Virus record (IMG/VR): IMGVR_UViG_3300012983_000043
Length of the DNA stretch: 64,000 bases
Direction: 5' to 3' (one strand)
Source: an uncultured virus (IMG/VR IMGVR_UViG_3300012983_000043)
Taxonomy: Duplodnaviria > Heunggongvirae > Uroviricota > Caudoviricetes
In this document: positions 1 through 64,000 of the stretch, one piece after another
Position numbering within the stretch: the first letter of the stretch is position 1
Layout of the letters: every line of letters starts with the position of its first letter
Made by a program: the position numbers and the translations under genes
Notes under the pieces: model-generated
Told to the model about the DNA's origin: nothing
The model's database searches: none
What the model saw: the letters and a program-made list of their open reading frames with translations, nothing else

Positions 1-329
1 AACGGCTTCAGTAAAGTCACAATTTCATCTTGCTCAGGACTTGTAGTGTAGATCTCTCTTCCCTTTCCGCTGATCTCTAGAAGCATCTTCACAATATCTC
101 TGCAGCTAGCAGGACCAGTCTTCTTCATAGATGTCTCTTTCATAGATGTCCCTACTGCAGCAAACTTCTCATCATCCCATGACAAGACATATGATCCGAT
201 TCTAGCCTTTGAAGACTTGAACATCAGTGCTTGCACCTCTCCCACAAGCGCCCATCTCTCGAACCCGCTCTTCTTCACAAGCATGTTCATGACTCTCTCA
301 GCATCTGTTTCTGTCAAGTCTTCTTTCAT
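1..329 (-). CDS. hypothetical protein (3' end outside window)
   Basis: Open frame from ATG at 329 (MKEDLTETDAERVMNMLVKKSG...) below a variant of the repeated promoter element. Confidence 0.6.
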   Translation of the reverse strand, partial: MKEDLTETDAERVMNMLVKKSGFERWALVGEVQALMFKSSKARIGSYVLSWDDEKFAAVGTSMKETSMKKTGPASCRDIVKMLLEISGKGREIYTTSPEQDEIVTLLKP

Positions 330-428
330 GCTGTCATCATATCACTTCTCTAGACACTCATAAACACATGTCATTTCATTTGCAGACAAGTAAATAATTT
401 CAAATCACAAGAAAGAGAGCAAAAGAAA

Positions 429-682
429 ATGGCAGTAGAAGCATATCTTGGAAATCCACCAGCACACATTGTTGACTGGATAAAAAACCACTAGCAACCA
501 GCAGGACATTCAGAGACACGGTACCGGACAGTGTGACAAGCATCGGACAGTATGCGTTTGCTGAACTCACCAACCTGACGAGTGTGACAATAACTGCAAA
601 TGGCGGAAATGCAGAAAATGTCAAGCAGATGATGATTAATGCTGGTGTTTCTGAAAGCATCACTTGGAACATGCCAAACTGA
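429..682 (+). pseudogene. internally deleted BspA-type leucine-rich-repeat gene remnant
   Basis: MAVEAYLGNPPAHIVDWIKNH(TAG)QPAG..., then in another frame VTSIGQYAFAELTNLTSVTI...WNMPN*, one BspA/LRR_5-like repeat; GTAAATA at 390-396. Confidence 0.6.
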
Positions 683-705
683 AAACAACATATATCATAA
701 AACAA

Positions 706-738
706 CAAAGGCTGGTTCTTGAATGAACCAGCCTTTTT
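706..738. terminator. bidirectional intrinsic terminator
   Basis: AAAGGCTGGTTC...GAACCAGCCTTTTT between convergent genes. Confidence 0.7.
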
Positions 739-1091
739 CACAGCAGCTTCTTGTTGCAATATTCAAGCAAGTCTTTTTGCGGAATTCCCTTTATCTGGTT
801 CATCGAGACAATAATTCTAGAGCAAGGCTCAAGAATTGCTTGGCTGTTGATTTTGTCTATAAAGTTTGAAGGCCATCGTATGTCAAGAATTATCTTCAGC
901 TCTTCAAATGAAGAATATGGTCTTGACAGGGCAGAGACAAATTGCTTGTCGCTTGTGTAGACAGCTGCTATGTATTTTGAGTTCTCTTTGACAAAATTTC
1001 TGTAGTCTTCATTCACTTCAATCAAGAATGCAAGAAGTGAAAGTCTAGAGAAATTGCATCTAGCAGCAGCTATTTCAGAATGTATGTTCAT
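738..1091 (-). CDS. hypothetical protein with internal SxEELxxxxD tag
   Basis: ORF track; SSFEELKIILDI. Confidence 0.65.
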   Translation of the reverse strand: MNIHSEIAAARCNFSRLSLLAFLIEVNEDYRNFVKENSKYIAAVYTSDKQFVSALSRPYSSFEELKIILDIRWPSNFIDKINSQAILEPCSRIIVSMNQIKGIPQKDLLEYCNKKLL

Positions 1092-1116
1092 GTCAAAAAG
1101 CTTAGGGTGGTCTAAA

Positions 1117-1506
1117 TTAGATGCTCAAGTCATATTCAATGACACATTTCTCAAAGTCTAGATTTTTTGGAATTAACCGGCCTTTAGTGTAGTATGTTGA
1201 CATGCTGTTTATGAATACATCTGATCTCTTAAGCTCTTTCATGATGCACTTGACAATTGCTTTCTGGATGTCATGTGAAAAAGATTGTTCTGAAAGTCTT
1301 ATGTTCATGTAAGAATATTGCAGATGCTTACCTCCGCGGAACAGTCTATATTTGACACCAATTTTGTCAATTCCGTAGATGCATTCAAACTTGTCATTCT
1401 TGTTCATTTTTCCATAGCAGATGCAAGTGACATCAAGCATTTTGCAGAACACTTTGTAGAGTTTGAAGTAGAAACTTCTAGGGTATTCATCTTTTGTCTT
1501 TCGCAT
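1117..1506 (-). CDS. hypothetical protein with C-terminal tag
   Basis: ORF track; ends LDFEKCVIEYDLSI. Confidence 0.7.
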   Translation of the reverse strand: MRKTKDEYPRSFYFKLYKVFCKMLDVTCICYGKMNKNDKFECIYGIDKIGVKYRLFRGGKHLQYSYMNIRLSEQSFSHDIQKAIVKCIMKELKRSDVFINSMSTYYTKGRLIPKNLDFEKCVIEYDLSI

Positions 1507-1655
1507 CTTGCCTTAAATCCTTAGAACATAAAAAGAGAAGAAAGCTAGACGAGAAAGGAACGGGTCGATGAAAACACCCAAAAACTCTCTAGCTTTCTTC
1601 TTAATGAGATCAAAACAATGTAAGAAGAAATATATTATTATTATTATAATTTTAA

Positions 1656-2399
1656 TTACTTTTTAGCATGTCTCTTTGCATTGTGGTACTTCCAGTACTC
1701 ACTCTTCTCTTTTGCATTGAATTGAGAGAACGGCTTGGCTGGACGGACATATGTGTCTAGAATGTTTGAAGCCTTCTTTTCACTCTTAGACTTCTTGCAA
1801 GAGCATTCATTGTCTAGACAATCACATTTATTGCTTGCCCGCTGCTCGTCTTCAATAGCATTTGCACGATCAATAGCTGCACGTTCTAGAAGAATCTGCT
1901 TGACACGCTCTTCTACACGACGCTCAAACGCAGCTTGCTTCTGAGCAGCTTGCCTCTGTTCATGTGCCTGTCGTGCTCTCTGCTTCTTCTCTGCAGCCAT
2001 CTTCTCTTCTAGTTGCTGGTCAAAGCCATTGTCTACAATCTTCTGAAGATATGTGCCGAAGCCAGATCCATCTACTTCATTTGCATGGAACTTGCCGTTC
2101 TTGTCATAAGCACCAAGCTTGCCAAGAAGACGCTTCACAATTGCATATGTGATTGCAGTCTTCCTGTCATACTTGTCTCCGGTAGAACACTTCACAATTG
2201 CATATGTGTTGTCAGTGAAGAACACAATTGTTGTGTCGCCGTTGAATGTGACACGCTTGATCTCTGGGCACCAGAATCCAAAAACTTTAGGGTGGCTGGT
2301 CTGAACAGGAGTCTCTTGCTTATAGATTGGACTCTGAGGCTGCTGTGCTGCAGCGTTCTTGAGAATCTCATCAAAGATCTGAAATAGATTGTCGTACAT
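1656..2399 (-). CDS. conserved-type phage hypothetical protein with coiled coil
   Basis: IKRVTFNGDTTIVFFTD..AIVKC..GDKYD pattern common in phage proteins; 247 aa. Confidence 0.75.
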   Translation of the reverse strand: MYDNLFQIFDEILKNAAAQQPQSPIYKQETPVQTSHPKVFGFWCPEIKRVTFNGDTTIVFFTDNTYAIVKCSTGDKYDRKTAITYAIVKRLLGKLGAYDKNGKFHANEVDGSGFGTYLQKIVDNGFDQQLEEKMAAEKKQRARQAHEQRQAAQKQAAFERRVEERVKQILLERAAIDRANAIEDEQRASNKCDCLDNECSCKKSKSEKKASNILDTYVRPAKPFSQFNAKEKSEYWKYHNAKRHAKK

Positions 2400-2513
2400 G
2401 GTGTTTTCTTTCTTTTATAGGGTATTGAAATTCATGAAATGAAAATCTAGAGACTGCAAAGAAGAACCTCTACTCTACGCATTGTAGTCTCTAGACTTTC
2501 TTAAGAGCAGCTC

Positions 2514-2759
2514 TTAACCACAGATCGCCTTGCGAAGAGCACTCATTGTCCAATTGCCCCCGTTACGGAGATAGGACGAATTAGCAACCTTGAACCGACG
2601 AGCACCACGCTTGCACACAGGCGTGACTCCCTTGACTGTTGTAGCAGACTTCGTGCATGTGATGATTCCATATGGACCACAATGAGCACGGTCACCTACA
2701 GAGAGCCCGTTGATGTTCGCAATCACTGATTCCTTGCACATGTTCTTTGTCTTTGTCAT
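2514..2759 (-). CDS. hypothetical protein
   Basis: ORF track, purine-rich RBS, downstream hairpin. Confidence 0.65.
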   Translation of the reverse strand: MTKTKNMCKESVIANINGLSVGDRAHCGPYGIITCTKSATTVKGVTPVCKRGARRFKVANSSYLRNGGNWTMSALRKAICG

Positions 2760-2831
2760 TTTGTCTTTCTTTCTTTTTGTTTGTTTCTGTATAATAAAGT
2801 ACTTTTGTAGAGAAGTATGTTGAGGGTAGTC

Positions 2832-3377
2832 TCAAGCATTTGCTTGTTTCTTGTCAACTTTCATGAGATTCTTTCCCACAAGTTTCTTTAGAGTGTCAAG
2901 ATCTGTCAATGAGACTTGATTTCCATCATTGTCTAGATATCCATCTACTTCATATTTTGCTTTCTCATTGATGCCTGCAAGACGAGTCTTAGTGCCAGAC
3001 TGCCATCCTGAAAGAATCTTCTGGCCTTCTTCCCATGTCTTGATCTTCTTGAGCTTTGTAGCAAGCCAGTCTGCAACTTTCCAGTTGTCAGAATATCCGG
3101 CACAAATGTACCAAGGCCATGTGTCATCAGGCCACTTGAATTTGTTGAGCCTATTCTTCTCGTCATGAAGTTCATTGATCTTCTTGACAAGATCATCAAT
3201 CTTAAATACACGCGCAAGATAACGGTATTTAGACTTTGATCTGTCCTTCTTCTTTCCTGCAGGATCAGAAGGATCAGCTTCTACATGATATTGATATGTG
3301 ACGAGCATTGCAGTGTCAGTGTCTAGATTCATCATCACTGACTTCACAACAGTTATTTCATCTTTGAGCATTGCCAT
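2832..3377 (-). CDS. hypothetical protein
   Basis: ORF track, 181 aa. Confidence 0.7.
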   Translation of the reverse strand: MAMLKDEITVVKSVMMNLDTDTAMLVTYQYHVEADPSDPAGKKKDRSKSKYRYLARVFKIDDLVKKINELHDEKNRLNKFKWPDDTWPWYICAGYSDNWKVADWLATKLKKIKTWEEGQKILSGWQSGTKTRLAGINEKAKYEVDGYLDNDGNQVSLTDLDTLKKLVGKNLMKVDKKQANA

Positions 3378-3458
3378 TTGCAGAGTCTTTCTATTTGTTT
3401 CAACATTGTCTATTGTATCTAGAATTCTTTAGACGTAAACTACTTTCATAGATTTTTC

Positions 3459-3838
3459 TCACCAGTGCTTTAATTCTTCTGGCTTGAAGAAGAAGTCAGA
3501 AGCAAACACTGCACGCTGCGTGAGTGTGTCAAACTGAACAGTCTGAACAGATGCTTTCTTGTCAGAGCTTCGTGACAAGATATAATTGATGAATCTATTT
3601 GACATAAGATTCTTTTTATTTGAAAGTCTAGAAAAGTCTAAGGTGGTCATCCAATCATCTCCACTCTTTTGATAATGTCAGGAAATGAAGTTCTTTCTGT
3701 TAGTGTCTTTTGCTTTCTGCACCATGAAAAAGCTTCTTTTTGAGCTTCTTCTAAAGTGGGCGCATAGACATCTGTCTGTCCCATGCCATGGTTGAACCAG
3801 ACATGCCACTTATGCTTGAACATCTCTTTGAAGTCCAT
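3459..3838 (-). CDS. two small overlapping hypothetical genes (3647-3838 and 3459-3650)
   Basis: ATGA stop/start overlap at 3647-3650. Confidence 0.6.
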
Positions 3839-3911
3839 TAGTTTGTTTTCCTTGTTTTCATTAGGGTGGTTATTATTTAAATAATATCACAACTCTAGAC
3901 TTTGTAAACTC

Positions 3912-4721
3912 TCAAGCAGCTTTTCTTGCATATTTCTTTGCTATTTTGTCTAGAACTTTCTTGAAGTTCTTGACATTGTCTTCTTCTTTGTGCTCTTCAA
4001 ACCATGCTTTGACTTCATCACACATGAACATGTCAAAGAAGTTGCTGCTAGACTTGAGACATGTGAGAAGCTTCTGACACCAGTAAGCATACGTCCCAAG
4101 CTTGTGCAGGTCAGAGCTTTCATTCAAGATAGCATCAATCATGTTCACAAAAGTCTCAGGGTCTAGATCTGCCATTGTTTCTGGATTGAAGCTCACTTGG
4201 ACAACATGTGCTTCAAAGTCTCCCTCAAACTTCATGAAATGACGAAGCACTTTGTAGACAACATGGTTCTTCTTTGCTGCGTCAAGCACAAGCTTCCCAA
4301 GTGTTGTCAGCTTGTAGAACTTCCGTCCATATTTTCCCTTGTAGTCAAGCTCAATTAGATTGTTTTCACGAAGCCCGTTGAATGAAGCTATGTCATTGCC
4401 ATATGGCTTGCCACGCGGCTTGAGCAAAGCTGTCCAGATGTCTTCATAGCAGCATGAGCGCTTCTCTATCTCTAGAAGCATCTTGACATAGAACTGTCCT
4501 ACAGTGCGTGTGAGATATTTGTTGAATTTCTTGATGATAGCATCATCATATTTATGAATTTTTTTGGGAATCCAATAACCGCCTCGCGCATCATAATATC
4601 CTCCTTTAGTGAATGTCTCTTTGCCGTGCGCGTCGATGAATGGCTGGACATATTGAAATAGGTAATCAGTCTTGAAGATACTGCCAGTGTTTGGCAGTTC
4701 AATGAATAGAGCATTTGACAT
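3912..4721 (-). CDS. hypothetical protein, possible winged-helix segment
   Basis: LRENNLIE...RKFYKLTTLGK resembles a wHTH wing; AAAAGGA RBS; promoter element upstream. Confidence 0.65.
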   Translation of the reverse strand: MSNALFIELPNTGSIFKTDYLFQYVQPFIDAHGKETFTKGGYYDARGGYWIPKKIHKYDDAIIKKFNKYLTRTVGQFYVKMLLEIEKRSCCYEDIWTALLKPRGKPYGNDIASFNGLRENNLIELDYKGKYGRKFYKLTTLGKLVLDAAKKNHVVYKVLRHFMKFEGDFEAHVVQVSFNPETMADLDPETFVNMIDAILNESSDLHKLGTYAYWCQKLLTCLKSSSNFFDMFMCDEVKAWFEEHKEEDNVKNFKKVLDKIAKKYARKAA

Positions 4722-4786
4722 GATTGATTTTCCTTTTTGCTAGTTGTTGTTGATGAATCAATTATATCAAAAAGTCTAGAGAATGT

Positions 4787-6360
4787 TCACTCAACACATG
4801 TGCTTTGGATATCTAAGTTTATCAATGCTTCTTCAATAGATGTTGTCTTGTCCATTAAATGATTAGTATATGGAAGATAGCTCACAAATGCATCTGAATG
4901 CATATTGAATATGTTAACAATATTCAACAAAAGAACTTTGAATGACGGATATTGTACTCAAAATCATAAATAGAATAAACTACTTATGTCTAAGTTTTTC
5001 GTGAAGAGGGACAATAGGCTCCTCTTCGCAGAATGTTGATTGCTGCATTTGTATCTGCATCAATCTCCAGACCACAATCACATTGATAGTGCTCACCTTC
5101 TCGGTTTGCCTTTATCACCGCACCACATTTTGAGCAAGTCTGACTTGTGTAAGATGGATCGACTTTTATGAGAGTGAAACCTTCACTTTCACTAAGTGAC
5201 TCCAGCTTGTCAATGACTTGCCTATAAGACCAATATTGAAGACGATTGTTGACTGACTTATAGAAGCTTGACTTATGCTTCACATTCTTCAAGTCTTCAC
5301 ACACAATGTCATAGCCAGTATGCTCTTCGACAAATCTATTGCAGACTTCATTCACTCTATTCTTCTTATATGCGAGAAGCTTCTTGTATTTCTTTGAACC
5401 TCTTTGCTTCTTTGCTAATTTGTCATAGATGCCATGAAGATCTTGTCCATAAAATTTTCCGTCAGAGTCTGCGATCAACTTATGTGAACCCAAGTCAATT
5501 CCAATTTGTCTGTCATTTTTCTTGATGACATCTTCTTTCTCATAGATGAAGTTCAAGAAGTACTTTCCATCTTCTCTTCTCTATATCTAAATGCTTTTCT
5601 TTCTCTTCCAGTCTTTGAACTTCAAGCTATGTTCATGCTACTTGACAGGCAGGCAGACAGTCTTTGCTCTCTTTTTTCCTTCTTTAAAGACTGGCAAGAA
5701 GATACGAACAAATTGATTGAATTCTCCGCTATTGCATTCTTCAATGTCAAACATGTTCTCATTGAGCATTATCGAGATGTTCTTCAAATCAAATTTCAGT
5801 CTCTTTAGATAGTTAATGTTCAATTCATAAAAATGCTTGTCTGTGAATGCTTTAAATCTATTTGTCTTCAAGCAATAGACAAATGCTTTCTTATATCTGT
5901 TAAAGACACTTTGCTTTAGACTTGTCAACTGGCTTCTGACAATTTCACTTGCATTCTTGTAGACTAATTGCTTGAATCTACTATGCTTGATTATGCATTC
6001 AGGACAGTCTTTAGTCGATAAGAACTACTTTAGTGGAAGCTTTCCTTGCTTAATAAGATGAAGATATGTCTTCAAAGAACTTTCATATAAAGCAAACATC
6101 TAATCAAGTTGTTGTGTCTTGACTTTGTTGCAGAATTTCAAACTATGTTTGCTTGTTCTTATCATTTATATTTAATTACTTTAAGAATACAATTTTTATT
6201 TACTAAAATCAAATGCAAATTTACAATTAAATTATATAATTTATGAAATTTATTTAATTTATCACTTTAAATACATTTTTCCATATGCTTTCTTTGCTAA
6301 GACATCTAGCACAGCTTTGCACATAACTTCATCTAAACACTCTACTTCACCAACATTCAT
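4787..6360 (-). pseudogene. paralog of gene 6882-7277 split by a TnpB element
   Basis: N-part 6262-6360 MNVGEVECLDEVMCKAVLDVLAKKAYG; C-part about 4787-4956 SFKVLL..SYLP..DKTTSIEEALINLDIQSTCVE*; both align by eye with 6882-7277. Confidence 0.75.
4984..6165 (-). CDS. tnpB: TnpB RNA-guided nuclease, 393 aa with TAG read as Gln
   Basis: MIRTSKH start; RuvC-I IGIDLG, RuvC-II VCEDL, zinc finger CSKC/CDC, DADTNAAINIL; six in-frame TAG, ends TAA; no transposase gene adjacent. Confidence 0.9.
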
Positions 6361-6832
6361 CATTTTTGAATCCCATTAGGTCTGCTTCAATCTGAACTTC
6401 TTCATATGTCTCATCTGGACCAAACATCTCTTCACTTGTAGTGGTCATCAAGCCAATACTCATGCCGGGTGTGTTGAGCGCAGATATGATTGCGCTGAAG
6501 AATATGTGCACTACTTCTTTTGGTGCAGCATGTATGTCAAAGTCTATGTAGCTACTTATGTTGAGTGTGTTCATTATCTTCTTTATAGTGTCTCGCTTCC
6601 AGTCCATTAGACGAGCTGGAAGTTCAGGAAGTATGAACACCTGCTTTGTGCCATTTCTAGCAAATGCAAGAAACAATGGAAGAAATGAATTGTCAAACTT
6701 CAAAGCAAAATAGATTTTCTTGCCATATTGCTGAGTCAAGACAATCTTTGGATTTTTGTATTTTGAATTGATGTTCTTGCCGACTTTAGCAGCGCGAGAA
6801 AGAACAACATCAAGAAGTTGGTCATCAGTCAT
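6347..6832 (-). CDS. hypothetical protein with C-terminal tag
   Basis: AAAGGAGA RBS before MTDDQLL; ends ETYEEVQIEADLMGFKNDECW. Confidence 0.75.
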   Translation of the reverse strand: MTDDQLLDVVLSRAAKVGKNINSKYKNPKIVLTQQYGKKIYFALKFDNSFLPLFLAFARNGTKQVFILPELPARLMDWKRDTIKKIMNTLNISSYIDFDIHAAPKEVVHIFFSAIISALNTPGMSIGLMTTTSEEMFGPDETYEEVQIEADLMGFKNDECW

Positions 6833-6881
6833 TTCTAGATCTCCTTTGCAAGACAATTATATCAAAAAGTCTAGAGAATAT

Positions 6882-7277
6882 TCACTCAACATCAGCTAAG
6901 TCTAGATTCACAAGCACTTCTTCGAGTGATGTGCTGTTGTCAATGAAACTGGGTTTGTCTGGAAGATATGAAATGCAAGAATTAGGCGTTTTGACAAAAT
7001 CCATCATTTCAAATAGAAGCTTCTTGAATGAGAAAAATTCTGCTAAATATACGCCAAATGTTGTTTTTACCTCTGAGTCACGATATCCGAGCATGCCATA
7101 TTCTACATTCTCCATGTTCAGCATGACGATGTAGTATGGCAAATCACAACCATTTCGCATGTAATTTTTTCTGCGAATGGATATCTTTGCATGATATCCA
7201 TATGCTTGCTTCACTAAAGTGTTCAAGACTGTCTTGCACAAGTCTTCATCTAGATTCGATATATCAATGTCATTCAT
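6882..7277 (-). CDS. hypothetical protein with C-terminal tag
   Basis: Ends TSLEEVLVNLDLADVE*, stop inside the promoter element. Confidence 0.75.
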   Translation of the reverse strand: MNDIDISNLDEDLCKTVLNTLVKQAYGYHAKISIRRKNYMRNGCDLPYYIVMLNMENVEYGMLGYRDSEVKTTFGVYLAEFFSFKKLLFEMMDFVKTPNSCISYLPDKPSFIDNSTSLEEVLVNLDLADVE

Positions 7278-7368
7278 AGCAGTCAAAGCCTATTAAGTCA
7301 GCTTCTATCTGAACTTCTTCATATGTTTCATCTGGACCAAATATCTCGTTAGCAAAGAAGTTGGTCAT
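7270..7368 (-). pseudogene. 32-aa mini-gene, internally deleted copy of 6347-6832 retaining only the tag
   Basis: MTNFFANEIFGPDETYEEVQIEADLIGFDCYE*; DNA near-identical to both ends of the 6347 gene and its promoter. Confidence 0.7.
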
Positions 7369-7424
7369 CAATCATTTCTAGATCTCCTTTGCAAGACAAT
7401 TATATCAAAAAGTCTAGAAGACTT

Positions 7425-7826
7425 TCACTCAACACTTTTCTTTTTCTTAGACTTCTTGCATGCTTTCTTTTTATGAGAGAACTTCAGGTCATACTGCACA
7501 AGCAATGACTCTAAGTTTTTATTCTTGTCTATCAACTTTGTCTTGTGTGAACAAAACCCATGAGGTTCTGGCGTGACTAAAGCACTTCTTATTCCATCCT
7601 CTGATTGTCTGATAAGAAGTTCAAGAAGATTTTTCTTTGGTGAAGAGCCCTTTGATGGAAGCTTTAACATACGCAAAGGAAGCGCACTGGAGAAGTCATC
7701 TTCATAGATGTACACATATCCAATAGCATGAATGCCTGTCTTGACACATACAACATTGTCTACATTGAGCCAGATGTCTTTGATGTCTAGCACTTTGCAT
7801 ATCTTCTTGCACTCAAGATCTGTCAT
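7425..7826 (-). CDS. hypothetical protein with tag
   Basis: KNLESLLVQYDLKF; ends SVE* in the promoter element. Confidence 0.7.
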   Translation of the reverse strand: MTDLECKKICKVLDIKDIWLNVDNVVCVKTGIHAIGYVYIYEDDFSSALPLRMLKLPSKGSSPKKNLLELLIRQSEDGIRSALVTPEPHGFCSHKTKLIDKNKNLESLLVQYDLKFSHKKKACKKSKKKKSVE

Positions 7827-7900
7827 TGAGTAAGACTCCTGTTATGTTAAAAATGCTAGGATGCAATGTTGCACCCTAGCAAGTGGTTGTCTCATTTTGC

Positions 7901-8695
7901 TTAGGCTGCCTCATCGAGCACTTCACCAAGTGGGACATAGTCAGGCTTGATGATCTTCATGAGCTCATCATGCATGAGCTTGGATGTGTCAAGCGACTGC
8001 AGGGGATTTGCAATTCGCTTGCCAGTGACATTCAAGCATGCAGTGAGGATCTTCCAAGCAGAGTCATCCTTGATCTCATCAACTTCCTCAAGGATCTTCA
8101 TGATGTTTGTGTTGCCGATCTTCTTTGAACGGCCGAGAGAGATGATCAGTTTGCCAAGAAGCTCATCAGAGTATGGTGTATTCTTGATGATGTTCAGGTT
8201 CTCTTCTGTGATCACAGCATCCTGCTTGAATGTGCCAAGCCCAGACTCAATCTTAGCGTCTAGCAGTTCATGGATTGTCTTCGTGTGCTTTCGTTTGCTG
8301 GGAATGATGACCGAAGTCTGACAGATTCCAGCGCAGTCAAGATTCATGACACGTGCACCACAAGACATCTGGAACACAGAGCTCTCATCATTGAATGAGC
8401 GGAAGCCGACTGCAAGATGGTAGTTGTTTGCATTGTCAGTTGACTCAGGCATGACTTCTGCCACGTACATATAGCGCTCTCCACATTTAGACAAAGCTCC
8501 CTGCTCATTGAAGAGCATGAGATTCATCTGCTCACACTTAGTCCTGAATGCATCAAGAATCAGCGCATGTGACACAGGCACATGACGTGGGCCATGAGAT
8601 TCAAGATGCTCATTGGCCTTGATGAAGTCCGGGTCAATGATGTTGTCGGGAAAGTACTTATTTCCCTTGATGAGTGTTGCTTTGATGTCTGCCAT
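7901..8695 (-). CDS. DUF932-like protein
   Basis: PVSH..I and GFRSFND.S..FQMSCGARV..C pattern; AAGGAGA RBS before MADIK. Confidence 0.6.
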   Translation of the reverse strand: MADIKATLIKGNKYFPDNIIDPDFIKANEHLESHGPRHVPVSHALILDAFRTKCEQMNLMLFNEQGALSKCGERYMYVAEVMPESTDNANNYHLAVGFRSFNDESSVFQMSCGARVMNLDCAGICQTSVIIPSKRKHTKTIHELLDAKIESGLGTFKQDAVITEENLNIIKNTPYSDELLGKLIISLGRSKKIGNTNIMKILEEVDEIKDDSAWKILTACLNVTGKRIANPLQSLDTSKLMHDELMKIIKPDYVPLGEVLDEAA

Positions 8696-8762
8696 AGGAT
8701 GTCTCCTTGTTAGTTGTTGTTTGTTGTTACGTCTTAATAATATCAAACAGTTGAAAAGTTTT

Positions 8763-9218
8763 TCACTCAATATCTAATAGATCAGCTTTCATCATATGCT
8801 GATATGCAGAGTTCTTCTTAATGAATAGATCATTTCCAATGAACACATTCTTGCCTTGCTCAACTTCATGCATCATCTGCAAGAATACGTTCTCTAGAAA
8901 TGAATAGATTGGTCCAGGCTTTATGCCATTTATGTTAAATACAAATGTTCCCCCTTGTGCCCAGTAATGCTGGAATGCATGAGATCTTCTGACAGATGAA
9001 GACTCATTTGACACATTGAAATAGTCAAAAAAATAATTTATATGTGAAAGTCCCAGAATAGACACTTGCCGTGCATTGATTGGAGGCTTGTCACTTTCAT
9101 CCCAATATATCTTTCCTGACTTGTCAATTTTGAAGTTCTTTATGCACATCATCGTGCTGTCAGGAAATATGACATAGTCTTTGATGAGATTGATGAAGTA
9201 TTTAGACAATTTGTTCAT
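8763..9218 (-). CDS. hypothetical protein with tag-like end
   Basis: Ends MMKADLLDIE* in the promoter element. Confidence 0.7.
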   Translation of the reverse strand: MNKLSKYFINLIKDYVIFPDSTMMCIKNFKIDKSGKIYWDESDKPPINARQVSILGLSHINYFFDYFNVSNESSSVRRSHAFQHYWAQGGTFVFNINGIKPGPIYSFLENVFLQMMHEVEQGKNVFIGNDLFIKKNSAYQHMMKADLLDIE

Positions 9219-9296
9219 GACAAGACAATTATATCAAAAAAGATTGAGTTCTTTCACTCAACCTCATTCTTGCTCAAAGAAATGTCATGAAGCATG

Positions 9297-9677
9297 TCAC
9301 CAGTCTATTATCTCATTTTTGCTTGAATACTTCAACATCTGTGTCACAACTAATGTGACAAACTGCATCTGATGCTTTGATTTCTTGCATGCAGCTAGAT
9401 TGCAGCAATATTTCTTGTCAAACTCTTCTGTGTCTAAAGCAAGAATCTTATCATAGATGAAGTCAGAGACTTTTATCTTCTGTGTTATGTCATCAAAGAA
9501 CTTGCTCTTGAGATATTTGAAGAACTCTCTTCCCAAGTCTTTTGAGCTGTCAAATTCATCATTCAGCTCTTCATATATGTATCCTGCTAAATCTAGCAGT
9601 TTGTGCATCAACTCTATACGCATGTATAAATGATACTCATTTAGAAGATCGAAAGCAGCTTCAAGATCCATCCGCAT
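9297..9677 (-). CDS. hypothetical protein
   Basis: ORF track. Confidence 0.6.
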   Translation of the reverse strand: MRMDLEAAFDLLNEYHLYMRIELMHKLLDLAGYIYEELNDEFDSSKDLGREFFKYLKSKFFDDITQKIKVSDFIYDKILALDTEEFDKKYCCNLAACKKSKHQMQFVTLVVTQMLKYSSKNEIIDW

Positions 9678-10030
9678 CCACCGACTGCTCCAATTACTGC
9701 ACCAACTCCCAGTGCAATCTTTGCAGCAGTCCAGCCGAATTTGGCAACATTGCTCAATGTCTAGACTTTAGTCTCACTTGCTATTTTGCTTTGCTCAAGC
9801 TTAGTTATTCGAGCTTCATGCTCAGCAATTGTGTTGAGAACAGATTCCATATTAGTGTTGAGTTTTGTGAGCTGTTTGACGAATTCTTGCTTCCAAGAGT
9901 TGATTTCATCTTTGAATGTATCAAGCTTGTCTTCTAGCCTGTTGAAGCGAGTCTCAATGATCTACTCTACGGATTCTCTTGTGCTTTTTGACACGCTTCG
10001 CTTTCTTAATCTTCTTGCTGCTTTTCTCAT
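9641..10030 (-). CDS. coiled-coil protein with C-terminal TM helix (XhlA/holin-like), TAG-recoded
   Basis: 129 aa with 2 in-frame TAG; HEARITKLEQ coiled coil then IALGVGAVIGAVGGCGWILKLLSIF. Confidence 0.6.
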
Positions 10031-10349
10031 TTTCTTTTAGCTCTTTTTCTTTTTCTTCTCCAGTTGAATGAACTGGTTCGTGTGGTTTTGATATAATTTT
10101 CTTCAATGTGTCATCTCTAAATGATCTTATATTCTATTTATCCAGATCATAGTAGATGACAAGATAATCTGGATGCTTCTTTGGACGTCCTCTTTTTCTT
10201 TGAAATTCTGATGGAATCAAATCGCGTCTCAAAGTTCCATGAGCAACACGTCTCTTGCCTGTAGACATTTTCTAAAAGACAAAGTCTACAATTCCCTGCT
10301 TCATGAGCTTGACAAGACGCTGTGCTTTGTCATTCATCTCAGTAAGCAT
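9954..10349 (-). CDS. WYL_2/SH3-barrel-like protein, TAG-recoded
   Basis: VDFVF(Q)KMSTGKRRVAHGTL..IP...YYDLDK(Q)NIRSF; 2 in-frame TAG. Confidence 0.7.
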
Positions 10350-10362
10350 CTAGAGACTTAAG

Positions 10363-10971
10363 TCATGGAATGAGCCGGTGGTTTTCATAGTCATATTTCC
10401 AGTGAAGTGGGCTGTTGAATGGTTCAGTCTTCTTTATTCTCATGTAAGCGTCTACTAGCATCTCACCTGAATCCCAGAAGTCAATGAATCCCTGCTTGTA
10501 CTTTGGATTGCATTTGACACATACAATGTGTCCACCTTCTTTGCAAGCTTCATTCTTTGCATTTGGATTTCCCTCGAGAGACACAAGAAATGTTCCCTAG
10601 TTTTCAAACATCTCTACAAACTCATTGAGAGTTATTCCTGCTGTAGCGCCAATTCCATTTTCATTGTCAAAGTCAATGAGCTCTTGCTCTGCATCTGTTC
10701 CTTTGAATTCATCTGGCACAAAGTCATAGTCTTCATAGAAGTCCTAGACAATGTCAAAATACTCATTGAACTTGCTCTTTATTTCATCTAATGAAGATCC
10801 AGTGTCACGAATCAAGCCGTGACCATTCTTCCATGAATAGCCAAATCTCTTGCAGACTTCTTGATACTTCAAGCCAGTGCCAGCTGACACTGCACGAATA
10901 GGACAATCTCCAATGAATTTTTTCCATGGATTAAAATTAGCATATATGAGTTTTGGATTCTTCATATACAT
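10363..10971 (-). CDS. putative papain-like Cys-His-Asp fold protein, TAG-recoded
   Basis: Two track ORFs joined through 2 TAG; GDCPIRAVS...GHIVCV...DFWDS; paralog of 51596-52249. Confidence 0.65.
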
Positions 10972-10990
10972 ATTATTTACACTAAAGACA

Positions 10991-11020
10991 AAAAAAGCCG
11001 GTGCCCTTTCGAGCACCGGC
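10991..11020 (-). terminator. intrinsic terminator
   Basis: GCCGGTGC..GCACCGGC followed by T-run on minus strand. Confidence 0.8.
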
Positions 11021-11047
11021 CTATCACCAACTAACCAACTAACTCAA

Positions 11048-11947
11048 TCACCAGTTTTCGTTGCGCTCTCCGTCATCATCAAACTCCTGATTCCAGTCCT
11101 TGCGGAAGTCTACCTTGTCATCATCCTCTTCATCACGGAAGTCGTCATATGTGTCATCTTCTTCGTTCTCTTCCTCATCATCAAAACCGCTAGGCTGTTC
11201 ATCTACAACAGTTGCATCATCCGTGAATGTGTCACCGACAGGCACTTCAGTAGCAGGCTTCTCATCATCAGTCTCAAGCTCCTTTGCAAGAGCTTCAATT
11301 GCATCACCCTTGTCACCGATCACTTCATCAATAGCAGTATCAATAGGCTCTTCAACAACCACATCATCAGGCTCAACTACTACTTCAGGCTTCACACACT
11401 TCTTGCTCTTGATTTCAAGATTGAAGACAAATCCTACCGCATCATCAGTGAATGTGAAGCCGAGCTTCTCAAGCTTCTTGATCTTCTTCTCATCAAGATT
11501 AGCAGCATTCTTAGCAAGGTCCTTCACATACTGCTTGAGAAGCTTGACGGTGATGTCAATAGTGTCCTTTGTATCAGGAGTCTTGACAGTCTTCTGAATT
11601 GTCTCCTTCTGCTTCTGAAGCTTTGCCTTCTCCTTAGCCTTCTGCTTCAGCTCCTTTACCTTAGCGCGCTGCTTAGCAAGACGCTCAAGCTTCTTCTGAC
11701 GAGCTTCCTGCTTCTTCTGGCGAATAAGCAGCTTCTTAGCCTTGATCTTCTCAAGACGAGCAAGCTTCTTAGCCTTCTTCTCAGCACGACGCTTCTTGTT
11801 AGCTTCAACTTGTGCCTTGCGCTTCTCAATGAGAGCAAGACGCTTAGCCTTCTTAGCTTCACGCGCCTTCTGCTTCTTGAGCTTCTCAGCTTCAAGCTTC
11901 TTGAGCTGCTTCTCATTGACGGTCTTCTCAGTAGCATTCTTCTTCAT
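11048..11947 (-). CDS. highly charged protein, Lys/Arg-rich N-half and Asp/Glu-rich C-half
   Basis: Composition of track ORF; RBS and promoter element upstream. Confidence 0.8.
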   Translation of the reverse strand: MKKNATEKTVNEKQLKKLEAEKLKKQKAREAKKAKRLALIEKRKAQVEANKKRRAEKKAKKLARLEKIKAKKLLIRQKKQEARQKKLERLAKQRAKVKELKQKAKEKAKLQKQKETIQKTVKTPDTKDTIDITVKLLKQYVKDLAKNAANLDEKKIKKLEKLGFTFTDDAVGFVFNLEIKSKKCVKPEVVVEPDDVVVEEPIDTAIDEVIGDKGDAIEALAKELETDDEKPATEVPVGDTFTDDATVVDEQPSGFDDEEENEEDDTYDDFRDEEDDDKVDFRKDWNQEFDDDGERNENW

Positions 11948-12274
11948 GTTGATTTCCTTTGTTAGTTGTTAGTTTTAGTTGTTGTCAATTTGTTGTTGAC
12001 ATCTAAATCATATCAAAATTCATGAGATTCTTTCACTCAACATCATTGTCATCATTTTCAAAAGAATCATCTTCTTCATCATTGTCTGAAGCCATGCATC
12101 CAAATAGCTCTTTAATGAATGTAACACACGCCCATCCAATTGCTACAAGCCCAGCAAAAAACAAGATAATTCCAACTGTCAATGCAAATGCAGACATGAT
12201 TTTCTCCTTTTAATGTTGTTAAATACATGCAAATTATACCAAATTCTTGCAAGAAAATACACTCAACTGCAAAC

Positions 12275-12301
12275 AAAAGGACCGATCACTTGATCGGTCC
12301 T
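12275..12301 (-). terminator. intrinsic terminator
   Basis: AGGACCGATCA/TGATCGGTCCT + TTTT. Confidence 0.75.
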
Positions 12302-12348
12302 CTGTCTTAGCATAAGAATCTAAATACACAAAGTAGCTAAGACAAATG

Positions 12349-13815
12349 TCATGCTTCCGCAGCAACAGTGTATGTGCTTGAGAAGTCTTCTCCTGGCTCA
12401 TATCCAAATGTCAAGTCAAGAGGGATTCCAAGTGCTTTGAGAAGTCCAATTGCATCTTCATCATTGTTCTTCAGAGCATCAAGATATGAGAAAATTGCAA
12501 TGTACTTATTTCCAGACTCTGCACCAGCTTTCACATTCTTGCGCATGACTGTTGTGCCAACCTTGTACTTGCGATCAGGATAGAGCAGATCTACAAATGG
12601 GAAGTTTGATGGACCAGCTCTCCAGCCATCAGCATCAAGCTTTGAAGCTTTTGGATCAAGGTCAGACACTTTGAACCAGCTTATAGCTTTGCCACGAGGT
12701 GCTCCAACTTCACCGTAGCTTCTGTATGAACGTCCATAGCCACCATAGCCGCCGTTCTTCCAGTTGTATCCTTCACTCAATTCTTTGTCTCCTATCTCTA
12801 TGACTAAAGCTCCACGATGCATGCCAAGGAAATCAATGTTGAACTCTTTCCCATTTTCATCTACAATCTTGAGGACTGTTGAATTATTGTATCCCTCTGT
12901 AGCTTCATTCACTGCATCAATCAGATCAGCAGCAGTCTCAATTCCAGGATCTTCTCCGGTAGACTCATTGACAGAATCTTTCTTCAAAGAGGTAACTTCT
13001 TCAACATCAATCTTTGCATTTGTGTCTTTCAGAAGCTTCTTTAGCTGGTTTCTTATCTCATCTTCAGCTTGAGCTTTTGTGTCAGCAGTTGACGTGAAGT
13101 TCATTGTGATTCCACGAGCTTTGACACGAACTGTAAACTTTGGAATGATGCTCTCATTCACAACATCTTCATTGAAAGCCGCCATCTCATCTTCATGAGA
13201 GATTTCATTGAGGGCATGCTCTTGGTTGTATCTTCTTATCTTCGCTGGAACAATTGCATTCTTGTAGACACGATCTACTCTAGCTTCAACATCTCTTATC
13301 TGGCGCATCAGCTGTTGATGGTCTAAGCTCAATGGTTCACCATCAACATATATGAATGTTGTCAGTGTCTGACCTTCATATTTTCTGAGAATGTCATCAT
13401 TTGGCAGAAATGCTCCAGCTTGGACAGCATTAGTCTTTGGATTTGGATCACAACATACACCAGTGCCGATATATGGAATGAGAGTCACAAGATCTTTTGG
13501 ATCGACCCATGACCAGAATATCTCATTGCCATCATCATCAAATATCCTTACTTGGCAATTTGGCATCATGTAGTCTTTTATAGAGCGCTGCTCTTCATTT
13601 TCAAACATCAATTCTTGTTCGCCGGGCAACCCTTCATATGGAGTCAGCTTCTCATTTTCATCTAAGCCCATCATCAACATCTTGTTGAGATCTGCTCCAG
13701 CTCTTATCATGTTCAACAGAGAATCTGAAGTGAATTCGCCGTTGAATGCTTTCACCCATTGCTCAAGAGATCTGCCTTGATATTGCAAGTCTTGCAAATA
13801 ACTTTTGTTTGCCAT
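12349..13815 (-). CDS. 488-aa hypothetical protein, possibly virion-associated
   Basis: GTAAATA upstream; repeated LNE/VNES/LSE motifs reminiscent of prohead-protease-processed head proteins (inference). Confidence 0.7.
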   Translation of the reverse strand: MANKSYLQDLQYQGRSLEQWVKAFNGEFTSDSLLNMIRAGADLNKMLMMGLDENEKLTPYEGLPGEQELMFENEEQRSIKDYMMPNCQVRIFDDDGNEIFWSWVDPKDLVTLIPYIGTGVCCDPNPKTNAVQAGAFLPNDDILRKYEGQTLTTFIYVDGEPLSLDHQQLMRQIRDVEARVDRVYKNAIVPAKIRRYNQEHALNEISHEDEMAAFNEDVVNESIIPKFTVRVKARGITMNFTSTADTKAQAEDEIRNQLKKLLKDTNAKIDVEEVTSLKKDSVNESTGEDPGIETAADLIDAVNEATEGYNNSTVLKIVDENGKEFNIDFLGMHRGALVIEIGDKELSEGYNWKNGGYGGYGRSYRSYGEVGAPRGKAISWFKVSDLDPKASKLDADGWRAGPSNFPFVDLLYPDRKYKVGTTVMRKNVKAGAESGNKYIAIFSYLDALKNNDEDAIGLLKALGIPLDLTFGYEPGEDFSSTYTVAAEA

Positions 13816-13906
13816 TGTCTTTCCTTCTTATATATTTGACAATGTTATTTACACTTTAGACGATCAAACACAAGAAAACACTGCATTGATGTAGTTCATT
13901 GTTGAC

Positions 13907-15316
13907 AAAAAAATCATCAAGATGCTAGGTCTTTAGCCTAGCATAAAGTAAAATATTTAAGTCAAATAATATTTTAAGTCAGATTTTCGGAGAGATTTTG
14001 TAAATAAAAATATGAAAGCTAAAAGACAACATACAGAAGAAGAGAAAGCAAAGATTAGAGCTGCAAAGCAAGCTACTGCTCTTAGGCACTTTTCTATGAT
14101 TGCCAAATGCTATGAGCTGAAGATCAATGCAAAAAGATTGAACAAGAAGCAAATAAATTAGCTTAATATGATCTTCCTTGAAGGAAAATGGCTTTACAAC
14201 AACATTCTTTCATGTAAGAAGTCTAATGAGATTCCATTGAACTTGATAAATCCAACTGACTATAGTGAAGTTGAAGTGTTTGACAAAGACAGGAATAAAG
14301 TTGTTAAGCAACTTGAGTTCTTGCCTTCTCATTACAAATAGACAATTCATGCTAGAATGATTTCAAATGAGAAGACTATAAGGTCTTTAGTCAGGCAAGG
14401 ACTACAAACTCATGGTTCATTGAAGTTCAAGTCAGAGCTTTCATGCATTCCACTTAAGACTGGAGACTGGTTGTTTAAGTCAAAGAACAAAGTCAAGATA
14501 ATGGGAGTTTCTGGACATGTGCTAGTTCATGGCACAAACCAATTTAATCAAGATGAGGTTGAGTTTGCCAATGCAAACTTAGTGCATAGACCTACCGGAT
14601 TTTTCTTGAAAATAACAACTTACATCAACAAAGACAAAATAAAGAAGATAAAGAAGAACAATAAAGACATTGGTCTTGACTTTGGCGTCAAGACTACATT
14701 AACGACGTCTGAAGATGAGAAGATAGACATATCTGTTGGAGAAAGTGGTCGAACAAAGATCTTGCAGAAGAAGCTTGCAAGACAGAAGAAGGGATCAAAG
14801 AACAGATGGAAGACTATTAAGAAGTTAAGAGTCTCATATCAGAAGTCAACAAACAAGAAGCGCGACATAGCAAACAAGTTCATTCACAAGATGAAGAGCT
14901 ACAAGCATGTCATATTCCAAGATGATGCTATAAATGAATGGCATTCTGATGATGGAAATGAAAACAAAGGCAAAAGAAGAAAAATTCAGCATTCATGCTT
15001 AGGCCTGATAAAAGTTAAGTTGAAAGCAATGGACAATGCTGTAGTGATTGCTAAATTCATTCCTACTTCAAAGTTCTGTAGAAAATGTGGGTCAATAAAA
15101 AATGATCTTGCATTGAAAGACAGGACATATGAGTGTCATTGTGGACATGTTGAAGATAGAGATGTCAATGCAGCAAAGAACATGTTCTGGATATGGAAGA
15201 CGCTTCAAGAAGAGAATTTAGTACCTATGGACGGTAGGGAAGTCAAGCTCGAGGACTGGTAGAAGTACCAGGCTGATCCGAGAAGATGCTAAGTCTTCAG
15301 CTTAGCACAGCGTCAC
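13907..15316 (+). mobile_element. non-autonomous IS200/IS605-family element (tnpB only)
   Basis: TTGAC at 13902-13906; left-end hairpin ATGCTAGG-7nt-CCTAGCAT 13922-13944; right-end hairpin TGCTAAG-7nt-CTTAGCA 15287-15307; ends TCAC; excision restores the flanking ORF. Confidence 0.88.
14012..15292 (+). CDS. tnpB: TnpB RNA-guided nuclease, 426 aa with TAG read as Gln
   Basis: IGLDFGV, CRKC/CHC zinc finger, DRDVNAAKN; three in-frame TAG; ends TAA. Confidence 0.9.
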
Positions 15317-15762
15317 TGTGAATCATCAGCAATCAAAGTTATCAATGAATCAATGCATTTAGCAAATGCTTGAGCAACATCAATAGTCTGCTTTTGATTA
15401 ACTATATGTTCATCGGCAAACTTGTCTTTGATTAGTCTATAGACCATAGTCTTGTTGTCAAGTTCATAGTATTCAACAAGCCATTTCTGTAAATGCTTCT
15501 TCTTGTCAATGTTGTTCTTTATCACTGGATCTTTCAACTGGTTGATGAATGCTCGTAGTTCTTTTCTCCAGTGGTTGAAGTTGATGTTCTCTGGATCAAA
15601 CAACTGACACCATTTGCAAAGACACCAGTTCTCAACTAGCTCATGCATGCAAAAATCAATTTTCCTGATGTAGACTTTCAATGGCATAGCCATTTCATTC
15701 ATCATTTGCTTGATTTTCTTATGCTCTTCAAGCATTTTTTCAATGTCAATTGGCTTTTTCAT
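15313..15762 (-). CDS. hypothetical protein truncated by the IS; original 13-aa tail lies at 13864-13906
   Basis: Empty-site join reads IADDSQ-STMNYINAVFSCV*. Confidence 0.75.
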   Translation of the reverse strand: MKKPIDIEKMLEEHKKIKQMMNEMAMPLKVYIRKIDFCMHELVENWCLCKWCQLFDPENINFNHWRKELRAFINQLKDPVIKNNIDKKKHLQKWLVEYYELDNKTMVYRLIKDKFADEHIVNQKQTIDVAQAFAKCIDSLITLIADDSQ

Positions 15763-16736
15763 GATATTTCTTGACTAATTATATCAATTGTCTTTTTCTT
15801 GTTCACTCGAAACTACTTTAGGTAGTCTTTATTAAATTTTCTTTCAACATAATTTACAAAATATGAATAATCTTTATGTTTCATTATTACAACACTATTC
15901 TATATCATACATTGATGTTTTGCCGCATATTTTTTATTGATTTTAGCATATTGTTCATCTGTCCAAGTTTTCTTTCTAAATGGACAAAATAAAATGCCAT
16001 TCCTATTAAAGAACTAATCACCTTTGATTTCTATCAGCATATTAAATTCTTTTATGAGAAAATCAGCATGATAAACATATTTTTTCCCTTCAAACATGTA
16101 ATATAATGGAAAATCTGGCTAGTATTCAAATTCAAAGTTATTGTCTTTCAACCAGATGTATAATGCAATTTCAGGAGCAGAATCAAAATATTTGTTTTCA
16201 TACATATATTTTCTATGCATTTTCTAATGTGTGATTGATGTTCCACCACCATTTTTCACACCATATCTTTTAAGACATGTTTCATTATTCTATTCTCGAT
16301 TATTATAATTTTCATTGCCATATAGTCGTTTGTTAGTAGCTTTTATCTTGTCTCGAGTTATTTGGTCTTTGTTCACACATACTAGACAACAATGCTTATT
16401 GTATCCTCTAGTATATGATAAAACATTTTTATGTAAACCTATAGCATTATTGCATTCTTTTCTCTGGCATTTTGGAAAATCTATTAATCCATTTGCTATC
16501 CAATACAATCTTGTCGACATTTTCACATTAAAATCACAACTATTTAATATTGATGTTTTTGCATATATCCACGGAATCAATATAGATGTCATATAGACTT
16601 TATATTTATAGTCAACATTTATTGTATTTCTAGGTTTCTTTATTCCTCTAGACAAACTTAGAATTGTTTCTTTAATTCCATATTTTAGAAATGTTTTGCA
16701 TAGCAATTCATAATTATTATAGTCAATGTCAGTCAT
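15759..16736 (-). CDS. free-standing PD-(D/E)xK-type (homing-like) endonuclease, TAG-recoded
   Basis: 325 aa through 6 TAG; TNKRLYG/TCLKRYG repeats, FDSAPE...FEY(Q)P...ADF...IEIKG. Confidence 0.75.
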
Positions 16737-16940
16737 TAAAAGTTTGTTCTAAACAGGAACAAGCATGTAAGTTCTAATGTAATCATCATCTATCATTTAT
16801 AATTTCCTTGAATTTAAACTATAAAACTCTATCTAGGCTGCGAAAACTAGATAGAGCTAATTTTTAATAATTTGTTCTCATCTAAATTCGCAGCGATAGA
16901 ACAATTATATTTATATTATACACTCAAAAATGCAAGGCTG

Positions 16941-18431
16941 TTATGCAATGTCTCCATCGGTCTGCTTAAGACGAATCTTCTGCCCCCAGTCATTGAAGTC
17001 TTCAGTTCCATCTTTTGTTATAATCCAAAGGGTAGGCAAACCTGTAGGATTCTTTGGAATGTTGTCAATAAATCCGTCAGTTAACACTAAACATGCGTCA
17101 ACATCCATCTGTTCATCAATGATAGCATTTAGACCGGGAAGCATTGACGTCCCGCCACCGCCCGTCATAGCATATTCACCAGTCTCAATGATGCTTTCAA
17201 GATTATCATCTTGAGTGAAGTGCTTAATAGATCCAACTTCACAATCGCATTCAATCAAGTACAATGAGTACTGACCGAAGCTTTTGATCAGGCTATTGAG
17301 TTCTCCAAGAAAGATTCCACGGTCACCACAGGTAGAACCGCTCGTGTCGATAATGCATGCCAACTTGATTTTGCTAGACTGACGACTCTGTAGATATACA
17401 TCATTGTGCACATGCCTGCGATTTGGCGGAATCCAAGAGCGGTTGCCAGAGTTGTAAGCTCGAGTCACGAACTGTGCTAAGACTTCCTGCCAACGAATTT
17501 GTGGAGTCATTATTTTCTTCACAAGCTCCTTCACATGTGCTGGCACATTGCCCTTCATCTTCTCTACGCGTTGCGCTTCAGAGATGACCGTCTCACGCAT
17601 ACGATCCGCAAAACCTTTGGGTACGCTTGGCTGGAAATCAGAGTCAATTCCAACCTCACCATATTTGTCAGTGATCTTGGAAGTGTACTCACCATCTTTT
17701 CCATTAGAATTATTTCCATTTCCATTGGACTGGCCATCATTGGCGTTTTTGTTAGGCTGGTCACCTTCATAGATGTGCTTGTCAAACTGACCCTTGAGCT
17801 CACCATCAGGATTTCCACCAGAGTCAGACTCATCATTGTCATCATCATTTTCATTAGACTGGTTGGAAGAGCTTGACGAACCAGAGCTTTTCTGCTTCTT
17901 GTTGTTCTGCTTGCCGCTTGAAGAAGAGCTGGAAGATCCATTTCCACTACCATTAGCAGTCTGCTGCTTCTGCTTCTTCTGCTTCTTGAGAAGCATCTCA
18001 TAGATTTCTTCGGCACACTTGCCTACTTCATTGCCTTCAGGGAAGCAGAGATCAGCTGGAGGAACTAAGCCATCTTCCTTGAGCAGATAGTTGACTTCCT
18101 TGTCTGTAGCAATGTTGAACAATGCCGGATTGCGGTTGCCACGACGAGTGAGATGAAGCAGGACGGCGTGCCAGACCTCATGCGCAAGCACGAAGATGCG
18201 CTCTTCATTTGAGAGAGAAGAGAGGAATGCAATGTCAAAGTAGACACAGTTGCCGTCAGTGCAAGCTGTACGGACTCGAATGTCACGAACTGGCACAAGA
18301 TCCATGCGCAGCGCAATGGAACCGATGAATGGATACTTAGTGAGAAGCACATGCCGAGAGTGAGAAAGCACGTCAAGCGCCTTCTTCTTCAGGATTTTGA
18401 GCTCTTCTTCAGTGATTGTGTTAGCTTTCAT
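16941..18431 (-). CDS. DUF2201-type metallopeptidase plus VWA-like domain protein
   Basis: TACTDG, LAHEVWH (HExxH), low-complexity linker, IDTSGS, GGGGT, LTDG. Confidence 0.88.
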   Translation of the reverse strand: MKANTITEEELKILKKKALDVLSHSRHVLLTKYPFIGSIALRMDLVPVRDIRVRTACTDGNCVYFDIAFLSSLSNEERIFVLAHEVWHAVLLHLTRRGNRNPALFNIATDKEVNYLLKEDGLVPPADLCFPEGNEVGKCAEEIYEMLLKKQKKQKQQTANGSGNGSSSSSSSGKQNNKKQKSSGSSSSSNQSNENDDDNDESDSGGNPDGELKGQFDKHIYEGDQPNKNANDGQSNGNGNNSNGKDGEYTSKITDKYGEVGIDSDFQPSVPKGFADRMRETVISEAQRVEKMKGNVPAHVKELVKKIMTPQIRWQEVLAQFVTRAYNSGNRSWIPPNRRHVHNDVYLQSRQSSKIKLACIIDTSGSTCGDRGIFLGELNSLIKSFGQYSLYLIECDCEVGSIKHFTQDDNLESIIETGEYAMTGGGGTSMLPGLNAIIDEQMDVDACLVLTDGFIDNIPKNPTGLPTLWIITKDGTEDFNDWGQKIRLKQTDGDIA

Positions 18432-18452
18432 TTGGAGTTTCCTCTATTGGTT

Positions 18453-18499
18453 GTTGACAAGACAATTATATCAAAATCAGTGTGATACTTTCACTCAAC
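18453..18499 (-). promoter_or_regulatory. representative copy of the repeated 47-bp early-type promoter element
   Basis: GTTGAGTGAA-AGTATCACACTGA-TTTTGATATAATT-GTCTTGTCAAC; extended -10 TGnTATAAT upstream of RBS and ATG. Confidence 0.8.
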
Positions 18500-18712
18500 A
18501 TCTAATGTGATGTTGTTTAAATCTGCCCATATCTTGGCTTCTTCAATTGAGTCTATATCTATAAAAGCTATTGTGTAAAATCTACTTGTACGTTTTGTGA
18601 ATTTCATCTGAGCTATAAGACGAAATCCAACTAGATAAGAACCTACTATGTCTTGCTTTATCTTGAAATTATGATAACTGCGAAGTTCACTGGCTGGAAG
18701 AAACAATTTCAT
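18491..18712 (-). CDS. small protein with C-terminal tag
   Basis: DSIEEAKIWADLNNITLDVE*. Confidence 0.7.
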   Translation of the reverse strand: MKLFLPASELRSYHNFKIKQDIVGSYLVGFRLIAQMKFTKRTSRFYTIAFIDIDSIEEAKIWADLNNITLDVE

Positions 18713-18796
18713 CTTCTTGAATCTCTATAATTGCAAAATGCCGGTGGGAATTCCACCCACCGGCATGGCTACAAATTGTGCAGCTTCAAGCTTGAA

Positions 18797-19942
18797 TCAG
18801 AAGTCAATCCGAGTGTGCTTGGTAGCAAGCTCCTTGTACTTGTCTAGTGTGGAGCGATACAATGGGTGGCGGTAGAGCTTCTTGGCAGAGACGCCGGAGA
18901 GCTCTTCTGAGCGGCCATACATAGCGCCATTGATGCACATCATGATGAACTCAGGACGCATCTTCTGGAGAATCTTGAAGAAGCCGTCCAGGCGCTTGTG
19001 CTCATCCTCTTCATCCTTGCCGCGCCACAGGACATACACAAGGCTGGAGCACATAGCGTAGAGCTGGTCATTCTTCTCAGGAATCTTGATGGGCGCCTTG
19101 CCATAGAGCATGTCGATGATGTTGTCGAAGTTCTTGTTGAGGCGGTGGAATTCAATGTACTCAACACCCTTAGCAGGACCCACAAGGCCATATACGATCT
19201 TCCGGAGAAGCTCTTCATTGTTGCCGTAGATTTTTGTCATCTGAGAGACACGGTCCCACGACCGAGGTGAGGGCCATCCACGCTCAAGGTTCTCCTTCTC
19301 CATGTTGAAGAGATTCATAGGCCGGTACTGGATGAAGCCGATAACCGAAGGGTGTACATCGTGAGTCATAGCCCACTTGCACCACTGTTGGTCATCAACG
19401 TCAAGTTCCACATGCATGAAGCGGTTCGAGAGGGCCGAGGACATGCTCATGGCAACGGCACGGTCAGTGGTGAGGTTGCCAGCAGAGACGATGTACCAGC
19501 CATCCGGCACCTTGTAGAAGTCACCAATCTTGCGGTCGAGGATGAGCTCATACGCAGCCACCTGGCAGGACTTGTCGCAAGAAGTGATCTCATCCAGGAA
19601 GATGATGCCCTTGGAGTTGGGGTCACGAGGCCAGAAGTCAGGGGCGTTCCACTTCATCACGCCCTTGTCCTTGTCAACCGAAGGAAGTCCACGGATGTCC
19701 ACCGACTCCATTTCTGCCAAGCGGACGTCTACGAAGCCAATGCCGAGTTTCTGAGCCACCTGCCGGACAATCGAGCTCTTGCCGACGCCAGGCGAAGAAT
19801 GGATGAGAATCGGAGGAATAGTTGCCGCCAAGCCCGGATTGTCAATGATGAGCTGGCAGTTGGTCTTAAGGATCTCCTCAAGCTCGGGGATAGACATGCG
19901 GTTGTGCGTGTCGATTGCGATGGAGTCATTTTTTGTAGCCAT
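18797..19942 (-). CDS. MoxR-like AAA+ ATPase
   Basis: Walker A SSPGVGKS, Walker B IIFLDE, SAGN, ALSNRF, PSPRSW. Confidence 0.9.
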   Translation of the reverse strand: MATKNDSIAIDTHNRMSIPELEEILKTNCQLIIDNPGLAATIPPILIHSSPGVGKSSIVRQVAQKLGIGFVDVRLAEMESVDIRGLPSVDKDKGVMKWNAPDFWPRDPNSKGIIFLDEITSCDKSCQVAAYELILDRKIGDFYKVPDGWYIVSAGNLTTDRAVAMSMSSALSNRFMHVELDVDDQQWCKWAMTHDVHPSVIGFIQYRPMNLFNMEKENLERGWPSPRSWDRVSQMTKIYGNNEELLRKIVYGLVGPAKGVEYIEFHRLNKNFDNIIDMLYGKAPIKIPEKNDQLYAMCSSLVYVLWRGKDEEDEHKRLDGFFKILQKMRPEFIMMCINGAMYGRSEELSGVSAKKLYRHPLYRSTLDKYKELATKHTRIDF

Positions 19943-20026
19943 TTTTTGTTTCCTTTGTTTAGGAGGTTGTTTGTTGTTTACGCCTAAATAATATCAAAAT
20001 GTTGTGCAGGTTTTCACTCAACTGCA

Positions 20027-21554
20027 TCACCGCCACATAGAGTTGCCGACGATCTGCACACCGATGTGACTCGGAGCGTAGCGGTCACCACGTTGAGCAG
20101 CCTTGTCACGAGCTTTCTGGTTAAGCTCATTCTCATACTGGACGGCATAGCGGCGAGCCTGAGCAGAACATTCCTGCTTGGCAGTTTCTGGATCACCTGA
20201 CCCCCAGAAGGTCTTTATCTTCTGCCCGCCCGTGTCAGAGCGCATGAAGCTGAAGCAGTATTGATGGCGTTCGGTGTTAGTCTTCATTTGAATTTCTTTT
20301 GTTTGTTTTCTGTTGACATGCCAAATTATATCAAAAAGTCTTCACGACTTTCACTCAACTGCATGAAAATCCAATTGGTCTTCGTTCTGGCTCGTCTTTG
20401 CCGAATTCTACTTTAAATGTGAAAGAGCTCTCATTGAAGCCGACAAGCTCACACTCACCCTTGAATTTCTTAGCAATCTTCTTGAACTCATTCAACTTCT
20501 CAATAGCGCTGTCAATATCCATGTCTACCTCTCAATCAAACTCATTTGGTTTGTGCTCGACATTGTCGAACTCATACTTCATGTCTTCTTCATCTACGCA
20601 TACAGGAATGTTGACCCCATCAGTCTCAGTGGCGAGATTCTCAAAGAGGTCTTTGGCGCCATACATTCCCCAGAGCGAAGACGTAGTCATCCACTCACGG
20701 CGCTTAGTGTCCCACTTCTCGATGATGTAGCCATACACATGGCCATCTCTCCAGTCCTCATACAGCTTCTTCTCAATTCGAGCGAACTCTTGGAGCTTCT
20801 CAAATGTCCAGTAAGAAGGGTCATCAGCCACCATCCTCTTGCAGCGCTCAACAGTAGTGAAAAACCACTGTGGTCCATCTGTCATCTCAATGCTCCACTT
20901 GAAGAGAGCATTAGCAGGAATCAAGGACTCATCTTCAGCTTTCTCAAAGACAAGGTCTTCATTGTCGCAAGGCTCACGAGGATTCGTCTCACGCACAATC
21001 CTAGCACGATAGTCTGCAAGACGCACCTTGTCAGAGTCTTTTAAGTAGATTTTTGGATTGAATTCAGCCATTGTTGTCTCCTTTGTTTGTTTACATGCTG
21101 AATAATATCAAAAAGTCTTCATGACTTTCACTCAACACTTCGGCTTTCGCTTGATGATGCCGTCGGCTTCAAGCATGTCTTTGCATTCTTCAACAGCAGC
21201 TTTCCAGTCTGGACGGGCATTCTTAGGAACATGATAGATGAGAGAATATCTTTTATTCAACTCACTCCAGTGTTTTTCAGCAACCGGAATTCCAAGCCGA
21301 GCAAGAGCTTCTTCACGCGCTCTTTTCTTGTCAATGTTTTTCTTTGACTGCTTAGAATGAAGCACTTGCGGATGTGCATAGTCAGCTTCATTCACATCTT
21401 CATATTCGCCTTCAACATGGACAACTTGTCCCCACATCCACTTGTATCCATTTCCAATAGTGCAGAACAAATGGTTGAAGCACTCCTGTCTAGTAGAGAA
21501 CAAGTCTGGCCAGAGATCATACATGTTCTGCAATGTCGTCTCAACTGTCATCAT
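20027..21554 (-). CDS. three hypothetical genes (20027-20287, 20532-21071, 21132-21554)
   Basis: Track ORFs with RBS or upstream promoter element. Confidence 0.65.
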
Positions 21555-21734
21555 TGCGCCTTAGTCATCAGACAGCATGTTCATCCATGCATCATCTTCA
21601 AACTCACGAATCTCATCTGCTTCATGCCGTGCATAGATGTCATCAGCTTCTTTGGGTGAATTAGCTGTAGCGATGTGAATGCCATTCTTGAAAATCAGGT
21701 ACTTTGTCATTTAAGTCTCCTTTGTTTAAGATTT

Positions 21735-22076
21735 TTAATTTTGACAAATATCCATATCCATATAAACTAATAATTCATCAATAGACTTAATGAACAAAGT
21801 TTTAACTATTCCTTCATCGAAATAGCCAGCTTTAGCTCTTTTATGCATAGCTTTGAAAAAAGCACATGCACTTACATTCCAATTGTTTATTAAAGTTTTA
21901 TTTTTAAGATAACGGTCAATAACTTTATTTATATCTTCATTAAGATCACATGTTACAATTCCATATGATGGACCATTAATAAATATACATTTAAAATTCT
22001 TATTTCTTTGATGATAATATTCATTGATTTTATTAGTAATATAATTGAGTATTTTACTATAATCAACTTTTATCAT
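21735..22076 (-). CDS. AT-rich hypothetical protein with C-terminal tag
   Basis: GAGGAGG RBS; KSIDELLVYMDM. Confidence 0.7.
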   Translation of the reverse strand: MIKVDYSKILNYITNKINEYYHQRNKNFKCIFINGPSYGIVTCDLNEDINKVIDRYLKNKTLINNWNVSACAFFKAMHKRAKAGYFDEGIVKTLFIKSIDELLVYMDMDICQN

Positions 22077-22133
22077 TGAAATCCTCCTCTATTTTGCAAA
22101 TGCAAAATATCAAATAGAAGTGTGAACTTTCAC

Positions 22134-22442
22134 TCAATGCTCTTTTGTGTTCTCTTGATGCCCGACTTCACGATGCTTCGGGTCAAAGACATCATCAAGA
22201 TTGTTGATGCCGTACTTCTTCAACTCCGCTTTCAGCTTCTCAAGAGCGCGTCTTTCAATCTTCAATATTCCCATTGGAGACATTGGCTTAGCTTGCGTCT
22301 CTGGGTCCCATATAGCAAAAGCTGTCTCATCAAGAGTCAAGCTCTTGCCGTCTTTGTGCTTTCTCATGCACTGCTTCTTGAATGCAAGCATGTCTTCTTT
22401 GCTTGCCCTGTTTGATGGAATGTTCATGTTGATTTTCCTCAA
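22134..22442 (-). CDS. stand-alone sigma-70 region-4-like HTH protein
   Basis: LTLDETA...MSPMGILKIERRALEKLK matches the TLxExA...S...IxxIExxALxKL pattern. Confidence 0.55.
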   Translation of the reverse strand: MRKINMNIPSNRASKEDMLAFKKQCMRKHKDGKSLTLDETAFAIWDPETQAKPMSPMGILKIERRALEKLKAELKKYGINNLDDVFDPKHREVGHQENTKEH

Positions 22443-22475
22443 TGTTTATAGATATAATTTGTGATTTTCTTCATG

Positions 22476-23764
22476 TCAGTCTTCTATCCAATTTCCATCA
22501 TCTTTGAGATAATCCTCTTCAAAAGAATCATCTTTTGCATCACTCCAACCCTGAGAATATGCTTCTTGCACAACTTCTAAAATGTCATTTAAAATGCTAT
22601 TTCTGTCAAGCGCTATAGAATAGAAATCTAAAATAGATTCGACTCTTTTCTTGAATTTTTCATCCATGTCAATCTTCCATGATGTCATCAACCATCTCTG
22701 GTGTGATTCCCAAGTCAACACGTCCCTTGAGCTCAAGAGCTTTGAGCTTGTTCATGACTGTCAGCTGCTTCGTCAGTTCTTGCGCTGCTATAGCCAATGT
22801 ATGATAGAAGTCTTCTTCAAAGCGCGTCATTTACTTGTCTCCTTTGTTTTTGACTAAATTATATCAAATTGCGCGCACGGTTTTCACTCAACCACTTGTC
22901 TACATAGTCATATAAGACTTTGCCAGTCCTTAAGTCAATTGTCTTGACAGTGTATGTCTTCCAATTGAGATCAAATAGCCAGTTCTCAAAGTCAGGCGAA
23001 GTCTGTTTGTTGAAGCCAGCATTCACTATCATCTCTTCAAATGTCATTGGCTCACTAGAGAAAGAATTGCTTTTGTCTCTATGCCAAGACATGACTGCAC
23101 CTTCATGTGTTATCATCTTGCACTTTGGATGCTTGCATGTCAAAAAGTTCTTGTATGTCCTGTATGGCACATCGCATGGACGCACAAGCGCATAGTCAAA
23201 CTTGTCAGGATCAAATTTGAAGTCTCGTGTGTCAATCTTCCAGATTTTTTCTACAACTGCAGTGTTGTTGCTTTTCATGATTCGAAGTCTATCTTTATAT
23301 TATTCATGTCTGCCCAGACTAGAAGCTCTTCTTTATTTGAAGAAGAAGCTATAGTAAACCATATTGGAATATTGTTATATGTCTTAATGCCATTCAAGTA
23401 CCATGCTCTTGTTCCATGGTGCAAGTTACATGAATTGAATATGACATTTTGATTCACTTTGTATATGTCAATCATATTGATTGCTTACATTGATGATTTG
23501 TCCAAATAAACCATATTGATTGTCTGCGATGAATTGCCCATATGAATAGTTTTCAATTGTCTTGTCTATAGTGATGTTATGGACATCAGCCCATACACGA
23601 ATTTCATCTTCATTGTCTGAATCTACAATGAAATGCACACGTTTTTTGTCAAATATTCCAATCAACTGCCAATTCATCATGAAATAGTCATCTCTATAAT
23701 TAAGAACAAATTTGTCATATTTGTCATATGGCAGTGTATGTCCAATCACTTGAAGCATCTTCAC
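22476..23764 (-). CDS. run of small hypothetical genes (about 22476-22674, 22859-23278, 23275-23475, 23468-23764)
   Basis: Overlapping start/stop codons; tags SNKEELLVWADMN and DNEDEIRVWADVH. Confidence 0.65.
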
Positions 23765-24930
23765 TCCTTGTAGCCAAGATATTTCAGAATCTTCTCAGTC
23801 GGCACATTCATGAAGAAGTCTCTGACTGATGCAATCTTCTTGTCAAGAAGTCCGAATGCTAATCCGGGAATCTTGAAGTTCTTAGTTATCCACAGAGCTT
23901 TGTCTTTTCGTGTCTGCAAGCTAGAATCTACTTTTAGATATTCATTCCATTCATTCTCTGAGTCTTCAACTAATTTCCAGAATCTTGTCTTGCACTCTTC
24001 AAGAGCTGCACGGAACTCCTCAAAGTACTCACATATCTCTTCTATCTCATTTGCACGGACAAGCTCAATAGCTCTAGCATATGACATCGTCCCATTCCCT
24101 TTGAGATGGTGAGCAGCTACATATGATGGAGATTTCACCTTCACTCTGTTGAACTTTCCATCACATACAACATATCCCTCTTCATCCCATGGCATTTCTT
24201 TTGTTGCAGCTAAGCATTCATCAATTGACTTCAAAGGAAAGACTTTTGGAGTGTCAAACAGCTTTGAGAAGACGGGGTCATCAGTGAAGTAAGTCTCCTC
24301 AAAAGTCTCATTGTTGCGCTTTCCAAGAAAGTAGAGTTTGTTCTCTTTATGAGGCACTACTACACGAGTCCATGGAGAGCATAACTCAAACATGTACGTG
24401 TAGCCTTCTTCCCAAAGAGCACATAGTCCTTCCTCTTGCAGCTTCTTCTGCCAGCCAGACTTCTCAAGAACAGCATCAAGCTGCTCAGCTACAATGTCAC
24501 CAAAGAAGCTGTATCTGCAGCCGAGCTGCTCTGCAATAGGTGCCTTAGAAGCAAGAATAGTCCCATTAGTAGAGATAAGCAAGTTGTCACCAACATTCAC
24601 AATCTTAATCAAGCTTCCATCTACCTTCTCTCCACAGCGAGCCGTAGTCCAGTCAATCTCTGGGCAGTATCCTTCTCCATAGTTTCCAAACTTCATGAAA
24701 GGAAATGAGACAATCTCATTGGTGTCTTCATTGAGAATCAAGCCACGGCACTCACGCACAATTGGCTCATTGAAGTCAGAATCAACTTGAGAGTACTTGA
24801 GCATCAAGAGATTCATGCCATTCCACTGCTCCCTTGACATAGTCAAGCAATATGGCTTCTCAGACAGCAGCTTCTCCCAGTCATCTGGATGCTGCTCAAT
24901 GAAGTTTTGAACTAGAAGTTTCTTTTTCAT
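23761..24930 (-). CDS. T4 Rnl1-like ATP-dependent RNA ligase
   Basis: ECRGLIL, FPFMKFGNYGE, motif I EKVDGS, TYMFEL, motif IV EGYVV, motif V RVKVKS..Y. Confidence 0.9.
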   Translation of the reverse strand: MKKKLLVQNFIEQHPDDWEKLLSEKPYCLTMSREQWNGMNLLMLKYSQVDSDFNEPIVRECRGLILNEDTNEIVSFPFMKFGNYGEGYCPEIDWTTARCGEKVDGSLIKIVNVGDNLLISTNGTILASKAPIAEQLGCRYSFFGDIVAEQLDAVLEKSGWQKKLQEEGLCALWEEGYTYMFELCSPWTRVVVPHKENKLYFLGKRNNETFEETYFTDDPVFSKLFDTPKVFPLKSIDECLAATKEMPWDEEGYVVCDGKFNRVKVKSPSYVAAHHLKGNGTMSYARAIELVRANEIEEICEYFEEFRAALEECKTRFWKLVEDSENEWNEYLKVDSSLQTRKDKALWITKNFKIPGLAFGLLDKKIASVRDFFMNVPTEKILKYLGYKE

Positions 24931-25352
24931 TTTGAATCTTTCAGGATTTTTGTGATAGCTTTGAGCTGCTGTTTCAACTTAGCATTTTCTGAAATGAGAT
25001 TTGACATCTTGATTGATGACTCTCTATGACGCGGAATTTCTTCATCAGTGTGATAAATGCAGTTGTGAAGGTCTAATGCTATTAGAAATTCTTCATACGT
25101 TGAAGCATGCATGTCTTCAATGCACACGCGCTGGCCATCGCATGACAGCAGGTCTTCCCATTCACTTCCATCACACAAGCATACATGATTAATGCATTCT
25201 TTATTAGTTTCACTGTCATATGTGAACATGATGACAATGTTCTCTAAAGGCGTCAATGCAGTTATCTCATCATCACAATCAATTGTTTTTATCATGTGCA
25301 TGTATTTGTTCCTTTGATAATTAAATAACACTTCAATTATATCAACATTCAT
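24927..25352 (-). CDS. hypothetical protein with internal tag and C-terminal coiled coil
   Basis: STYEEFLIALDL. Confidence 0.65.
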   Translation of the reverse strand: MNVDIIEVLFNYQRNKYMHMIKTIDCDDEITALTPLENIVIMFTYDSETNKECINHVCLCDGSEWEDLLSCDGQRVCIEDMHASTYEEFLIALDLHNCIYHTDEEIPRHRESSIKMSNLISENAKLKQQLKAITKILKDSK

Positions 25353-25570
25353 TCAGGACTTTCACTCAACTTGAGCATGGGCAAGATCCGTGCTTTGCAC
25401 ACTCCTATTCTTGTGTCATTGCACTTCACTATCAAGTTTGTACCATTGTCAGACTCAATGCAGACTCTTGCTCCAGGATATATTCCAAGAGTCTCTAACC
25501 TATGCTTGAAATCTAAGTCATTGAAGTCTCGTCTGATTTCAATGACAAATGTCTTTCCAGTCAAGTTCAT
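25349..25570 (-). CDS. FeoA-like SH3 domain protein
   Basis: RLETLGIYPGARV...LIVKCNDTRIGV. Confidence 0.7.
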   Translation of the reverse strand: MNLTGKTFVIEIRRDFNDLDFKHRLETLGIYPGARVCIESDNGTNLIVKCNDTRIGVCKARILPMLKLSESPE

Positions 25571-25706
25571 ACATTTTTCTCTAGATCATTGTCAAGCCGC
25601 TTGAGGACTTACTTCATCTCAAACACTTCTTTTTCTTTGAGCTGTCTAATGCTTGCATTGTCTAATTTTTCATCTATTATTTCTGCAAATTAGTGTCTTC
25701 TTTTGT

Positions 25707-26958
25707 TCATAGGCTTGGTTCAATGTCTTTCAACAGCTCAAGGTAGTAGAGGAGAGACAGCTTCTGCTTGTTCTTGTGCTTGATTTCATGGGAGCTTGGC
25801 TCACCATACTTGTCAGCGTAGTTCTTCGACAGCTTCAAGTCCGTCCTAAGACGAGATATCAGCTTGTCAAGTGGAATGACTTCATCGATTAGGTCTTCAG
25901 GCATAATTCAATCCTTTCAGTTTTTCGCAGCGGTTGTCCAGAAGTAGCTCACATTCCACTTCATCCAATAGTCCTTGCCAAACTTCTCTCGTCCAAGACG
26001 TTCCAGCTCCTTGACTTGCTTCAAGCATTCCAGTGATCCATGCCAGTCTTGTGCTTCTTGTTGAGAGACATTGTGCTTGACAATTTCTTTCTTGAACCCA
26101 TCTTTGTAGTGGCCATACCAGTCAGGGTCAAGTTCACCGTAAGTGATGACACAATCAAACAGTTCCATCTTACTTGCTCCTCTTCAGGCGGTCCCACTCA
26201 ATTGCGTACTGCATGTACTTGTTGATTGCTTCGTCAAGAGCTCCGTACTCTGCGTCAGTTGCGTCTTCACCCCTGTCACGTTCAGCCTCAACAATTCCCC
26301 TAACTGCTTTGTACACAGCAGCATTCAGTTCCCCGTCAGGCGCAAGCAGTTCCTCAAGCTCCTCTTCACGGGTCTTGGCTTCCATCGTTATCACTGAATC
26401 AATCTTCATTGTCTCTCCTTCATCTTGTTTACGTTTATGTTATAGCAAACAAGCATGCATTAGTTCTCTCCGTTTGCTGTTGGCATAAACATTATATCAA
26501 GACTCTAGAAATTTGTTCACTCATTGAGAGCTTTCAATGCTCATGATGCAACCTATTCAACAAGAAACTTCTTAACAATGTCTTTCCGGTCAAGTTCATA
26601 CATTTTTCTCTAGATCATATATGTTTTTCTTTAGATCATATTCTATGAGCATTTGGTCTTTAGAGTTGTACAAGACATTCTTGTATCTTTCTGATCCATA
26701 CCAGATTTCATCTGCATCAAACATTGCATTTAGCAGTTCATCATATGAGCTGAATGCCGTCTTGTACATCTTCTTAGACCTGTTGACAAATGCATACATC
26801 CATGCATTGTCAAATGCATCTTTGTCATATGAAGCTTTCTCTAGAGTCTTGAATGGAATCATGATGAATGCTGTGTTCAAGCATGGTTTAATCAGCATCT
26901 TTGGATTTTGCTTGAGAAGAAGCCATGATAAAAACTTCATTTTTTCACTGTTGTTCAT
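25707..26958 (-). CDS. four hypothetical genes (25707-25904, 25917-26168, 26170-26409, 26596-26958)
   Basis: Track ORFs, RBS; last carries NSKDQMLIEYDL. Confidence 0.65.
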
Positions 26959-27009
26959 AAAAACAATTATATCAATGATTAATAATCATGTTCACTCAAC
27001 AGTGTAAAT

Positions 27010-27843
27010 ATGAATATGCAATTAGTTTCAAGAAAAGTGTTGTTTGATGTCATGTCGCATAAACATCCGGTGAAGTTCAAGATGCCTGGGTCTCTAGATG
27101 AAGATGATGCAAGTTCATCTGCTTTCAGGTCTTTTATGACTAGTGCCAACAAGCTGTATAACAAAAGCAATAGACAAATGCTTGAATTCAACAATGACAT
27201 GTTCAACTTCATGCAAGCTAACTAGGACAACATACGATATGTCAATGAAGGTTCATCTAGAACAGTGTATGCTCTTGCAGATGGTACAGCTTTGAAAGTT
27301 GCAAAGTCTGATGCTGGCGTTGCTTAGAACAGGCAAGAAGCTAAAAACTGCATGAATCCCAGGTACAAGTACAAGATATTTCCAGACTTCTATGATGCAG
27401 ATAGACAAAACTGGCTTGCGCTCAACTGTGAGCTGTGTGCAAAGGCTGACAAGAAAGACTTTGCAAAACTGTTTAAAGCACAACTTCTGATTGTTGTTGA
27501 TGTCATAGAGTTCATTGTCAATCATAAGCTTGAAGACTTTGAACTGCAGAAAGCTAAAGACAACTTCCAAGCAAACGGCTCAAATGTTGCTGCATATCTT
27601 GTCATGAACCTGATGAGCAACACATCTCCGGCATTTGATGCGCTGCGGTCTCTTATAGAATTCTACAGAAGAAATGGCTTGAAGTCAATGCTTCTTGGAG
27701 ATGTTGAAAGCGAAGCTAACTGGGGACTGACATTCAGAGACAACCAGCCAGTGCTAGTGATAATAGACGCCGGATTTGACTCAGATGTCTACAACACATA
27801 TTATTCAGCTAACAACACATCAGGGCAAGCATTTCAGACTTGA
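27010..27843 (+). CDS. protein kinase-like fold protein, TAG-recoded (277 aa)
   Basis: Read through TAG at 27223 and 27325: NEGSSRTVY, ALKVAK, GVA(Q)NRQE, GDVESEANWG, LVIIDAG. Confidence 0.75.
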
Positions 27844-27866
27844 TCCCATGAAAGAAAGATCTACAA

Positions 27867-28712
27867 ATGAATGCAAAATCACAAATTGAATTTTGGGCAA
27901 GAATGCTCAATGAGAGCTCTCATGAATCATACTACAAGATGTACATGGCTGAGCATCCTGAAGACAAGCCTTTGCCTTTGATGAAGTCATTAGCAGAAGA
28001 GTTTGCAGAAGACTTGAAGAAAGACAACATAGACTTGAATGACTGCTTGAATGCTAAAGGTCTAGCTGACATCGGTGTGCTAGAGAAGATGCAAGCTTCA
28101 ATCAAGCACAAATACAAATGGGAATTGATAGATGCACGGGTATATGCAGCTATCATAAGTCGCATGACAGCATTAATGCACAGAGCTAAAGGCTAGAAGT
28201 TCACAGAGTCTGACACAATAGAATATGGTGATGTTGTTCACAATGTCTCTAGACGAGTGATTGAAAAATGCCTTGACATAATATGCCACAACACAAATGT
28301 GCTTGATGCAAACAAAGCTCTGTCAATGAGATATGACGTGACAACTGGCCCAAGCAAAGAAGCAATAGAAGCTTTCAAGTCTGCAGGAATCCCTGCAATT
28401 CCAAACTATGTGCCCGGTGATGGAGTTGTGACTGACTACTTTCCAGCTGCTATGCTCTACAAAGCATGGGCATCTTATGCAAAGGGAACTGCAGGAGAGA
28501 AGTATGTATGTGACAGTGACAATGGTCCAGAAGCTTTGAGAAAAGTGCTAGACAATGTTGAATACTCAGCTGATGACATTGACTTAATTGTTGCTCTCAA
28601 CAAGTCACTTGACATTGTTCATTTCAGAAGTGACTTAGCTGCAGCATTCATTGAGGGCGGACAGAGCACATGCGCAATGGTCAGCAATCTGCCTGACAAA
28701 TTTGTTGTGTGA
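27867..28712 (+). CDS. hypothetical protein, TAG-recoded (joins two track ORFs)
   Basis: Same frame across TAG at 28194-28196. Confidence 0.7.
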
Positions 28713-29196
28713 ATGACTTCAGCACTTCATCAAGCCTGACAGGAAATCCATCATGCGCTTGAACACAAGAGCAGAAGTTTGAAGACTTGTCTAATGGACC
28801 GACAACATAGCCTCGATGCATGTGTCCATATATCTGGTTCATAGAGCAGTCTTTTGGCTTGTGCTGAATGACAACATTGAATTCTTCAAGAATCAATCTG
28901 TCTAATACGGCATCAAAGACTTCTCTATAGAAGTCATCAGACAGCTTGTCATGATTTCCCTTTATCAGCATAATTCGACCATTCAGTCTTGACTTGAAGT
29001 TCAAGACACTTTTCTCATCGCCGTCACAGAAATCTCCATTGTACAAGACTATGTCATCTGAATTGACAGTTGAATTCCACTTCTCTATCAGCTTCTCTTC
29101 TTGCTCAGGCGTGAACACATGCAGAAATGGAAGCTTTATCGAGTCAAAATGATGGTCACTTGTGACAAATGTCTTCAATGGATCAATCTTCATCAT
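28681..29196 (-). CDS. calcineurin-like metallophosphoesterase
   Basis: SDHHF, NGDF, KGNHD, YGHMH. Confidence 0.85.
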   Translation of the reverse strand: MMKIDPLKTFVTSDHHFDSIKLPFLHVFTPEQEEKLIEKWNSTVNSDDIVLYNGDFCDGDEKSVLNFKSRLNGRIMLIKGNHDKLSDDFYREVFDAVLDRLILEEFNVVIQHKPKDCSMNQIYGHMHRGYVVGPLDKSSNFCSCVQAHDGFPVRLDEVLKSFTQQICQADC

Positions 29197-29578
29197 TAGT
29201 CTCAACTTGCTGTGGTTCTTCAACTATCTTGATTTTCAAGCCAGGAAATTCAGCAAGAAGATTTCCCATTGCTTCTCTCTTTGTGCTAGCTAGAACATAT
29301 GCCTCAGCATATGGATTCTTCGGATCAAGAAGCTTGCCATCTGGCCATTGAGCAGTGTAGCATATCTTGTACTGGTTCACCATTCGTCTTTTGTCCTTCT
29401 GTTTAGTTCTCGACGTGTATTTGCTTTGTCTTTCTTAGAGAATACTGTCCGAGTGCCAGTGTTCATCTTAATGACAATTCTTGGAATATAGGGTGTCTTC
29501 TTTTTCTTAGAGTTCTTCTTTTTCACAGTTGTCTCCTTTGGTTGATGTGACAACTATATCATAAACTGCAAGCAATGT

Positions 29579-30034
29579 TCACTCAATGTTTTTCAAGTCA
29601 AGCTTTACAAGCATCTCTTCAATTGTCTTGCCATTTATCAACTCTGCACCTTTAGACTTGAGATTGAGCAAGCACTCTTGCAAATATCTGTCATCATGCT
29701 CTGGATATATAGTGCATAGACATAATTTGCTATTCAACTCTTCAATTTTTGCAACAAATATTCCAACTTCAGACAATGATGACTTTGGAAGTTTTTGTCC
29801 ACGGTATGTTCTGTTGTACCATTCTGGATCAACCATGTAGTTTCTTCTCAACATCTCGCCCATCACAATTACATGATATTCATATAGATGAGAAAGATCA
29901 TATTTAAACACATAGTCTACAGTGCTGTGCTTCCTGTTCCAGCCCTTGCCTCTGAGAGCACAGCATTCACGATGTTGTCCTAGAAGTCTCTTGTTGTCTA
30001 GAAATGGAATGAGTGACTGATGCCAGAGTCTCAT
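29579..30034 (-). CDS. pyrimidine-dimer glycosylase-like (TIGR02328-type) protein with appended tag
   Basis: MRLWHQSLIP.L...RLLGQHRECCALRG.GW..KHSTVDYVF; ends KTIEEMLVKLDLKNIE*. Confidence 0.8.
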   Translation of the reverse strand: MRLWHQSLIPFLDNKRLLGQHRECCALRGKGWNRKHSTVDYVFKYDLSHLYEYHVIVMGEMLRRNYMVDPEWYNRTYRGQKLPKSSLSEVGIFVAKIEELNSKLCLCTIYPEHDDRYLQECLLNLKSKGAELINGKTIEEMLVKLDLKNIE

Positions 30035-30229
30035 GTTGCATTCTTCAGATTTCGTTCAATGACTTTGTCCATTGCAGAAAGCTCATCATAGACTTTCTTT
30101 GGAACATCTTCATTCATCTTTGAGAGCTCATTCTTTATTGCACGAAGGCTTGCTCTGAAAAGCTGTAAGTCTATCTTTGTCATCTTTCATGCATTCCTTT
30201 CATGCTAAAGTTTTCATGTTGAAACTTAT

Positions 30230-32060
30230 TTACACAATTTGTGTGTCAAGCCAGATCTTCAGTTCTTCAGCATTCCGCATGTTCTCAATTTCTGCAATCT
30301 CAACCAAGAGATTGTCCCACAGGTCTCTCATTGAAATGCCTCTTGCAAAAGTAAACGGATTGCTGTGGACTTGATTGAGCATGCATGCTGGCTTTAATAT
30401 TACACGCGCTTTCATCCAGTCATTAGAATATCCTATGTGGATCGATCCAATCCATGGATCTCTGATCTTAAGCCATTTCATGATGTACCTCTTGGACTCA
30501 AATGGAATCCAAGAGGCAATCATTTGCCAGAAGCTCAATGTTCTGAAATCTAGCTTCATCTTCATTTGCTGCATGTTTTCTTCACAACATCAGGATCAGT
30601 CAAGTCAAACAACTTAAGCTTCGAGATGTCAATCACATGTGGATCACCCTTCTTCCAGCCGTCATGCCCTTTGTCAAGCTTGTTCTGAAGAGCGTCGAAA
30701 GACTCTGCTGAATATTCAGCACGTGTGTTGAGAGAAGGTCGTGTACTACGACGCTTGTCCATGATTTTCTGATATGTGTCAGAATGATACACTTTTATTG
30801 AAATAGCAGGAGACTTTTCAAAATCACTCAATGCAACAAGAAGAGGCACTACAAGACGTGGATCACCGTATGTCAAAGTGTATATAGTCTTGCTAGTGCG
30901 AGCAGAAATGTACTTGAAGATGAAATAACGCATGTCAACGTCATTCAAGTCTACATTCTTGTCATTCATGATGTCTTCAAAGATGTTCATTTTGTTTCCT
31001 TTCGTGATTGTTTATTGATGAATAAATCATATCAAACATTGAATGAATCTTTCACTCAACAACTTTGAACGAGTCAATCCTGACTCCCAAGCTGTTGATC
31101 TTCTGCTCAATGATCTTCTTGAGTTTTCCCTTGACGCTTTTAGATCCTTCAACAATGCTCACTTGCATTCTTCCAGATCCAATGTTCATGTTCATGTAGG
31201 GCTTCACGTTTGTGTACTCTACATCATAAGTGATGAAGTTCGGCATTTTTAGTCTCCTTTTTGCTTTGACAGGACAATTATATCAAAACATCATGCCTTT
31301 GTTCACTCATCATGCGTGACTTTACGGATGACTGCTGCTACTGCATCACATGCAATGTCATCATACCTGTATGCAGGATCATATTTAGAGTAGAATGCAT
31401 TCACAGCCTTGAGCATCTCTTTTGCTGCAGCACGCATCTCTTTGTTGAACTTAGGATCTTCAAGCCTGAAGAATGCTTCTTTAGAGTCTTCATTGCTCCT
31501 GTCTTCAATTACAACCAGCTTGAGCGACTTTGCACAAGCTTTCACAGCTTTCTTAGCTTCAAGCATTCCTATGTTGTTCAAGTCAGCAAAGATGTCAACA
31601 GTGCGTGTGCCCTTTGGAATTCCGACATTGACAAATCCTTTCGGAAGGGACTTGAGAATCTTGTCAGGATCTAGCTTGATTTCTTTTTCCATTTCATTCT
31701 CCTTCAGCATTTGATTTCTTTTACAGTGATCTTCTCAACATCTTCATCTTTTCTCATCCATGATGTGAGACCGTTGAAGTCAATCATCTTTGCATTCGGC
31801 ACTTTAGCAAAGAGGTCATTCAGCTTGCTAGCAATCTTCAATGCAAGCTCATGGTCATCAACTACAACACGGAACTTGCGTGACTGTCCGTTGTTTGTAG
31901 CCCATTCTCCGCCAGGGCGAGGACAACAGCAGAATCTGTCTTCTTGCCAATTGCGGTCATATACACCGAACTTTTTGAATGAATGTGAAATTGGATTTCC
32001 AGCCAGCATGCTGTTGCGCCAGACAATCTTCACATTCTTCACAATGAAACGTCTTGTCAT
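30230..32060 (-). CDS. five hypothetical genes (30230-30574, 30562-30990, 31052-31246, 31303-31710, 31704-about 32060)
   Basis: Track ORFs; RBS; promoter elements; tag RNAEELKIWLD in the first. Confidence 0.65.
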
Positions 32061-32231
32061 TTGTCTCTCCTTTTTGCTTTGACAATACAATTATATCAAA
32101 GTCATGCGAGCATTTTCACTCAACAAAAAAGTGCCAGCACTCGCTGGCACCGCTAATCATTGGATTTATGAAAAATAATTATTTTATAGAAAGGAGGTAA
32201 GTTTAACCCGTCCAATGAAAAGCTAATCTTC

Positions 32232-32363
32232 TCACTTAGACTTCTTTGAAGTCTTCTTAGCAGGAGCCTTTGTGGCCTTCTTAGCAGGAGCCTTCTTGGT
32301 TGTCTTCTTAGCAACGGCACGCTTAGTAGATACGAACCGTCCGAGCTTGTCACGCTTGATCAT
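32232..32363 (-). CDS. 43-aa histone-H1-like basic peptide
   Basis: MIKRDKLGRFVSTKRAVAKKTTKKAPAKKATKAPAKKTSKKSK; below ORF-track cutoff. Confidence 0.7.
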   Translation of the reverse strand: MIKRDKLGRFVSTKRAVAKKTTKKAPAKKATKAPAKKTSKKSK

Positions 32364-32430
32364 GTCTTTTTCTTTCTCTTTGTTGTTTGTTTGTTTTAAC
32401 ATTATCTAATATATCATTTTAGATGTGAAC

Positions 32431-32877
32431 TTAAACTTCTTTTTCATCTTTTTGCCAAATCCATTTCCAGATGAATTTGTCTAGCTGGAATTCAAGTCCA
32501 TCCATGTCATACACAAGCTTCACATCTGGATCAACTGTCATCACTTCAATCTCTCCAATGCACTTCATCTTGACTGGACACTTCAACCATCGTTCGCCTG
32601 TCACTTCAACATCAGGAATGAGATCAGTTGTCGGTGTGAATATCTTGTTCTTAGACTCTAGAACAGCAATGTTCTCAGGCACATGCACAAAAAGATGCTT
32701 GCCAAAAGCTTCGGAGTCAGAGCTCAACAATGCAGTCAAAGCGCCGTCAATCGAAGCAGAGACACATATTCGTTTTCTTCTCCAGTTCTCTCCCTCCATT
32801 GCACGCCATTCAGGCAATGGTCGTGGAGTGAATGTCTCATTGTCATGATTTGTCTCTGAGAGATGATACAACTTCAT
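32431..32877 (-). CDS. hypothetical protein
   Basis: LYHLS..FTPR...RICVS.SI.GAL...DV..TGE.W pattern. Confidence 0.7.
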   Translation of the reverse strand: MKLYHLSETNHDNETFTPRPLPEWRAMEGENWRRKRICVSASIDGALTALLSSDSEAFGKHLFVHVPENIAVLESKNKIFTPTTDLIPDVEVTGERWLKCPVKMKCIGEIEVMTVDPDVKLVYDMDGLEFQLDKFIWKWIWQKDEKEV

Positions 32878-32933
32878 ATAGACAATTTACACATCTAGTG
32901 TAAATATACAATGAACATTTAAAGGAAACGACA

Positions 32934-33122
32934 ATGGCTTTAAGACGTGTAAGTGATCTTCCAAATCTTGATTCTGCAGTTCCAAAAATCACTAAAGATG
33001 TATTGAAGAACTGTTTGATTGAAGTGTCATATGCAAAACCTGACAATCAACAAGGCACTCATGTATATCAATCATATTTTGTGAATCTATATGATGCATT
33101 GTCTGCTTTCAATGCACGATGA
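32934..33122 (+). CDS. small late-type protein
   Basis: GTAAATA at 32900, AAAGGA RBS; RVSDLP motif similar to KISQLP of 37067-37504. Confidence 0.55.
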   Translation: MALRRVSDLPNLDSAVPKITKDVLKNCLIEVSYAKPDNQQGTHVYQSYFVNLYDALSAFNAR

Positions 33123-33124
33123 CA

Positions 33125-33427
33125 TTATAGCATCATGTCAACTGCAATGAGAATCTCTTCAAGTGACTTCTTCTCAGGTGCATAGCCGATGAACTTGTTG
33201 TCTTTGAAGACGCGTCCATGAATTCCATTCTTCTCAATGTCTTCTAAGATTGTCCTAAGTCCGCCTTCATGACCAATCATGTAGTAGAGATGCTTGTTGT
33301 CTTCGAAGTCAATTTCAACACTGAATTCATCAACAAACACTTCCACACCATAGCTTTCACATATCTTCTCAAGCTTAGTAAGAGATGATGGCTTTCGCTT
33401 GTGCTTTGTCTTTTTGTTTGATGGCAT
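33125..33427 (-). CDS. hypothetical protein with C-terminal tag
   Basis: KSLEEILIAVDMML. Confidence 0.7.
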   Translation of the reverse strand: MPSNKKTKHKRKPSSLTKLEKICESYGVEVFVDEFSVEIDFEDNKHLYYMIGHEGGLRTILEDIEKNGIHGRVFKDNKFIGYAPEKKSLEEILIAVDMML

Positions 33428-33441
33428 ATCATTCTTCTAAA

Positions 33442-33516
33442 TGGCTGAGGATGAACGAGTCGAACGTTCACTCTCGGTATCAAAAACCGATTTGCTCACC
33501 GCTACAACAATCCTCA
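33442..33516 (-). tRNA. tRNA-Gln(UUG)
   Basis: TGAGGAT/ATCCTCA acceptor, TCGGT-TTTTGAT-ACCGA, TTCGA, CCA. Confidence 0.9.
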
Positions 33517-33523
33517 AGTAAAA

Positions 33524-33598
33524 TGGTACGCCCAACGCTGCTCGAACTTGTAACTCCAATGTTAAAGTATCATTGCTCTACCAACTGAGTTAGGGCAT
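33524..33598 (-). pseudogene. degenerate tRNA pseudogene
   Basis: CTCAGTTGGTAGAGC D-arm, GTTCGA and ACCA present; anticodon and T stems do not pair canonically. Confidence 0.6.
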
Positions 33599-33651
33599 TT
33601 AAACATTCTGTATTTAAATTATATCAATTAACATTGTATTTTTATACTCAA

Positions 33652-34542
33652 TTAACCGCGTTTTTTGCCACGTGATGATTTATATTCAGGCAAATAGCAT
33701 TTACATAATCCAACAAAATTTGCCTATGAATATTGATAATCAAAATGTTCTTTAAATTTCTACCATCCATGATTGACATAATATTCATACATAGGTCTTA
33801 ATTCAGCAATTCGTTTTGGTTTGATTTCATTTTCACGTTTTTTCATGTAAAAATGCTTAAGCATCATCTTTCCATGTTCATTTAGTGGTTTTCCACGTTT
33901 TTCAAAACTAAATGGAATTGGATCATCTTTATTGATATATTTGACTTCATTAGTATTTGGATTAAATATTTTGCATTTATTTTTAGTGCTTTGTGAAAAT
34001 TCTTTCAATTGAGATATTACTTTATCAGTTATAGTCTAATACATTCCATATTCCCAACCATCAGGAAGCATTTCTGATTTAAGAATGACTTTTGATTCTT
34101 TCGTTGTTGGATTGCGAATCCAACAACGCTTCTTCATTGGATTATTTTCTCCTTTATTTGCTTCACTTGCAATTTTTGAAGCAAGCTTTCCAAATTCTTC
34201 TCTAGCCTATTGATAGTCTTCAGACATCAAAATGAAATCTCTCAATTCTTTTCGACTTCCATTTACAGTTCCTTTGTGCATGTTCATCAATGCACAAAGC
34301 ATCTAATCATGAAATTCATCATCATGATGAATGATCCAAAGATACACATGAGCCATAAAATGCTCTTTTGCAAGAAGAGCTATTTTATTCTCTTCAACAT
34401 CTAAACCATTCATTGAAGTTGGAATGATATGATGTATCTCTATTCTTCCTGGATGTTCTTTTGACTTAATCAAGACATTCTATTTTCTATATGCAACTAA
34501 GTCATTATAAGCTTTCTAAGCTTCTTCTTTTGTCATTGTCAT
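33652..34542 (-). CDS. HNH homing-type endonuclease, TAG-recoded
   Basis: EIHHIIPTSMNG.D...N...L.AKEHFMAH; multiple in-frame TAG; GTAAATA at 34580-34586. Confidence 0.8.
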
Positions 34543-34647
34543 TTTCTTTTTACCTTTTCTGTCATTGCTGTGACATTTTTATTTACTTTTTTATATAAAA
34601 TAATATACCCAAATCTGTTGGCAGCAACCATGAGTTTGGGTATAAAA

Positions 34648-34797
34648 TGGTCACAGTGATGAGAGTTGAACTCACTTAACCCTGATTATGGAGCTGGGTG
34701 AGGATTCCGAGACCTCATATTCCGTCTTACAAGGACGGCTCTTAACCGTTCAGACAACCCAGCAAAGTCAGGTGCATATCCGTTTTGCTACACTGTG
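34648..34797 (-). tRNA. tRNA-Lys(UUU), split in the anticodon by a nested tRNA-Thr (halves 34764-34797 and 34648-34688)
   Basis: CACAGTG...CCTGA-CTTT | TAA-TCAGG...CACTGTG-A-CCA. Confidence 0.88.
34689..34763 (-). tRNA. tRNA-Thr(UGU) nested inside tRNA-Lys
   Basis: GCTGGGT/ACCCAGC-T-CCA; CCGTC-CTTGTAA-GACGG. Confidence 0.88.
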
Positions 34798-34806
34798 CAA
34801 TAAATT

Positions 34807-34897
34807 TGGTCGCCAGAACGAGAGTTGCACTCGTACACAGTTTTTAACCTGCACTGGATTTTGAGTCCAGCTCGTCTGCTTATTCCGACATCTGGCG
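34807..34897 (-). tRNA. tRNA-Leu(CAA)
   Basis: CTGGA-CTCAAAA-TCCAG, long variable arm, ACCA. Confidence 0.9.
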
Positions 34898-34921
34898 AAA
34901 TCATCTTTATTCTATCAAAAA

Positions 34922-35443
34922 TCAATCTTCTTTAAACAACTTCTTGTCAGCATTCAACTTCTTTGCTGCATCCATGAATTCATTCAACCTGTCTTTCACT
35001 TCAAGAAGACTTCTTTTCAAATCATAGTTCTCTTCTTCTACCTCTAGAATCCGTCTTGACATATCCGACACCAGCTTATGCTGTGCATCATCACTGACAG
35101 AGACATTTGCAATCAAGTCTCTGATGCAAGAGGGCTCTTGCTCAAGCTCTGCAACATATCCCTCTGTCTCTAGTCTGATGAGAAGCTCATGAATGTCTTT
35201 AGCATTGAAATCATGTATCAATTCAGTGTGGTCTTCAAGTATGATGCTCTTCCGCTGTTTAATGTCAAGACTGTTGAGTTTTGCAATTCTTGTGTATCTT
35301 CTGGTATGCAAGAAGATGCGTCCAATGTTCATGTCATCATAGAACACAACATGACCTAAGTTCTTCATGTCATCAAGCTTGGCAATTGCCAAATCAGACC
35401 AGTCATCATCAACTAAAAGGACATATTTTGTCTTTTCACTCAT
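34922..35443 (-). CDS. hypothetical protein, internal tag plus coiled coil
   Basis: KDIHELLIRLE; layout like 24927-25352. Confidence 0.7.
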   Translation of the reverse strand: MSEKTKYVLLVDDDWSDLAIAKLDDMKNLGHVVFYDDMNIGRIFLHTRRYTRIAKLNSLDIKQRKSIILEDHTELIHDFNAKDIHELLIRLETEGYVAELEQEPSCIRDLIANVSVSDDAQHKLVSDMSRRILEVEEENYDLKRSLLEVKDRLNEFMDAAKKLNADKKLFKED

Positions 35444-35988
35444 CAGTGAACTCCAGCTTTCAAGTCTGCCCAGACTATCAGTTCGTCAATTGATGAGACA
35501 TCAGGCGTCTTGTATTCAGAATATTTTTTAATTTCATGCAGTGGTCTATTGATCAATCTATCTGCTACAGCGTCAAACAGAACATTGAATCTCATTGTTG
35601 CAGCTGTGCCGTAATTGCACTTTATTGCGTCTGACACAGCTCGATTGATTCTGCTGAACACAACATTCACTAGCTTTCTTTCATCAAGATGGAATTCACT
35701 GACTAGCTCTTCAAGAGAGACAATCTGCTCTCTAAGCATGATGCGTGGATTTGCCTTTTTGAAGAGAGAATCTACTTTGCCAAATGATCCAATGTCATCA
35801 CTCCATCGATTGTATGACAAGCGGTAGTAGTTGTTGCTAGTGTCTTTCACTCTGAAGAAGAATCTGTTCTTGAGGCTGGTTGCATTCACATAGAAGACTG
35901 GCTTGCCAGCTGGCACAACGGCCGCTGCAAATGCATAGATGAATTGCTTCATCTCTTCAAAAGAATGTCTTTTGCTAGTTGTCTTCAT
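35443..35988 (-). CDS. hypothetical protein with C-terminal tag
   Basis: SSIDELIVWADLKAGVH; start approximate. Confidence 0.7.
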   Translation of the reverse strand: MKTTSKRHSFEEMKQFIYAFAAAVVPAGKPVFYVNATSLKNRFFFRVKDTSNNYYRLSYNRWSDDIGSFGKVDSLFKKANPRIMLREQIVSLEELVSEFHLDERKLVNVVFSRINRAVSDAIKCNYGTAATMRFNVLFDAVADRLINRPLHEIKKYSEYKTPDVSSIDELIVWADLKAGVH

Positions 35989-36139
35989 GTGTCTGATCTC
36001 AAAAAACTTGCATGCACCTATCACCGCATGCATTCATGCTGGAGACATATTGTCCAAGCATAGAATGAATGCATGCTCTTGTATGTTAGTTGTTGTGTCA
36101 CTGGAGTTGACGAAGCGTCCACGCTTTTGCATGCAATGC

Positions 36140-36286
36140 TGGCATCCCTGAGAGGACTCGGACCTCCAACCACAAGCTTATGATGCCAAGCGCAAGACTC
36201 GAACTTGCATTTTCCTAATATGCTAGGATGTCTTGCATTAGACGAACTTGACGAAGGCTCGTGCTCTTCCATTGAGCTACAGGGAC
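36140..36286 (-). tRNA. tRNA-Arg(UCU), split in the anticodon (halves 36253-36286 and 36140-36180)
   Basis: GTCCCTG-TA-GCTC..GAGC-A-CGAGC-CTTC | TAA-GCTTG...CAGGGAT-G-CCA. Confidence 0.88.
36181..36252 (-). ncRNA. 72-nt tRNA-like insert without a canonical anticodon loop
   Basis: GTCAAGT/GCTTGGC acceptor, GTCT/AGAC D-stem, TCCTAG-CATA-TTAGGA, GCAAG-TTCGAGT-CTTGC, ends A-TCA. Confidence 0.85.
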
Positions 36287-36294
36287 TTCAAACA

Positions 36295-36763
36295 TCACTT
36301 GTTCTTGCCGCGGCCCTTCTCCTTGCGCCGCTTGATCTCCTTGTGCACGCCCGGAGCAGTTCCCTTTGCCCACTCTTCAAGCACAGCATTTGACACGCAC
36401 CTGACAACGGGCTTGATCTTTGTCAAGAAGTAGTATTGCTTGCTTGAACGGTTCTTCACTGGCGGGACATGTGTTCCTGGAATCTGAATCATCTTTTGTT
36501 CTCCAATTTATTTTGTTTCAATTATATCAAATTCTTCTCAAGTCTTTCACTCAAGCATTGTAGATCTGGCCCTTCCAGCGATATACATTCTGGCGCTCAA
36601 TCTTGCCAGTCCTCTTGTTCTTGTATGTCTTTGATGACTGCCCATATGCAATCTCTACACCAGTTGCTCCAGCAGGAATCAATGTCTTAGATGTCTCTGC
36701 ATCCCAGACAGGATATTTAGTCGGCTTGCCAAGCGGCTTGAAGTCATATTCATTCATAGTAGT
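36295..36763 (-). CDS. two small hypothetical genes (36295-36492, about 36551-36757)
   Basis: Track ORFs, RBS, promoter element between them. Confidence 0.55.
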
Positions 36764-36937
36764 TTCCTTTTCACTTTCCATAGATTCCAAAGATCAAGAT
36801 GACAATGAATGCAATGATGCCAAGCACACAACCGCATCCGGCTCGAATTGCATCATCACGAGCAAACTCTTCTTTTTCTTGTTGGTTGTCATTCATGGTT
36901 GAATTATATCATATTGCATATGATTCTTTAACTCAAT

Positions 36938-37012
36938 TGGTGCCTCTGCTAGGAATTGAACCTAGCTTACATGGATGAAAACCATGTGTACTAACCGCTA
37001 TACGACAGAGGC
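36938..37012 (-). tRNA. tRNA-Glu(UUC)
   Basis: CATGG-TTTTCAT-CCATG; GCCTCTG/CAGAGGC-A-CCA. Confidence 0.92.
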
Positions 37013-37066
37013 AATTTAATTGATTGTCTTGATTTCAGACAAAATAGCAGTCATATTTGCATAGCA

Positions 37067-37504
37067 TCAAGCATCATATACAGGACCGCCTTGTTCAGAG
37101 CCGCCGCCATTGACAAGAATTGTTTCATCTTGTCTTCCATCACTGATCCTGTCAAGCGCATTCTTCAATATAGTGTCAAATGCATCACCGCTTAATGCAG
37201 ATGAAAGTGCATCAGGCAATTCATTAGTAAGCACTTGCTCTGCTATTCTTGCAACTTCTTCTTCAAGAGCTTCCGTCAATGCATCTTGCACAGCTTGTCC
37301 GACAATAGACGATATCTGTGGCGTGAGCTCATTCTTCACTTTTGCTTTTATGTAGTTAGAGTAAGTTCCGACCTGAAGCTTCTTTGACTCAAATGGATAT
37401 TTTCCACCTGTGTGGTCTGACACAAGAAGCAGGTCATTGTTGTCAATGCTCGACTATGCCATCTCTGGCAGCTGTGATATCTTGAAAGACTTAGTTGTTG
37501 CCAT
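37067..37504 (-). CDS. hypothetical late-type protein, TAG-recoded
   Basis: MATTKSFKISQLPEMA(Q)SSIDNNDLLLVSD continues into the track ORF. Confidence 0.65.
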
Positions 37505-37751
37505 TTTCATTTGCCTCATTGCATTCTTCTTTTGTCAGCCTGAACTTCTCTAATTCATCTAGAAAGAACTTATCACCGAATTCATTTATCAACCAGCAAT
37601 ACTCATCATAGTCGGGTGACTCTTCTGGTATGCCTCCGCCAATGACATAAGGCGCAAACTTTCTTGCAATTGCTTGTGCTCTCATCAGACGAGCATATGC
37701 AGCTTGCCGCTGCTAGTTGATCTTCCACCAATATATCTAAGTAGCTGTCAT
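37491..37751 (-). CDS. hypothetical protein, TAG-recoded
   Basis: MTAT(Q)IYWWKIN(Q)QRQAAYARLMRAQ...; GTAAATA at 37757-37763. Confidence 0.65.
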
Positions 37752-37770
37752 GATTTTATTTACTTCAAGT

Positions 37771-37864
37771 TGGTGACAGGGGATGGATTCGAACCACCGA
37801 TGTTTACCACTTAGGTACGAGTTTTACAGACTCGCGTCTTCGGCCAGCTAGACAAAACCCTGCC
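37771..37864 (-). tRNA. tRNA-Tyr(GUA)
   Basis: CGAGT-CTGTAAA-ACTCG, long variable arm, GTTCGAAT, ACCA. Confidence 0.9.
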
Positions 37865-37876
37865 AATAAACTCAAA

Positions 37877-37952
37877 TGGTAGGCGATGAGTGAGTCGAAC
37901 ACTCCTAAGCTCCTTATAAGAGAGCAGTAATCAACCGATATACGAATCGCCC
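37877..37952 (-). tRNA. tRNA-Ile(UAU)
   Basis: GCTCT-CTTATAA-GGAGC; GTTCGACT; ACCA. Confidence 0.88.
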
Positions 37953-38137
37953 ATAAATCGCGGAGGGTTTTTTGTTGAGCCATCACATAAATGTGCTTGC
38001 GGCGTTATATTCAACATAATGAGCTTAACATCACGTCTAATGAAACTCCAACCCACAACTTCTTGCAAGTGACTGCTGTGTCTCAAGCAGCTTTCATTGA
38101 CATATTATCAAATTTCATTTGACTTTAAACTAAATTC

Positions 38138-38211
38138 TGGAGCGCCGTGCGGATCCCGAGACCGCATATCCAGCTTGGAAGGCTGGCATTCTGCCTTTGA
38201 ATTAACAGCGC
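38138..38211 (-). tRNA. tRNA-Gly(UCC)
   Basis: CCAGC-CTTCCAA-GCTGG; GCG start, T-CCA end. Confidence 0.9.
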
Positions 38212-38225
38212 ATACATTAAAAAGA

Positions 38226-38490
38226 ATGCTCACATATCTGACTGGAACTTGCAACAAATGAGGTACCTAAGTCAGCAAGCCTTCGGCGCTATTCACCAAA
38301 CTGTTCAGTATTCCATTATTGATGCTTTAATAGACACATCTTTCAATTTTCAGGTATGCACCTTCGCAATCAGCATGACTCTCAGTTGTCTGCTCACCTT
38401 AGATATGGGGCATTTGACTCCCCAATGAGGTGTAAGGCTGCCGTTGAAGCATTAAGCATACGAGGTCTGACTCCCTCTCTACATGAGCAT
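38226..38490 (-). ncRNA. candidate ~265-nt structured RNA
   Basis: ORF-free; closed by ATGCTCATGTA/TATGTGAGCAT helix; internal GGG/CCC and CTGACT/AGTCAG complements. Confidence 0.45.
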
Positions 38491-38539
38491 AATAAAACTA
38501 ATTTTTGTAATAAGATTTAAACTTACAATCTTATTATAC

Positions 38540-39349
38540 TTAAGAACAATTTCTAAAAATATTTTCAAGCTATTTAACTACATTGTTTTTAGGACGAATT
38601 CTTATAGTCATATAGCCATTCTTCAATGCAATTTCATCTTTTTGCTTATCTGCTATATTTCCTTCAGGATGCCAAAATTCTCCATCAATTTCAATAAATA
38701 GCTTTTTTAAAGGAATATAAAAATCTACAAAACGTTTTATATTTTCAAAACAAAATTCTTTTTGGTGTTCAAAAATAATATTATGCTTTGATAACCAATC
38801 AAATGCAACTTGTTCAGGATAAGTCATCTATTTTCTATTTCCTGCTAATTTACGATTAGGATGTTTTTCAGGATGTTCTGTATAAAACTTCTTCTTTTTT
38901 TCTGACTAAGCTTTACGTTTTTCATCTGTCCAATATAATGAAGAACATCTATTTATTATAGATCCATTTGCTATACCTTCTTTCATAGCAATTGAAACTG
39001 CTTTAGAATTACGTTTTACACGTTCATCGGTTTCTTTTGTAAGACCTTTATTCCAAGCATATATTCTTCCATCTTCTCCAATTTTAACATGATTATTATG
39101 AATATGTTTTTGTAATTCATTTTTTGTTTTACAAATCTTATTACAATGTTTACATTTCCATGTTCCAAATGGAGCAGTCTGTTTAGAATGATCCTATTTT
39201 ATTCCACGTCTCTTTAAACCAAGAGCAATATAATCAATGGATAATGATGCCATTGCACTAGCACAGGATTTTGAACAAAATCTTCCAGAACCATAAGATC
39301 CATCATGTTCTTTTTTACATTTTGGATTTTCACAAATATATTTTTTCAT
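38540..39349 (-). CDS. Vsr/DUF559-like (EDxHD-type) endonuclease with zinc-finger N-terminus, TAG-recoded
   Basis: CENPKC..HDGSYGSGRFCSKSC; TYPE...FVDFY...IEIDGEFWH...KD; GTAAATA at 39355-39361. Confidence 0.8.
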
Positions 39350-39389
39350 AAAAATATTTACTCAAGCGCATTACTAAACTCATCTAAAT

Positions 39390-39465
39390 TGGTCGGAGCG
39401 CCAGGTGCTGCCCCTGGACCTTCGGTTCCCAAAACCGGCGTGCAAAGCTGTTATACCACGCTCCG
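39390..39465 (-). tRNA. tRNA-Pro(UGG)
   Basis: CCGGT-TTTGGGA-ACCGA; CGGAGCG/CGCTCCG-A-CCA; atypical GGCAGCA T-loop. Confidence 0.88.
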
Positions 39466-39472
39466 AAATCAA

Positions 39473-39620
39473 TGGTGGACCTGATCGGTGCTGCCCCGAT
39501 TCAATGATGCTTGAGGAGCTGAGACTAAGACTCGAACTTAGATCTTCCTAAGTTGCTAGGATGTCTTGCATTAGACGACCTCAACCAAAGCACCCGTGTT
39601 TGCTGATTCACTACAGGCCC
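39473..39620 (-). tRNA. tRNA-Ala(UGC), split in the anticodon (halves 39586-39620 and 39473-39513)
   Basis: GGGCCTG/CAGGTCC-A-CCA with G3:U70; GGTGC-TTTG | CAA-GCATC. Confidence 0.88.
39514..39585 (-). ncRNA. 72-nt tRNA-like insert, homolog of 36181-36252
   Basis: GTTGAGG/TCTCAGC acceptor; shares CGTCTAATGCAAGACATCCTAGCA..TTAGGAA and AAGTTCGAGTCTT; ends T-CCT. Confidence 0.85.
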
Positions 39621-39630
39621 AAATAAAATT

Positions 39631-39785
39631 CTCATGTGGGTGGACTCGAACCACCAAGCTTTCGCGGCAGATTATGGACGATCTATCTGGAGTTGCACCA
39701 GAATCGCAGCCATTCTCATGATTGCATTCTACTATTTAACTATAGACCGACAGTCTGCTGAGGCTACCGATTTCTCCACACATGA
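39631..39785 (-). tRNA. tRNA-Asn(GUU), split in the anticodon (halves 39750-39785 and 39631-39674)
   Basis: TCATGTG/CACATGA-G; GCAGA-CTGT | TAA-TCTGC; GGTGG-TTCGAGT-CCACC; CCA not encoded. Confidence 0.85.
39675..39749 (-). ncRNA. 75-nt tRNA-like insert
   Basis: CGGTCTA/TAGATCG-T-CCA; TCTGG-TGCAACT-CCAGA; extended irregular anticodon arm. Confidence 0.8.
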
Positions 39786-39795
39786 ATAAATTGTT

Positions 39796-39919
39796 TGGTC
39801 CGGCAAGGAGACCACTACTTCTCCAATGCTAAGCTTTCACATATGATCATGCACTTAGCGCCCACCTCAATGCGGGTGTGTCTATGGCGAGACTCTACGT
39901 CTCTTTGCACCATTGCCGA
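39796..39919 (-). ncRNA. 124-nt enlarged tRNA-like RNA
   Basis: TCGGCAA/TTGCCGG-A-CCA; GGAGA/TCTCC; extra GAGAC/GTCTC hairpin; CCCGC-ATTGAG-GTGGG; long GCTAAG/CTTAGC arm. Confidence 0.65.
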
Positions 39920-39923
39920 AATT

Positions 39924-40085
39924 TAGCGGGTGTGGGAAATGCTCCCAACGTGGATGTTATCCGGGAGGTTTGGACAATCGGTCAAGACTCGAACTTGAAT
40001 TGCTTTCTACTTAATTCAAAAGTGTTTTACATCTTAAACTACCGGTTGATGGGCCTCCTGACTTTGACTTCTAGTCTAACCCGCA
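39924..40085 (-). tRNA. initiator-like tRNA-Met(CAU), split in the anticodon loop (halves 40049-40085 and 39924-39970)
   Basis: GCGGGT/ACCCGC with 1:72 mismatch; GGAGG-CCCAT | AA-CCTCC. Confidence 0.82.
39971..40048 (-). ncRNA. 78-nt tRNA-like insert
   Basis: CAACCGG/CCGATTG-T-CCA; GTTT/AAAC D-stem; TCAAG-TTCGAGT-CTTGA; irregular anticodon arm. Confidence 0.8.
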
Positions 40086-40329
40086 ATTAAATTCTCTATT
40101 CAGAAGCTCACAACTTCTGACAAACCAACTTCAATTTTCAAAGAACAATTATATTATACATCAATGCCAAAGCATTATATACTTTTATTTCATCTTAGGG
40201 CACTTGTAGTTTGCATGATTGTCAACTGCAGGACACAGAGCATTGTCTTTGCATGCTTCACATGTCTGCTTGCTTGGCTTCACTGCAGGTTTGTCTTTGA
40301 GAATTTTCTTGTTCATATTGTCAATTCAT

Positions 40330-40755
40330 TCAAGTCTTCAAATCAGCTTTGACTTTCAATTCTTCAAGATTGTTGATTATGTATTTTTTGCCAGCAACTT
40401 CTATCATCAAACCCTCATCATCAGCGTCAAACCCATGCAGCACAGCTTTCATCGCCTGATATTTGACATCATCAGGATCACATCTCATATGATATGCAAA
40501 ACTGTCAATGCTGATCACATAATTGATGCTCCATTCAAGTTGGCTGTCATAGTCTTTCCAGATTTTAGAGTCATACAATTCAATGTATGCTTCGCCTGGC
40601 AAAGAATACAGAATATGTTCTTCATCTTCATCATTGTCGGTGTCATCATTGCTTGCATGCAAAACACTGTTATGGTCTATGAACAATGAATCAATGCCCA
40701 GCAATGCACATAGTCCATCATACAATTTAGATGCATTTTTTCTTGTCAGCTTCAT
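40330..40755 (-). CDS. hypothetical protein with C-terminal tag
   Basis: NNLEELKVKADLKT; paralog of 41939-42373. Confidence 0.75.
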   Translation of the reverse strand: MKLTRKNASKLYDGLCALLGIDSLFIDHNSVLHASNDDTDNDEDEEHILYSLPGEAYIELYDSKIWKDYDSQLEWSINYVISIDSFAYHMRCDPDDVKYQAMKAVLHGFDADDEGLMIEVAGKKYIINNLEELKVKADLKT

Positions 40756-40961
40756 TTGATTCTCTATTCAATTCATTAAAATGCCAAGGGCTTCTAGAAG
40801 TTGATCATTCTTCTAGAAGCCCACCTCTCCCGATGAGAGGCACACCATGCTTGCAAGCCATGGTGCATTTATGCGTTCTGTTCGCTTGCGCTAGCAAGGT
40901 GCATTGCTCCTGCCGGACATCCATCCGGCGTGCCCACAACTGCAACCGGCGTGGACGGATA

Positions 40962-41874
40962 TCAGAAAGTCAAGTCAACATCAATTGTCCGCCAGAACTC
41001 AAGGTCATCCATGAGCTTCGGAAGTGTCTTGAAAGACGGCCTAATCGGCTTTCCATCTTCTTCGATATAGAGAGTGTCGCCCTTCTTGTATAGCTTGCTT
41101 GCACGCTTCACAAGAGGCTTAGTCAGCTGATGGACAACTCGCAGTGCCTTCTTGACATCTTTGAACATCTTCTTCAGCTCAGCATGCTGCTGGACAAACT
41201 CTTTCTTAGTGATGGGCTTCTTCATTATGATCTCCTTTGTTAGTTTGTTTGTTGATTGATTTGATGGTTCAATCATATCAAGACTTGAATGCTGTTTTCA
41301 CTCAAACATTCAATTTTGAAATTTTGATGCTGTTGATGAAATTACAGCACGCATCAATGAACTTGACTACATCAGATTCTGAGATGCATTGCGCATGAAG
41401 TTGCGCATTGAGCTCTTCAAGTCGAGCTTTGAGATTTTGGTTCTCTTCTACAAGCGCGTCATATACAGCAAGATTGCTAGAGTGCATTTGCTTGTAGTGT
41501 TCAAAAAGCTCCTTGAGCTTTGCGTTCTCTACTTCAAGCTTGTCAATGTATGCTCTAACTTCAGGTGTGATTCCAAAGTCTGCATCAGTCCATTCATCTG
41601 CCTTTGGAGCTTTGCTCTCATTCTCAAGCTTTGCAATAGCGTCTTTCAGATACTGCTTGCCTGCATCAAGAATGAACCAGCTGTCCTTGAACTTCTTGAT
41701 GTATCCAGCATTGTGAAGCTGATAGAGAGCATTGCTGATAGACTTCTTGTCCTTGAATGCTTTATTCTTGATCAAGACATCTTTGTCTCCTTCACACAAT
41801 GCATCCTGGTATTTGCTGCATGTAGTCATCCAGAGAAGGATGATCTGAGGCTTTGTGAGTTGTTTAAGCTTCAT
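40962..41874 (-). CDS. two hypothetical genes (40962-about 41225; 41302-41874, wHTH-like plus coiled coil)
   Basis: RBS AAAGGAGA; SISNALYQLHNAGYIKK..WFILDAG. Confidence 0.65.
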
Positions 41875-41938
41875 TTGTTGTTGTCTCCTTGTTTTGTTTT
41901 GACATGTCAATTATATCAATCATGTCCAAATTAATTCA

Positions 41939-42373
41939 CTCAAGTCTTCAAGCCAACCTTGATTTTCAATTCATTCTTGATAAATATTTCTTCAAGAGAA
42001 TTTGCTTTAAAAAATGCCGAAGGATTATCATTATAGTCAATTATAATTCCCTTTTTAAGAAATTCAAGCAAATGCGCATTAGAATTCTATGCTTAACATC
42101 AGATGCCTTTTGCTTAAGATGATAAGCAAATTCATCAATAGTCATTGATTCATCACTAATCGTCCAACTAGCATTTTTATATGCATCTAAAGACATTTTA
42201 TCTACAGACACATATTTTCTATTAGATAATTGTATAGGATAACAATATTCATCATCATCGTCATGATCAACTGCACATAGATCTCCACAGTCATCTATGG
42301 CAATGTCTTCAGCATTCAAGAAATTAAGCAATGCATTCCAGACCTCATCAGCATTCTTTTTTGTTAATTTCAT
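41939..42373 (-). pseudogene. frameshifted paralog of 40330-40755
   Basis: MKLTKKNA... stops at 42041; alternate frame continues KGIIIDY...NSLEEIFIKNELKIKVGLKT*. Confidence 0.6.
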
Positions 42374-42402
42374 GACATCTTTCCTCTGCTTTGGCTTGAC
42401 AA

Positions 42403-44045
42403 TCATATCAACGATTCTTCACTGCATTCACTCAACTTCATGCCATTCAAGTCAGCATGCACATGCAGCTCTTCTACTGAGTCGCTCACTGCAAATGGCA
42501 CGTGTTTGAGCTTGTCTTCAAGAACATAGTAGTCAGACCATGCACGAGCTTTCAGCAATGACTCTAAAAGACCAAATGGCCATAGTCTGGCGTTCATGAG
42601 ATAATGCAATGGCACAAAATGGACAACTGCAAACTTTGTCTTAGTTGGTTCATCTATGTCTTTTAGCTTTACAATCATGTCTCAAGGCGCAAACCAAGCG
42701 CGAACTGCTTTCCATATTTCATGGAGATTTTCTTTTATGTACTTCTGTCCGATAAACATGTAGTATTTGTCAAACATGTTGTATTGCAAGACATCACCTA
42801 TCTGGATGTGCTTGCCGTCACTCACAATCTGGCATGCAAGCTTGCTGTCATGATGCTGAGCTGCCATTGTGCAAAGTATCTCAACTGCGTGCTTCTGGCA
42901 GAACTTCTTCTTGTGGAAGCCAAGCAAGTCTTTGTTGACTAAGAACTCTTCATAAGTCTTAGAACGTGCAAGTCTAAGAATTTCATCTGCAGACAACTTC
43001 TTCATCTTCGCCTCTTGAATGGAAATGCTTCAGACACGTCTTTGACAACATAGTCATTCAGGTCAGCAAATATGTTCAACTCTTCCATTGAGTCAAATAT
43101 CTTGATGACCGATAATGTCTCACAGTCAATCAAGTAGAAATTGTGAGGCCATCCACTCACAATGCTCTCTACACTTACTACAAATCCTGTCTTCATTTAT
43201 CTGTCTTTCTAAAAGAGAAAAGCCTGAAGAGGAAAGGAGGAACTCTTCAGGCTATTGTGCACCTTGGAGGTAGAGGTGCTTTGTCTTGTCAACCAAAGTC
43301 ACTTGGCATGCATCTTCCTTGCTGGAAACATCATGTCCATTCTAGCTGGAATGACCACATTGAAGTTGCATTCATCACAGCAAAATCCCTCATTTTTCAC
43401 AGGCGCTGGACTGTTGCCGTACTCTTTGAACTTCTTACCGCAGATGCAGCATATATGCTCAGTGTCTTCCATGCTGGACTCACTTCTTTGTCACATACAC
43501 AACTTCACCATTGAACTTGAATGCCATTGTCAAGACATTTTCATCTTCAAGCGCATCAATGATGTTGCTTGGAAAGTCAAAATGACTCAAGATGTAGTTC
43601 ACCCAATTATCATAGTTGATTGGTTGAAGTCCAACTTCAACCATCTCAGCTTCAACATCAGCTTTCTTCCAAGTGCCGCAGATGTCAGGATCATTAGATT
43701 CAATTGTAAGTCTAGTTGCCATTTGAATTCTCCATTTGCTGTTGACATCTGAATTATATCAAATGACAACCACATCTTTCACTCAAGTGGAAGCCATACC
43801 TGACATGAACAGACTTCACACATGAACTTGCGAGTGAGAAGATTGTAAGCAAACTGCTCAATGATGTCATTGAAGTCGTTGCTCTTCTTCTTTGCTTGGT
43901 TCAAGACATTCTCAGGAACATCAAGAGCAATCTGCTCAGGAAGTTCTGCAATGACTGTACGGCGTGAAGCCGTCTTTATGTTCCAGTGGATGTTGCACAC
44001 CAGTATCTGGTATGATTCATTGTATTCTGTGTTTTCAAGATTCAT
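42403..44045 (-). CDS. six small hypothetical genes (42403-42678, 42682-43005, 43002-43196, 43299-43472 Cys-rich, 43480-43722, 43779-about 44045)
   Basis: Track ORFs plus CCICG..CCDEC ORF; tags DSVEELHVHADLN and DSMEELNIFADLN. Confidence 0.65.
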
Positions 44046-44161
44046 TTGAATCTCTTTATGTTTGTTTGCTGTATTGAATAGAATGCTGCACGAATTTGCA
44101 TATGCATTCTTGTGATGCATCAGCTTGCATTCACATTGGATATATTACTTCATTTCAAGCT

Positions 44162-44797
44162 TCACATAAACTTGTCTTCGCCGAAGAATTCAAGTTTTCC
44201 GTGTTCATTCTTCTTGCATCTGTAGAGCTGGCCTGGAATCTTCTTGAAGAGCTTATTGAGATATGCAATCAATTCATCATCTGAGACAATCTTCCAGTTC
44301 CACACCATGCATCCCATGTTCACATTCAAAATCCTGTGGTCAAGGTCAAGACAGTGCTTCCAGCTGTTATGGACATGCCCGCATAAGTGAATGGGCGCTG
44401 TCATGCATGATGCATCGCACCGGCGGTCATATGTAGGGTAGTGTGACAAAGACACAGACGGATATCTCTTGCTCAAGAATATGTGCATAGAGTCACACAC
44501 TGACTTGACTTTGTTGTTCAAGTCATGATTGCCTCTGATGTTGATGAATGTCGCAGAAATGTCTTTTATCAGCTCATAGGGCTTGACATCTAGGCCTTTA
44601 GAGTCTAGATGCGCATCTTGCTTGAAGCACGCAAGGTCGCCCAAATGGTAGATTATGTCTTCAGGCTTAGCGCGTTGCTTGCATGACCTGAGCAGCGCAG
44701 CATCATGTTTCTCAATAGACTTAAATGGCCATGAGTCTAGCTTAAGCAGAGACTCAAAACCAAAATGAAAATCGGATGAGAAGTATTTATGTGCCAT
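44162..44797 (-). CDS. calcineurin-like metallophosphoesterase
   Basis: SDFHFG, LGD, RGNHD, SHYP, CGHVH. Confidence 0.88.
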   Translation of the reverse strand: MAHKYFSSDFHFGFESLLKLDSWPFKSIEKHDAALLRSCKQRAKPEDIIYHLGDLACFKQDAHLDSKGLDVKPYELIKDISATFINIRGNHDLNNKVKSVCDSMHIFLSKRYPSVSLSHYPTYDRRCDASCMTAPIHLCGHVHNSWKHCLDLDHRILNVNMGCMVWNWKIVSDDELIAYLNKLFKKIPGQLYRCKKNEHGKLEFFGEDKFM

Positions 44798-44844
44798 AAC
44801 TGCATATATTATATCATCATTAAATGAATTTGTTCATTCAACTC

Positions 44845-45393
44845 TTAGATTTTGAATATCGGCACTTTCTTCTTGACAAGTTGGTTGAGCATGCCTTTCA
44901 GCTTTAGCTTGTCTGTGTATGTGATTTTCTTCATGTGCAGCTTGTCTTTGACAACAGTCAGCTCAATGCTGTCATCTGTCTTTGTGACAACGGCAAACGC
45001 TTCAGCATTGAACGGCTGAAGCTTCTCTTCATAGCTCTTTAGGTCAAGCGCATCTCCTTGCACTAAGTTGCATGGTGGCACACCCAGGCAAGCAAGCCTG
45101 TGCTTTGCGACTTGCAGCACTTCTAGATCAAGCTCAATGCCATAGCACTTCTTTGGGTCTGCACCTGCTATTATTGCTGCTGCGATGAGATTTCCTGCTC
45201 CAAGACACGGGTCAAGAATGTCTTTGTCTTCAATGCTGTCAAACTTCTCAAGCATCTTGATCGTGAGTGGTGGTGGTGTCGCAAACTGACCGAGAGATTG
45301 GCGACTCTTCAAGTCTTTGCCCGCCCAGAGCTTGTCTTTCCAGCTGTCATACTCAGCTTGGATCTCTGCTTTTATGTCATCACTTAGAGTCAT
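44845..45393 (-). CDS. DNA methyltransferase SAM-binding half
   Basis: GQFATP, ILDPCLGAGN, YGIELD, QGDAL. Confidence 0.8.
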   Translation of the reverse strand: MTLSDDIKAEIQAEYDSWKDKLWAGKDLKSRQSLGQFATPPPLTIKMLEKFDSIEDKDILDPCLGAGNLIAAAIIAGADPKKCYGIELDLEVLQVAKHRLACLGVPPCNLVQGDALDLKSYEEKLQPFNAEAFAVVTKTDDSIELTVVKDKLHMKKITYTDKLKLKGMLNQLVKKKVPIFKI

Positions 45394-46441
45394 ATTGCTT
45401 CATTGTGTCTTCAATGATCTTCTGCTCTTCAGGAGTTATGTTAAAGAACTTATAGAATCGCTCATTAGTCCAAGGCTTAGTATAATCTTGCATAAATGGA
45501 TAATCATGCAAAACATATCTTGAATTTGTATGTTGCATATAAACTACAAATTTAAAAAACGTAGTTCTACAACTATTAATGAAATTTATTGCTTCTATTT
45601 TTGTATTAAATGGTATGCCGCCGCAGGGTCTATCAACATTTTTTGTTCTTACTGCTTTAAATGGTTTTCCATTTTCAACTTTGCCAAATGAAATTAAACC
45701 AATTTTATCAATAATATCATTTTTATTTTTATCCCATCTAGCAGTCATAAGCTTTAACGGAACAAAAAAATCTTCATTATTGTAATTCAATTTATTGACA
45801 CTTGCAAATGTTGTTTGAAAATTAAGTCTTTTTATTATTGAATATGCTTTTGGAACAAAATCATTCTTTATTTGTTCTAATGAGATATGCTTAGTCTTAT
45901 GCCATACACTTACTAATAATGAATCTTGAAGTTGAATTCCACTAAATAACTTAGCTGCATCATTTGGATCTATCTTTTCATATAAATATGGTAATAATTT
46001 AAAATTATTTGTATTCTTATATTTTGTATAAGGTGATGGAGCTAAGTTCACACATATCCCATCATCCTTCAAATGCTTGATCGCCTCAGCAAGAATCTTT
46101 AGGTGCAAGTTTCTCGAATAAGGAGGATTTTGAATTATGCAGTCAAACTTCATGTCACATGCTTCCAAGTCAATCTCTTCTTTATATTCTACATCAATGT
46201 GCGTGTCAACCATCAGCTTAAGCGCATCATTGACAAACTCATTGCCTATTACTATGTACTTTGCATCAGGATTCAATGCAATGATCTTCATGATGCAAGA
46301 CATGTTGGCAAGCTCATAGAGAAGCATAGTTGACCCATTCCCTAGATTTCTGGGAATGTGCTTGTCAAACAATGCAAAATATGCATCACCATCTGCACTG
46401 ATCTTAGACTGGTCAATTGGCAGGCTTTTGAAATCCATCAT
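45380..46441 (-). CDS. amino-methyltransferase catalytic (NPPY) plus putative TRD half
   Basis: MKFDCIIQNPPY...LHLKIL; C-terminal DYTKPWTNERFYKFFNIT. Confidence 0.8.
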   Translation of the reverse strand: MMDFKSLPIDQSKISADGDAYFALFDKHIPRNLGNGSTMLLYELANMSCIMKIIALNPDAKYIVIGNEFVNDALKLMVDTHIDVEYKEEIDLEACDMKFDCIIQNPPYSRNLHLKILAEAIKHLKDDGICVNLAPSPYTKYKNTNNFKLLPYLYEKIDPNDAAKLFSGIQLQDSLLVSVWHKTKHISLEQIKNDFVPKAYSIIKRLNFQTTFASVNKLNYNNEDFFVPLKLMTARWDKNKNDIIDKIGLISFGKVENGKPFKAVRTKNVDRPCGGIPFNTKIEAINFINSCRTTFFKFVVYMQHTNSRYVLHDYPFMQDYTKPWTNERFYKFFNITPEEQKIIEDTMKQYDSK

Positions 46442-46507
46442 CTTTCTCCCACTTAGTTGAACAATCTAATAATATCAAAGTCTAGACATGTTGTTCATTC
46501 AACTGCC

Positions 46508-47842
46508 TCATCCGCCAAAGCTGTCAAGCATCTTCTCATTCATGTGTGTGTCAAAGAACTCAACCATCTTAGGGTTCTGCACAATCAAGCCTATAGCAGC
46601 TTTCCTGCTCTTTGCCCACAAGCTCTTGAATGTCGGGTCAAGCATCATCTTGCTCATGATCCTGTTGAACTTGTCAATGGCAGTCTCAGCCTTAGCGTTC
46701 TTTCGTCCAGTCCATGCTTCAACATACCCGCTTGCGCGTTCTTCATCAAGCAATGCATCAAGCTCTTCGACGTCTGGAATGCCATTGCCGTCATTGTCTT
46801 CAGCATTGAACAAGAAGCTGTATGTCGCGATGTCACGAATTTTCTTCTTAGCAGTGTTCAAGACTTCAATGATCTGCGGATTCTTCTCATCTAGAGAAGT
46901 CCATTCAGGCGTCAGAAGCTTCGCTGAGTCTGCTTCATCAAGCACTTCAGGAGCTCCACCGTCATTTATGTCAATCTTGTCACCCCAGCTGAAGCATGAG
47001 CTTGTCAAGTCATAGTTGCTGAGATTCACAATCAAGTCAGTGAGAGTCTTCAGATTGTCATTGATGACATACACGTTAGATGTGCCGTCTTTCACTTTTG
47101 TGAATGTCTTCTCAACTTGAGTCTCTACAACTCTGGTCTTCTTGAACAGCCTGTTGAAGAAGCCGTCAAGCTTCTCTTCATGTTTCTCAACAACAGTCTT
47201 CTTCACTGTGAAGTCTCTAAGGACACGTCCAATCTGCTGCATTGCAGTCTTGTCTGAGTTTGAAGCCGTGATGACTGCATTGAATGACCTGACATTGATG
47301 CCCTCACCGATCATCTGGACCTGGAACACAATGATTGGCAGGCTGTCTTCTTGGCTGTCAATGCTAGCGACAGCTTCATAAGCTTCATCAGCTTCAACTG
47401 ATCGGCCGCCAATCTCAGCAGCTAAGTCTTGAGTGAAGCCGAGTGAGTCATGCACCGTCTTCTTTGAATGGATAGATATCAAATGGAAGAGCTTTCCAGC
47501 ATTGTTCTTGAACCACGGCATCTCACGAAGGCAAGCTACAGCGTCAATTGACTTGCAGTTGACAAGAATTGTCGGCTTAAACAGATGTCCATTCTCTTGC
47601 CAGATCTTCATCTCTCGTTCAAACACAGCTTTGACTGCATTCGGCCATGCAGACTCACTGCAGTTGACAAGATTAAGTGACGGCTTGCAGATCCAGCCGT
47701 TGTCCATTGCAAGCTTCGGCGAGCACTTGCACTCATTTGCTCGATTCTTCTTAGACATCTCTTGCTGGACGCTGTCTGGCGTTCCAGACATCATGATGAT
47801 GTTCTTGAAGAAGTGAGCTAAGTTCTTGTCTTGCTTTTTCAT
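46508..47842 (-). CDS. SF2 helicase C-terminal half (motifs III-VI)
   Basis: MSGTP, VQMIGEGINV, QQIGRVLR. Confidence 0.8.
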   Translation of the reverse strand: MKKQDKNLAHFFKNIIMMSGTPDSVQQEMSKKNRANECKCSPKLAMDNGWICKPSLNLVNCSESAWPNAVKAVFEREMKIWQENGHLFKPTILVNCKSIDAVACLREMPWFKNNAGKLFHLISIHSKKTVHDSLGFTQDLAAEIGGRSVEADEAYEAVASIDSQEDSLPIIVFQVQMIGEGINVRSFNAVITASNSDKTAMQQIGRVLRDFTVKKTVVEKHEEKLDGFFNRLFKKTRVVETQVEKTFTKVKDGTSNVYVINDNLKTLTDLIVNLSNYDLTSSCFSWGDKIDINDGGAPEVLDEADSAKLLTPEWTSLDEKNPQIIEVLNTAKKKIRDIATYSFLFNAEDNDGNGIPDVEELDALLDEERASGYVEAWTGRKNAKAETAIDKFNRIMSKMMLDPTFKSLWAKSRKAAIGLIVQNPKMVEFFDTHMNEKMLDSFGG

Positions 47843-47908
47843 TTACAGCCTCAAAGTCATGGTGGTGTCTTCATTGCAATCATATCAAAGTCTAGAGTGT
47901 TTGTTCAT

Positions 47909-48679
47909 TCAACATGCAGCAATCATCTTTGCAACATCATCAAACATCCGCCATTTTGAAGACTCTCCAGTCTTTGAAGAGCCAGTCAAGCGCTTGCTGT
48001 CAAGCCATTTCGGACCAAGAAAGACAACCGATCCCTTGAACCAGTCAAGACACTGTGGGTTCTTCGGCTCTGATGTTGAGACTATGTATTGGCACGGCGT
48101 AGAGATGAACTCGGCAATGTCTTCCGCTTGAGAGACAACTCTGTCTTTTCGCAGCCACAAGTCAGACTGAGCTGCAGCTTTCAAGAAGACTTCTTCATCA
48201 ACATAGTTGTATTTGCTGTAGTTCTTGACTTGGATTCCGACTGGCAGCCCATTTCTGACAGCTCTAGCATCATAGAACTCTTCATGAGTTGGATCAACAG
48301 TCTCATATGTCCCAGGCTTGATGAAGTCTAGAATGCCGTTCTCTGCTAGCATCTCAACTAGCATCTCGCCAAGATTGCCGCGGAATTTCCTGATGACTCG
48401 GTCAACTGCACCCAGATCTGCTTGAAATCCGTTCTTCATCAGAGCTTGAGAAATGAAGTCTCTAACAGCGTCACATTGCCGAGTGCAGATTGGATCCCAG
48501 ACATCATGCACAAATGAGCTCATCCTCGCATTCTTCAAAAGGCTTGCACAGTCTTCAAACACAGCAGTGAAGAACGGCTTCAAGACAAGCGGATCACCGC
48601 CAATTGATGAGACATATATGTTAGACATGTTCTCATTGCGCTTCCAAGTGACTAGCTCTAGAGTCTTCATGTCATTCAA
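47909..48679 (-). CDS. putative PD-(D/E)xK restriction-type nuclease
   Basis: GNLGEMLVE...FYDA...IQVKNY (E..D..QxK). Confidence 0.65.
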   Translation of the reverse strand: MNDMKTLELVTWKRNENMSNIYVSSIGGDPLVLKPFFTAVFEDCASLLKNARMSSFVHDVWDPICTRQCDAVRDFISQALMKNGFQADLGAVDRVIRKFRGNLGEMLVEMLAENGILDFIKPGTYETVDPTHEEFYDARAVRNGLPVGIQVKNYSKYNYVDEEVFLKAAAQSDLWLRKDRVVSQAEDIAEFISTPCQYIVSTSEPKNPQCLDWFKGSVVFLGPKWLDSKRLTGSSKTGESSKWRMFDDVAKMIAAC

Positions 48680-49209
48680 GCCTCTTCACCGAATATCTTG
48701 CTGCTGCTCTTAGTGAAGTTGTGAGCTTCATCAAACACACAGTTGCCAAGTGCATACCCATCTTCTTCTCTGCGTCTGAAGAACTTCATCCAAGCATTCC
48801 ATCTACGTTCAATTCCGTCAGTGTCAACGCCCCACAAGCTCTCATCACACACAACAATCACAGCATGCTTTGCTGGAAATGTCTTAGACTTGATGTCTAT
48901 GTCATGCTGGGTGCAGTCTTTTCTGATGATCTCATAGTCTTTTCCGGCAATAAAGCCGAATTCAGCTAAGATGAAATCTCTGATTTCACCAGCTTGCTGC
49001 TCACACAGCCGGATTCTCGGTGTGACAAACATCTGGATTGTCTTCTTGCTGAAGTTCTTCTTGATGAAGTCTCCAATAGCATAAGACGCTACATTTGTCT
49101 TGCCGGACCCTACACAAGCATTCACTGGAATTGTGTTGTGAGATCCATTTGTGTTGCATCGCTCAACTTTTGCAAATGCATCAACCTGCCAGCTTCTATG
49201 GTTTTGCAT
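48676..49209 (-). CDS. SF2 helicase N-terminal half (motifs I-II)
   Basis: RSWQ, ACVGSGKT, TPRIRLCEQ, FDEAHN. Confidence 0.8.
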   Translation of the reverse strand: MQNHRSWQVDAFAKVERCNTNGSHNTIPVNACVGSGKTNVASYAIGDFIKKNFSKKTIQMFVTPRIRLCEQQAGEIRDFILAEFGFIAGKDYEIIRKDCTQHDIDIKSKTFPAKHAVIVVCDESLWGVDTDGIERRWNAWMKFFRRREEDGYALGNCVFDEAHNFTKSSSKIFGEEA

Positions 49210-49219
49210 AGGCTGTCTT

Positions 49220-51420
49220 TCACTTAGCAAGCTTGCAGCCGCGAAGCCAGTCAGGCTCAATAGATGTCCGTGTGTCAGAAGCTTTGGGATCATAGCGGTT
49301 GAGACCCTCAATGTCATTGTTCATAGGGTCAGTGATGCGAACACGCTCCATCCAAGACACTGCATTCTTCTTGCCCCAGAGAGGATCAACCACTCGTACT
49401 TCAGGGGCCCATGCCTCTTCTTCAGCTGCCTTAGCCTGTTCAGAGAATGGGTCAATGCCTGTCAGCATGATAGCAATCTCACGCTTCTTTGCATCAAACT
49501 TCTTGTTGCGCTCTTCGTCTGTCATTTTCATGTCTCCTTGTCTTTAGTTGATCTTGTCTTCAAACTCATCAAACTTGATCTCTTCAAGAACTTCATCCAT
49601 GTTAGTTATCTTGAAGTCCTCATAGTTGAAAGCTTGGCTGAACATCTCTTCAAGCTCATTCATGACCCAAGTCTTGACAGAGTCTTCATTGTCTTCGACA
49701 TAGTCAATGTCAACAGGAACTCGAATCCAGTTCCTGTCAAGCTTCTCTGCAACTTCATCACTGAACTCAATCTTAGCGTCAATCTTCATTTCAGTCTCCT
49801 TTTGCTTTTGACAAGACAATTATATCAAAGTCTTGACTATTCATTCACTCATCTGTTCATGACTTTTATGAGATGGAATCTCCAGTTCTCCAGCTCAGGC
49901 TCTTTGTTGAAGAAGTCAAGCCATTGCTCAGGAGTTCCAAAGCCCTCTATGTTGTTGATGTTCTTTGATGGAAACTTCAAAGCTTCTTTCACATCATTGA
50001 CAATCTTGTAGGGCTTCTTTGACTCATTGTCAAATGCGAGCATGCCAGTCTCATCTTCATTGTCTTTGTTGTATCCCATCAAGGCAAACCACTTGACATC
50101 ACTGCTTCTTCTCTTCAGCATCTTCTATGTCATTGGTGTCTTCACTGTCTTCGTTGTCTTTCTCTTCATTGTTCTGCTCCAATAGAATTGACTTCACTAA
50201 GCCCTCTTTGATCTTTGTGCTGATGTACAGCTCTTGTCCATATAGAGCATATGCAGACACAAGAGCCATCCATGCTTCTCCATACACCTGGCCTGCAAAG
50301 TTTCTCAGCAATATGTAGATGCCTATTCCAATTGCATACTTCAATGCAAAGCATATCAACACAGCATGCCTTGAAGCTTGCTCATATGAGTCACTTGTTA
50401 CATGCACACACAGCTTTGCCAGATTGTCAATCAGCTTGTCTTTAGTGTTTTCCATGGATTAATATCCTTTTGAAAAAGCTGAGGCTATAGCAGCTAGAAA
50501 AAGAAGTGCAAGCCACAACATGAATGGCAAGTACATTGGAAGCAACATCAGCATCCAACTTCCAGCAGACCATTGTGACATTGGCTCTGCGTTTGTCTGG
50601 AATGCTCTAATGCCTATTATAGCAATAGTCAAGAATGTTGATGGCCAAGGCAGACAACCAAAGCTGTATGTTGTCTTGGTCTTCATAGAATTATTAGGCT
50701 GGTCCATAATTAGATTTTACATGTCTAGGGACAAATGCTCCATTTGCCATCAACAATCCATTCAGCAATCAGCATCTTGTCTTCACTCTTCTTAGAAACT
50801 CCATTGTAGTAGTGCCAGTCACTGATCCACAAGCGCTTGTTAGTAGCCTTCTTGACAAGATGTGTCTTGCCATTTGAGTCTTTCAAGAGCTGGTCAGCAT
50901 GAAAAGCCCAGGCCGTCCGCTTGATCTTCTCTTCACGAGCATCAGCATCAAACTTGTCAAGGCTCTTGTTAGCGTCAACATAAGCTTTGATGTCTGCTTC
51001 ATATGCCTTGAACATGTCTGAGTTGATGTGAGTGTCTATCTCATTGAGCTTGTCAGCAACGGCAGACATAGCTCTCAGCATCAAGCAAGAGTTGCTTCCA
51101 ACGTTGAAGTTCTTGTATGCAAGATTATCGATGGTGAGCTGTGGACAGGGACGTCCATTGCTATAGCCGAAGTCAAGATATGTGACTATTGGATATGATG
51201 AGTTCGCATCGGGCTCCATCTGCATCATGATGCGTGACATATTGACTTTAAGTTGGTCAGATGTCGGCTCAATAATGACTTTCACACCAAGCTTAAGCGG
51301 CTCAATGATGCTTGCTAGATGCTCAACAAGTTCATTGTTGCGAGCAGCAACTGCCACTTCTGCAGTGAGCTTGCATCCATTGATCTCATTGAGAATCTGG
51401 TCTCTTTTGAACTGGTCCAT
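49220..51420 (-). CDS. six hypothetical genes incl. two membrane proteins (50099-50455, 50459-50707)
   Basis: Track ORFs, RBS, hydrophobic segments. Confidence 0.6.
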
Positions 51421-51595
51421 TTTGGATCTCCTTTGTTTGATTGACAATTGAATAATATCAAAATCAATTTAGATTTTTCACTCAACTAAAAAATGAAAAG
51501 AAAAGCTCGAAGATGAAAGGAGTGAAATCTTCGAGCTTGCGCGATCTGCTCCTCATCGCGACTTTGTCAACCAACCCCACATTAGGAGAGCAATC

Positions 51596-52249
51596 TTAAA
51601 CACAGCATCCAATATGCTTCAACCAATTATAATATACTTCTTTTTGAGAAACTGGTACATAAATGTTCTTGATCCGTCCACCGCTAGAGTTCCATGTGTC
51701 AAGCACTTTTCGTGAGGCCATGTCAATAGCTGCGATGTGGCCGCTAGACACCGTAGCAATCTTGCCAGTGAAGATTGGCAAAGACTTTGCAAGCTTGAGA
51801 AATGTAGCACGAGATATGTGCTTCCTATCGAGCACAATCTTAGTGAAGCCTCTAGAAAGCAAGCTCTTGCTCCACACAGTGTCATGCTTCCATGTCAAGC
51901 AATATGTCTCACGAGCATTCTTCATCTGCTCAGCACGAATAGTCATGTAGTCAACTCCCGTGCAGAATGATATAGCACGAGTAGTGCAGTCACCCTTCAC
52001 GTTCAAGTCATCGGGCTTATTTGTAACCATGCACATGATGTCTGCATGCTTGTCAATTCTGGGCGTAAACATCGGATTGCCATTGTCACGCCAGCGCCTG
52101 ATCTTGAATCCAGCCTCAATCACAGACCTGTACTTGCTCTTGAACTTCTGCCGCAAGCTCTCTTTCTCGGAGCTAGAGAACGCAGTCCAGATGTCAAGAT
52201 TGAGCCGAGTCAATTCTTTGCAGATGCTCTGTGCTTCATCAATTGTCAT
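51596..52249 (-). CDS. putative papain-like Cys-His-Asp fold protein
   Basis: GDCTTRAIS...SGHIAAID...DTWNS. Confidence 0.65.
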   Translation of the reverse strand: MTIDEAQSICKELTRLNLDIWTAFSSSEKESLRQKFKSKYRSVIEAGFKIRRWRDNGNPMFTPRIDKHADIMCMVTNKPDDLNVKGDCTTRAISFCTGVDYMTIRAEQMKNARETYCLTWKHDTVWSKSLLSRGFTKIVLDRKHISRATFLKLAKSLPIFTGKIATVSSGHIAAIDMASRKVLDTWNSSGGRIKNIYVPVSQKEVYYNWLKHIGCCV

Positions 52250-52306
52250 TTTGATATCTCCTTTGTCTGTTGACAAGGAAATTATATCAAAAGTCTAAAG
52301 GCAGAT

Positions 52307-52702
52307 TCACTCAACAATGATCTCGCCTGGATAGTCTTCCATAGACTTCTTGAAGTTGTCAACAAGACTGTCGCTCAATCCATGCACATTCTTGAAATTG
52401 CCTGTGCATCTGTAGACATCAAAGCTTGCACCGATCTCATCAGCGATCTTCTTGTATGCATCTACAAAGGCTCGTTTTGTGAATGTATTGGCCACAACAA
52501 CATCAAAGTGATTCTCTAAAGCCGTTCTAGCCATATTCATGCACCATTCTATAGCAGCTGGCATATTCTCTTTATGCCAGTCATAGACTCCATTGTGCAT
52601 ATGATACTGATCATTCTCAAGTAAAAGCGTATTTGGAAACATACGCTTAGCAGCAGAGCTCTTGCCACTGCCCGGTGCACCTCTGTATAAGATCAATTTC
52701 AT
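52307..52702 (-). CDS. AAA_33/PNK-like P-loop kinase
   Basis: LYRGAPGSGKS, VVVANTF, NVHG. Confidence 0.8.
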   Translation of the reverse strand: MKLILYRGAPGSGKSSAAKRMFPNTLLLENDQYHMHNGVYDWHKENMPAAIEWCMNMARTALENHFDVVVANTFTKRAFVDAYKKIADEIGASFDVYRCTGNFKNVHGLSDSLVDNFKKSMEDYPGEIIVE

Positions 52703-52808
52703 AATTCAATTATATCAATTTTAGAATTTGATTGACAAGAGAATCATATCAAAACACTCTCTAGACTTTCACTCATTTTGATTGTCTTTTCGGAAAAGAC
52801 AACAACTT

Positions 52809-55224
52809 CTACTTCTCAGCAAGAGCTTTCAATGCACGAGGAACCGCTTGCTCAACAAGGAATTTCCGAGTATGTCCTTCCCAGCCGCCTTCAGAAGCAT
52901 ATTTGGCATTGAGTCCATCAACGTCATGCTTCTTGTTGATGAAGTCTTCAGTGAAAGAATAGAGGAAATGGTCAGTGCCGTTAAGAAGATTTCCAGCACA
53001 GCCACACACTTCATTGATATTCCTACCAGAGTATGCAAGGCACTGCTCATACAAGTTCTTGCACTTCATGAGCAAGTTGAAGTCATCTTTTGAGATCTTG
53101 TCCCAGAGCACTTTGTTCGTATGGGACTCTTCCATTTCTATGTGGCCGAACTTGAACATTGTATTTTACAATTTACTTCATTCTTGACATTGTCACAGCG
53201 ATCGCATAAAGCAAAATCAAGCTGTTAAGTGCTGCTTGCCATGCATGTCCAGCTTCAACATTTTTCAATATTGCACATGATGCTGCACTAATACATGCTA
53301 TTGGCAGCAGCTTGTTCCACACTTCTGAAAAAGACATGTCAACCTCCAACTACGATCTTCCTTATGCTTAGACGATGTTGAAGAGAAACTTGTCTTTCCA
53401 GTAAGAGAAGCCATTGTCTGCAAGCTCCTTGGCGATTCGCTCAACTTCGGTGTAGTGAACCTCAATTGAAGCGGCTTCAAAGAATCCTTCAACTGACTCG
53501 ATGAAGTCTTCTGCTGCACTGTCGGTGTAAGCAAGCGGATTCTTCTTTGTGCCAATGTTCTTGAGCTTCATGACGATCATGCGCCAACCAGATGCATTCT
53601 TCTTATCCATTAAACGCTCCTTTCAGCTGATGTAGTCATTCAACATCATCTCAAGCTCTTCCATTTGAGCTGGTTGAGTGACCAAGTTGTCAATTGCGTA
53701 GTTCGCGATTTCAGACACCTTTTTCAAGATTTTTTCAATTTTAGCAAACTTCGTGAGCTTTTTGCTCGCATTGTGTTTTGCTTTCATTTTCATTTTCTCC
53801 ATTTGCTGTTGACAAGGAAATCATATCAAACCATTTTGACTCTGTTCACTCAAGCTATATCATTTTTGTTCATCACAACATGGTCACAATACACACGAAC
53901 ATCTGCATTTGCTGGAAGCTTGATCTTCATCTGTTTTCTCCCTTTGCTGTTGACAAGCAGAATCATATCAAAGCTCCTCACTCTTGGCAACTAGCAAGTC
54001 ATGCAGTTCAGCAAAGTATGGCTCCATGAAGTCAAGCCAACTTCTGACTTCCGCTCTAGAGTAGAAGTGCTTTGACCATCCACTATCTTCAAACCACCTG
54101 AGTTGAATCTCGACATTAGACTTTGGCAGGCGGATTGTCGTCTCTTTGTGGACATCTAAGTCTGGGAATGGCTGGAGCTTGTCAAGAATCTGCTGGAGCT
54201 TCTCTGTTGGATAGATCTCCCAGCCAGAGCATCTTCCATGAGGAATGCCAAGAGTCTTCCTGCGTCTCTTGTCAACAGCAACTTTCAGCTCAGGTGAGTT
54301 TCCAAACTTCTCTTCAACTGCACGCTCTTCAGGATAGAGTCCCATGCTAGCTGGATAGAACTGGTAACCAAGTGAGATGAGCTTCTCAGCAAGTTCTCGA
54401 TTCCGTCTCTTTCTGCTCTTGCTCATGTTTAGAATTACATCAAATTATTCTTTTGTTGTTGACAATAAAATTATATCAAATCACTCTCTAGACTTTCACT
54501 CATTTTGGGTGTTTTTATCAATTGATGTTCTTGTCAATTGCTTCAAGAATATTAGCGCATGCTTCATACATAGAGCCATATTTATTATCAAATCGGTGGA
54601 AGTCATTCACGATGTTGTCATGTTCCTTTATCAAGAGAGTCTTGAGTTCTTCAGGAAGAATGACACGCTCATCACCATCTTTGCACTCAACAAGCATATA
54701 ATTTCCATCTTCAGAGAAGAGGTCATTGACAATGTCAGGACTAATTAGAGCAAAACTGAATGTTTCAAGAAGAGCAATAGTCATGTTTTTGTAGACACCT
54801 ACAAACTTTCCAGTCTTCTTGTTGACTTCACCACGACGGCATAGACGATACTTAGGGCTATGGACACCTTTGACTTCAAGCATAGTAATGTCAGAGTATC
54901 TCATTTGTCTTCTCCTTTTGTTGTTGACAAGACAATTATATCAAAACCAGCATTTAGATTTCACTCAACAACATTCATGTCATACCAGATGTGAAGCTCT
55001 TCACTTGTCTTCCATTTTGGATATTGTTTGTGCATTTCATAGTCAATGATAGATGCAGCAAGTGAATTATATGTTAAACGCATAATAGTTCCATATCCTG
55101 GAATATACATCTCTATTGTGCCATTATTGTTAGTTTTAAGCCATGCATGTCTTCCACAAGCATTTGATTGCAATTCAACATATGTTTCTACAAACTTCTT
55201 GATGTCCATCACCACACCTCGCAT
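52809..55224 (-). CDS. hypothetical genes (52809-53159, 53368-53610, 53968-54426, 54518-54904, 54961-about 55209)
   Basis: Track ORFs with promoter elements; tag KTSEELHIWYDMNVVE*. Confidence 0.6.
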
Positions 55225-55712
55225 ATTCTCATGTCTTTGTCATAGAAATAGATGTTCTTTGCTCGGACCATCCGCAGCATTCTCATGCAGTTTGCACAAG
55301 GCTGTGAGTTCTGGCAGTGGCATCCTCGGTCTAGACGTATGCAGTAGAATGACAGAGTTGAGCAGTCATCAATGCCGATCTTAAGAATAGAAGATATCTC
55401 AGCATGGAGAGACGGCACATATGTCTTCTCTCCGTATTTCTTGTACACAGTCTTGAGATGCCTGTTGTAGCCGCTCATGTCACGGTCATAGTCATTCAAA
55501 CCGATTGCAATGACCTGTGACTTCTTCACCGCAAAGCATGCATTGAATGTCCGACCATGACTTGTAGCACCCTTCCTGAAGAGAGCTTTAGCCAAATTGA
55601 CATACCTGTGCATTCGGTTCTTGACTGCATTGCTGTCAACAGGCTCTATGACTGCATCTACAGCATAGTGTCTAGAGCGTGTAGATGCATACTCTTTAGT
55701 GTGATGTTCCAT
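55209..55712 (-). CDS. zinc-dependent cytidine/dCMP deaminase-family protein
   Basis: LHAE and PCANC motifs. Confidence 0.8.
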   Translation of the reverse strand: MEHHTKEYASTRSRHYAVDAVIEPVDSNAVKNRMHRYVNLAKALFRKGATSHGRTFNACFAVKKSQVIAIGLNDYDRDMSGYNRHLKTVYKKYGEKTYVPSLHAEISSILKIGIDDCSTLSFYCIRLDRGCHCQNSQPCANCMRMLRMVRAKNIYFYDKDMRICEVW

Positions 55713-55786
55713 TCAGTCTCCTCTGGCTGTTGACAGTCAAATTATATCAAAAACCCCAGCTGAGATACACTCAACTGGGACTTAAA

Positions 55787-55862
55787 TGGTCCGGGTGGCT
55801 GGAATTGCACCAGCGTATGCGGGCTTATAAGACTCGTCCTAGAACTGCTAAGGGACACCCGG
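55787..55862 (-). tRNA. tRNA-Ile(UAU), second unrelated copy
   Basis: CCGGGTG/CACCCGG-A-CCA; CGAGT-CTTATAA-GCCCG (one mismatch). Confidence 0.75.
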
Positions 55863-55878
55863 TTTAAATAAACATCAT

Positions 55879-58800
55879 CTAGGGTATGACTTCAAGCACT
55901 TTCTTGATCTCATGAATGTAGACATGAGGAGTCATCGGAATCTTCTTTGCAAGCTCAACTTGAGCATTTGGCAATGAATCAGCTGACACAAACACTTCAT
56001 TCATCTCTGAAAGCTTGAATGCTGCAATTCCACCGCTAGTCAGATTAGCACCAAGTATATATTGGCACCGGTAGATGTGCTTCTCTTCAACTGGCTTTGT
56101 GAACAACTTGAAAAACCATGTAAACATTTTTACTTTCCTGTCTTGGATTCTTTTCTTATTTTGTCTTCAATCTTCATCTCATACATCAGCATAGCAACCA
56201 TGCCGCATCCAAAGCCTGAGATAAAGCCAATCACAGTAAGCATAACCATCTGAAGTTCAACTGTAGACATAGTTCACATTCCCTTCTACTTGAAATAAGA
56301 TGAAATCACACAAAGAGCTTCATTCCATGTATACTTGCCATTTGCTAGAACTCCTGGAATGTCTGGACAGCGTGGATTGACAGCATCTACAACTGATATA
56401 CTGTCAAAATAATACCAATTGGAATTAAGTCCCTTCTTCTTAGCCCATTTCTTGAAGTCCAGCTGGTTTGCAAATGTGAGTTTAGTGTTTTCCATCTGTT
56501 GTCTCTTTCTGTTGTTGACAATGAAATCATATCAAATAGATATGATGTCATTCACTCAACCAGCTGACTTCTATCTCTTCAATGTTCCACTCACAGCCAT
56601 CAACGTCATCGAGTGTTTTCCAATCGTACTTTGCGCTCATTTTGTCAAAATCTACTACAATTGGCATTCCCGCGCGCTCATCAACCCAATGTTCAATGTC
56701 AGCCTTGACTGCAGCTTCAGCATCTTCCTTTGATTTGCAAACTTCAAGTACACGAGCTTTGCCATCACATGTCTCACCATAGTCTACAAATGTAGCAATC
56801 CATAACTTCATTGTTTGTCTCCTTTTGTTTTGACAAAGCAATTTTATCAAATAAACATAGGATCATTCACTCAATTGAATCATCCCATATCAATGTCACT
56901 TCAACTACTTTGAACTCAGCTTTCTCTTCTTCTGGCATGCTGATGATGTTCTTCTTCAGCTCATCAAGAAGTTCAAGAGCCTCACTCTTGTATGAGCAAA
57001 GACTTCCAAATATCTCACTGCCAGTCTTGTGGACTGCATATTTTATGCATGTCTTCTTCATACTTTTGTCATGTCATGATCCAATGAACGCTATAGAGAA
57101 GTCAAGGCTGTCAGGGCACGCACCGCATTCATCTTGAAGATATGCCATGAGGATGTCCTTCAGGTCATTGTATCCAAACAGCACTCCATCATTGTTCTTC
57201 AAGAACTCAGTTCTGATATGCTTGTCAAAAGTTGAAGGGTGGTCAAAATTGCTAGGCCACTTGACTTTAGTGAATTTGATGACTGCTTCTTCAGCCATGG
57301 ACATATCCCTTCTCAATCATAGCTTTCTCAATTCGAAGCTGAACATAGTCTTCGAGAGCATGATCAAACAATTTAGCGTTGCTTGTTCTTTCTGACCATG
57401 TAAGGCAGTTTTCACGAACTAGAAAGACATGACGCATTGCAGTATGTGCTTTCATTGTCATGTCATTCACTTCTTCAAGCCGCGTCTTCATGATGTCTCC
57501 TTTCAAACTTCAATTTCCTGAAGGCCGAAGCCCTTATGGCAGAAGCCATAGTTGTCAGAGAGCCAGTCACTGACAGCATCTTCAACTTCATCCATAGAAG
57601 CATTCATGGAAAGTCCAAGGCCCATAGAAGTGAGCATGATATTGCATGGAAGATGGTCTGCTTTGACTGGATAGCCATTGTCATCTGTCTTGTCCCACTG
57701 GATGTTGGTCACCTCGAAAGTTCGAGGGTAGAGCTCTTCATCAAGAAGAGCATATCCAATTGCCTGAAGCACAATCTTAGCTTCATCAGCTTCAACGCCG
57801 TTGTCAATGAGAATCTTCTCAGCAGCTTCAATCTTCTCTTTTGTGATCATTTGTTTTCTCCTTTGCTTGTTTGGTTGACAAAAGCTAAATCACTTCTTGA
57901 TTTTGCCGTCTCGAGTGAATTTGGTCTGGACAAGCTTGCCGTTGACCATGCGCCAGAACGTTGCTTTGGGATCAACCATGCCGTCAAAGCTTGCAAGATT
58001 GACAGCTTCACGAGCTTCTTTCTTCGCCTTCTTCACTGTGTTGAAAGGCGTGCCACGGCAGTAGTCGCCATACGGGCCGTCACAGCACCAGAGCTCTTTG
58101 CCATCCATGAGATAGCATTCACGGTCATTGGCATTCCACCAAGCAACAGAGCCATCATCTTCAGAGTGGACTCTCACGTAGATTTCCATCATTTTTGAAT
58201 CTCCTTTTTGTTGTTGACAGTGAAATTATATCAAAATGAATTTGACATATTCACTCAACTGATTAGATCTGGAAATACTGCCAGTAGCACTTGATGCCGT
58301 TCTTGAGCTCAACACAGTAGTAGTCAAGCGTCTTGGGCTTGATCCATCCCAAGTCAATGCCATCATAGAGCTTGCACACATGCTGAGCATCCTGCTCAAT
58401 ATGCTTCTTAGCAGCATTGATAGTCCTGTACTTCTGCATGCACATAGAAGCAAGCTTGTCATTGTCTTTGCGAAACACAACTGTGACCATTTGAACCTCC
58501 TTTTGCTGTTGACAGGGAAATCATATCAAAAAACATCTTAGACTTTCACTCAACCTTCATGTGAAAGAAGTCATATTCAATTGCAAGAGTCTCAATGGTC
58601 TCATCGGGCTTTATGAAAGGCGTGTCTCCCCAGCTCTCATACAGCTCTTTTCCAGTCGCTAGCGCAGCTTCAAGCCAGATTCGCTTGAAGTCATTTCTTG
58701 GAAGTGACTTGAACTGCCACATAGTCAATGTATTGTGCCGATAGCCCTTTGTGCTTTCAAAGTCTGATCGCGGCATCTTCTCTTCTACTATGCATTTTAT

Positions 58801-59314
58801 GTCTCTTTGGTTGTGCATAGATAGAATGTCGTGCTGTTCTCTATATATTCCGAAATGCTTAAGATTATAGAGCTCTAAATACACAAGATCAATTGCAATG
58901 CTGTTGTCTGAGCAAAGTCTGAATATGAGCTTGGGTTGGTATTTGAAGCGCGCCATCACCATCTTCCATGCTGACTCAACAGCTTTGTCATCTTGCTTTT
59001 TTGTCATTGATTTGCTCCAGTTTCATTGGACATGCTGCTGAAGTCAATGTTCTCTTTAGACATGCAATATAGTTCACCGAGTGTATATTCATATGCTAGA
59101 AGCTCACGCCATTCTTTGAGAGTCTTTCCCATGTAGACTACATTCTCATACATCACTCATCATCTCCTTCATCCACCGGCCAGTCACATGTCCTGCACAT
59201 GTCTTCAATGTCATCTTCGGACATCTCAGCAATGCACTCTCGAGCAATCTCTTCCCACGAAAGAATGCCGTTCTCAGCAAGTTCAATGACTTGGCTTGCG
59301 TATTTTGCTCCCAT
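55879..59314 (-). CDS. array of about 12 small hypothetical genes, most with their own promoter element and AGGAG RBS
   Basis: Track ORFs 55879, 56286, 56548, 56867, 57074, 57291, 57503, 57890, 58263, 58546, 59153. Confidence 0.65.
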
Positions 59315-59456
59315 TTTCAATCTCCTTTTGTTGTTGACAGTCAAATAATATCATAAGTCTATACGCATTTTCACTCAACAGATGAGTGAAACATAATATG
59401 TCAATTTGATATAATTTAAGCTGTAAATTAAAAATTCTCAAAAAGGAGATCATATA

Positions 59457-59798
59457 ATGCATGTTCATGTTAAAGTGTCAAGATACATTGACTTGAAAGA
59501 CATAAAGAACACTCAAAAGCGAGTGCTGCTTGCTCTTAAGTCATGCCGTTCAAACACTTGTTTGTTTGCAACTCCACACAATGACTTGCATGTTGCACTT
59601 GGAATCAAGTCATATGCACAATTGAAAAGCATTCTTGATAATTTGAAGAAAAAGGGATTAGTTGGCAATTCTGTTGATGACAATCATAAATGGCATCTCA
59701 CAGAAGATGGACACAATAAAATAGAGTCATACATCAATTCTCTAGATGAACACACAGCAAAATGCAAAGTTCCCAGCCAAACAGAATTTCTCATCTAA
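59457..59798 (+). CDS. winged-helix-like protein
   Basis: LDNLKKKGLV...WHLTEDG; AAAAGGAGA RBS; + strand promoter element at about 59381-59417. Confidence 0.65.
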   Translation: MHVHVKVSRYIDLKDIKNTQKRVLLALKSCRSNTCLFATPHNDLHVALGIKSYAQLKSILDNLKKKGLVGNSVDDNHKWHLTEDGHNKIESYINSLDEHTAKCKVPSQTEFLI

Positions 59799-59923
59799 AT
59801 AGATAACTTGAGGTCCACTTCCCTCATTCATGAAGTGGTGAGTCATGTGCACAAACCCTAAGGCGAATGAAATCTCGCTTTAGGGTTTTTGATTATGCAA
59901 AAATATGTATAATGAATAATGAC

Positions 59924-60292
59924 ATGCACAAAAAAGCAACATCATTTGAAGAGCTGAAGAAGACATGGAGAGACAAGAAAGCGCTTCTAAAATGCTATGC
60001 AGAATCTTGCAAAGGAGAAATCATTGAGACTCATGATGATTGGGACATAATAGTTCGGATTGCAAATCGTGTCTCTCCAGGCTATTCAATAAGAGGCATC
60101 ATGTACACATCGGTTGGTTCAAACTTTCCTGAAGTGTATGATGAGCTGCTGTCAATGGTCATGTCTTCACATGGATGGAAGACAATTGAAGAGATGAAAG
60201 TGTGGATTGACTTGCATATTGTCAATAGCTCAAGTACTTGCCATTCAGAATGTTGTCTAAAAAGTACTGCTAGTCAATCCAGTGCAGTATAG
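59924..60292 (+). CDS. hypothetical protein with tag
   Basis: KTIEEMKVWIDLH; start approximate. Confidence 0.6.
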   Translation: MHKKATSFEELKKTWRDKKALLKCYAESCKGEIIETHDDWDIIVRIANRVSPGYSIRGIMYTSVGSNFPEVYDELLSMVMSSHGWKTIEEMKVWIDLHIVNSSSTCHSECCLKSTASQSSAV

Positions 60293-60821
60293 CGTCTAGC
60301 TTGACAACATCAATGTCAATCATCTCGCCATTTTCGATGTGCTCTTTGACAATCTGTTCATATGCTTTCTTAGCGTCAATGATTGTGTAGTATGCTTGCT
60401 TAGTGACTTTCTTGATTGTATCGCTCTTGAAGAAGTCAGCACGCTGCTCAACAGTCAATTCAGCTTTTGGTGAGTTCTCTATCTTGACATCCCACAAACC
60501 TCTGTTGTTGTCAAACCAGAGAAGATACTTCATGTCGTCATTGACATTCTCTAGCTTGAATTGAGCTATCTTGTAGTAGCATGCTTCAACATTGTGCATG
60601 AGGTTGTCTTCAAGCTGTTTAATGTCAATGAGGCTCCATCCTTTGTCAATGGCAATCTATGCAAGATTAGTCCATGAGTCTGCCTTAGGGTAGCTGTAGC
60701 CGAAGCACAAAGCGCTTCTCAAGTCAAGACCGTCAAACTCATTGATTGGCTCTTCATTTATGTCAGTCTCTTCATCTGCCTCTGCAAGAATGTCTCTGGG
60801 AAATCTGCTTTCATCTATCAT
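60222..60821 (-). CDS. hypothetical protein, TAG-recoded (199 aa)
   Basis: Extends the track ORF at both ends through 2 TAG; GTAAATA at 60830-60836. Confidence 0.7.
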
Positions 60822-60903
60822 AGTGATTTTATTTACTTACAAAATGACAAAAGCCGGGCATTGTGCCCGGCTTTTGCGTTCATCATCTTGGCTGTGTTTT
60901 ATC

Positions 60904-63227
60904 TTATCCAGCGAGCTCACCTTCTTCAGTGCACTCTTCATAAGTCTCACCAAAGTCATCAGTCAAGAACAGCTTCACTTCACGGTCATTGTAGTCAATT
61001 CCAAGGCATTCACAGGTTTTCTTGCATTCTTCAATGCATTCTTCAATAGTGTCATAGCCAATGCTCAATGCGCCAGTGAAGATTTTGAAATGGTAAGTCT
61101 TGTTCATTTGTTTTCTCCTTTTGTTGTTGACAGAAGAATCATATCAAAAACTGATTGAGTTGTTCACTCAACAGGCAAAGTCTCTTAATGCTTGTCATAC
61201 TTGATTCTGAGATTGACATGCCATCAACATTCTGCATTTTTCGCACGGTCAGTTACCAGCCGCGTTCTTCGGACAGGTATTCGACAAAGTAGGCCGGCAT
61301 GTAGTCGACGAGCGTCCTGACGGCCTTCTCCCACATTTTCGGGTCCCGTTCGCATATTTCCAGGACGTGCGGCCTGATCAGGTCGCAGTTGTACAGGTAC
61401 GACTCCAGGGGAAGTTCCCAGCCGTTGCGCCTGCAGGCATTCTCTATGTCATCGAATGCCATGTCGTCGAGGCAGTCCCTCGCGACCGTTTCCCACTTCT
61501 TCGGGTTCTCCTCGCACAGTTCGTAGACTTCGATCTTGGTCATATTCAATTCTCTTTCTTGAGTGGTTAGTTGACAATGAAATTATATCAAATCTAAAAA
61601 TAGAAGTTCACTCAACTGCTGTTCTGCTAGAGGCTGTCTGATGATTCATTTTTATGACAATATGATTTATAATCAATATATCCACAATCATTCTGAATGA
61701 ACATGTGATGGAAACGTGAAGGGCCTGAAAAACCTTAGGCTGTCTATGAAAACAAAAAAGGGAGCCGGCACCCACCGGCTCCCGCAACCATTAGGAGAAA
61801 AAATCTTCACTTGAAGCACTCAGCCAAAAACTTCAGGCCGTAGTGCAAGCATGCGGCGCGTCGCCGCGCCCTCTTGTCTTCATCCGTGATGCTCTTGTTC
61901 ATGCGCTCTGCAAGCTCTCGCATCTTGATGCCAGCATTTGAAGTGGTGCACATGCCGACACAATTAGACAAGCCCGCATTTGCTTTGTTGATGATGTCAA
62001 CAATGCGTTTCTCATCTTTGTCACGAGGCTGTTCAAGCACCACATAAGACTCAAATGGAAATAGAGGATCAAGATCACCATGAAGAAGACGTCGAGCAAA
62101 CTGCTTTTGAGCGTTCTCATTTGTAGCGCCGACTGCAATCAACATAGGTGAAAGCTTGATCTCTGTCAGCTTCGAGTCAAATGCTTGCTGTCGCCGCTCA
62201 TTCTCTTCACGCTCCATCTTGACTTTCAGCTGCTCAGCTGGTGTGATTGCAAGTGCAAAGCAGATGACAACGTACGGATTGTTCTTCTCACGACGTCCCT
62301 TCACAACTCGGATGTACTTGCCGCCAATTGACTTGATCTTGTCTATATAGCAGTCAACTTCATTGCGCGTGACGCCGTAAAGAGCATGCGTAGACACAGG
62401 GTCAAATGTTGTCTGAACATACTTGCCATACGCACTGCCGCCTTGGCCGGTGATGAGATAGCAGATTTCACTGCAGGACTTCGTTGTGGGAATGACTTTA
62501 GCCATTTGTTTTCTCTTTATTGGTTGGTTGACAGTGAAATAATATCAAAAAACTGAAAATACGTTCACTCAACTGATTGAGCGTCAATGATCTTGCAAAT
62601 GACGTCATCAATGCTATCAACTTCATATTCAGCGCTAAGTGCTTGTCCAGCATAGTGCTTCTTCAATGCGGCTGAGCATTCAGCTCTAAGCGAGTCTATG
62701 TCAGGCTTTGTGAAAGCTGTGTCAATCGGCACAACTACAGACTCATTGCCATTGTCCATGAAAGCTCTCTTCAACTTGACGCCGATCATCATGCGTCACC
62801 TCTCTTTCTTGTCTAGCTTGCACTTCTCAAGTTTGCCCTTTTCAGCAAGCTTCTTGCACTTCTCATAGTGAGGGCACTCACCGCAGTACTCAATCTGGTC
62901 ACTAGCCATTTTTTTCATCTCCTTTTGGTTGTTGACAAGAAAATTATATCAAGATTATTTGATTTTATTCACTCAACTGAAATGACAAAAAGGCATGTCC
63001 GCAACTGCGGGCATGCCCCATTGTTTCAACCAGGAGAAAAATCACCAGGGAGCTTCCTCTTTGCCGATTGTGAGCTTCTCATTCTTGAACATTCCGTTCT
63101 TCTTCCAGAAGTCAAGATGAGCCTTTGCCTCAGCACGAGTTGCATAGCCTTCTCCAGCCCAAGCTGAGTTAGCGAACTCGCCACAGGGATTGTTTGTCTC
63201 AATTACGTACATGATGTTCTTAGCCAT
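60904..63227 (-). CDS. hypothetical genes (60904-61107, 61253-about 61543, 61807-62505, 62565-62792, 63042-63227)
   Basis: Track ORFs, promoter elements, terminators at 60851, 61755 and 62987. Confidence 0.65.
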
Positions 63228-63714
63228 TTGGAATCTCCTTTGAGATTTTATTGACAATTAAATCATATCAAAATCAATTTGGTTTATTCACTCAACCATG
63301 AACATCCATCCATGAGCTTTAGCGACTTCAACTGCATGCTCTCGTCTAGTGAATGCACACCAGTCTTTTCCGTCTAGGGTGTAGCAATGCCATTTGCCGT
63401 TCACAAACGTGATTGTTGCCATATAAGCTCCTGTGTTTTCTCTTTTAGATTGCTTTGAAGTTCTTCATGACCTCAAGTCGAGCATTTATCACTTCAGATT
63501 CAACATGCTTGTCAATAAAGCTTCATTATCTTTTCTATAGTATATGCTTTTTCCGCAGTAAGTGTCATTGGAGCTAACTCAAGCAGCTTGTCAAATATCT
63601 CATTTTTAAGATTTCTGTTCATTGTCTTTCTCCTCACTTATTGACTTCACAATAGTGTCATGGCAGCTCTTCAACGGCATTTGCTCTCTCTTTACTTGAG
63701 AATTTTTTTTTTGC

Positions 63715-64000
63715 TTAGTGATACAGCGCTAAGCCTTCGCTGAAGACCTTCATCGGAATCGTGATCTTATGGCCGAACTCATCAGCACGGTTAGCATTGA
63801 GCCAGTCGGCCCAGTACTGAGCGACCTCTTTCTTGTGGGCGTTGTCGATGTACTTGTACTCCTTCTCGCAGCTGCCAAAGCGCTAACGACCGCCTGCAGT
63901 CTCGAAATTCTTCGCCCACTCACGGTCGTAAATAGCAAACACATAGCCAAGGTCACGGAGCCTCCATCCCTGACGGCTGTACGAATACTGCTTGACTTTG
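63715..64000 (-). CDS. 3' part of a hypothetical gene with one in-frame TAG
   Basis: KVKQYSYSRQGWRLRDLGYVFAIYDREW...GGR(Q)RFG...LALYH*. Confidence 0.55.

What the first reader, a model, noticed from the sequence alone, without database searches (positions are those of the whole stretch)
34648..40085. Nested tRNAs: five tRNA genes each carry a whole tRNA-shaped insert inside the anticodon loop
Seen: Lys(UUU) CTTT|TAA, Arg(UCU) CTTC|TAA, Ala(UGC) TTTG|CAA and Asn(GUU) CTGT|TAA are all cut between anticodon positions 35 and 36. Met(CAU) CCCAT|AA is cut at 36/37. Each insert is a 72-78 nt cloverleaf beginning exactly at acceptor-stem base 1 and ending at CCA (TCA or CCT in two). There is no target duplication or spacer, and removal restores a perfect 7-nt loop. 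Outer halves keep their pairing and identity elements (Ala G3:U70, Asn G73, Met 1:72 mismatch). Established: RNase P leaves a 3'-OH on the upstream piece, 3' endonucleolytic tRNA processing leaves a 5'-P on the downstream piece, and Rnl1 joins such ends in broken anticodon loops. Inference: the inner tRNA acts as an intron removed by ordinary tRNA processing, and the outer halves are then ligated. This differs from group I/II and bulge-helix-bulge introns, and I know of no description of it. The 3' cut would have to fall after the terminal triplet.
Basis: partly seen in the sequence, partly recalled or inferred. Interest (0 to 1): 0.98.

Follow-up and report, generated by a model that had tools for sequence, protein, structure and literature searches.

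The report
tRNA-shaped inserts splitting phage tRNA genes
Five transfer-RNA genes of an uncultured rumen phage are each split in the anticodon loop by a whole tRNA-shaped insert, a layout that recurs in many large phages and is most likely a barely described kind of intron that ordinary tRNA-trimming enzymes cut out and a phage RNA ligase reseals.

Summary
On the minus strand, five tRNA genes (Lys UUU, Arg UCU, Ala UGC, Asn GUU, Met CAU) each carry a 72-78 nt insert. Each insert runs from acceptor base 1 to a 3' triplet and reaches Rfam's tRNA threshold. Removing it restores a 7-nt anticodon loop.

- Only one insert (Thr UGU) has a normal anticodon loop.
- Relatives in ruminant-gut runs hold the Met gene both with and without its insert.

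A motif scan of IMG/VR found 44 further nests (34 distinct sequences), with inserts from 44-nt acceptor/T minihelices to full tRNAs. In nine families, outer stems keep pairing through 19 double changes, and no change breaks a pair. All 10 tested contigs encode an ATP-dependent RNA ligase. In six complete genomes, 10 of 10 nested outers supply an anticodon that no free-standing tRNA supplies.

Best reading (0.5): a tRNA-shaped intron excised by RNase P and a 3' endonuclease, with the exons sealed by the ligase. No RNA evidence was obtainable.

This scan had earlier noted nested tRNAs of a different build in CPR bacteria and one phage.

The parts
34764..34797 (-). outer tRNA-Lys(UUU), 5' half (positions 1-35)
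   Evidence: ARAGORN calls Lys(ttt) after excision
34689..34763 (-). insert 1: canonical tRNA-Thr(UGU), 75 nt, ends CCA
   Evidence: ARAGORN; Rfam 40.6 bits
34648..34688 (-). outer tRNA-Lys(UUU), 3' half (36-76)
36253..36286 (-). outer tRNA-Arg(UCU), 5' half
   Evidence: A20 in the D loop read from the sequence
36181..36252 (-). insert 2: tRNA-like, 72 nt, 6-nt anticodon loop, ends TCA; paralogue of insert 3
   Evidence: Rfam 34.6 bits; alignment
36140..36180 (-). outer tRNA-Arg(UCU), 3' half
39586..39620 (-). outer tRNA-Ala(UGC), 5' half (G3 of the G3:U70 pair)
39514..39585 (-). insert 3: tRNA-like, 72 nt, 6-nt anticodon loop, ends CCT
   Evidence: Rfam 36.0 bits
39473..39513 (-). outer tRNA-Ala(UGC), 3' half; same unusual T loop as the free-standing tRNA-Pro at 39390-39465
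39750..39785 (-). outer tRNA-Asn(GUU), 5' half
39675..39749 (-). insert 4: tRNA-like, 75 nt, irregular anticodon arm, ends CCA
   Evidence: Rfam 32.2 bits
39631..39674 (-). outer tRNA-Asn(GUU), 3' half, discriminator G, no encoded CCA
40049..40085 (-). outer CAU-anticodon tRNA ('Met'), 5' half, cut after position 36
   Evidence: uninterrupted in relatives
39971..40048 (-). insert 5: tRNA-like, 78 nt, about 10-nt anticodon loop, which ARAGORN reads as UUA; ends CCA; absent from some relatives
   Evidence: ARAGORN; Rfam 35.7 bits; joints 39955->40049
39924..39970 (-). outer CAU-anticodon tRNA, 3' half with extra variable arm and 5-nt T loop
23761..24930 (-). Rnl1-family RNA ligase, candidate exon sealer
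   Evidence: PF09511 3.1e-17; phrog_562 9.2e-52 over residues 34-383; T4 Rnl1 2C5U E 1.4e-11 with motif I Lys aligned

Best explanation
Each nest is one gene that yields two RNAs.

1. The precursor folds as a tRNA standing on the anticodon loop of another tRNA.
2. RNase P cuts at base 1 of the inner element. This leaves a 3'-OH on outer position 35 (36 in Met).
3. An endonuclease cuts right after the inner element's 3' triplet. This leaves a 5'-phosphate on outer position 36 (37 in Met).
4. The two outer halves stay paired as a nicked tRNA.
5. The phage's Rnl1-type ligase seals the nick into a working tRNA.

The inner element is thus an intron whose only required feature is the acceptor/T-arm shape read by the tRNA end-processing enzymes. 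The inserts are gained and lost as exact units and behave like mobile introns.

Shown: the anatomy, recurrence, intactness and non-redundancy of the outers, co-occurrence with ligases, and presence/absence alleles.
Inferred: both cuts, the ligation, the enzymes and the route of mobility.
For: 1. Boundaries coincide to the base with inner +1 and the 3' triplet in 5 of 5 nests, and removal gives 7-nt loops. Shifting the cut by one base changes the anticodon. The tRNA-defined cut gives UGC for the tRNA with G3:U70 and UCU for the one with A20 (the identity rules are recalled).
2. The inner acceptor, D and T arms are kept, but the anticodon loops are abnormal in 4 of 5. In IMG/VR the inserts range down to 44-nt acceptor/T minihelices, and only 3 of about 15 families hold a canonical inner tRNA.
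3. Recurrence: 44 of 103 matches to a 3'-junction motif are nests (41 with perfect 19/19 pairing), against 1 of 103 with shuffled upstream sequence.
4. Outer stems in 9 families (28 distinct sequences, 153 pair positions): 19 have both sides changed and are still paired, 7 have one side changed and are still paired, and 0 are broken by a change. RNAalifold recovers the nested fold with 9 compensatory pairs, all in the outer tRNA.
5. Non-redundancy: 10 of 10 nested outers in six complete genomes, and 5 of 5 in the window, carry an anticodon that no free-standing tRNA there has. One phage with 29 free tRNAs gets Asn GUU and Glu UUC only from nests.
6. Ligase: Rnl1 in the window. Of 10 nest contigs, 5 have PF09511 and 5 have an OB+PF09414 RNA ligase. 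Four comparison contigs give 0 and 1.
7. Relatives carry the Met gene with the insert, and others lack exactly the 78-nt insert. The Lys/Thr nest shows no listed difference in contigs whose neighbouring genes differ by about 6% (that table is truncated).
8. A cut immediately after CCA is documented for RNase E and for T. maritima tRNase Z.
Against: - There is no RNA evidence of any kind. No RNA run was available, and the single read-laying run went to DNA contigs.
- Two window inserts end TCA and CCT, and one IMG/VR insert ends CAA, so a CCA-guided cut cannot be general.
- Lak-type inserts carry a 5' hairpin and linker that RNase P would leave on the 5' exon. One minihelix insert ends at the discriminator (L032). 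The class may therefore use other or additional nucleases.
- Rnl1 lies 10 kb from the nests and has a known other role in tRNA repair (recalled).
- Only 1 of 4 Lak-type or no-CCA contigs showed any RNA ligase, but these are 53-63% complete.
- The covariation may predate insertion where the same insert sits in different Lys tRNAs.
- Nests were selected by pairing thresholds, which biases the intactness counts for the acceptor and anticodon stems (not the T stem).
- The ligase comparison set is small and unmatched.
Confidence: 0.5

Rival explanations
1. The inserts are spliced out and the outers work, but by other enzymes. For example, a dedicated phage or host endonuclease could recognise the tRNA-on-tRNA junction and leave cyclic-phosphate/5'-OH ends, which are then healed and ligated.
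For: The window has two metallophosphoesterase genes, 28681-29223 and 44162-44797, of a kind used for end healing in some RNA repair systems (recalled). Non-CCA 3' triplets and the 5' hairpin of Lak-type inserts are not explained by RNase P plus a CCA-guided cut.
Against: No kinase or splicing-endonuclease domain was found among the ORFs scanned. RtcB was found in 0 of 5 nest contigs. What the inserts conserve is the acceptor/T minihelix, the RNase P substrate.
Confidence: 0.15
2. The outers are dead shells. A tRNA or tRNA-like unit was inserted into the anticodon loop, for instance by mis-ligation of RNAs followed by copying back into DNA. Only the inner RNA, if anything, is made. The halves look intact because the events are recent.
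For: Filled and empty Met alleles in close relatives. An identical 61-nt insert in strongly different tRNA-Lys genes. A very fluid tRNA cluster with homing-endonuclease genes next to it. 59 of 103 motif matches are a tRNA followed by an orphan 3' half. Earlier notes of this scan read CPR nests this way.
Against: Most inserts cannot decode, so nothing useful would remain. 41 of 44 nests pair perfectly, with no decaying intermediates among called nests. No replacement copy of the lost anticodon exists in six complete genomes. One complete phage would then carry 4 dead and 3 live tRNA genes. A reverse transcriptase was found in only 2 of 10 nest contigs.
Confidence: 0.17
3. The double cloverleaf, or its pieces (halves, minihelix), is the product: a non-decoding tRNA look-alike. 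It might, for example, act as a decoy for host tRNA-targeting defences.
For: Stable nested folds. Several tRNAs of this phage have unusual elbows. The outers are mostly Lys, Asn, Arg, Glu and Gly, types that known anticodon nucleases or wobble-modification enzymes act on (the link is recalled).
Against: The loops restore canonical C/U32-U33-anticodon-A37-A38 in all but Met. The anticodons fill gaps in the phage's own tRNA set. An empty Met allele is an ordinary continuous tRNA. The YrlA model scores 12.9 bits against a threshold of 69. A minihelix inside a loop should be cut by RNase P (recalled), so the intact chimera is unlikely to persist.
Confidence: 0.13
4. Assembly or chimera artefact.
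For: None beyond the metagenomic origin.
Against: Contigs from four runs of four studies bridge the junctions. 44 analogous nests lie in unrelated IMG/VR contigs.
Confidence: 0.01

Closest known systems
Lak megaphage tRNA introns (Devoto et al. 2019, PMC6784885; passages and Table S6 read)
   Same: Phage tRNA genes interrupted in the anticodon loop. The insert contains a tRNA-like part (Rfam tRNA hit in their Thr intron). Alleles with and without the insert occur. The insert sequence is highly conserved. IMG/VR loci L036 and L079 carry their 'Tyr' intron family.
   Different: Lak inserts start with a hairpin and an A-rich linker before the tRNA-like part and appear to end at the discriminator. 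The window's inserts are bare tRNA shapes from +1 to position 76. The paper called them enigmatic and offered no mechanism, ligase link or survey.
T4 anticodon-loop repair (PrrC nuclease, Pnkp, Rnl1) - recalled
   Same: An Rnl1 ligase seals a nick in a tRNA anticodon loop between 3'-OH and 5'-P ends. The window's ligase is a full-length Rnl1 homologue.
   Different: There the break is made by a host defence nuclease at 33/34 in a host tRNA and needs end healing. Here the breaks would come from tRNA end-processing of a phage-encoded precursor at 35/36 or 36/37.
Archaeal/eukaryal protein-spliced tRNA introns (bulge-helix-bulge, EndA/Sen + ligase) - recalled
   Same: Protein enzymes cut, a ligase joins, and the intron sits in or near the anticodon loop.
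   Different: There is no bulge-helix-bulge. The junction is a 4 x 7 nt internal loop between the outer anticodon stem and the inner acceptor stem. Those introns leave cyclic-phosphate ends.
Bacterial and phage group I introns in tRNA anticodon loops - recalled
   Same: Intron in the anticodon loop, mobile, with presence/absence alleles.
   Different: The inserts are 44-85 nt (up to 122 nt in G005), far too small for a group I core. No Intron_gpI match at E<=1 in 33000-41000.
tRNA punctuation and tRNA-like processing signals (mitochondrial transcripts, MALAT1 mascRNA) - recalled
   Same: A tRNA shape recruits RNase P and RNase Z to cut a longer RNA at its two ends.
   Different: There the flanks are separate products and are not rejoined. 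Here the flanks are the two halves of another tRNA.
Hairpin-stalk tRNA cassettes in CPR bacteria
   Same: A tRNA inside the anticodon loop of a tRNA gene.
   Different: Those inner tRNAs sit on a stalk or hairpin, usually repeat the outer anticodon, and were read as DNA insertions into dead shells. Here there is no stalk, the anticodons differ and most inserts do not decode.

Membership tests
tRNA (Rfam RF00005), the five inserts | covariance-model score at or above the gathering score of 29 bits | tested here: met
   40.6, 34.6, 36.0, 32.2 and 35.7 bits
decoding tRNA, the five inserts | 7-nt anticodon loop with U33 | tested here: not met
   Met only by Thr (1 of 5). The others have loops of 6, 6, about 8 and about 10 nt.
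tRNA, the five outers after excision | cloverleaf recognised by a tRNA finder | tested here: inconclusive
   ARAGORN of 5. Ala and Met are only MFE cloverleaves. An Infernal scan of the joined sequences could not be run with these tools.
Group I intron | conserved catalytic core (Rfam Intron_gpI), about 200 nt or more | tested here: not met
   No match at E<=1. Inserts are 72-78 nt.
Bulge-helix-bulge intron | two 3-nt bulges separated by a 4-bp helix at the splice sites | tested here: not met
   MFE folds of the Lys and Arg precursors show a 4 x 7 nt internal loop instead.
Lak-type phage tRNA intron | tRNA-like element in the anticodon loop of a phage tRNA, with filled and empty alleles | tested here: met
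Lak-type phage tRNA intron | 5' hairpin plus A-rich linker before the tRNA-like part | tested here: not met
   The window's inserts begin at acceptor base 1. Compare.
Rnl1 RNA ligase (gene 23761-24930) | PF09511 domain, motif I lysine, C-terminal extension like T4 gp63 | tested here: met
   PF09511 63.6 bits against a cut-off of 28.3. phrog_562 covers residues 34-383 of 389. Lys of K-x-D-G aligned to T4 Rnl1.
Rnl1 RNA ligase | seals anticodon-loop nicks of these tRNAs | not testable with these tools
   needs biochemistry
YrlA / Y RNA-like tRNA mimic | Rfam RF02553 at or above 69 bits | tested here: not met
   12.9 bits, E 5.6
Split or permuted tRNA genes | halves encoded apart or in reversed order | tested here: not met
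   The halves are collinear and separated only by the insert.

The most novel reading that the evidence does not exclude
A new class of mobile intron. tRNA- or minihelix-shaped elements use the cell's tRNA end-processing enzymes (RNase P and a 3' endonuclease) to define and cut both splice sites. An ATP-dependent phage RNA ligase (Rnl1 or an OB-fold Rnl) joins the exons. They are widespread in large phages and give a second, housekeeping reason for phages to carry RNA ligases. The reverse reaction, ligation of the excised element into a nicked anticodon loop, would explain why the same insert sits at the same position in unrelated tRNA-Lys genes.
Probability: 0.4. Interest if true: 0.95.

Novelty: new variant of a known kind. 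Interest (0 to 1): 0.9.

Why it matters
If the outers are spliced, this is a fourth way to remove a tRNA intron, alongside group I, group II and bulge-helix-bulge. The intron's own tRNA shape would serve as the splice signal, and no dedicated splicing machinery would be needed beyond a ligase.

It would:
- explain the 'enigmatic' Lak phage introns;
- correct phage tRNA censuses. Standard finders miss the outers: one complete phage shows 3 tRNAs but has 7;
- give phage RNA ligases a routine job;
- offer a simple design for making two RNAs from one transcript.

It can be tested directly with one cloned locus, RNase P, RNase E or Z, and the ligase.

Tried and rejected
- No match of 34600-40100 in 50,697 phage records.
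- No whole genome is held for the window.
- Five exact window patterns found nothing in IMG/VR and one identical fragment in JGI metagenomes (one search shows it is 100% identical, so it is not independent).
- Protein-guided searches with the 196-aa cluster protein found no relatives in IMG/VR or in prokaryote genomes.
- The nearest cultured-phage homologues of two window proteins are only about 31% identical.
- No RNA holder was listed among sequencing runs, so no junction reads could be sought.
- The read laying difference table is truncated (395 rows not shown), so substitutions inside the Ala, Asn and Met nests of relatives could not be read.
- A search for an uninterrupted allele of the L122 Lys outer returned only the four nested contigs.
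- ARAGORN with every single deletion of 5-99 nt did not turn the 125-nt element at 39795-39919 into a tRNA.
- The sigma-70 promoter scan was at shuffle level.
- My first brute-force excision of the first IMG/VR set was too noisy and was replaced by pairing-based calls.
- Reverse transcriptase as a companion: 2 of 10 nest contigs.
- RtcB: 0 of 5.
- PF09511 in Lak-type or no-CCA contigs: 0 of 4 searched, with L036 not held.
- The five window inserts are not one family; only the Arg and Ala inserts are paralogues.
- Literature searches for a description or mechanism found only Devoto et al. 2019. Papers outside the held library were not searched.

Full report
**What is there.**
The window is phage-like. 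It has small genes mostly on the minus strand, an Rnl1-type ligase, a DenV-like glycosylase, TnpB fragments and homing-endonuclease-like ORFs. It has no close relative among 50,697 phage records.

Between 33442 and 40085 lies a dense minus-strand tRNA array. ARAGORN finds 8 tRNAs there (9 in the whole window). Rfam adds a tRNA-Pro and further tRNA hits.

Five of the Rfam or ARAGORN tRNAs are flanked directly, without spacer or duplication, by the two halves of another tRNA. The insert lies between anticodon positions 35 and 36 in Lys UUU, Arg UCU, Ala UGC and Asn GUU, and between 36 and 37 in the CAU tRNA.

Each insert runs from acceptor base 1 to a 3' triplet: CCA in three, TCA and CCT in the other two. 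All five reach the Rfam tRNA gathering score.

After excision by coordinates, ARAGORN calls Lys, Arg and Asn. The Ala and CAU outers are not called. Neither is the free-standing tRNA-Pro, which shares Ala's unusual D and T loops and is seen only by Rfam. MFE folds give cloverleaves for joined Lys, Arg and Ala, a cloverleaf with an extra arm for the CAU tRNA, and double cloverleaves for the full Lys and Arg precursors.

Controls:
- Excising 8 of 8 free-standing tRNAs never creates a spanning tRNA.
- 7 of 20000 random deletions do.

Only the Thr insert is a normal decoder. The Arg and Ala inserts, which are paralogues, have 6-nt anticodon loops. The Asn and Met inserts have irregular arms with loops of about 8 and about 10 nt. 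Their acceptor, D and T arms are intact.

The anticodon of the outer depends on the exact cut. ARAGORN's intron mode, which shifts the boundaries by one or two bases, reads Gln, Met or Lys, and Asp instead. With the tRNA-defined boundaries, the tRNA that has G3:U70 reads UGC and the one with A20 reads UCU. This supports those boundaries (the identity rules are recalled).

**Relatives.**
Sequencing runs from ruminant guts hold related DNA. Twenty rows from 13 studies share 0.16-0.29 of the sampled words. I laid the contigs of four runs from four studies.

- Two contigs (X1 record 1, X5 record 14) cover the Lys/Thr nest without a joint. The difference table lists none inside it, while about 38 are listed in the next 700 nt. 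That table is truncated, so this is likely rather than certain.
- X1 record 7 and X5 record 17 cover the Ala, Asn and Met nests with 16 differences and 2 indels in 613 nt. Both indels lie outside the nests.
- X2 record 13 has the Ala and Asn nests but an empty Met site. Contigs in X1, X5 and X6 also have joints across the Met insert. For the X2 contig, and for an X5 contig with near-identical bridging letters, I read the letters at the joint: the outer loop is continuous and exactly the 78-nt insert is missing. So the CAU tRNA exists uninterrupted, and the insert is a discrete unit that is gained or lost to the base.
- A more distant X5 contig (record 15) has a Thr-like tRNA free-standing behind another tRNA. 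It also keeps the Asn nest, with a 2-nt insertion only in the outer variable loop.
- The Arg nest is replaced by 102-108 unrelated letters in two contigs.
- L001, from a JGI metagenome, is identical to the window and adds nothing.

**Prior art.**
Eight full-text searches found one relevant paper. Devoto et al. 2019 on Lak megaphages (PMC6784885) reported that some phage tRNAs 'contain enigmatic introns', that one intron 'itself may encode a tRNA', and that alleles lacking it exist (passages; Table S6). No mechanism was proposed.

Their introns begin with a hairpin and an A-rich linker before the tRNA-like part. The window's inserts do not.

**The layout is widespread.**
I scanned IMG/VR for two T loops 24-33 nt apart. 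Among these loci were:
- Lak-type inserts: L036, L079, L044, L051, L072, L092, L093.
- Bare inserts: a full tRNA-Phe-like insert (L021), 44-45 nt acceptor/T minihelices ending in CCA (L023, L071), and one ending at the discriminator (L032).

A second, sharper pattern (inner T loop, 12 nt, CCA, NAA, 12-14 nt, outer T loop) gave 103 matches in 102 loci.

By pairing alone, requiring inner acceptor, outer anticodon stem and outer acceptor, 44 of the 103 are nests and 41 of these score a perfect 19 of 19. With shuffled upstream sequence, 1 of 103 is called.

The 44 nests comprise 34 distinct sequences in about 15 families.
- Outer anticodons, by distinct sequences: GUU 9, UUU 14, UUC 4, UCC 5, UCU 2.
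- Inserts: 44-85 nt.
- Only three families have a canonical inner tRNA: Gly, Asp and Thr.

The pattern fixes the CCA end and largely fixes the insertion site, so those two features are not independent findings there. The remaining 59 matches are a tRNA followed by an orphan tRNA 3' half. I did not resolve these.

**Are the outers kept?**
In nine families with 28 distinct sequences, the outer acceptor, anticodon and T stems give 153 pair positions:
- 126 invariant.
- 19 with both sides changed and still paired.
- 7 with one side changed and still paired.
- 1 invariant mismatch.
- 0 where a change breaks a pair.

RNAalifold on five Lys nests returns the nested fold, with 9 compensatory pairs, all in the outer tRNA, and none broken.

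In that family an identical 61-nt insert sits in three strongly different tRNA-Lys genes. So the insert has moved between genes, or was exchanged, without converting the flanks. Part of the covariation may therefore predate insertion. Either way, every copy is intact.

I fetched six complete nest-bearing phage genomes whole and scanned them.
- One has 3 free-standing tRNAs and 4 nested ones: Ile UAU, Thr UGU, Gln UUG and Lys UUU.
- One has 29 free-standing tRNAs and obtains Asn GUU and Glu UUC only from nests.
- Overall, 10 of 10 clean nested outers carry an anticodon absent from the free-standing set of the same genome. A crude null gives about 3e-4.
- In the window, 5 of 5 outers are likewise unique among the tRNAs found, but the window is only part of a genome.

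**Ligases.**
The window's gene at 23761-24930 is a full-length Rnl1 homologue:
- PF09511, 3.1e-17.
- phrog_562, 9.2e-52.
- T4 Rnl1 structure 2C5U, E 1.4e-11, with the motif I lysine aligned.

Of 10 nest-bearing IMG/VR contigs tested, 5 have PF09511. The other 5 have a 434-477 aa ORF with an OB fold (PF21189) plus PF09414 RNA ligase. Three of these five are over the cut-off, and none has another family hit. None of those five has RtcB.

Four comparison contigs without a called nest gave 0 of 4 and 1 of 4. Four Lak-type or no-CCA contigs, 53-63% complete, gave 0 of 4 and 1 of 4. These numbers are small and the comparison set is not matched.

**Mechanism.**
Established chemistry (recalled): RNase P leaves a 5'-phosphate on the tRNA and a 3'-OH on the leader. 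RNase Z and RNase E leave a 3'-OH upstream and a 5'-phosphate downstream. ATP-dependent RNA ligases join 3'-OH to 5'-phosphate, and T4 Rnl1 prefers nicks in tRNA anticodon loops. Bacterial RNase P cuts acceptor/T minihelices.

A cut immediately after CCA is documented in two cases:
- RNase E at the three E. coli proline tRNAs (PMC5291269, abstract and discussion passages).
- T. maritima tRNase Z (as cited in PMC3161902, passage).

The precursor would therefore be cut at both ends of the inner element, and the outer halves, still paired, would be sealed. This fits the following findings:
- The boundaries.
- The reduction of inserts to minihelices.
- The free drift of the inner anticodon arms.
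- The ligase co-occurrence.
- The intact, non-redundant outers.

It does not explain what cuts after TCA, CCT or CAA triplets. It does not explain the 5' hairpin of Lak-type inserts, or why the site is 35/36.

**Mobility.**
The exact gain and loss of the unit, and the same insert in different Lys genes, suggest an RNA-level route: ligation of an excised element into a nicked loop, then copying into DNA. However, a reverse transcriptase is present in only 2 of 10 nest contigs. This part is speculation.

**Verdict.**
It rests on comparative inference only.
- The claim of complete novelty must be tempered by the Lak paper. The bare tRNA form, its breadth, the minihelix series, the ligase link and the non-redundancy of the outers were not found in print.
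- Earlier notes of this scan describe nested tRNAs of a different build in CPR bacteria and in one phage. I used them as rival readings only.

Noticed in passing
window 33652-34542 (-) and 38540-39349 (-): Two AT-rich (GC 0.30 and 0.28) homing-endonuclease-like ORFs are open only if TAG is read as sense (7 and 4 in-frame TAG). They match HNH/homing-endonuclease PHROGs across the TAGs. Of 16 other genes checked, 13 stop in TGA, 2 in TAA and 1 in TAG. No CUA-anticodon tRNA was seen in the window. The ORFs are either recoded or broken.
   Followed up: partly
window 39795-39919 (-): A 125-nt element between the Met and Asn nests has a 7-bp acceptor-like stem, ACCA end, T-arm-like hairpin and three further hairpins (MFE -43.3). 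No single deletion of 5-99 nt makes ARAGORN call a tRNA.
   Followed up: partly
window 39390-39465, 39473-39620, 38138-38211, 34689-34763 (-): Several tRNAs of this phage have non-canonical elbows. Pro and the Ala outer share a GGCAGCA T loop and D loops without GG. Gly and Thr share a 9-nt-looking TCTCGGRAT T region. ARAGORN misses Pro.
   Followed up: partly
window about 33520-33600 (-), = L001 2270-2345: A tRNA-like sequence ending ACCA with a canonical-looking D arm and a 9-nt anticodon loop. Neither ARAGORN nor Rfam calls it.
   Followed up: no
window 36137-36294 and 38320-39466: In relatives the whole Arg nest is replaced by 102-108 unrelated letters (X1, X5). The stretch holding the DUF559 endonuclease ORF and tRNA-Pro is replaced by about 520 or 1031 other letters (X2, X5). 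The tRNA array is highly fluid.
   Followed up: partly
window 4990-5556 (-) and 14357-15262 (+): TnpB/Cas12f-like TNB domain fragments (PF07282, 1.2e-20 and 2e-11), apparently truncated copies.
   Followed up: no
IMG/VR loci, e.g. L124 family (12 loci), L146 family (7 loci), L080, L015: 59 of 103 motif matches are a complete tRNA followed at once by an orphan tRNA 3' half, with no 5' half within 100 nt upstream. These may be decayed nests, nests with multi-tRNA inserts, or something else.
   Followed up: partly
IMG/VR record G005 (120,427 bp, complete), 81535-84399: This phage has four nested tRNAs within 3 kb and only three free-standing ones. Inserts are 61-122 nt, and one ends CAA instead of CCA.
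   Followed up: partly
L141 (IMG/VR): A tRNA-Tyr is flanked by a 7-bp stem whose 3' side is followed by a T-arm hairpin. It looks as if a tRNA sat inside a minihelix rather than inside a full tRNA.
   Followed up: no
window 28681-29223 and 44162-44797 (-): Two calcineurin-like phosphoesterase genes (phrog_547, 2e-28 and 2.5e-27). They could heal RNA ends but may equally have unrelated roles.
   Followed up: no

What the first reader, a model, noticed from the sequence alone, without database searches (positions are those of the whole stretch)
34648..34797. A canonical tRNA-Thr(UGU) sits inside tRNA-Lys(UUU): two tRNAs from one nested gene
The insert 34689-34763 has a perfect acceptor stem, a CTTGTAA loop and encoded CCA, so both intron and exons could be functional decoders. 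It may represent the ancestral state from which the anticodon-less inserts derived (inference). tRNA-Lys(UUU) is the established target of the PrrC and PARIS anticodon nucleases, so a defence-related role is plausible but unproven.
Basis: partly seen in the sequence, partly recalled or inferred. Interest (0 to 1): 0.9.

Follow-up and report, generated by a model that had tools for sequence, protein, structure and literature searches.

The report
Threonine tRNA nested inside lysine tRNA
In a phage from ruminant gut samples, a complete threonine tRNA gene sits in the middle of the anticodon of a lysine tRNA gene, so one transcript may give two tRNAs if ordinary tRNA-trimming enzymes cut the inner one out and a phage RNA ligase reseals the outer one.

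Summary
On the minus strand, 34797..34648 is a 150-nt gene. Its middle 75 nt (34763..34689) are a tRNA-Thr(UGU) with an encoded CCA. Joining the two flanks gives a 75-nt tRNA-Lys(UUU). The insert lies between the second and third anticodon bases.

It is not alone: four more tRNA genes in the same 6-kb cluster carry tRNA-shaped inserts. Each insert runs exactly from tRNA position +1 to 76, and three of the four also sit after the second anticodon base. Related contigs lack one of these inserts precisely.

The window also encodes a T4 Rnl1-type RNA ligase, a polynucleotide-kinase-like protein and two phosphoesterases.

Best reading (inferred, no RNA data): RNase P cuts at the insert's 5' end, an endonuclease cuts after A76, tRNA-Thr is released, and the ligase seals tRNA-Lys.

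- "Ancestral state": the Thr insert resembles the cluster's stand-alone tRNA-Gly, not the other inserts.
- A lysine-specific defence role: four other tRNA species are split the same way.

tRNA-like introns in phage tRNAs were noted, unexplained, by Devoto et al. 2019, and this scan has seen such inserts on other DNA. This is a new, cleaner variant.

The parts
34648..34797 (-). Whole nested gene: outer tRNA-Lys(UUU) precursor, 150 nt, ending in ACCA
   Evidence: The fold keeps all outer helices.
34764..34797 (-). Exon 1 of tRNA-Lys: acceptor 5' strand, D arm, anticodon-stem 5' strand, loop CTTT. It ends after the second anticodon base.
   Evidence: Read. Joined to exon 2 in a script, it gives ARAGORN tRNA-Lys(ttt).
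34689..34763 (-). Insert (intron): complete tRNA-Thr(UGU) with discriminator T and encoded CCA
   Evidence: ARAGORN. Rfam RF00005 40.6 bits against gathering score 29.
34648..34688 (-). Exon 2 of tRNA-Lys: TAA, anticodon-stem 3' strand, variable loop, T arm (loop TTCAACT), acceptor 3' strand, A, CCA
34807..34897 (-). tRNA-Leu(CAA), 91 nt, 9 nt upstream of the nest; probably in the same transcript
   Evidence: ARAGORN. Rfam 45.7 bits. Promoter-like site at 34936-34909, which is a consensus match only.
34590..34640 (-). Hairpin (cccaaa...tttggg) followed by a T-rich run just after the nest; possible terminator
   Evidence: Read by eye. Not called by the terminator scan, whose loop limit is 8 nt. 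Kept in L002, which lacks the nest.
33652..34542 (-). Free-standing homing endonuclease gene with 7 in-frame TAG codons, directly downstream of the nest
   Evidence: phrog_655, E 6.6e-22. TAG count and 30% GC. Absent from relative X3: the joint 33449->34646 has 126 other letters in its place.
23761..24930 (-). T4 Rnl1-type RNA ligase, the proposed sealing enzyme
   Evidence: Pfam PF09511, 63.6 bits against cutoff 28.3. phrog_562, E 9.2e-52, profile positions 28-366 of 377. Best solved relatives are T4 RNA ligase 1 entries 2c5u, 9do4 and 5tt6; EKVDGSL aligns with T4 TKEDGSL.
52307..52702 (-). P-loop protein resembling a polynucleotide kinase domain (131 aa)
   Evidence: Pfam AAA_33, 41 bits against cutoff 27. 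phrog_505 'polynucleotide kinase' E 3.6e-11 and phrog_2071 E 6.2e-22. No solved relative by sequence.
28681..29223 (-). Metallophosphoesterase, a possible 3'-end healing enzyme
   Evidence: Pfam Metallophos. phrog_547, E 2.3e-28.
44162..44797 (-). Second metallophosphoesterase
   Evidence: Pfam Metallophos_2. phrog_547, E 2.5e-27.
36140..36286 (-). Nest B: tRNA-Arg(UCU) split after the second anticodon base by a 72-nt tRNA-shaped insert (36181-36252) with a 6-nt 'anticodon' loop and tail A+TCA
   Evidence: (ARAGORN Arg(tct) after excision), 47. The insert scores 34.6 bits with Rfam tRNA.
39473..39620 (-). Nest C: tRNA-Ala(UGC), with a G3:U70 pair, split after the second anticodon base by a 72-nt insert (39514-39585) with a 6-nt loop and tail T+CCT
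   Evidence: ARAGORN does not call the joined exons, whose T loop is GGCAGCA. 23 nt are shared exactly with insert B.
39631..39785 (-). Nest D: outer tRNA (ARAGORN: Asn GUU, 11-nt variable region) split after the second anticodon base by a 75-nt insert (39675-39749) with an 8-nt loop and tail T+CCA
   Evidence: The insert scores 32.2 bits with Rfam tRNA.
39925..40084 (-). Nest E: outer tRNA with a CAU anticodon, split right after the anticodon by a 78-nt insert (39971-40048) with tail T+CCA. Relatives lack exactly this insert.
   Evidence: ARAGORN call 39971-40048. Joints 39954/5->40049/59 in X1, X3 and X6, with the letters between them listed (tables 5 and 5c). The outer limits were read by eye.

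Best explanation
One phage gene holds two tRNAs.

Anatomy (shown). The transcript folds as a tRNA-Lys body. The acceptor stem of a complete tRNA-Thr(UGU) rises out of its anticodon loop. The insert starts exactly at tRNA position +1 and ends exactly at A76 of its CCA. It sits between U35 and U36 of the lysine anticodon.

Proposed pathway (inferred):
1. RNase P cuts at the 5' end of the inner tRNA. Exon 1 is left with a 3'-OH.
2. An endonuclease that cuts directly after CCA, such as an RNase Z of the Thermotoga type, frees the inner 3' end. Exon 2 is left with a 5'-phosphate.
3. tRNA-Thr is now mature.
4. The two lysine halves stay together through their 7-bp acceptor stem and 5-bp anticodon stem.
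5. The phage's T4 Rnl1-type RNA ligase joins the 3'-OH and 5'-phosphate ends in the anticodon loop. The loop CUUUUAA is restored and tRNA-Lys(UUU) results.

The four neighbouring nests follow the same rule with inserts that cannot decode. The insert type therefore behaves as a tRNA-shaped intron, and the Thr case is the one in which the intron is itself a usable tRNA.
For: Shown:
- The nest and its exact limits.
- 5 of 5 nested genes in 34648-40084 have inserts that run from an acceptor-stem 5' end to three bases past the discriminator.
- 4 of 5 inserts sit after the second anticodon base and 1 of 5 sits after the third. Each exon pair restores a 7-nt loop.
- Excising 3 of the 5 inserts at those limits gives an ARAGORN tRNA, against 0 of 8 stand-alone tRNA controls.
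- For nest E, contigs of three runs (X1, X3, X6) lack the insert. Their exons join exactly at the predicted limits, giving loop CCCATAA or CTCATAA.
- The Ala nest has G3:U70 in the register set by the insert ends.
- Inserts B and C share 23 identical bases in the D and anticodon arms. They differ by paired changes at 3 acceptor and 2 T-stem pairs, so the acceptor/T helix is what is kept.
- No anticodon occurs both as a stand-alone tRNA and as a nested outer tRNA in the window.
- A nearby tRNA-like stretch (about 33520-33590) has a broken T arm and 5 of 7 acceptor pairs, whereas the outer Lys has 7 of 7, 5 of 5 and 5 of 5 (read by eye).
- An Rnl1-family ligase with the KxDG motif lies in the window.
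- No ribozyme or group I intron model matched 33300-40300 at E<=5.

From the literature:
- T. maritima tRNase Z cuts CCA-containing precursors precisely after A76 (PMC1540738, abstract seen in the listing).
- From recalled knowledge: RNase P and RNase Z leave 3'-OH and 5'-phosphate ends, and T4 Rnl1 seals tRNA-Lys anticodon loops.
Against: - There is no RNA evidence of any kind, so neither splicing nor the enzymes are shown.
- No intron-less tRNA-Lys allele was found. The one diverged relative with sequence in hand (L002) lacks the whole nest, so the nest is dispensable as a unit.
- Inserts B and C end in TCA and CCT, not CCA. An enzyme that needs CCA to cut after position 76 would not explain them.
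- The enzyme for the 3' cut in the unknown host is a guess.
- The window also encodes a kinase-like protein and two phosphoesterases. These fit a different chemistry, with 5'-OH and cyclic-phosphate ends, equally well.
- Rnl1-type ligases are common in large phages without such nests: 1053 phage records matched.
- The inner tRNA has a T:T pair and an unusual T loop.
- The fold z-score is weak.
Confidence: 0.45

Rival explanations
1. Dead shell. A tRNA-Thr gene landed in a tRNA-Lys gene and killed it. Only tRNA-Thr is made, and the lysine halves are merely its leader and trailer and are degraded.
For: - No RNA data (one search lists no RNA holder).
- No intron-less Lys allele was seen.
- L002 lacks the whole nest.
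- No known bacterial pathway splices such an insert; literature searches found none.
- Earlier notes of this scan read nested tRNA genes in ultra-small bacteria as dead shells.
Against: - All outer helices are intact.
- Five nests share the same exact geometry. Four of their inserts cannot decode, so on this reading the phage would keep five dead tRNA genes and four useless inserts.
- The inner and outer identities differ, unlike the same-identity replacement cassettes described.
- Relatives keep the exons of nest E both with and without the insert.
- The nested identities are not duplicated elsewhere in the window.
Confidence: 0.25
2. Splicing does happen, but by a different chemistry. An unidentified phage or host endonuclease cuts both sites and leaves 5'-OH and 2',3'-cyclic phosphate ends. 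The kinase-like protein and a phosphoesterase heal the ends and the ligase seals them, as in the T4 Pnkp/Rnl1 repair of tRNA-Lys or the fungal and plant tRNA ligase pathway.
For: The window encodes a polynucleotide-kinase-like protein, two metallophosphoesterases and the ligase. Inserts B and C lack CCA, which fits a cut placed by shape rather than by CCA.
Against: - The splice sites coincide with the two natural ends of a tRNA in 5 of 5 nests. This is what RNase P and a 3'-end maker would give without any new enzyme.
- No bulge-helix-bulge motif is present: the junction is a 4 x 7-nt internal loop.
- No candidate endonuclease was recognised among 94 ORFs scanned with Pfam.
- The inner tRNA would also need healing at both of its ends.
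Confidence: 0.15
3. The lysine halves are released but are not meant to be joined. The split or unspliced form acts as a decoy or reserve that anticodon nucleases aimed at tRNA-Lys cannot recognise.
For: tRNA-Lys(UUU) is a known nuclease target and phage tRNAs can counter such defence (PMC11464382 and PMC12409363, titles and abstract starts seen; PrrC recalled). The insert splits the anticodon itself.
Against: Four other tRNA species are split in the same way, so nothing is special to lysine. A tRNA without an anticodon loop has no known activity. There are no data.
Confidence: 0.05

Closest known systems
'Enigmatic' introns of Lak megaphage tRNA genes (Devoto et al. 2019, PMC6784885). I read passages and part 4 of supplementary Table S6.
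   Same: - Phage tRNA genes are interrupted in the anticodon loop by short inserts that are not group I introns.
- The inserts end in a tRNA-like domain.
- One Lak intron, in a Thr(TGT) gene, gets an Rfam tRNA hit.
- Alleles with and without the intron occur, with precise limits.
- The phages use TAG as a sense codon.
   Different: - Lak introns (79-141 nt) carry an extra 5' hairpin and linker before the tRNA-like part, and most have no Rfam hit. Here the insert is nothing but a tRNA, from +1 to CCA.
- Here the insert is a well-formed decoder of another amino acid (Thr inside Lys).
- This phage has 40% GC, against 26% for Lak, and I found no sequence similarity to Lak.
- The paper offers no mechanism.
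T4 tRNA-Lys anticodon-loop repair: PrrC cut, then Pnkp healing and Rnl1 sealing (recalled; ligase family tested)
   Same: An Rnl1-family ligase joins a break inside the anticodon loop of tRNA-Lys(UUU). A kinase-like protein and phosphoesterases are also encoded.
   Different: In T4 the break is damage made by a host nuclease 5' of the wobble base. Here the break would be programmed by the gene itself, after the second anticodon base, and would release a second tRNA.
tRNA punctuation and tRNA-like processing signals: mitochondrial transcripts (PMC3790967, abstract start seen) and MALAT1 mascRNA (recalled)
   Same: A tRNA or tRNA-shaped element inside a longer RNA is cut out by RNase P and RNase Z. 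Both the element and the flanks are products.
   Different: In those cases the flanks are not rejoined. Here the flanks must be ligated to make a tRNA.
Archaeal and eukaryal tRNA introns (bulge-helix-bulge motif, EndA-type endonuclease, RtcB or Trl1 ligase), including the archaeal tRNA-Trp intron that holds a box C/D RNA, and split or permuted tRNA genes (recalled)
   Same: Splicing is done by protein enzymes and the intron can be a functional RNA in its own right.
   Different: There is no bulge-helix-bulge motif. The position is inside the anticodon rather than 37/38. The setting is a bacterial virus.
Group I introns in bacterial and phage tRNA anticodon loops
   Same: The anticodon loop of a tRNA gene is interrupted. 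The 484-kb phage LR756508.1 has tRNA-Lys(ttt) and tRNA-Arg(tct) with 193- and 175-nt inserts.
   Different: The insert here is 75 nt and is a tRNA. No Rfam intron or ribozyme model matched.
Nested 'Russian-doll' tRNA genes of Patescibacteria
   Same: A whole tRNA gene lies inside the anticodon loop of another.
   Different: There the insert sits on a hairpin stalk, has the same identity as the outer gene, and the outer gene is read as a dead shell. Here there is no stalk, the identity differs, and four sister inserts cannot replace their outer tRNA.

Membership tests
tRNA (Rfam RF00005): inner element | Cloverleaf scoring above the family's gathering score | tested here: met
   40.6 bits against 29 at 34692-34763. 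ARAGORN calls Thr(tgt) with a 7-nt loop and CCA.
tRNA: outer element after removal of the insert | Cloverleaf with a 7-nt anticodon loop, called by a tRNA finder | tested here: met
   ARAGORN calls Lys(ttt), 75 nt, on the flanks joined in a script. It also calls the gene with the intron option. Not tested with the Rfam model, because joined sequence was not sent to other tools.
Lak-type tRNA introns (Devoto 2019) | Short non-group-I insert in the anticodon loop of a phage tRNA gene, ending in a tRNA-like domain | tested here: met
   compared with Table S6.
Lak-type tRNA introns (Devoto 2019) | 5' hairpin plus linker ahead of the tRNA-like domain | tested here: not met
   The insert begins directly with the inner acceptor stem.
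Lak-type tRNA introns (Devoto 2019) | Related phages with and without the insert, with precise limits | tested here: inconclusive
   Met for the sister nest E. For the Lys/Thr nest, relatives either keep the whole nest (X3, X6, L001) or lack all of it (L002).
Group I intron | Conserved catalytic core (P3-P9), usually more than 200 nt, matching the Rfam model | tested here: not met
   The insert is 75 nt. No Intron_gpI match at E<=5 in 33300-40300.
Bulge-helix-bulge intron (archaeal/eukaryal type) | Two 3-nt bulges holding the splice sites, separated by a 4-bp helix | tested here: not met
   The fold shows a 4-nt by 7-nt internal loop between the outer anticodon stem and the inner acceptor stem.
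T4 Rnl1 RNA ligase family (the ligase at 23761-24930) | PF09511 domain above cutoff, motif I KxDG, full-length similarity to gp63 | tested here: met
   63.6 bits against 28.3. phrog_562, profile positions 28-366 of 377. EKVDGSL aligned to T4 TKEDGSL.
Splicing by RNase P + 3' endonuclease + ligase (proposed pathway) | Spliced junction and the expected end chemistry seen in RNA | not testable with these tools
   No RNA run holds the stretch.

The most novel reading that the evidence does not exclude
Bacterial viruses have a protein-only tRNA splicing pathway. Its intron is simply a tRNA-shaped RNA, and its 'spliceosome' is the cell's own tRNA end-trimming enzymes (RNase P and an A76-cutting endonuclease) plus a phage Rnl1-type ligase. 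Any tRNA can then serve as an intron, and this gene yields tRNA-Thr and tRNA-Lys in equal amounts from one transcript. The true everyday substrate of Rnl1-type ligases in large phages would be programmed tRNA splicing, not only damage repair.
Probability: 0.35. Interest if true: 0.88.

Novelty: new variant of a known kind. Interest (0 to 1): 0.72.

Why it matters
If the lysine halves are joined, three things follow.
- It would be a splicing route not described for bacteria or their viruses. The splice sites would be defined only by the shape of a tRNA, and the chemistry would be supplied by enzymes every cell already has plus one phage ligase.
- It would explain the 'enigmatic' phage tRNA introns reported in 2019.
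- It would give phage RNA ligases a routine job.

This gene is the cleanest test case because the intron is a complete, recognisable tRNA with nothing added. A 150-nt transcript, RNase P, an RNase Z and the ligase would settle the matter at the bench.

Tried and rejected
RNA evidence
- The look-up of sequencing runs listed no RNA holder. The reads laid were DNA contigs only.

Relatives
- Five IMG/VR scans found nothing: patterns from the Lys/Thr junction, from inserts B/C and from exon 1, plus the protein at 35443-36033.
- One genome-contig scan found nothing.
- blastn of 34600-34920 against the phage collection found nothing.
- The single metagenome scan gave two contigs: L001, identical to the window, and L002, without the nest. 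Covariation across relatives could therefore not be measured for this nest.
- No whole genome is held for the window.

Chance test that failed
- A loose two-helix scan (7-bp insert stem plus a flanking 5-bp stem) gave 80 hits on the plus strand and 91 on the minus strand. It does not discriminate and was dropped as a chance test.

Side exploration
- I searched the 484-kb phage LR756508.1, the best uncultured ligase match, for similar nests. 29 Rfam tRNA hits were found, six stretches were fetched, and ARAGORN made 6 intron calls. The two I inspected, Lys and Arg, have 175-193-nt inserts that are not tRNA-shaped.

Readings considered and rejected
- Bulge-helix-bulge intron, group I intron and self-cleaving ribozyme.
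- ARAGORN's Gln(ttg) reading. It needs splice sites one base off the inner tRNA ends. The same shift would turn the G3:U70 tRNA of nest C into Pro(UGG).

Other
- phmmer of the kinase-like protein against solved structures gave nothing useful.
- Literature searches for an earlier description or mechanism found only Devoto 2019 and its preprint as relevant papers.
Full report
**What is there**

All tRNA genes of the window lie on the minus strand. From 34797 down to 34648 the sequence reads as follows:
- acceptor strand CACAGTG, a D arm, and anticodon-stem strand CCTGA;
- four loop bases, CTTT;
- a 75-nt block (34763..34689);
- then TAA, stem strand TCAGG, a 5-nt variable loop, a T arm with loop TTCAACT, acceptor strand CACTGTG, A, and CCA.

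ARAGORN calls the 75-nt block tRNA-Thr(tgt). Its drawn structure has seven Watson-Crick acceptor pairs, loop CTTGTAA, discriminator T and CCA. Its T stem ends in a T:T pair and its T loop is CTCGGAA. The Rfam tRNA model gives it 40.6 bits against a gathering score of 29. The whole-window gathering run did not list it.

With introns allowed, ARAGORN calls a tRNA over exactly c[34648,34797] with a 75-nt intron.

**Is it more than chance?**

- Forty dinucleotide-preserving shuffles of the window gave no plain tRNA and one intron-tRNA call in all. The real window gave nine and three.
- I removed the insert in a script at exactly the ends of the inner tRNA. ARAGORN without the intron option then calls tRNA-Lys(ttt), 75 nt.
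- The same operation on eight stand-alone tRNAs of the window gave nothing in 8 of 8.
- The minimum-energy fold of the 150 nt keeps the outer acceptor, D, anticodon and T helices and the inner acceptor helix. The inner core is drawn differently and the z-score is only -1.62.
- A loose two-helix scan was useless as a test, with 80 and 91 hits per strand.

The arrangement is not an assembly artefact. Contigs from two other studies span it: X3 record 12 covers 34646-36136 with 88 differing letters, and X6 record 19 covers 34548-35131 with 20. A JGI metagenome contig, L001, also carries it unchanged.

**Lys or Gln?**

ARAGORN's intron call shifts the splice sites one base to the right and therefore names the outer tRNA Gln(ttg). 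With the splice sites at the ends of the inner tRNA, the loop is CTTT+TAA and the anticodon is UUU.

The sister nest C decides the register. With the splice sites at the insert ends it is Ala(UGC); shifted by one base it would be Pro(UGG). Its acceptor stem (GGGCCTG/CAGGTCC) has a G3:U70 pair, the alanine mark known from established work (read by eye). A stand-alone tRNA-Gln(UUG) already exists at 33442-33516. I therefore accept Lys(UUU), with the insert between the second and third anticodon bases.

**The surroundings**

The nest is one of five in the stretch 34648-40084.

| Nest | Outer gene | Outer tRNA | Insert | Insert features |
|---|---|---|---|---|
| A | 34648-34797 | Lys(UUU) | 34689-34763 | tRNA-Thr(UGU), 7-nt loop, tail T+CCA |
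| B | 36140-36286 | Arg(UCU) | 36181-36252 | 6-nt loop, tail A+TCA |
| C | 39473-39620 | Ala(UGC) | 39514-39585 | 6-nt loop, tail T+CCT |
| D | 39631-39785 | ARAGORN: Asn(GUU) | 39675-39749 | 8-nt loop, tail T+CCA |
| E | 39925-40084 | CAU anticodon | 39971-40048 | loop AATTAAG without U33, one acceptor mismatch, tail T+CCA |

- In all five, the insert runs from the first base of a 7-bp acceptor stem to the third base after the discriminator.
- In four of five it follows the second anticodon base. In nest E it follows the third.
- After excision at those limits, ARAGORN calls Lys, Arg and Asn. It fails on C and E, whose outer T loops are unusual.

For nest E there is an outside check. Contigs in three runs (X1, X3, X6) lack the insert, and the letters printed at the joint give loops CCCATAA or CTCATAA. 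The exons are therefore joined exactly where the rule predicts (tables 5 and 5c).

Inserts B and C share 23 identical bases across the D and anticodon arms. They differ by paired changes at three acceptor and two T-stem pairs. The acceptor/T helix is thus preserved as a structure.

**Gene content and the phage**

- The window has 40.4% GC. Pieces of the cluster stretch occur in ruminant gut metagenomes.
- None of 38 ORFs of 150 aa or more ends in TAG.
- Five low-GC mobile genes carry 3-7 in-frame TAG codons: two TnpB-like genes and three homing-endonuclease-like genes.
- One of these, a homing endonuclease (phrog_655), lies directly downstream of the nest at 33652-34542. Relative X3 keeps the nest but lacks this gene. 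L002 keeps the gene but lacks the nest. The two are independent.

The window also encodes RNA-repair-type enzymes:
- A T4 Rnl1-type RNA ligase at 23761-24930. It matches PF09511 with 63.6 bits and phrog_562 over nearly its full length, its best solved relatives are T4 RNA ligase 1, and it has a KxDG motif.
- A 131-aa protein resembling a polynucleotide kinase domain at 52307-52702.
- Two metallophosphoesterases.

No RNase P RNA, RNase Z or other recognisable endonuclease for RNA was seen. The window is only part of the genome, and no whole genome is held.

**How it most likely works**

Shown:
- The splice sites needed to rebuild each outer tRNA are the two natural ends of a tRNA.

Inferred:
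- RNase P cuts at the inner +1 position.
- An endonuclease cuts after position 76. A tRNase Z that does exactly this on CCA-containing precursors is known from Thermotoga maritima (PMC1540738, abstract in the listing).
- These cuts leave a 3'-OH on exon 1 and a 5'-phosphate on exon 2 (recalled enzyme chemistry). These are the ends that an Rnl1-type ligase joins in a tRNA anticodon loop (recalled from the T4 tRNA-Lys repair pathway).
- The halves would stay paired through 12 base pairs.

The products would be tRNA-Thr(UGU) and tRNA-Lys(UUU). Both would be useful to the phage: ACA is its commonest Thr codon (19.3 per 1000), and Lys codons total 95 per 1000 in the core ORFs. I put this at 0.45.

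Weak points:
- There is no RNA evidence.
- Inserts B and C lack CCA, so the 3' cut cannot depend on CCA in all nests.
- The host enzyme is unknown.
- The kinase-like and phosphoesterase genes fit a heal-and-seal chemistry equally well.
- Rnl1-type ligases are common in large phages that have no such nests: 1053 records matched.

**Rivals**

*Dead shell (0.25).* Only tRNA-Thr is functional.
- For it: no spliced form has been seen, the nest is dispensable as a unit (L002), and earlier notes of this scan read nested tRNAs of ultra-small bacteria this way.
- Against it: the lysine helices are perfect. Five nests share one geometry, and four of the inserts cannot replace anything. The identities of inner and outer differ. 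No anticodon is duplicated between stand-alone and nested outer tRNAs.
- A decayed tRNA-like stretch near 33520-33590 shows what a dead tRNA gene looks like in this cluster (by eye).

*Heal-and-seal splicing by an unknown endonuclease (0.15).* Its case is given above.

*Decoy or reserve against anticodon nucleases (0.05).* This is weakened because the split is not special to lysine.

- *Ancestral state.* The Thr insert is 66% identical to the stand-alone tRNA-Gly(UCC) of the cluster and shares its odd T arm. It is only 32-44% identical to the other inserts, whereas B and C are 78% alike. The Thr insert looks like an ordinary tRNA of this phage that occupies the intron position. It does not look like the parent of the anticodon-less family.
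- *Defence.* It is plausible in general that a phage carries tRNA-Lys and a ligase because of anticodon nucleases (PMC11464382 and PMC12409363, listing). Nothing links the nesting itself to that.

**Comparison with what is known**

Devoto et al. 2019 reported that Lak megaphage tRNAs contain 'enigmatic' introns, that one intron 'itself may encode a tRNA', and that alleles with and without it exist (passages).

Their Table S6 shows inserts of 79-141 nt, made of a 5' hairpin, a linker and a tRNA-like part that ends at the 3' splice site. Most have no Rfam hit (part 4 read). No mechanism is given.

My six searches for one found no other relevant paper.

Earlier notes of this scan describe tRNA-shaped inserts in other phages and propose the same route by trimming enzymes plus a ligase. 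I had written that idea down before seeing them. They are not independent evidence.

The present case differs from Lak in several ways:
- The insert is nothing but a tRNA.
- It is a full decoder with CCA.
- It has another identity than its host gene.
- The phage is unrelated in base composition.

I therefore rate it a new variant of a known, unexplained kind.

**Verdict**

- The mechanism is inferred but sharply testable.
- Interest is 0.72.

Noticed in passing
window 36140-36286, 39473-39620, 39631-39785, 39925-40084 (minus strand): Four more tRNA genes (Arg UCU, Ala UGC, a GUU tRNA with an 11-nt variable region, a CAU tRNA) are split in or next to the anticodon by 72-78-nt tRNA-shaped inserts that cannot decode (6- or 8-nt loops, or no U33). 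Two of the inserts end in TCA and CCT instead of CCA.
   Followed up: partly
window 39971-40048: Contigs of three ruminant-gut runs lack exactly this 78-nt insert and join the exons at the predicted bases. ARAGORN names the insert tRNA-Stop(tta), but its loop is AATTAAG without U33 and its stem is weak.
   Followed up: partly
window 4984-6165, 14012-15292, 15759-16796, 33652-34542, 38540-39349: Five low-GC (27-37%) mobile-element genes (two TnpB-like, three homing-endonuclease-like) carry 3-7 in-frame TAG codons each. None of 38 ORFs of 150 aa or more ends in TAG. No tRNA with a CUA anticodon was found in the window.
   Followed up: partly
window about 33520-33590 (minus strand): A tRNA-like stretch with a 9-nt loop ATACTTTAA, a broken T arm and only 5 of 7 acceptor pairs. 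It looks like a decayed tRNA gene. Neither ARAGORN nor Rfam calls it.
   Followed up: no
window about 39800-39912 (minus strand): A tRNA-shaped RNA ending in ACCA, with a 5-bp hairpin inside the D loop, a 6-nt 'anticodon' loop and a long variable arm. Neither ARAGORN nor Rfam calls it.
   Followed up: no
window about 38225-38500 (minus strand): About 260 nt bounded by acceptor-like strands (GCTCATG ... TGTGAGC), just upstream of tRNA-Gly. It may be another interrupted tRNA or a structured RNA. No Rfam match.
   Followed up: no
window 52307-52702, 28681-29223, 44162-44797, 23761-24930: A polynucleotide-kinase-like protein, two metallophosphoesterases and an Rnl1-type ligase are encoded as separate genes spread over 30 kb. 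Together they form a dispersed RNA end-healing and sealing set.
   Followed up: partly
L002 1410-1484, compared with window 34807-34897: A relative with 89% identity in the neighbouring protein has a different, 75-nt tRNA with anticodon CAA where the window has a 91-nt tRNA-Leu(CAA). It has no Lys/Thr nest. One X6 contig joins 34647 directly to 37770. The tRNA cluster is therefore reshuffled in whole-gene modules.
   Followed up: partly
window 34689-34763 and 38138-38211; 39473-39513 and 39390-39465: Lineage-specific T arms. tRNA-Thr and tRNA-Gly share the motif GGTCTCGGRATCC with a T:T pair. The Ala outer tRNA and tRNA-Pro share the T loop GGCAGCA.
   Followed up: no
L004 (LR756508.1) 12080-12348, 12479-12730, 12878-13102: A 484-kb uncultured phage has tRNA-Lys(ttt) and tRNA-Arg(tct) genes with 193- and 175-nt inserts in the anticodon loop. 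These are not tRNA-shaped and have no Rfam intron hit. A HEARO RNA (144 bits) lies next to them.
   Followed up: partly

Follow-up and report, generated by a model that had tools for sequence, protein, structure and literature searches.

To our knowledge, tRNA-like introns in phage tRNA genes have been reported once before, from the Lak megaphages. These stop-codon-recoded gut phages, with genomes of over 540 kb and about 26% G+C, carry 1-4 introns each in the anticodon loops of tRNA genes, which their describers called 'enigmatic'; they measure 23-141 nt, including ones of 76 and 79 nt, and one 'itself may encode a tRNA' (Devoto et al. 2019, PMC6784885). They are present in some and absent from other related genomes, nearly invariant where present, and for Lak A1 a T4 Rnl2 RNA ligase is annotated (Table S7, PMC6784885). 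Here we analyse a 64,000-nt stretch of DNA from an uncultured virus of the Caudoviricetes (IMG/VR record IMGVR_UViG_3300012983_000043), hereafter the window, in which a first-pass annotation had noted the same 72-nt anticodon-less tRNA mimic within a tRNA-Arg and a tRNA-Ala. Non-decoding cloverleaf-like RNAs whose shape recruits RNase P and RNase Z, so that a longer transcript is cleaved at set places, are known from plant mitochondrial t-elements and from the MALAT1 mascRNA and MEN-beta ends, and in phage T4 the host anticodon nuclease PrrC is countered by Pnkp and Rnl1.

The mimic is one form of a wider layout rather than a lone oddity: in one gut-phage cluster, within ~6 kb, a tRNA or tRNA-like insert interrupts the anticodon loop of each of five tRNA genes (units A to E, Table 1). 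Every insert consists of a cloverleaf followed by a discriminator base and a CCA-like tail of 3 nt. The insertion site lies at 35|36 in four units, and in all four the removal of a cloverleaf plus 4 nt leaves a canonical 7-nt loop of the form pyrimidine-U-NNN-A-A. ARAGORN calls three of the five spliced units, namely E as tRNA-Lys(ttt), C as tRNA-Asn(gtt) and A as tRNA-Arg(tct), the last being 75 nt long with its CCA once the 72 nt are removed in silico. Spliced unit B receives no ARAGORN call; its assignment to tRNA-Ala(UGC) comes from a cloverleaf fold with the loop UUUGCAA and from a G3:U70 pair read by eye, and its T-loop is GGCAGCA. Because removal restores tRNA-Arg(tct) in one case and the tRNA-Ala cloverleaf in the other, inserts A and B are placed between positions 35 and 36 of their respective hosts, in agreement with the identical insertion position claimed at the outset. 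The minimum-energy fold of the whole of unit A (147 nt) is itself a cloverleaf within a cloverleaf.

Unit D departs from the 35|36 rule, with its insert at 36|37 and an outer gene that is not a normal tRNA and gives no ARAGORN call when the insert is removed; both features count against the mini-intron reading set out below. At the junctions of units A, B, C and E, as judged by eye, the outer anticodon stem and the inner acceptor stem are separated by an internal loop of 4 x 7 nt (4 unpaired nt 5', 7 unpaired nt 3') that contains no central helix, and a bulge-helix-bulge intron, with two 3-nt bulges and a 4-bp helix, was accordingly rejected.

The tRNA-like character of the inserts is apparent from matches to the Rfam tRNA model (RF00005) for insert A (34.6 bits, with a gathering score of 29), insert C (32.2 bits) and the inner tRNA-Thr of unit E (40.6 bits), and from ARAGORN calls for D and E, insert D being labeled 'tRNA-Stop(tta)', in which base 33 is an A and the anticodon stem is weak. 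ARAGORN calls neither A nor B, and for insert B no Rfam match was listed at E up to 10. None of the uninterrupted tRNA genes found in the window has the same anticodon as any outer tRNA, and the outer anticodons read common codons, AGA making up 32% of Arg codons and GCA 41% of Ala codons. No Thr tRNA other than the inner tRNA-Thr(UGU) was found in the window, where ACA accounts for 43% of Thr codons, and the release of this inner tRNA implies that the outer tRNA-Lys must be split. All five outer tRNAs were missed by ARAGORN in default mode and by Rfam, so that phage tRNA sets, and with them codon-supply arguments, are undercounted.

Table 1. Coordinates in the window of the nested tRNA units and of the RNA-repair genes
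Feature	Coordinates	Strand	Basis or details
Unit E: tRNA-Lys(UUU) with complete tRNA-Thr(UGU) + CCA (34689-34763) at 35|36	34648..34797	-	ARAGORN
Unit A, outer tRNA-Arg(UCU) 3' exon, starts U36 A37 A38, ends GCCA	36140..36180	-	fold and insert removal
Insert A, 72-nt anticodon-less tRNA-like cloverleaf in tRNA-Arg	36181..36252	-	68-nt body, discriminator A, tail UCA
Unit A, outer tRNA-Arg(UCU) 5' exon, positions 1-35, loop part CUUC	36253..36286	-	insert-removed sequence and fold
Unit B, outer tRNA-Ala(UGC) 3' exon, starts C36 A37 A38, ends ACCA	39473..39513	-	fold
Insert B, second 72-nt mimic copy, in tRNA-Ala	39514..39585	-	discriminator U, tail CCU; own-family covariance model 100.3 bits
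Unit B, outer tRNA-Ala(UGC) 5' exon, loop part UUUG	39586..39620	-	cloverleaf fold of spliced RNA
Unit C: tRNA-Asn(GUU) with 75-nt tRNA-like insert (39675-39749, ends UCCA) at 35|36	39630..39786	-	ARAGORN, introns allowed
Unit D outer gene: tRNA-like, loop CCCAU|AA, extra variable hairpin, 5-nt T-loop, no CCA	39923..40084	-	fold
Insert D, 78-nt tRNA-like, distant third member of the mimic family, ends UCCA	39971..40048	-	covariance model and ARAGORN
T4 Rnl1-type RNA ligase, 389 aa, proposed exon sealer	23761..24930	-	phrog_562, PF09511, structure matches
Calcineurin-like metallophosphoesterase, possible RNA 3'-end healing enzyme	28681..29223	-	PF00149; phrog_547 E 2.3e-28
Second calcineurin-like metallophosphoesterase	44162..44797	-	phrog_547 E 2.5e-27; PF12850
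P-loop kinase-like protein, 131 aa, possible polynucleotide kinase	52307..52702	-	PF13671 AAA_33 E 3e-10

The two copies of the mimic, both on the minus strand, are identical in 56 of 72 columns of a pairwise alignment, with an unbroken run over columns 8-32. A 24-mer core has just two occurrences (36221-36244 and 39554-39577) and no match in 100 shuffles, and a 13-mer core of the T arm has just three, in inserts A and B and at 39984-39996. A covariance model built from both copies, as the first-pass annotation had proposed, picked out insert D with 39.5 bits (E 1e-7), the best ordinary tRNA reaching 28.4 bits; insert D is 68% identical to insert A, its T arm is the same as that of the mimic, and all three share the T-loop UUCGAGU. 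The cloverleaf that we specified forms all 21 of its pairs in both inserts A and B, with none broken, and when the 3' partner is slid by 1-3 columns only 26-48% remain paired. The acceptor- and T-stem sequences first quoted were correct, and the differences between them are compensatory as claimed: five of five differing pairs (three in the acceptor stem, two in the T stem) are changed on both sides and none on one side, in a comparison of two sequences only for which a shuffle control attains the observed value in 15 of 500 trials. In insert A this cloverleaf is also the minimum-energy fold (-21.1 kcal/mol, z -2.82), and in insert B it lies 0.8 kcal/mol above the minimum (-17.3 vs -18.1), with a z of only -1.46.

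Neither copy was accepted as a decoding tRNA, as there is no 7-nt anticodon loop, no G18 G19 and no CCA end. The loop at the anticodon position has 6 nt (GCAUAU in A, GCAACU in B), and the collapse to about 4 nt originally described holds only if a G.U pair closes it. The drift of CCA to UCA and CCU is borne out by the 4-nt 3' tails AUCA and UCCU. The D-loop, AAUGCA, is without GG, and hence the elbow may not be tRNA-like; the geometry typical of RNase P and RNase Z substrates, in which a 7-bp acceptor stem stacks on a 5-bp T stem whose loop has 7 nt, is present. Selection on shape instead of decoding, as first suggested, fits an element that is tRNA-shaped without a usable anticodon loop, but shape alone is too simple, given that the D arm together with the anticodon-like arm, in all 9 pairs and in the loops, shows zero differences between the copies. 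Set against the 5 of 12 pairs changed in the acceptor and T stems, this invariance points to a sequence-specific constraint or gene conversion; inserts C, D and E are without this invariant core. A group I self-splicing origin was considered as well. Such introns have a conserved catalytic core, P3-P8, and usually exceed 200 nt, whereas the inserts are just 72-78 nt and gave no group I (Intron_gpI) or group II intron match in three Rfam searches, which extended to E 10.

Among related rumen-phage contigs, insert D is exactly absent in three of the four runs compared (X1, X3 and X6), which implies that the element comes and goes. These relatives carry the outer gene of unit D without the insert, the form in X6 having the loop CUCAUAA. 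The earlier proposal that the insert spread between tRNA genes gains support from this third family member, which lies in a third gene and is lacking in relatives. Units B and C are kept in two of the four runs (X1 and X3), the single contig found to cover the site of unit E retains that unit, and the whole of unit A is replaced by 101 other letters in two of the four. The one extra contig found (L001) is 100% identical to the window, and blastn of 33300-41200 against 50,697 phage records returned no match.

Presence and absence of an insert among relatives would also be expected if there were no splicing at all, and a small tRNA-like DNA element simply inserted into anticodon loops, as integrases do, leaving outer genes that are dead or dying and the inner RNA as the sole product, if any. 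The outer gene of unit D, not being a normal tRNA, and the wholesale replacement of unit A fit such a picture. We nonetheless consider it unlikely, given that the four other outer tRNAs are perfect cloverleaves with full acceptor stems, three of them retaining CCA, that none of these four has an uninterrupted twin in the window, and that diverged relatives have retained units B, C and E. Further, inspection by eye reveals no stalk, no flanking repeat beyond the insert's own acceptor stem and no target-site duplication. Nor are the inserts replacements, since two of them cannot decode and inner and outer identities differ (Thr in Lys, the mimic in Arg and in Ala, a tRNA-like insert in Asn); a replacement tRNA cassette was rejected on this ground.

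We tentatively favor, with slightly less than even confidence, the reading of the 72-nt element as a mobile tRNA-shaped mini-intron, which would be excised by tRNA end-processing and whose exons would be sealed by the phage's Rnl1-type ligase. In the mechanism that we infer, the whole unit would be transcribed as a double cloverleaf, RNase P would cleave at base 1 of the inner cloverleaf to leave a 3'-OH on outer base 35, and an RNase Z/BN-like endonuclease would cleave after the tail to leave a 5'-phosphate on outer base 36. The outer halves would remain paired, and the phage ligase would seal the nick to yield a functional tRNA. With a genuine tRNA as insert, such as the tRNA-Thr(UGU) of unit E, one gene would thereby give two tRNAs; the inserts of units A and B would have lost their anticodon loop, keeping what excision needs together with the invariant D-arm/hairpin core. 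The ends left by RNase P and RNase Z, 3'-OH and 5'-phosphate, are those that Rnl1 joins, and the natural job of T4 Rnl1 is the sealing of anticodon-loop breaks. With regard to the 3' cut, the tails of A and B are UCA and CCU, not CCA, and if RNase Z cut behind the discriminator, as is typical, three extra bases would stay in the outer loop, which speaks against this step; cleavage behind an encoded CCA is known for some RNase Z/BN enzymes. Also weighing against the mini-intron reading are the support of the covariation by two sequences only, the GG-less D-loop of the mimic and the fold of insert B, whose cloverleaf is not the one of minimum energy.

The ligase encoded in the window is full-length and matches phrog_562 (E 9e-52, 28-366 of 377 profile positions), PF09511 (63.6 bits) and the T4 Rnl1 structures 2c5u and 5tt6 (E about 1e-11). 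Large phages commonly pair Rnl1 with a kinase to counteract anticodon nucleases of the host, and the presence of Rnl1 is therefore not specific. Candidate nested or intron-bearing tRNAs also occur in five other IMG/VR contigs, mostly fragments, in which PF09511 was found in none, PF09414 in one and RtcB in none, and this counts against the ligase step. In its favor, RNA ligases accompany tRNA introns in other phages: besides Lak A1, an IMG/VR contig with four tRNA introns of 78-84 nt has a PF09414 ligase inside its tRNA cluster. The kinase-like protein matches phrog_505 'polynucleotide kinase' (E 3.6e-11) and phrog_2071 'ATPase' (E 6e-22), with no PDB sequence match.

The ligase, the phrog_505-matching protein and the two metallophosphoesterases would together form a heal-and-seal set, a logic seen in fungal and plant tRNA splicing by Trl1 and in T4 repair by Pnkp plus Rnl1. 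Such a set would suit true RNA introns cut by a dedicated endonuclease, of phage or host, that reads the invariant core or the junction, the resulting 2',3'-cyclic phosphate and 5'-OH ends being healed by the kinase-like protein and a metallophosphoesterase, and sealed by Rnl1. On that account the non-CCA tails of inserts A and B are unproblematic, and the 25-nt invariant block of the mimic, as against the pairs changed elsewhere, suggests a sequence-specific reader. We judge it improbable all the same: no candidate endonuclease was recognized among 58 ORFs compared with Pfam or 38 with PHROGs, the invariant core is missing from inserts C, D and E although these occupy sites of the same kind, and the tRNA shape and CCA-like tail of every insert are left unexplained.

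The perfect conservation of the D arm and hairpin between copies A and B, along with a phage set of RNA-repair enzymes such as those that counter anticodon nucleases, could alternatively mean that the mimic itself is the point, as a tRNA-like decoy or regulator, e.g. a bait for tRNA-cutting defence nucleases of the host or a licensing device tying tRNA supply to phage enzymes, with the outer tRNA mainly a scaffold. This strikes us as very improbable, in that no partner or target was identified, the core is not common to inserts C, D and E, and a decoy role alone does not explain the exact tRNA-end boundaries; such a role is in any case compatible with the intron reading and not opposed to it.

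If the element is indeed a mini-intron excised by end-processing, the reverse chemistry could account for its mobility: a mature tRNA would be ligated into an anticodon loop that carries a nick, and the joined RNA would be copied back into DNA, so that the insert would end exactly at mature tRNA ends and spread. As to the copying step, Pfam and PHROGs scans recognized no reverse transcriptase in the window, which weighs against retro-copying. The full scheme, tRNA splicing by RNase P, an RNase Z-like cut and a repair ligase, with intron spread by the reverse reaction, would be a pathway undescribed in bacteria or phages, with RNA-repair enzymes as both splicing machinery and engine of intron mobility, and we regard it as possible though rather doubtful.

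The window offers the clearest anatomy that we have found of tRNA-like phage introns, with a strict rule of cloverleaf plus 4-nt tail at 35|36, a non-decoding family in three different genes, relatives without one copy and an Rnl1-type ligase encoded in the same DNA. Combined, these facts yield a testable model of cutting by RNase P and RNase Z and sealing by Rnl1. If true, it would constitute a third tRNA splicing route besides self-splicing introns and the endonuclease pathway, and it would show how tRNA repair enzymes could create and maintain introns.

Like the proposed introns, those of archaeal and eukaryal tRNAs lie in the anticodon loop, depend on proteins instead of splicing themselves and have their exons joined by a ligase (a splicing endonuclease plus RtcB or Trl1), but they have a bulge-helix-bulge and lie at 37|38, whereas in the window there is no bulge-helix-bulge, the site is 35|36 and the intron is a whole cloverleaf. 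The t-elements and mascRNA belong to eukaryotes and organelles, where they define the termini of mRNAs or long non-coding RNAs, and neither lie inside a tRNA nor involve re-ligation. In the Rfam search, RF01684, the family of mascRNA/MEN-beta-type tRNA-like ends, had a single match of 23 bits, to tRNA-Glu and not to the mimic. In T4 repair, too, an Rnl1-type ligase seals an anticodon-loop break, and the window encodes an Rnl1 homolog and a kinase-like protein; the T4 break, however, is host damage at 33|34 of tRNA-Lys, as opposed to the programmed excision of an insert proposed here.

The nested units are a rare kind of phage tRNA intron, for which the Lak introns are the closest precedent. 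The Lak account gives no anticodon-less family common to several tRNAs, no insertion rule and no mechanism (PMC6784885). The Lak tRNA-Tyr intron is described with extra 5' sequence before its tRNA-like part, whereas the inserts of the window are exactly a cloverleaf plus a 4-nt tail, and the window, at 40% G+C, has five nested units in 6 kb as against the 1-4 introns given per Lak genome. Going by the published description, the two are alike in being tRNA-like inserts of the anticodon loop with overlapping sizes, in that their removal restores a normal tRNA (in the window, in units A, B, C and E), and in their presence and absence among relatives.

The tRNA cluster of this phage lies on the minus strand, at about 33.4-40.1 kb of the window. 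The first-pass annotation had proposed that one anticodon-less tRNA mimic occupies two different tRNA genes in it, Arg and Ala, and both cases proved real; ARAGORN with introns allowed, together with splicing by script, recovered three further nested units on the same strand that it had not seen (Table). In each of the five units an outer tRNA or tRNA-like gene is split in its anticodon loop, and every insert consists precisely of a cloverleaf, its discriminator base and a further three nucleotides. Insert and outer gene differ in identity, two of the inserts are unable to decode, and neither a stalk nor a flanking repeat is present.

Table. Nested tRNA units and other features of the window, with the intron-bearing tRNAs of metagenomic locus L129 (positions within that locus)
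Feature	Coordinates	Strand	Outer gene or content	Insert	Insert coordinates	Site
Unit E	34648-34797	-	tRNA-Lys(UUU)	complete tRNA-Thr(UGU) with CCA; Rfam 40.6 bits	34689-34763	35/36
Unit A	36140-36286	-	tRNA-Arg(UCU)	72-nt mimic, tail UCA	36181-36252	35/36
Unit B	39473-39620	-	tRNA-Ala(UGC)	72-nt mimic, tail CCU	39514-39585	35/36
Unit C	39630-39786	-	tRNA-Asn(GUU)	75-nt tRNA-like insert ending UCCA; Rfam 32.2 bits	39675-39749	35/36
Unit D	39923-40084	-	tRNA-like RNA, loop CCCAU/AA	78-nt element ending UCCA	39971-40048	36/37
tRNA-like remnant	33583-33660	-				
Non-coding stretch	38212-38540	-	about 330 nt			
Non-coding stretch	39800-39925	-	about 125 nt			
TAG-rich selfish ORF	4984-6165	-				
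TAG-rich selfish ORF	14012-15292	+				
TAG-rich selfish ORF	15759-16796	-				
TAG-rich selfish ORF	33652-34542	-				
TAG-rich selfish ORF	38540-39349	-				
L129 tRNA	8018-8174		intron-bearing tRNA			
L129 tRNA	9665-9817		intron-bearing tRNA			
L129 tRNA	10799-10953		intron-bearing tRNA			
L129 tRNA	16313-16465		intron-bearing tRNA			

The two copies of the mimic, A and B, have in common a 24-mer with exactly two occurrences (none in 100 shuffles) as well as a 13-mer T-arm core, and their gapless alignment has 56 identical columns out of 72, with columns 8-32 unbroken. All 21 pairs of the cloverleaf form in both copies; five pairs have both partners changed, and there is no pair with a single changed partner or with its pairing lost. 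Hence all ten stem differences between these two sequences are compensatory, as had been claimed for them, and the remaining six fall in the hairpin loop (two), the variable region (one) and the tail (three). Sliding the 3' partners by 1-3 columns reduced pairing to only 26-48%, and with n=2 sequences a shuffle control equaled or exceeded the observed covariation value in 15 of 500 trials. The minimum-energy fold of copy A is exactly the cloverleaf (z -2.82), and in copy B the cloverleaf lies 0.8 kcal/mol above the minimum; the Rfam tRNA model gives copy A 34.6 bits against a gathering score of 29 and does not list copy B. Both are indeed anticodon-less, with a 6-nt loop where the anticodon arm would be expected; their D-loop is devoid of GG and their tails read AUCA (A) and UCCU (B). 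The reading given in the first-pass annotation holds in broad terms, yet its scope is too limited. The D arm and hairpin of A and B, nine pairs plus loops, are identical, whereas the other two stems have changed at 5 of 12 pairs; if change were even, the chance of none in nine pairs would be roughly (7/12)^9, or about 0.01. This pattern implies either a sequence-specific reader of the unchanged segment or gene conversion there. It favors a dedicated factor and weakens an explanation by shape only, as first suggested. No guide-like pairing of the mimic loops with the exon ends was found by eye.

Excision of the 72 nt of copy A by script yields a 75-nt tRNA-Arg(tct) with CCA, for which ARAGORN draws a clean cloverleaf. 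Removal of copy B leaves a cloverleaf fold with the loop UUUGCAA, a G3:U70 pair and an ACCA end (read by eye from the fold); ARAGORN makes no call on this outer tRNA-Ala, probably due to its T-loop, GGCAGCA. In both cases the junction falls between anticodon bases 35 and 36, confirming the identical position noted previously, and the minimum-energy structure of the 147-nt unit A is the outer cloverleaf with an inner cloverleaf replacing its anticodon loop. Four of the outer RNAs are intact cloverleaves, three of which retain CCA, and among the tRNAs found in the window no uninterrupted gene duplicates the outer anticodons, which match common codons: AGA accounts for 32% of Arg codons and GCA for 41% of Ala codons. 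Judged from these features the outer tRNAs look functional. The inner tRNA-Thr(UGU) of unit E is the only Thr tRNA seen in the window, where ACA makes up 43% of Thr codons. We rejected group I and group II introns as explanations for the inserts, which are only 72-78 nt long and gave no intron match in three Rfam searches, and likewise an archaeal-type bulge-helix-bulge intron, because the outer anticodon stem and the inner acceptor stem are separated, as judged by eye, by an internal loop of 4 x 7 nt that lacks a central helix.

Unusual elbows characterize several of the phage's tRNAs, two of which ARAGORN missed. The non-canonical T-loop of the outer Ala gene (T arm in 39473-39513) and a D-loop without GG recur in the neighboring tRNA-Pro-like gene (39390-39465), and an odd T-loop, UCUCGGRAU, is common to the inner tRNA-Thr and the tRNA-Gly at 38138-38211.

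Insert D, which ARAGORN labels 'tRNA-Stop(tta)', has A33 and a weak anticodon stem. Its T arm is the same as that of A and B, and it is 68% identical to A versus at most 61% for any other tRNA of the window. A covariance model built from copies A and B (R1) gives it 39.5 bits (E 1e-7) as against 28.4 for the best ordinary tRNA, and detects no further mimic copy in the window beyond A, B and D. Insert D belongs with A and B. The gene that encloses it encodes an atypical tRNA-like RNA whose anticodon is CAU; its acceptor stem has 6 bp, its D hairpin is tiny, there is an extra variable hairpin, the T-loop has 5 nt and CCA is absent.

Relatives of the cluster were sought in sequencing runs. Between 15 and 26% of the sampled words of 33300-40300 occur in each of twenty DNA runs, whose records give animal gut metagenome (mostly ruminant) or lack an organism label; no matching RNA run was found among 24 runs. 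Contigs from four of the twenty (X1, X2, X3 and X6) were placed on the window at 80% likeness. In three of these four (X1, X3 and X6) position 39954/5 is linked within a contig to 40049 or 40059 by 14-28 different letters, which on the minus strand constitute the 3' half of gene D's outer anticodon arm in diverged form. These relatives therefore possess the outer gene D without the 78-nt insert, the break lying exactly at the insert ends. The outer gene itself is kept, and its X6 form has a different but still paired (compensatory) anticodon stem and a canonical loop, CUCAUAA. Units B and C are spanned by contigs of X1 and X3, unit E by one of X3 and unit A by one of X1; in X3 and X6, 101 other letters stand in place of the entire unit A (36137-36294). 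Among the 40 listed of 693 single-letter differences of the relatives, none falls within the mimics. The precise absence of insert D, taken with the spanning contigs, indicates that inserts are gained or lost precisely and that diverged relatives otherwise retain the nested units. A third member of the family, itself exactly absent in relatives from three of the four runs, adds support to the proposed spread of the insert between tRNA genes. We rejected an assembly artefact, since units B, C and E are spanned by contigs from other runs.

The window (40.4% G+C) is phage-like in content, with mostly minus-strand genes and PHROG matches to an ATPase, a helicase, a methyltransferase and an RNA ligase; nine tRNAs are called by ARAGORN and a few further weak ones by Rfam. 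Adjacent minus-strand genes encode a DUF2201 metallopeptidase/VWA-like protein (16941-18431) and a MoxR-like AAA ATPase (18797-19942; PHROG E 1e-83 and 7e-87). Homing-endonuclease and TnpB-like ORFs are open only with TAG as a sense codon: in-frame TAG is concentrated (3-7 per ORF) in these AT-rich genes, most other ORFs having none or one, and no tRNA with a CUA anticodon was found in the window. Either only some genes are recoded or the selfish genes derive from a recoded source. One homing-endonuclease ORF adjoins a tRNA-like remnant whose D arm is good, whose T arm is broken and whose 'anticodon' loop has 9 nt, and which is called by neither ARAGORN nor Rfam; an X3 contig has 126 letters in place of 33450-34645, endonuclease gene included. 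Within the cluster two non-coding stretches of normal G+C have no Rfam match. Large replacements in relatives occur at these stretches: X1 has 520 nt for 38320-39473, and X2 carries an additional 156 letters directly after the tRNA-Gly.

The 5' end of a mature tRNA is made by RNase P and the 3' end by an RNase Z/BN-type endonuclease, and some of these endonucleases cut after an encoded CCA. Such cuts at the insert ends would leave a 3'-OH on outer base 35 and a 5'-phosphate on outer base 36. These are the ends joined by ATP-dependent Rnl1 ligases, and the natural task of T4 Rnl1 is the sealing of anticodon-loop breaks. A full-length homologue of Rnl1 is encoded in the window (phrog_562, E 9e-52; PF09511; T4 Rnl1 structures, E about 1e-11), along with a P-loop protein resembling polynucleotide kinases and two metallophosphoesterases; large phages commonly carry Rnl1 and a kinase for unrelated reasons. 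We infer that excision by RNase P and RNase Z, with the phage Rnl1-type ligase then sealing the outer halves at 35/36, is the most likely mechanism. If the inner tRNA-Thr(UGU) is used, it needs to be released at its mature ends, and the outer tRNA-Lys is then necessarily cut between 35 and 36. The UCA and CCU tails of A and B imply that the 3' cut cannot depend on CCA, and three surplus bases would remain if RNase Z cut, as is usual, after the discriminator. The mimic may be a former tRNA that kept what excision needs and lost decoding. That the insert ends match mature tRNA ends exactly suggests an origin at the RNA level, in which a mature tRNA would have been ligated into a nicked anticodon loop and the product copied back into DNA; this origin is speculative, as no reverse transcriptase was seen in the window. 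The mimic appears to represent a family of mobile mini-introns that have the shape of a tRNA and occupy a fixed position in the anticodon, beside a plausible ligase.

Neither the exact 24-mer nor a D-arm plus T-loop pattern of the mimic was found in IMG/VR. A 21-base core pattern matched one contig in JGI metagenomes (L001), not an independent copy given its 100% identity to the window, and had no match in 185,579 species genomes. The covariance search that the first-pass annotation had suggested yielded no mimic homologue: on 100 of at least 126 IMG/VR loci with two T-loops, R1 gave only ordinary-tRNA-level matches of at most 33 bits. IMG/VR held no protein relatives of the ORF at 35443-36033 or of the window's RNA ligase, and blastn of 33300-41200 against 50,697 phage records gave no match.

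A full-text literature search recovered a single relevant precedent, Devoto et al. 2019 (PMC6784885), in which tRNAs of Lak megaphages are said to 'contain enigmatic introns', one of which 'itself may encode a tRNA'. Those introns, with listed lengths of 23-141 nt, are present or absent among cohorts, T4 RNA ligase 2 is annotated in Lak A1, and the paper's passages on the introns propose no mechanism (PMC6784885). We also surveyed IMG/VR for pairs of T-loops separated by 20-40 nt and obtained at least 126 loci. For 52 of the 126 listed, ARAGORN placed a normal tRNA on the first T-loop, and splicing it out left a clean outer tRNA in one (L035); the others of the 52 look like partial tRNA copies after a tRNA rather than nesting. 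With introns allowed there were 17 calls, five plausible by eye (L035, L070, L011, L026 and L009) and the others weak. The clean case, on a 27-kb contig (G001; L035/L128, 9806-9958), is a tRNA-Arg(tct) enclosing a complete tRNA-Phe(gaa) plus CCC within a 12-tRNA cluster. A 235-kb phage-like contig (L129; G002:C1:126000-145000) has four tRNAs with 78-84-nt introns, and an RNA ligase (PF09414, 95.7 bits, 12749-13234) inside the same tRNA cluster. Counting against the proposed mechanism, five IMG/VR contigs other than the window with candidate nested or intron-bearing tRNAs, most of them fragments, gave PF09511 in none, PF09414 in one and RtcB in none. The L035 and L129 cases indicate that short tRNA-like introns recur in large phages. 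The forms differ: the junction of L035/L128 is at 34/35 (33/34 if the anticodon is read as CCU), unlike the 35/36 of units A, B, C and E, and the L129 introns combine a common small hairpin (a stem with an AGUAAA-like loop) with an acceptor/T-arm minihelix abutting the 3' exon. The element is a new form of phage tRNA intron, of a kind that has seldom been reported and is unexplained; none of the other forms seen in the survey and the precedent is as compact or as densely repeated.

What the first reader, a model, noticed from the sequence alone, without database searches (positions are those of the whole stretch)
39631..39785. Split tRNA-Asn with an unrelated tRNA-like insert
Insert 39675-39749 is unrelated in sequence to the Arg/Ala inserts (TGCAACT T-loop, long irregular arm capped by GAGA) but uses the same 35/36 site. 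This suggests independent capture events by a site-specific mechanism, such as ligation into a cleaved anticodon followed by return to DNA (inference). The outer tRNA also has a small extra variable hairpin, unusual for Asn.
Basis: partly seen in the sequence, partly recalled or inferred. Interest (0 to 1): 0.75.

Follow-up and report, generated by a model that had tools for sequence, protein, structure and literature searches.

The report
tRNA-shaped inserts splitting phage tRNA genes
A phage from ruminant gut samples has four tRNA genes, this asparagine one among them, each split inside the anticodon by a whole tRNA or tRNA look-alike; this is a bare form of the still unexplained introns known from Lak megaphages, and its shape suggests removal by ordinary tRNA-trimming enzymes.

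Summary
On the minus strand, 39785..39631 is a tRNA split between anticodon nucleotides 35 and 36 by a 75-nt insert (39749..39675). The insert is a tRNA-like RNA: Rfam tRNA 32.2 bits, a 7-bp acceptor stem with G3:U70, a D arm, a T arm, a discriminator and CCA. It has a GAGA-capped hairpin where the anticodon arm should be. Removing exactly these 75 nt gives a gene that ARAGORN calls tRNA-Asn(GTT).

It is one of four such nests in this cluster: Lys[Thr], Arg[X], Ala[X'] and Asn[Y]. All four sit at 35/36, and each insert ends three bases past its discriminator.

The odd variable arm is explained: the outer body is a Tyr-type scaffold.

The kind is not new. Devoto et al. 2019 reported "enigmatic" tRNA introns in Lak megaphages, one holding a tRNA. 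This scan also noted nested tRNAs before on other DNA (CPR bacteria, and one phage tRNA-Lys). The bare form is new: no leader hairpin, a CCA-type end, and a site inside the anticodon. I found two more bare nests in IMG/VR contigs.

My best reading (about 0.4) is a tRNA-shaped intron. RNase P and a tRNA 3'-end nuclease would cut it out, and the phage's Rnl1 ligase would seal the outer tRNA. No step of this is shown by RNA data. The main rival is that the outer genes are dead shells.

The parts
39750..39785 (-). Nest d, outer tRNA 5' half (nt 1-35): acceptor 5' strand, D arm, anticodon stem 5' strand and loop CTGT.
   Evidence: ARAGORN calls Asn(gtt) once the insert is removed.
39675..39749 (-). 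Nest d, insert Y. It is a 75-nt anticodon-less tRNA-like RNA with G3:U70, T loop TGCAACT, a GAGA-capped 7-bp hairpin in place of the anticodon arm, discriminator T and CCA.
   Evidence: Rfam tRNA 32.2 bits. L005 changes the D loop and the T loop together.
39631..39674 (-). Nest d, outer tRNA 3' half (nt 36-73): TAA, anticodon stem 3' strand, the 11-nt Tyr-type variable arm, T arm, acceptor 3' strand and G73. No CCA is encoded.
   Evidence: The variable arm and T stem are identical to those of the tRNA-Tyr genes in L002-L004.
39473..39620 (-). Nest c. The outer gene is tRNA-Ala(TGC) with G3:U70, A73, CCA and the odd T loop GGCAGCA. It is split at 35/36 by insert X' (39514-39585), which ends T+CCT.
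   Evidence: Rfam tRNA 36.0 bits for the insert. The excised outer gene folds as a cloverleaf, but ARAGORN does not call it.
36140..36286 (-). Nest b. The outer gene is tRNA-Arg(TCT), split at 35/36 by insert X (36181-36252), which ends A+TCA.
   Evidence: Rfam tRNA 34.6 bits. ARAGORN calls Arg(tct) after excision. X and X' show 5 compensatory pairs of 21.
34648..34797 (-). Nest a. The outer gene is tRNA-Lys(TTT), split at 35/36 by a complete tRNA-Thr(TGT) with CCA (34689-34763).
   Evidence: ARAGORN default calls the inner Thr. Rfam scores it 40.6 bits. ARAGORN calls Lys(ttt) after excision.
23761..24930 (-). T4 RnlA-type RNA ligase 1 (389 aa), the candidate sealing enzyme.
   Evidence: PHROG 562, E 9.2e-52. 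Pfam RNA_lig_T4_1, 63.6 bits against a cut-off of 28.3. Aligns to T4 Rnl1 (2c5u) with the KxDG lysine in register.
52307..52702 (-). Small P-loop kinase-like ORF (131 aa). It is only weakly like a polynucleotide kinase.
   Evidence: PHROG 505 'polynucleotide kinase', E 3.6e-11, and PHROG 2071 ATPase, E 6.2e-22. Pfam AAA_33. No match among solved structures.

Best explanation
The stretch is a composite gene. The outer part is an Asn-reading tRNA (GUU anticodon, G73) built on a Tyr-type body. It is interrupted between anticodon nucleotides 35 and 36 by a 75-nt tRNA-shaped RNA that has no anticodon and ends in CCA. It is one of four such nests in the phage's tRNA cluster.

Proposed mechanism:
1. 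The cluster is transcribed as precursors in which both cloverleaves fold. This is shown only as predicted folds.
2. Host RNase P cuts at the insert's +1 base. That leaves the outer 5' half ending in a 3'-OH at nt 35. This step is inferred.
3. A tRNA 3'-end endonuclease cuts right after the insert's CCA-type tail. Candidates are an RNase Z that cuts behind an encoded CCA, or RNase E. The cut frees the insert and leaves a 5'-phosphate on nt 36. This step is inferred, and the enzyme is unknown.
4. The two outer halves stay held together by the acceptor and anticodon stems as a tRNA nicked in its anticodon. The phage's Rnl1-type ligase seals the nick and restores a 7-nt loop. This step is inferred.

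The freed inserts are products in their own right. One is a normal tRNA-Thr. X, X' and Y are non-decoding tRNA-like RNAs of unknown use.
For: Architecture:
- In 4 of 4 nests the insert runs from the first acceptor base to three bases past the discriminator (tails CCA, TCA, CCT, CCA).
- Removing exactly that leaves a 7-nt loop with U33, A37 and A38.
- ARAGORN then of 4 outer genes: Lys ttt, Arg tct, Asn gtt. The fourth folds as a cloverleaf.
- The minimum-energy folds of precursors a and b are a cloverleaf inside a cloverleaf.

The outer genes look alive:
- The outer Ala keeps G3:U70 and A73, and the outer Asn has G73. The sequences are read; the identity rules are recalled.
- No uninterrupted Lys, Arg, Ala or Asn tRNA is found in the window.
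- Three of the four outer anticodons carry U34, as do six of the uninterrupted tRNAs (Gln, Glu, Gly, Pro and both Ile). AGA is the commonest Arg codon here, and GCA makes up 41% of Ala codons.

The inserts are under selection as tRNA folds:
- X and X' differ at 16 of 72 columns. Ten of these make 5 compensatory pairs, and 100% of pair cells stay paired.
- In L005 the insert Y changes its D loop (AATAGTA to AATGGTA) and its T loop (TGCAACT to TTCAAGT) together. All 4 substitutions in the 155 nt lie in loops.
- The elbow and the acceptor/T arm, which are what is conserved, are what RNase P and RNase Z are known to recognise (recalled).

Enzymes:
- An Rnl1 ligase with its catalytic lysine motif lies in the window.
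- One-step cleavage right behind an encoded CCA is known. T. maritima and archaeal RNase Z do it, and RNase E does in some cases (passages of PMC7479834).

Parallel case: in Lak-A1 against Lak-C1 the insert's 3' end is exactly the inner tRNA's discriminator, and Lak tRNA genes lack CCA. In both phages the 3' junction is therefore the inner tRNA's own 3'-processing site.
Against: - No RNA evidence of any cut or joint exists, and the enzyme for the 3' cut is not identified.
- Outer gene d has no encoded CCA, unlike the other three nests and the nine uninterrupted tRNAs listed. It also has an atypical body.
- Outer gene c has a non-standard T loop, and outer gene b has C at position 55.
- The relatives in hand are only 1-3% diverged. 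The intact shells could therefore simply be young.
- Nest b is replaced by 101 other letters in contigs of runs X3 and X6, so it is dispensable.
- Other viral records do not show a ligase link. Among five IMG/VR records with nested or intron-bearing tRNAs, 0 of 5 had an Rnl1-family match, 0 of 5 had RtcB, and 2 of 5 had an Rnl2-type RNA_ligase match, 1 of them over the cut-off. The window's Rnl1 protein matched 0 of 5 records: four of those five plus Lak-A1. The two records with bare nests had none of the three families, though they are only 72% and 22% complete.
- One of those bare nests (L028/L130) leaves a 10-nt residual loop without a clean U33, read by eye. ARAGORN's alternative stem still gives 8 nt. 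It looks like a dead shell.
- In Lak a 31-nt leader lies between the 5' junction and the inner tRNA. RNase P alone cannot make that 5' cut.
Confidence: 0.42

Rival explanations
1. Dead shells. A tRNA or tRNA-like gene was inserted into each of four resident tRNA genes and destroyed them. Only the inner RNAs are made and used, and the outer halves are waste that has not yet decayed.
For: - The relatives are nearly identical (97-100%), so intact stems need no selection to explain them.
- Nest b is replaced in X3 and X6 contigs.
- Outer gene d lacks CCA, and outer genes b and c have odd T loops.
- The bare nest in L130 has a 10-nt residual loop.
- No ligase was found in the two other records with bare nests.
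- Earlier notes of this scan read the CPR nests as disrupted shells (unchecked here).
Against: - Four shells in one cluster all keep perfect stems, U33, A37, A38 and fitting identity bases (G3:U70 with A73 in Ala; G73 in Asn).
- Three of the four inserts cannot decode, so unlike the CPR cases they do not replace the tRNA that is lost.
- The window would then lack Lys, Arg(UCU), Ala and Asn tRNAs.
- The L131 cluster would likewise have Arg(UCU) only as a shell.
Confidence: 0.28
2. RNA-level capture, the first reader's idea, taken as an account of origin rather than function. A mature tRNA with 5'-phosphate and CCA-3'-OH was ligated by the phage RNA ligase into a tRNA cut at 35/36. The product was reverse-transcribed and recombined into the genome. 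This can coexist with either reading above.
For: - The inserts run exactly from +1 to a CCA-type end with no extra bases.
- They share a structural site but no shared DNA word at the flanks.
- They fall into three unrelated families.
- An Rnl1 ligase is present.
Against: - No reverse transcriptase and no anticodon nuclease were found among 79 ORFs or the 44 scanned with Pfam. Only 64 kb is visible.
- The phage's own tRNA genes already encode CCA, so a CCA end does not prove an RNA intermediate.
- The Lak insert has a 31-nt leader and no CCA, so the closest relative of the phenomenon did not arise from a mature tRNA.
- From memory, I know of no nuclease that cuts Lys, Arg, Ala and Asn tRNAs at 35/36.
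Confidence: 0.15
3. The nicked tRNA or the halves are themselves the product. The inner tRNA-like element works as a processing signal, a kind of tRNA punctuation, that deliberately releases 5' and 3' tRNA halves or non-decoding tRNA look-alikes. These would act as decoys or regulators against tRNA-targeting host defences, with no ligation.
For: - X, X' and Y are conserved as folds yet cannot decode.
- Y carries G3:U70 and CCA, so it could be charged with alanine (this rule is recalled).
- The nested set Lys(UUU), Thr(UGU), Asn(GUU) equals the target set reported for the PARIS nuclease AriB (passages of PMC12409363).
Against: - It does not explain why exact excision restores a canonical 7-nt loop and identity bases in 4 of 4 nests.
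- No defence or counter-defence gene lies next to the cluster.
Confidence: 0.08
4. Assembly chimera or sequencing artefact.
For: None.
Against: The same arrangement stands in JGI contigs L001 and L005 and in contigs of separate runs from different studies (X1 record 6, X3 record 17).
Confidence: 0.01

Closest known systems
'Enigmatic' tRNA introns of Lak megaphages (Devoto et al. 2019, PMC6784885). I read passages of the main text and Table S6. I checked the case on Lak-A1 and Lak-C1 DNA.
   Same: - Phage tRNA genes are interrupted in the anticodon loop by a 79-141-nt insert holding a tRNA or tRNA-like acceptor/T-arm element. One of them, in Thr(TGT), is recognised by Rfam (30.4 bits).
- The element's 3' end abuts the 3' exon.
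- The indel is precise among relatives.
- The phage encodes an RNA ligase (RnlB in their Table S7).
- No mechanism is known.
   Different: - Lak inserts start with a short hairpin and an A-rich spacer (31 nt in Thr). They sit at 36/37 and end at the discriminator without CCA.
- Here the insert is the bare tRNA from +1 to a CCA-type tail, sits at 35/36 inside the anticodon, and occurs four times in one cluster. The ligase is Rnl1.
- The window has 40% G+C against 26% for Lak (their Table 1). Its Rnl1 protein found no match in Lak-A1.
Phage T4 Rnl1 plus Pnkp repair of tRNA-Lys cut by the PrrC anticodon nuclease (recalled knowledge).
   Same: An Rnl1-family ligase with the KxDG lysine is present. 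The proposed substrate is a tRNA nicked in its anticodon loop and held together by its stems.
   Different: - Here the nick would come from programmed excision of an insert at 35/36, with 3'-OH and 5'-P ends that need no healing.
- In T4 the break is made by a host nuclease 5' of the wobble base and leaves cyclic-phosphate and 5'-OH ends.
- No clear Pnkp is present: only a 131-aa P-loop ORF and two calcineurin-type phosphoesterases.
tRNA-like elements used as processing signals: mitochondrial tRNA punctuation, plant t-elements, MALAT1 mascRNA (recalled; PMC1920247 seen only in the listing).
   Same: A tRNA-shaped fold would direct RNase P and RNase Z to cut a longer transcript at its two ends.
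   Different: Those elements sit between or at the ends of RNAs. None sits inside another tRNA's anticodon, and none needs the flanks to be re-joined.
Archaeal and eukaryal protein-spliced tRNA introns (bulge-helix-bulge, mostly 37/38) and split tRNAs (reviews PMC4090602 and PMC3400036 seen in the listing; the rest is recalled).
   Same: A short intron in the anticodon loop, removed by proteins and joined by an RNA ligase.
   Different: There is no bulge-helix-bulge. Both junctions lie in one internal loop (4 nt against 7 nt) between the outer anticodon stem and the insert's acceptor stem. The site is 35/36, and the setting is a bacterial virus.
Nested 'Russian-doll' tRNA genes of CPR/Patescibacteria noted earlier in this scan (AI notes, not checked here).
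   Same: A complete tRNA sits inside the anticodon loop of another tRNA gene.
   Different: Per those notes, the CPR inserts carry a hairpin stalk and a replacement tRNA with the same anticodon, and lie in cellular genomes. Here there is no stalk, the identity differs or is non-decoding, and the genome is a phage.
Self-splicing group I introns in bacterial and phage tRNA anticodon loops.
   Same: Position in the anticodon loop of a bacterial-type tRNA.
   Different: The insert is 72-75 nt. It matches the tRNA model and no intron family in Rfam.

Membership tests
Lak-type phage tRNA introns (Devoto et al. 2019) | A phage tRNA gene interrupted in the anticodon loop; exact removal restores a 7-nt loop. 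| tested here: met
   for the window (4 of 4 nests). for Lak-A1 against Lak-C1.
Lak-type phage tRNA introns (Devoto et al. 2019) | The insert holds a tRNA-like acceptor/T-arm element whose 3' end abuts the 3' exon. | tested here: met
   In the window the tail is the discriminator plus 3 nt. In the Lak Thr gene it is the discriminator alone.
Lak-type phage tRNA introns (Devoto et al. 2019) | A 5' leader (short hairpin plus A-rich spacer) ahead of the tRNA-like element. | tested here: not met
   In all four nests the insert starts at the acceptor's first base. Lak has a 31-nt leader (Table S6).
Lak-type phage tRNA introns (Devoto et al. 2019) | Insertion between nt 36 and 37. | tested here: not met
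   The window uses 35/36 in 4 of 4 nests. Lak Thr uses 36/37.
Lak-type phage tRNA introns (Devoto et al. 2019) | Filled and empty alleles of the same tRNA gene among relatives. | tested here: inconclusive
   Nests a, c and d are kept in every laid contig that covers them. Nest b is replaced by 101 unrelated letters in X3 and X6, which is not an empty site.
Group I intron | A conserved catalytic core, usually over 200 nt, matching the Rfam Intron_gpI model. | tested here: not met
   No such match at E up to 1-10. The insert is 75 nt and matches the tRNA model.
Bulge-helix-bulge (archaeal/eukaryal) tRNA intron | Two 3-nt bulges separated by a 4-bp helix at the splice sites. | tested here: not met
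   The predicted precursor folds put both junctions in one 4 x 7-nt internal loop.
Bulge-helix-bulge (archaeal/eukaryal) tRNA intron | A splicing endonuclease (EndA/Sen) in the genome or host. | not testable with these tools
   The host is unknown. There was no such hit among 79 ORFs.
T4-type tRNA repair (Rnl1 plus Pnkp) | An Rnl1-family ligase with the nucleotidyl-transferase lysine. | tested here: met
T4-type tRNA repair (Rnl1 plus Pnkp) | A bifunctional polynucleotide kinase-phosphatase. | tested here: inconclusive
   Only a 131-aa P-loop ORF (PHROG 505, E 3.6e-11) and two metallophosphoesterases were found.
tRNA-Asn (outer gene d) | A GUU anticodon and G73 (identity rules recalled). | tested here: met
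   The loop is CTGT|TAA and the discriminator is G. ARAGORN calls Asn after excision.
tRNA-Asn (outer gene d) | A class I body with a short (4-5 nt) variable loop. | tested here: not met
   It has an 11-nt variable arm identical to that of the tRNA-Tyr(GTA) genes in L002-L004.
CPR nested replacement-tRNA cassettes (earlier notes of this scan) | An inner tRNA with the same anticodon as the outer one, carried on a hairpin stalk. | tested here: not met
   The inner identities differ or are non-decoding, and there is no stalk.

The most novel reading that the evidence does not exclude
Bacterial viruses would have a protein-only tRNA splicing pathway with no dedicated splicing nuclease. The intron is itself tRNA-shaped, so the cell's RNase P and tRNA 3'-end nuclease excise it. 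A phage RNA ligase (Rnl1 here, Rnl2 in Lak) then joins the exons inside the anticodon. That would give phage RNA ligases a routine job beyond repair and explain the Lak 'enigmatic introns'. It would also make each nest a two-for-one gene whose second product (X, Y) is a non-decoding RNA, possibly chargeable with alanine, with a function of its own.
Probability: 0.35. Interest if true: 0.9.

Novelty: new variant of a known kind. Interest (0 to 1): 0.72.

Why it matters
Introns in phage tRNA genes were reported in 2019 without any mechanism. The five literature searches I ran on nested tRNAs and phage tRNA introns found no follow-up.

The four nests here are the simplest form yet seen. The insert is nothing but a tRNA fold with a CCA-type tail, so the only plausible handles for its removal are the universal tRNA end-processing enzymes. 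The nick they would leave is the textbook substrate of the Rnl1 ligase that this phage encodes. That turns an open question into a bench test with three purified enzymes and a 155-nt transcript.

If splicing is real, it would be a new route of tRNA maturation in bacteria. It would also be a new reason for phages to carry RNA ligases, and a source of anticodon-less tRNA look-alikes that may matter in the contest over tRNAs between phages and host defences. If the shells are dead, the nests still record a precise, structure-guided way of inserting tRNAs into tRNA genes that needs explaining.

There is a practical point too. Standard tRNA finders miss or misname these genes. Default ARAGORN missed all four outer genes. 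Its intron mode called Lys as Gln and Asn as Asp, mis-placed the Arg intron (calling Lys), and missed Ala.

Tried and rejected
Searches for relatives:
- No megablast or blastn match in 50,697 phage records.
- No match in IMG/VR to three exact tRNA patterns, to the Rnl1 protein, or to a profile of the cluster ORF 35443-36033.
- No match in genome contigs.
- Homologues of that ORF (31 proteins, 39-93% identity) exist only in ENA and Logan assemblies.
- The single metagenome scan gave 5 loci. Two are relatives (L001, L005). Three are unrelated tRNA-Tyr genes.

RNA evidence: the look-up of sequencing runs listed no RNA holder, so nothing can be said about expression or joints.

Genome-wide checks: no whole genome is held. 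The search for a reverse transcriptase or nuclease therefore covers only this window.

Genetic code:
- Reading TGA as sense (code 4) only lengthens off-frame ORFs. For example, the 46-codon extension beyond the Rnl1 stop holds 5 TGA. I rejected it.
- Reading TAG as sense raises minus-strand ORF cover from 0.60 to 0.70, and TAA as sense raises it to 0.67. This is not decisive for the window as a whole.

Other structured RNA near the nest:
- 39786-39970 has a fold z-score of -1.47 and 38212-38500 has +0.19, so neither is significant.
- There is no group I intron or other Rfam family in the region.

Healing enzymes: searches of solved structures for the two phosphoesterases and the kinase-like ORF gave only a hypothetical protein (1xm7) or nothing. 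One search failed because the range held stops.

Ligase co-occurrence in five other viral records did not support a link. These records are fragments.

ARAGORN's readings of nest d as Asp(gtc) and of nest a as Gln(ttg) were rejected. They need intron ends that do not match the insert's acceptor stem.

A passage in PMC12409363 says that PrrC cuts tRNA-Lys between U35 and U36. This conflicts with what I recall, which is a cut 5' of the wobble base, so I did not use it.
Full report
WHAT THE WINDOW IS

The window looks like part of a large phage.
- Genes lie mostly on the minus strand and are small.
- Phage-type hits include T4-type RNA ligase 1, a MoxR-like ATPase with a DUF2201/VWA partner, DenV-type glycosylase, dCMP deaminase and two TnpB/Cas12f-like ORFs.
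- No whole genome is held, and there is no nucleotide match in 50,697 phage records.
- Contigs from gut metagenome runs cover parts of 33400-40100 at about 87-99% identity: X2 sheep, X3 bovine, X1 'gut', X6 unlabelled.

THE OBSERVATION

On the minus strand, 39785..39631 is a tRNA whose anticodon loop is interrupted.

The outer gene has these parts:
- acceptor TCATGTG/CACATGA and discriminator G;
- a 3-bp D stem and anticodon stem GCAGA/TCTGC;
- an 11-nt variable arm;
- a canonical T arm;
- no encoded CCA.

Between loop letters CTGT and TAA lie 75 nt (39749..39675). These form acceptor CGGTCTA/TAGATCG (with G3:U70), a D arm and T arm TCTGG-TGCAACT-CCAGA, followed by discriminator T and CCA.
- Rfam's tRNA model scores this 32.2 bits, above the gathering score of 29.
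- The Rfam alignment shows that the anticodon arm is replaced. By eye it is a 7-bp hairpin with one A.C mismatch, capped by GAGA.
- Cutting out exactly these 75 nt gives ARAGORN tRNA-Asn(gtt).
- ARAGORN's own intron mode shifts the intron by one base and reads Asp(gtc). That reading does not fit the insert's acceptor stem.
- Thirty dinucleotide shuffles of the window gave one ARAGORN call in all, against 11 real ones.

IT IS ONE OF FOUR

The same cluster holds four nests:
- (a) 34797..34648 is Lys(TTT), split by a normal tRNA-Thr(TGT)+CCA (Rfam 40.6 bits).
- (b) 36286..36140 is Arg(TCT), split by a tRNA-like X (34.6 bits) that ends A+TCA.
- (c) 39620..39473 is Ala(TGC), split by X' (36.0 bits) that ends T+CCT.
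- (d) is the finding.

In 4 of 4 the insert starts at its first acceptor base directly after outer nt 35. It ends three bases after its discriminator, and outer nt 36 follows. In-silico excision leaves U33, A37 and A38 each time. ARAGORN then of 4 outer genes. It does not call the Ala gene because of that gene's T loop GGCAGCA, but the gene folds as a cloverleaf.

X and X' have a 6-nt loop where an anticodon loop should be, and Y has a tetraloop. Three of the four inserts therefore cannot decode.

THE INSERTS ARE SELECTED AS FOLDS

- X and X' differ at 16 of 72 columns. Ten of these form 5 compensatory pairs, and all 42 pair cells stay paired. Sliding the partners drops pairing to 26-48%.
- The JGI contig L005 is 97.0% identical over 609 nt. 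It keeps nest d with 4 substitutions, all in loops.
- One of these is in the outer D loop. The other three turn Y's D loop from AATAGTA to AATGGTA and its T loop from TGCAACT to TTCAAGT. That is a joint switch of the two loops that form the tRNA elbow.
- Within the window the same link holds. The 5 tRNAs with a non-standard T loop at positions 54/55 all lack the D-loop GG. These are Leu, Ile2 and Y with TGCAAYT, and Pro and the outer Ala with GGCAGCA (read).

WHAT THE RELATIVES SHOW

- L001 is identical, possibly from the same population.
- X1 record 6 covers 39473-39955 with 4 differences. X3 record 17 covers 39466-40078 with 16. X3 record 13 and X6 record 19 cover nest a.
- Nest b (36137-36294) is replaced by 101 other letters in X3 and X6.
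- Other contigs join at tRNA boundaries (34647 to 37770; 33449 to 34646).
- The tRNA-like gene at 39971-40048 is missing from contigs of X1, X3 and X6.
- None of the 40 listed base differences falls inside a nest. However, 595 differences were not shown, so this is weak evidence.
- The cluster is modular and the nests are shared. Divergence is too low to tell whether the outer stems are under selection.

THE ODD BODY OF THE OUTER GENE

The pattern search also hit three unrelated contigs. Their tRNA-Tyr(GTA) genes carry the identical variable arm and T stem. Outer gene d is therefore a Tyr-type scaffold with U36 and G73. The Tyr genes, including the window's own, have A73. With GUU and G73 it should be read as Asn (identity rules recalled).

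PRECEDENT

Five literature searches on nested tRNAs and phage tRNA introns were run. The first four found nothing on a tRNA inside a phage tRNA; the fifth found only the paper below.

- The text says that Lak megaphage tRNAs have 'enigmatic introns' and that the Thr(TGT) intron 'itself may encode a tRNA'.
- Table S6 prints the sequences.
- By eye, every Lak intron is a short hairpin, then an A-rich spacer, then an acceptor/T-arm element.

I fetched Lak-A1 and Lak-C1 to check.
- ARAGORN and Rfam find the inner tRNA (30.4 bits).
- The alignment shows a 114-nt insert between nt 36 and 37 (CTTGT|...|AA).
- It is made of a 31-nt leader plus an 83-nt tRNA.
- It ends exactly at the inner discriminator.
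- The outer Thr gene there does not encode CCA.

So the kind is known but unexplained. The window shows a new, bare variant.

MORE BARE NESTS ELSEWHERE

I scanned IMG/VR for two canonical T loops 24-46 nt apart.
- 17 of the 122 have an ARAGORN intron call of 40 nt or more. These include Lak-like inserts with a hairpin leader, such as L021, L096, L104 and L124, read by eye.
- I removed each of the 117 default tRNA calls, give or take a few bases, and asked ARAGORN to call a tRNA across the junction. Four gave an outer shell.
- L066 and L028 are bare nests, L104 is a leader type, and L120 is doubtful.
- In L066/L131 a tRNA-Phe(GAA) with tail A+CCC sits between nt 34 and 35 of an otherwise perfect Arg(TCT) gene with CCA. 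That 12-tRNA cluster has no other Arg gene.
- In L028/L130 a tRNA-Ile(GAT)+CCA sits in a paralogous shell whose residual loop is 10 nt. That looks degenerate.

Bare nests therefore recur in unrelated viral contigs. The junction varies between lineages (34/35, 35/36, 36/37) but is uniform within this phage.

MECHANISM

What is shown:
- the fold;
- the exact boundaries;
- selection on the insert's fold;
- an Rnl1 ligase 9-15 kb away with its KxDG lysine.

What is inferred:
- RNase P cuts at the insert's +1 base.
- An endonuclease cuts right after the CCA-type tail. Passages of PMC7479834 say that T. maritima and archaeal RNase Z cut just behind an encoded CCA, and that RNase E sometimes makes the mature CCA end directly.
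- The resulting nick, 3'-OH at nt 35 and 5'-P at nt 36, is sealed by Rnl1.

A regularity across systems supports boundaries set by processing. In this phage, whose tRNA genes encode CCA, the 3' junction lies after a CCA-type tail. In Lak, where the gene examined does not encode CCA, it lies after the discriminator.

Against the model:
- There is no RNA evidence.
- The 3' nuclease is unknown.
- The Lak leader needs a different 5' cut.
- A ligase link is not seen elsewhere. Among five IMG/VR records with nested or intron-bearing tRNAs, Rnl1 family was found in 0 of 5, RtcB in 0 of 5 and Rnl2-type RNA_ligase in 2 of 5.
- The window's Rnl1 protein matched 0 of 5 records: four of those five plus Lak-A1.
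- The two bare-nest records have none of the three families, though they are 72% and 22% complete.

Independent, structure-guided insertions are supported.
- There are three insert families.
- X sits in two unrelated outer genes.
- The flanks share no DNA word.

Ligation of a mature tRNA followed by return to DNA remains possible for this phage. It has no support from a reverse transcriptase or an anticodon nuclease in the 79 ORFs examined or the 44 of them scanned with Pfam. The Lak insert is not a mature tRNA.

VERDICT

This is a real and striking feature. It is a new variant of a published but unexplained kind, and it is directly testable. The splicing reading has a confidence of about 0.4. 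The dead-shell reading, at about 0.3, is the main rival.

Noticed in passing
window 38539-39349 (-): This is an ORF of about 270 codons between the Pro and Gly tRNA genes. It has four in-frame TAG codons and ends in TAA. Read with TAG=Q, its C-terminal part matches DUF559, a Vsr-like endonuclease (E 1.6e-5), across two of the TAGs. It may be a homing-endonuclease-like gene that needs TAG read-through, or a pseudogene. In an X1 contig the stretch 38321-39472 is replaced by 520 other bases.
   Followed up: partly
window 39971-40048 (-): A tRNA-like gene with CCA (Rfam 35.7 bits) has a 10-nt anticodon loop. ARAGORN reads it as a TTA 'stop' anticodon, or as Leu with a 3-nt intron. It is absent from contigs of X1, X3 and X6, where 14-28 other bases stand in its place. 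It could be linked to the TAG-containing ORF nearby.
   Followed up: partly
window 33442-40048 and 55787-55862 (-): The cluster has three non-standard T-loop types: TGCAAYT (Leu, Ile2, insert Y), GGCAGCA (Pro 39390-39465 and the outer Ala) and CTCGGRA (inner Thr, Gly). The first two types (5 of 5 genes) lack the D-loop GG. This suggests alternative tRNA elbows rather than decay (read). ARAGORN misses the Pro and outer Ala genes.
   Followed up: partly
window 34648-34688 and 39631-39674 (-): The 3' half of the outer Lys starts TAATCA. These are the same six letters that PMC12409363 gives as the AriB (PARIS) site U36AAUC|A41 of E. coli tRNA-Lys(UUU). The nested set Lys(UUU), Thr(UGU), Asn(GUU) equals AriB's reported target set. 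This may be coincidence, or a hint that the nests relate to tRNA-targeting defence.
   Followed up: no
window 33400-40100: In relatives the tRNA cluster is rearranged at tRNA gene boundaries. Joints run 34647 to 37770 (X6) and 33449 to 34646 (X3), and nest b is swapped for 101 other bases (X3, X6). The tRNA genes behave as exchangeable cassettes.
   Followed up: partly
window 4990-5556 (-) and 14357-15262 (+): Two TnpB/Cas12f-like ORFs of 188 and 301 aa are present (Pfam Cas12f1-like_TNB and OrfB_IS605). The first looks truncated.
   Followed up: no
window 16941-18431 and 18797-19942 (-): A DUF2201 metallopeptidase/VWA-like protein lies next to a MoxR-like AAA ATPase. The ATPase is about 31% identical to ATPases of cyanophages and PA5oct-like jumbo phages.
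   Followed up: no
L131 9805-9962 (IMG/VR record G002) and L130 6709-6862 (G001): Two further bare nests were found in unrelated viral contigs. In one, tRNA-Phe(GAA) with tail A+CCC sits inside Arg(TCT) at 34/35. In the other, tRNA-Ile(GAT)+CCA sits inside a paralogous CAT-type shell with a 10-nt residual loop.
   Followed up: partly
IMG/VR loci (for example L063, L093, L101): In 42 of 122 loci a normal tRNA gene is followed within 24-46 nt by a second T-arm hairpin that belongs to no ARAGORN-called gene. Three of these are the nests L028, L066 and L104. The rest are probably tRNA 3' fragments left at integration sites, but they were not examined.
   Followed up: no
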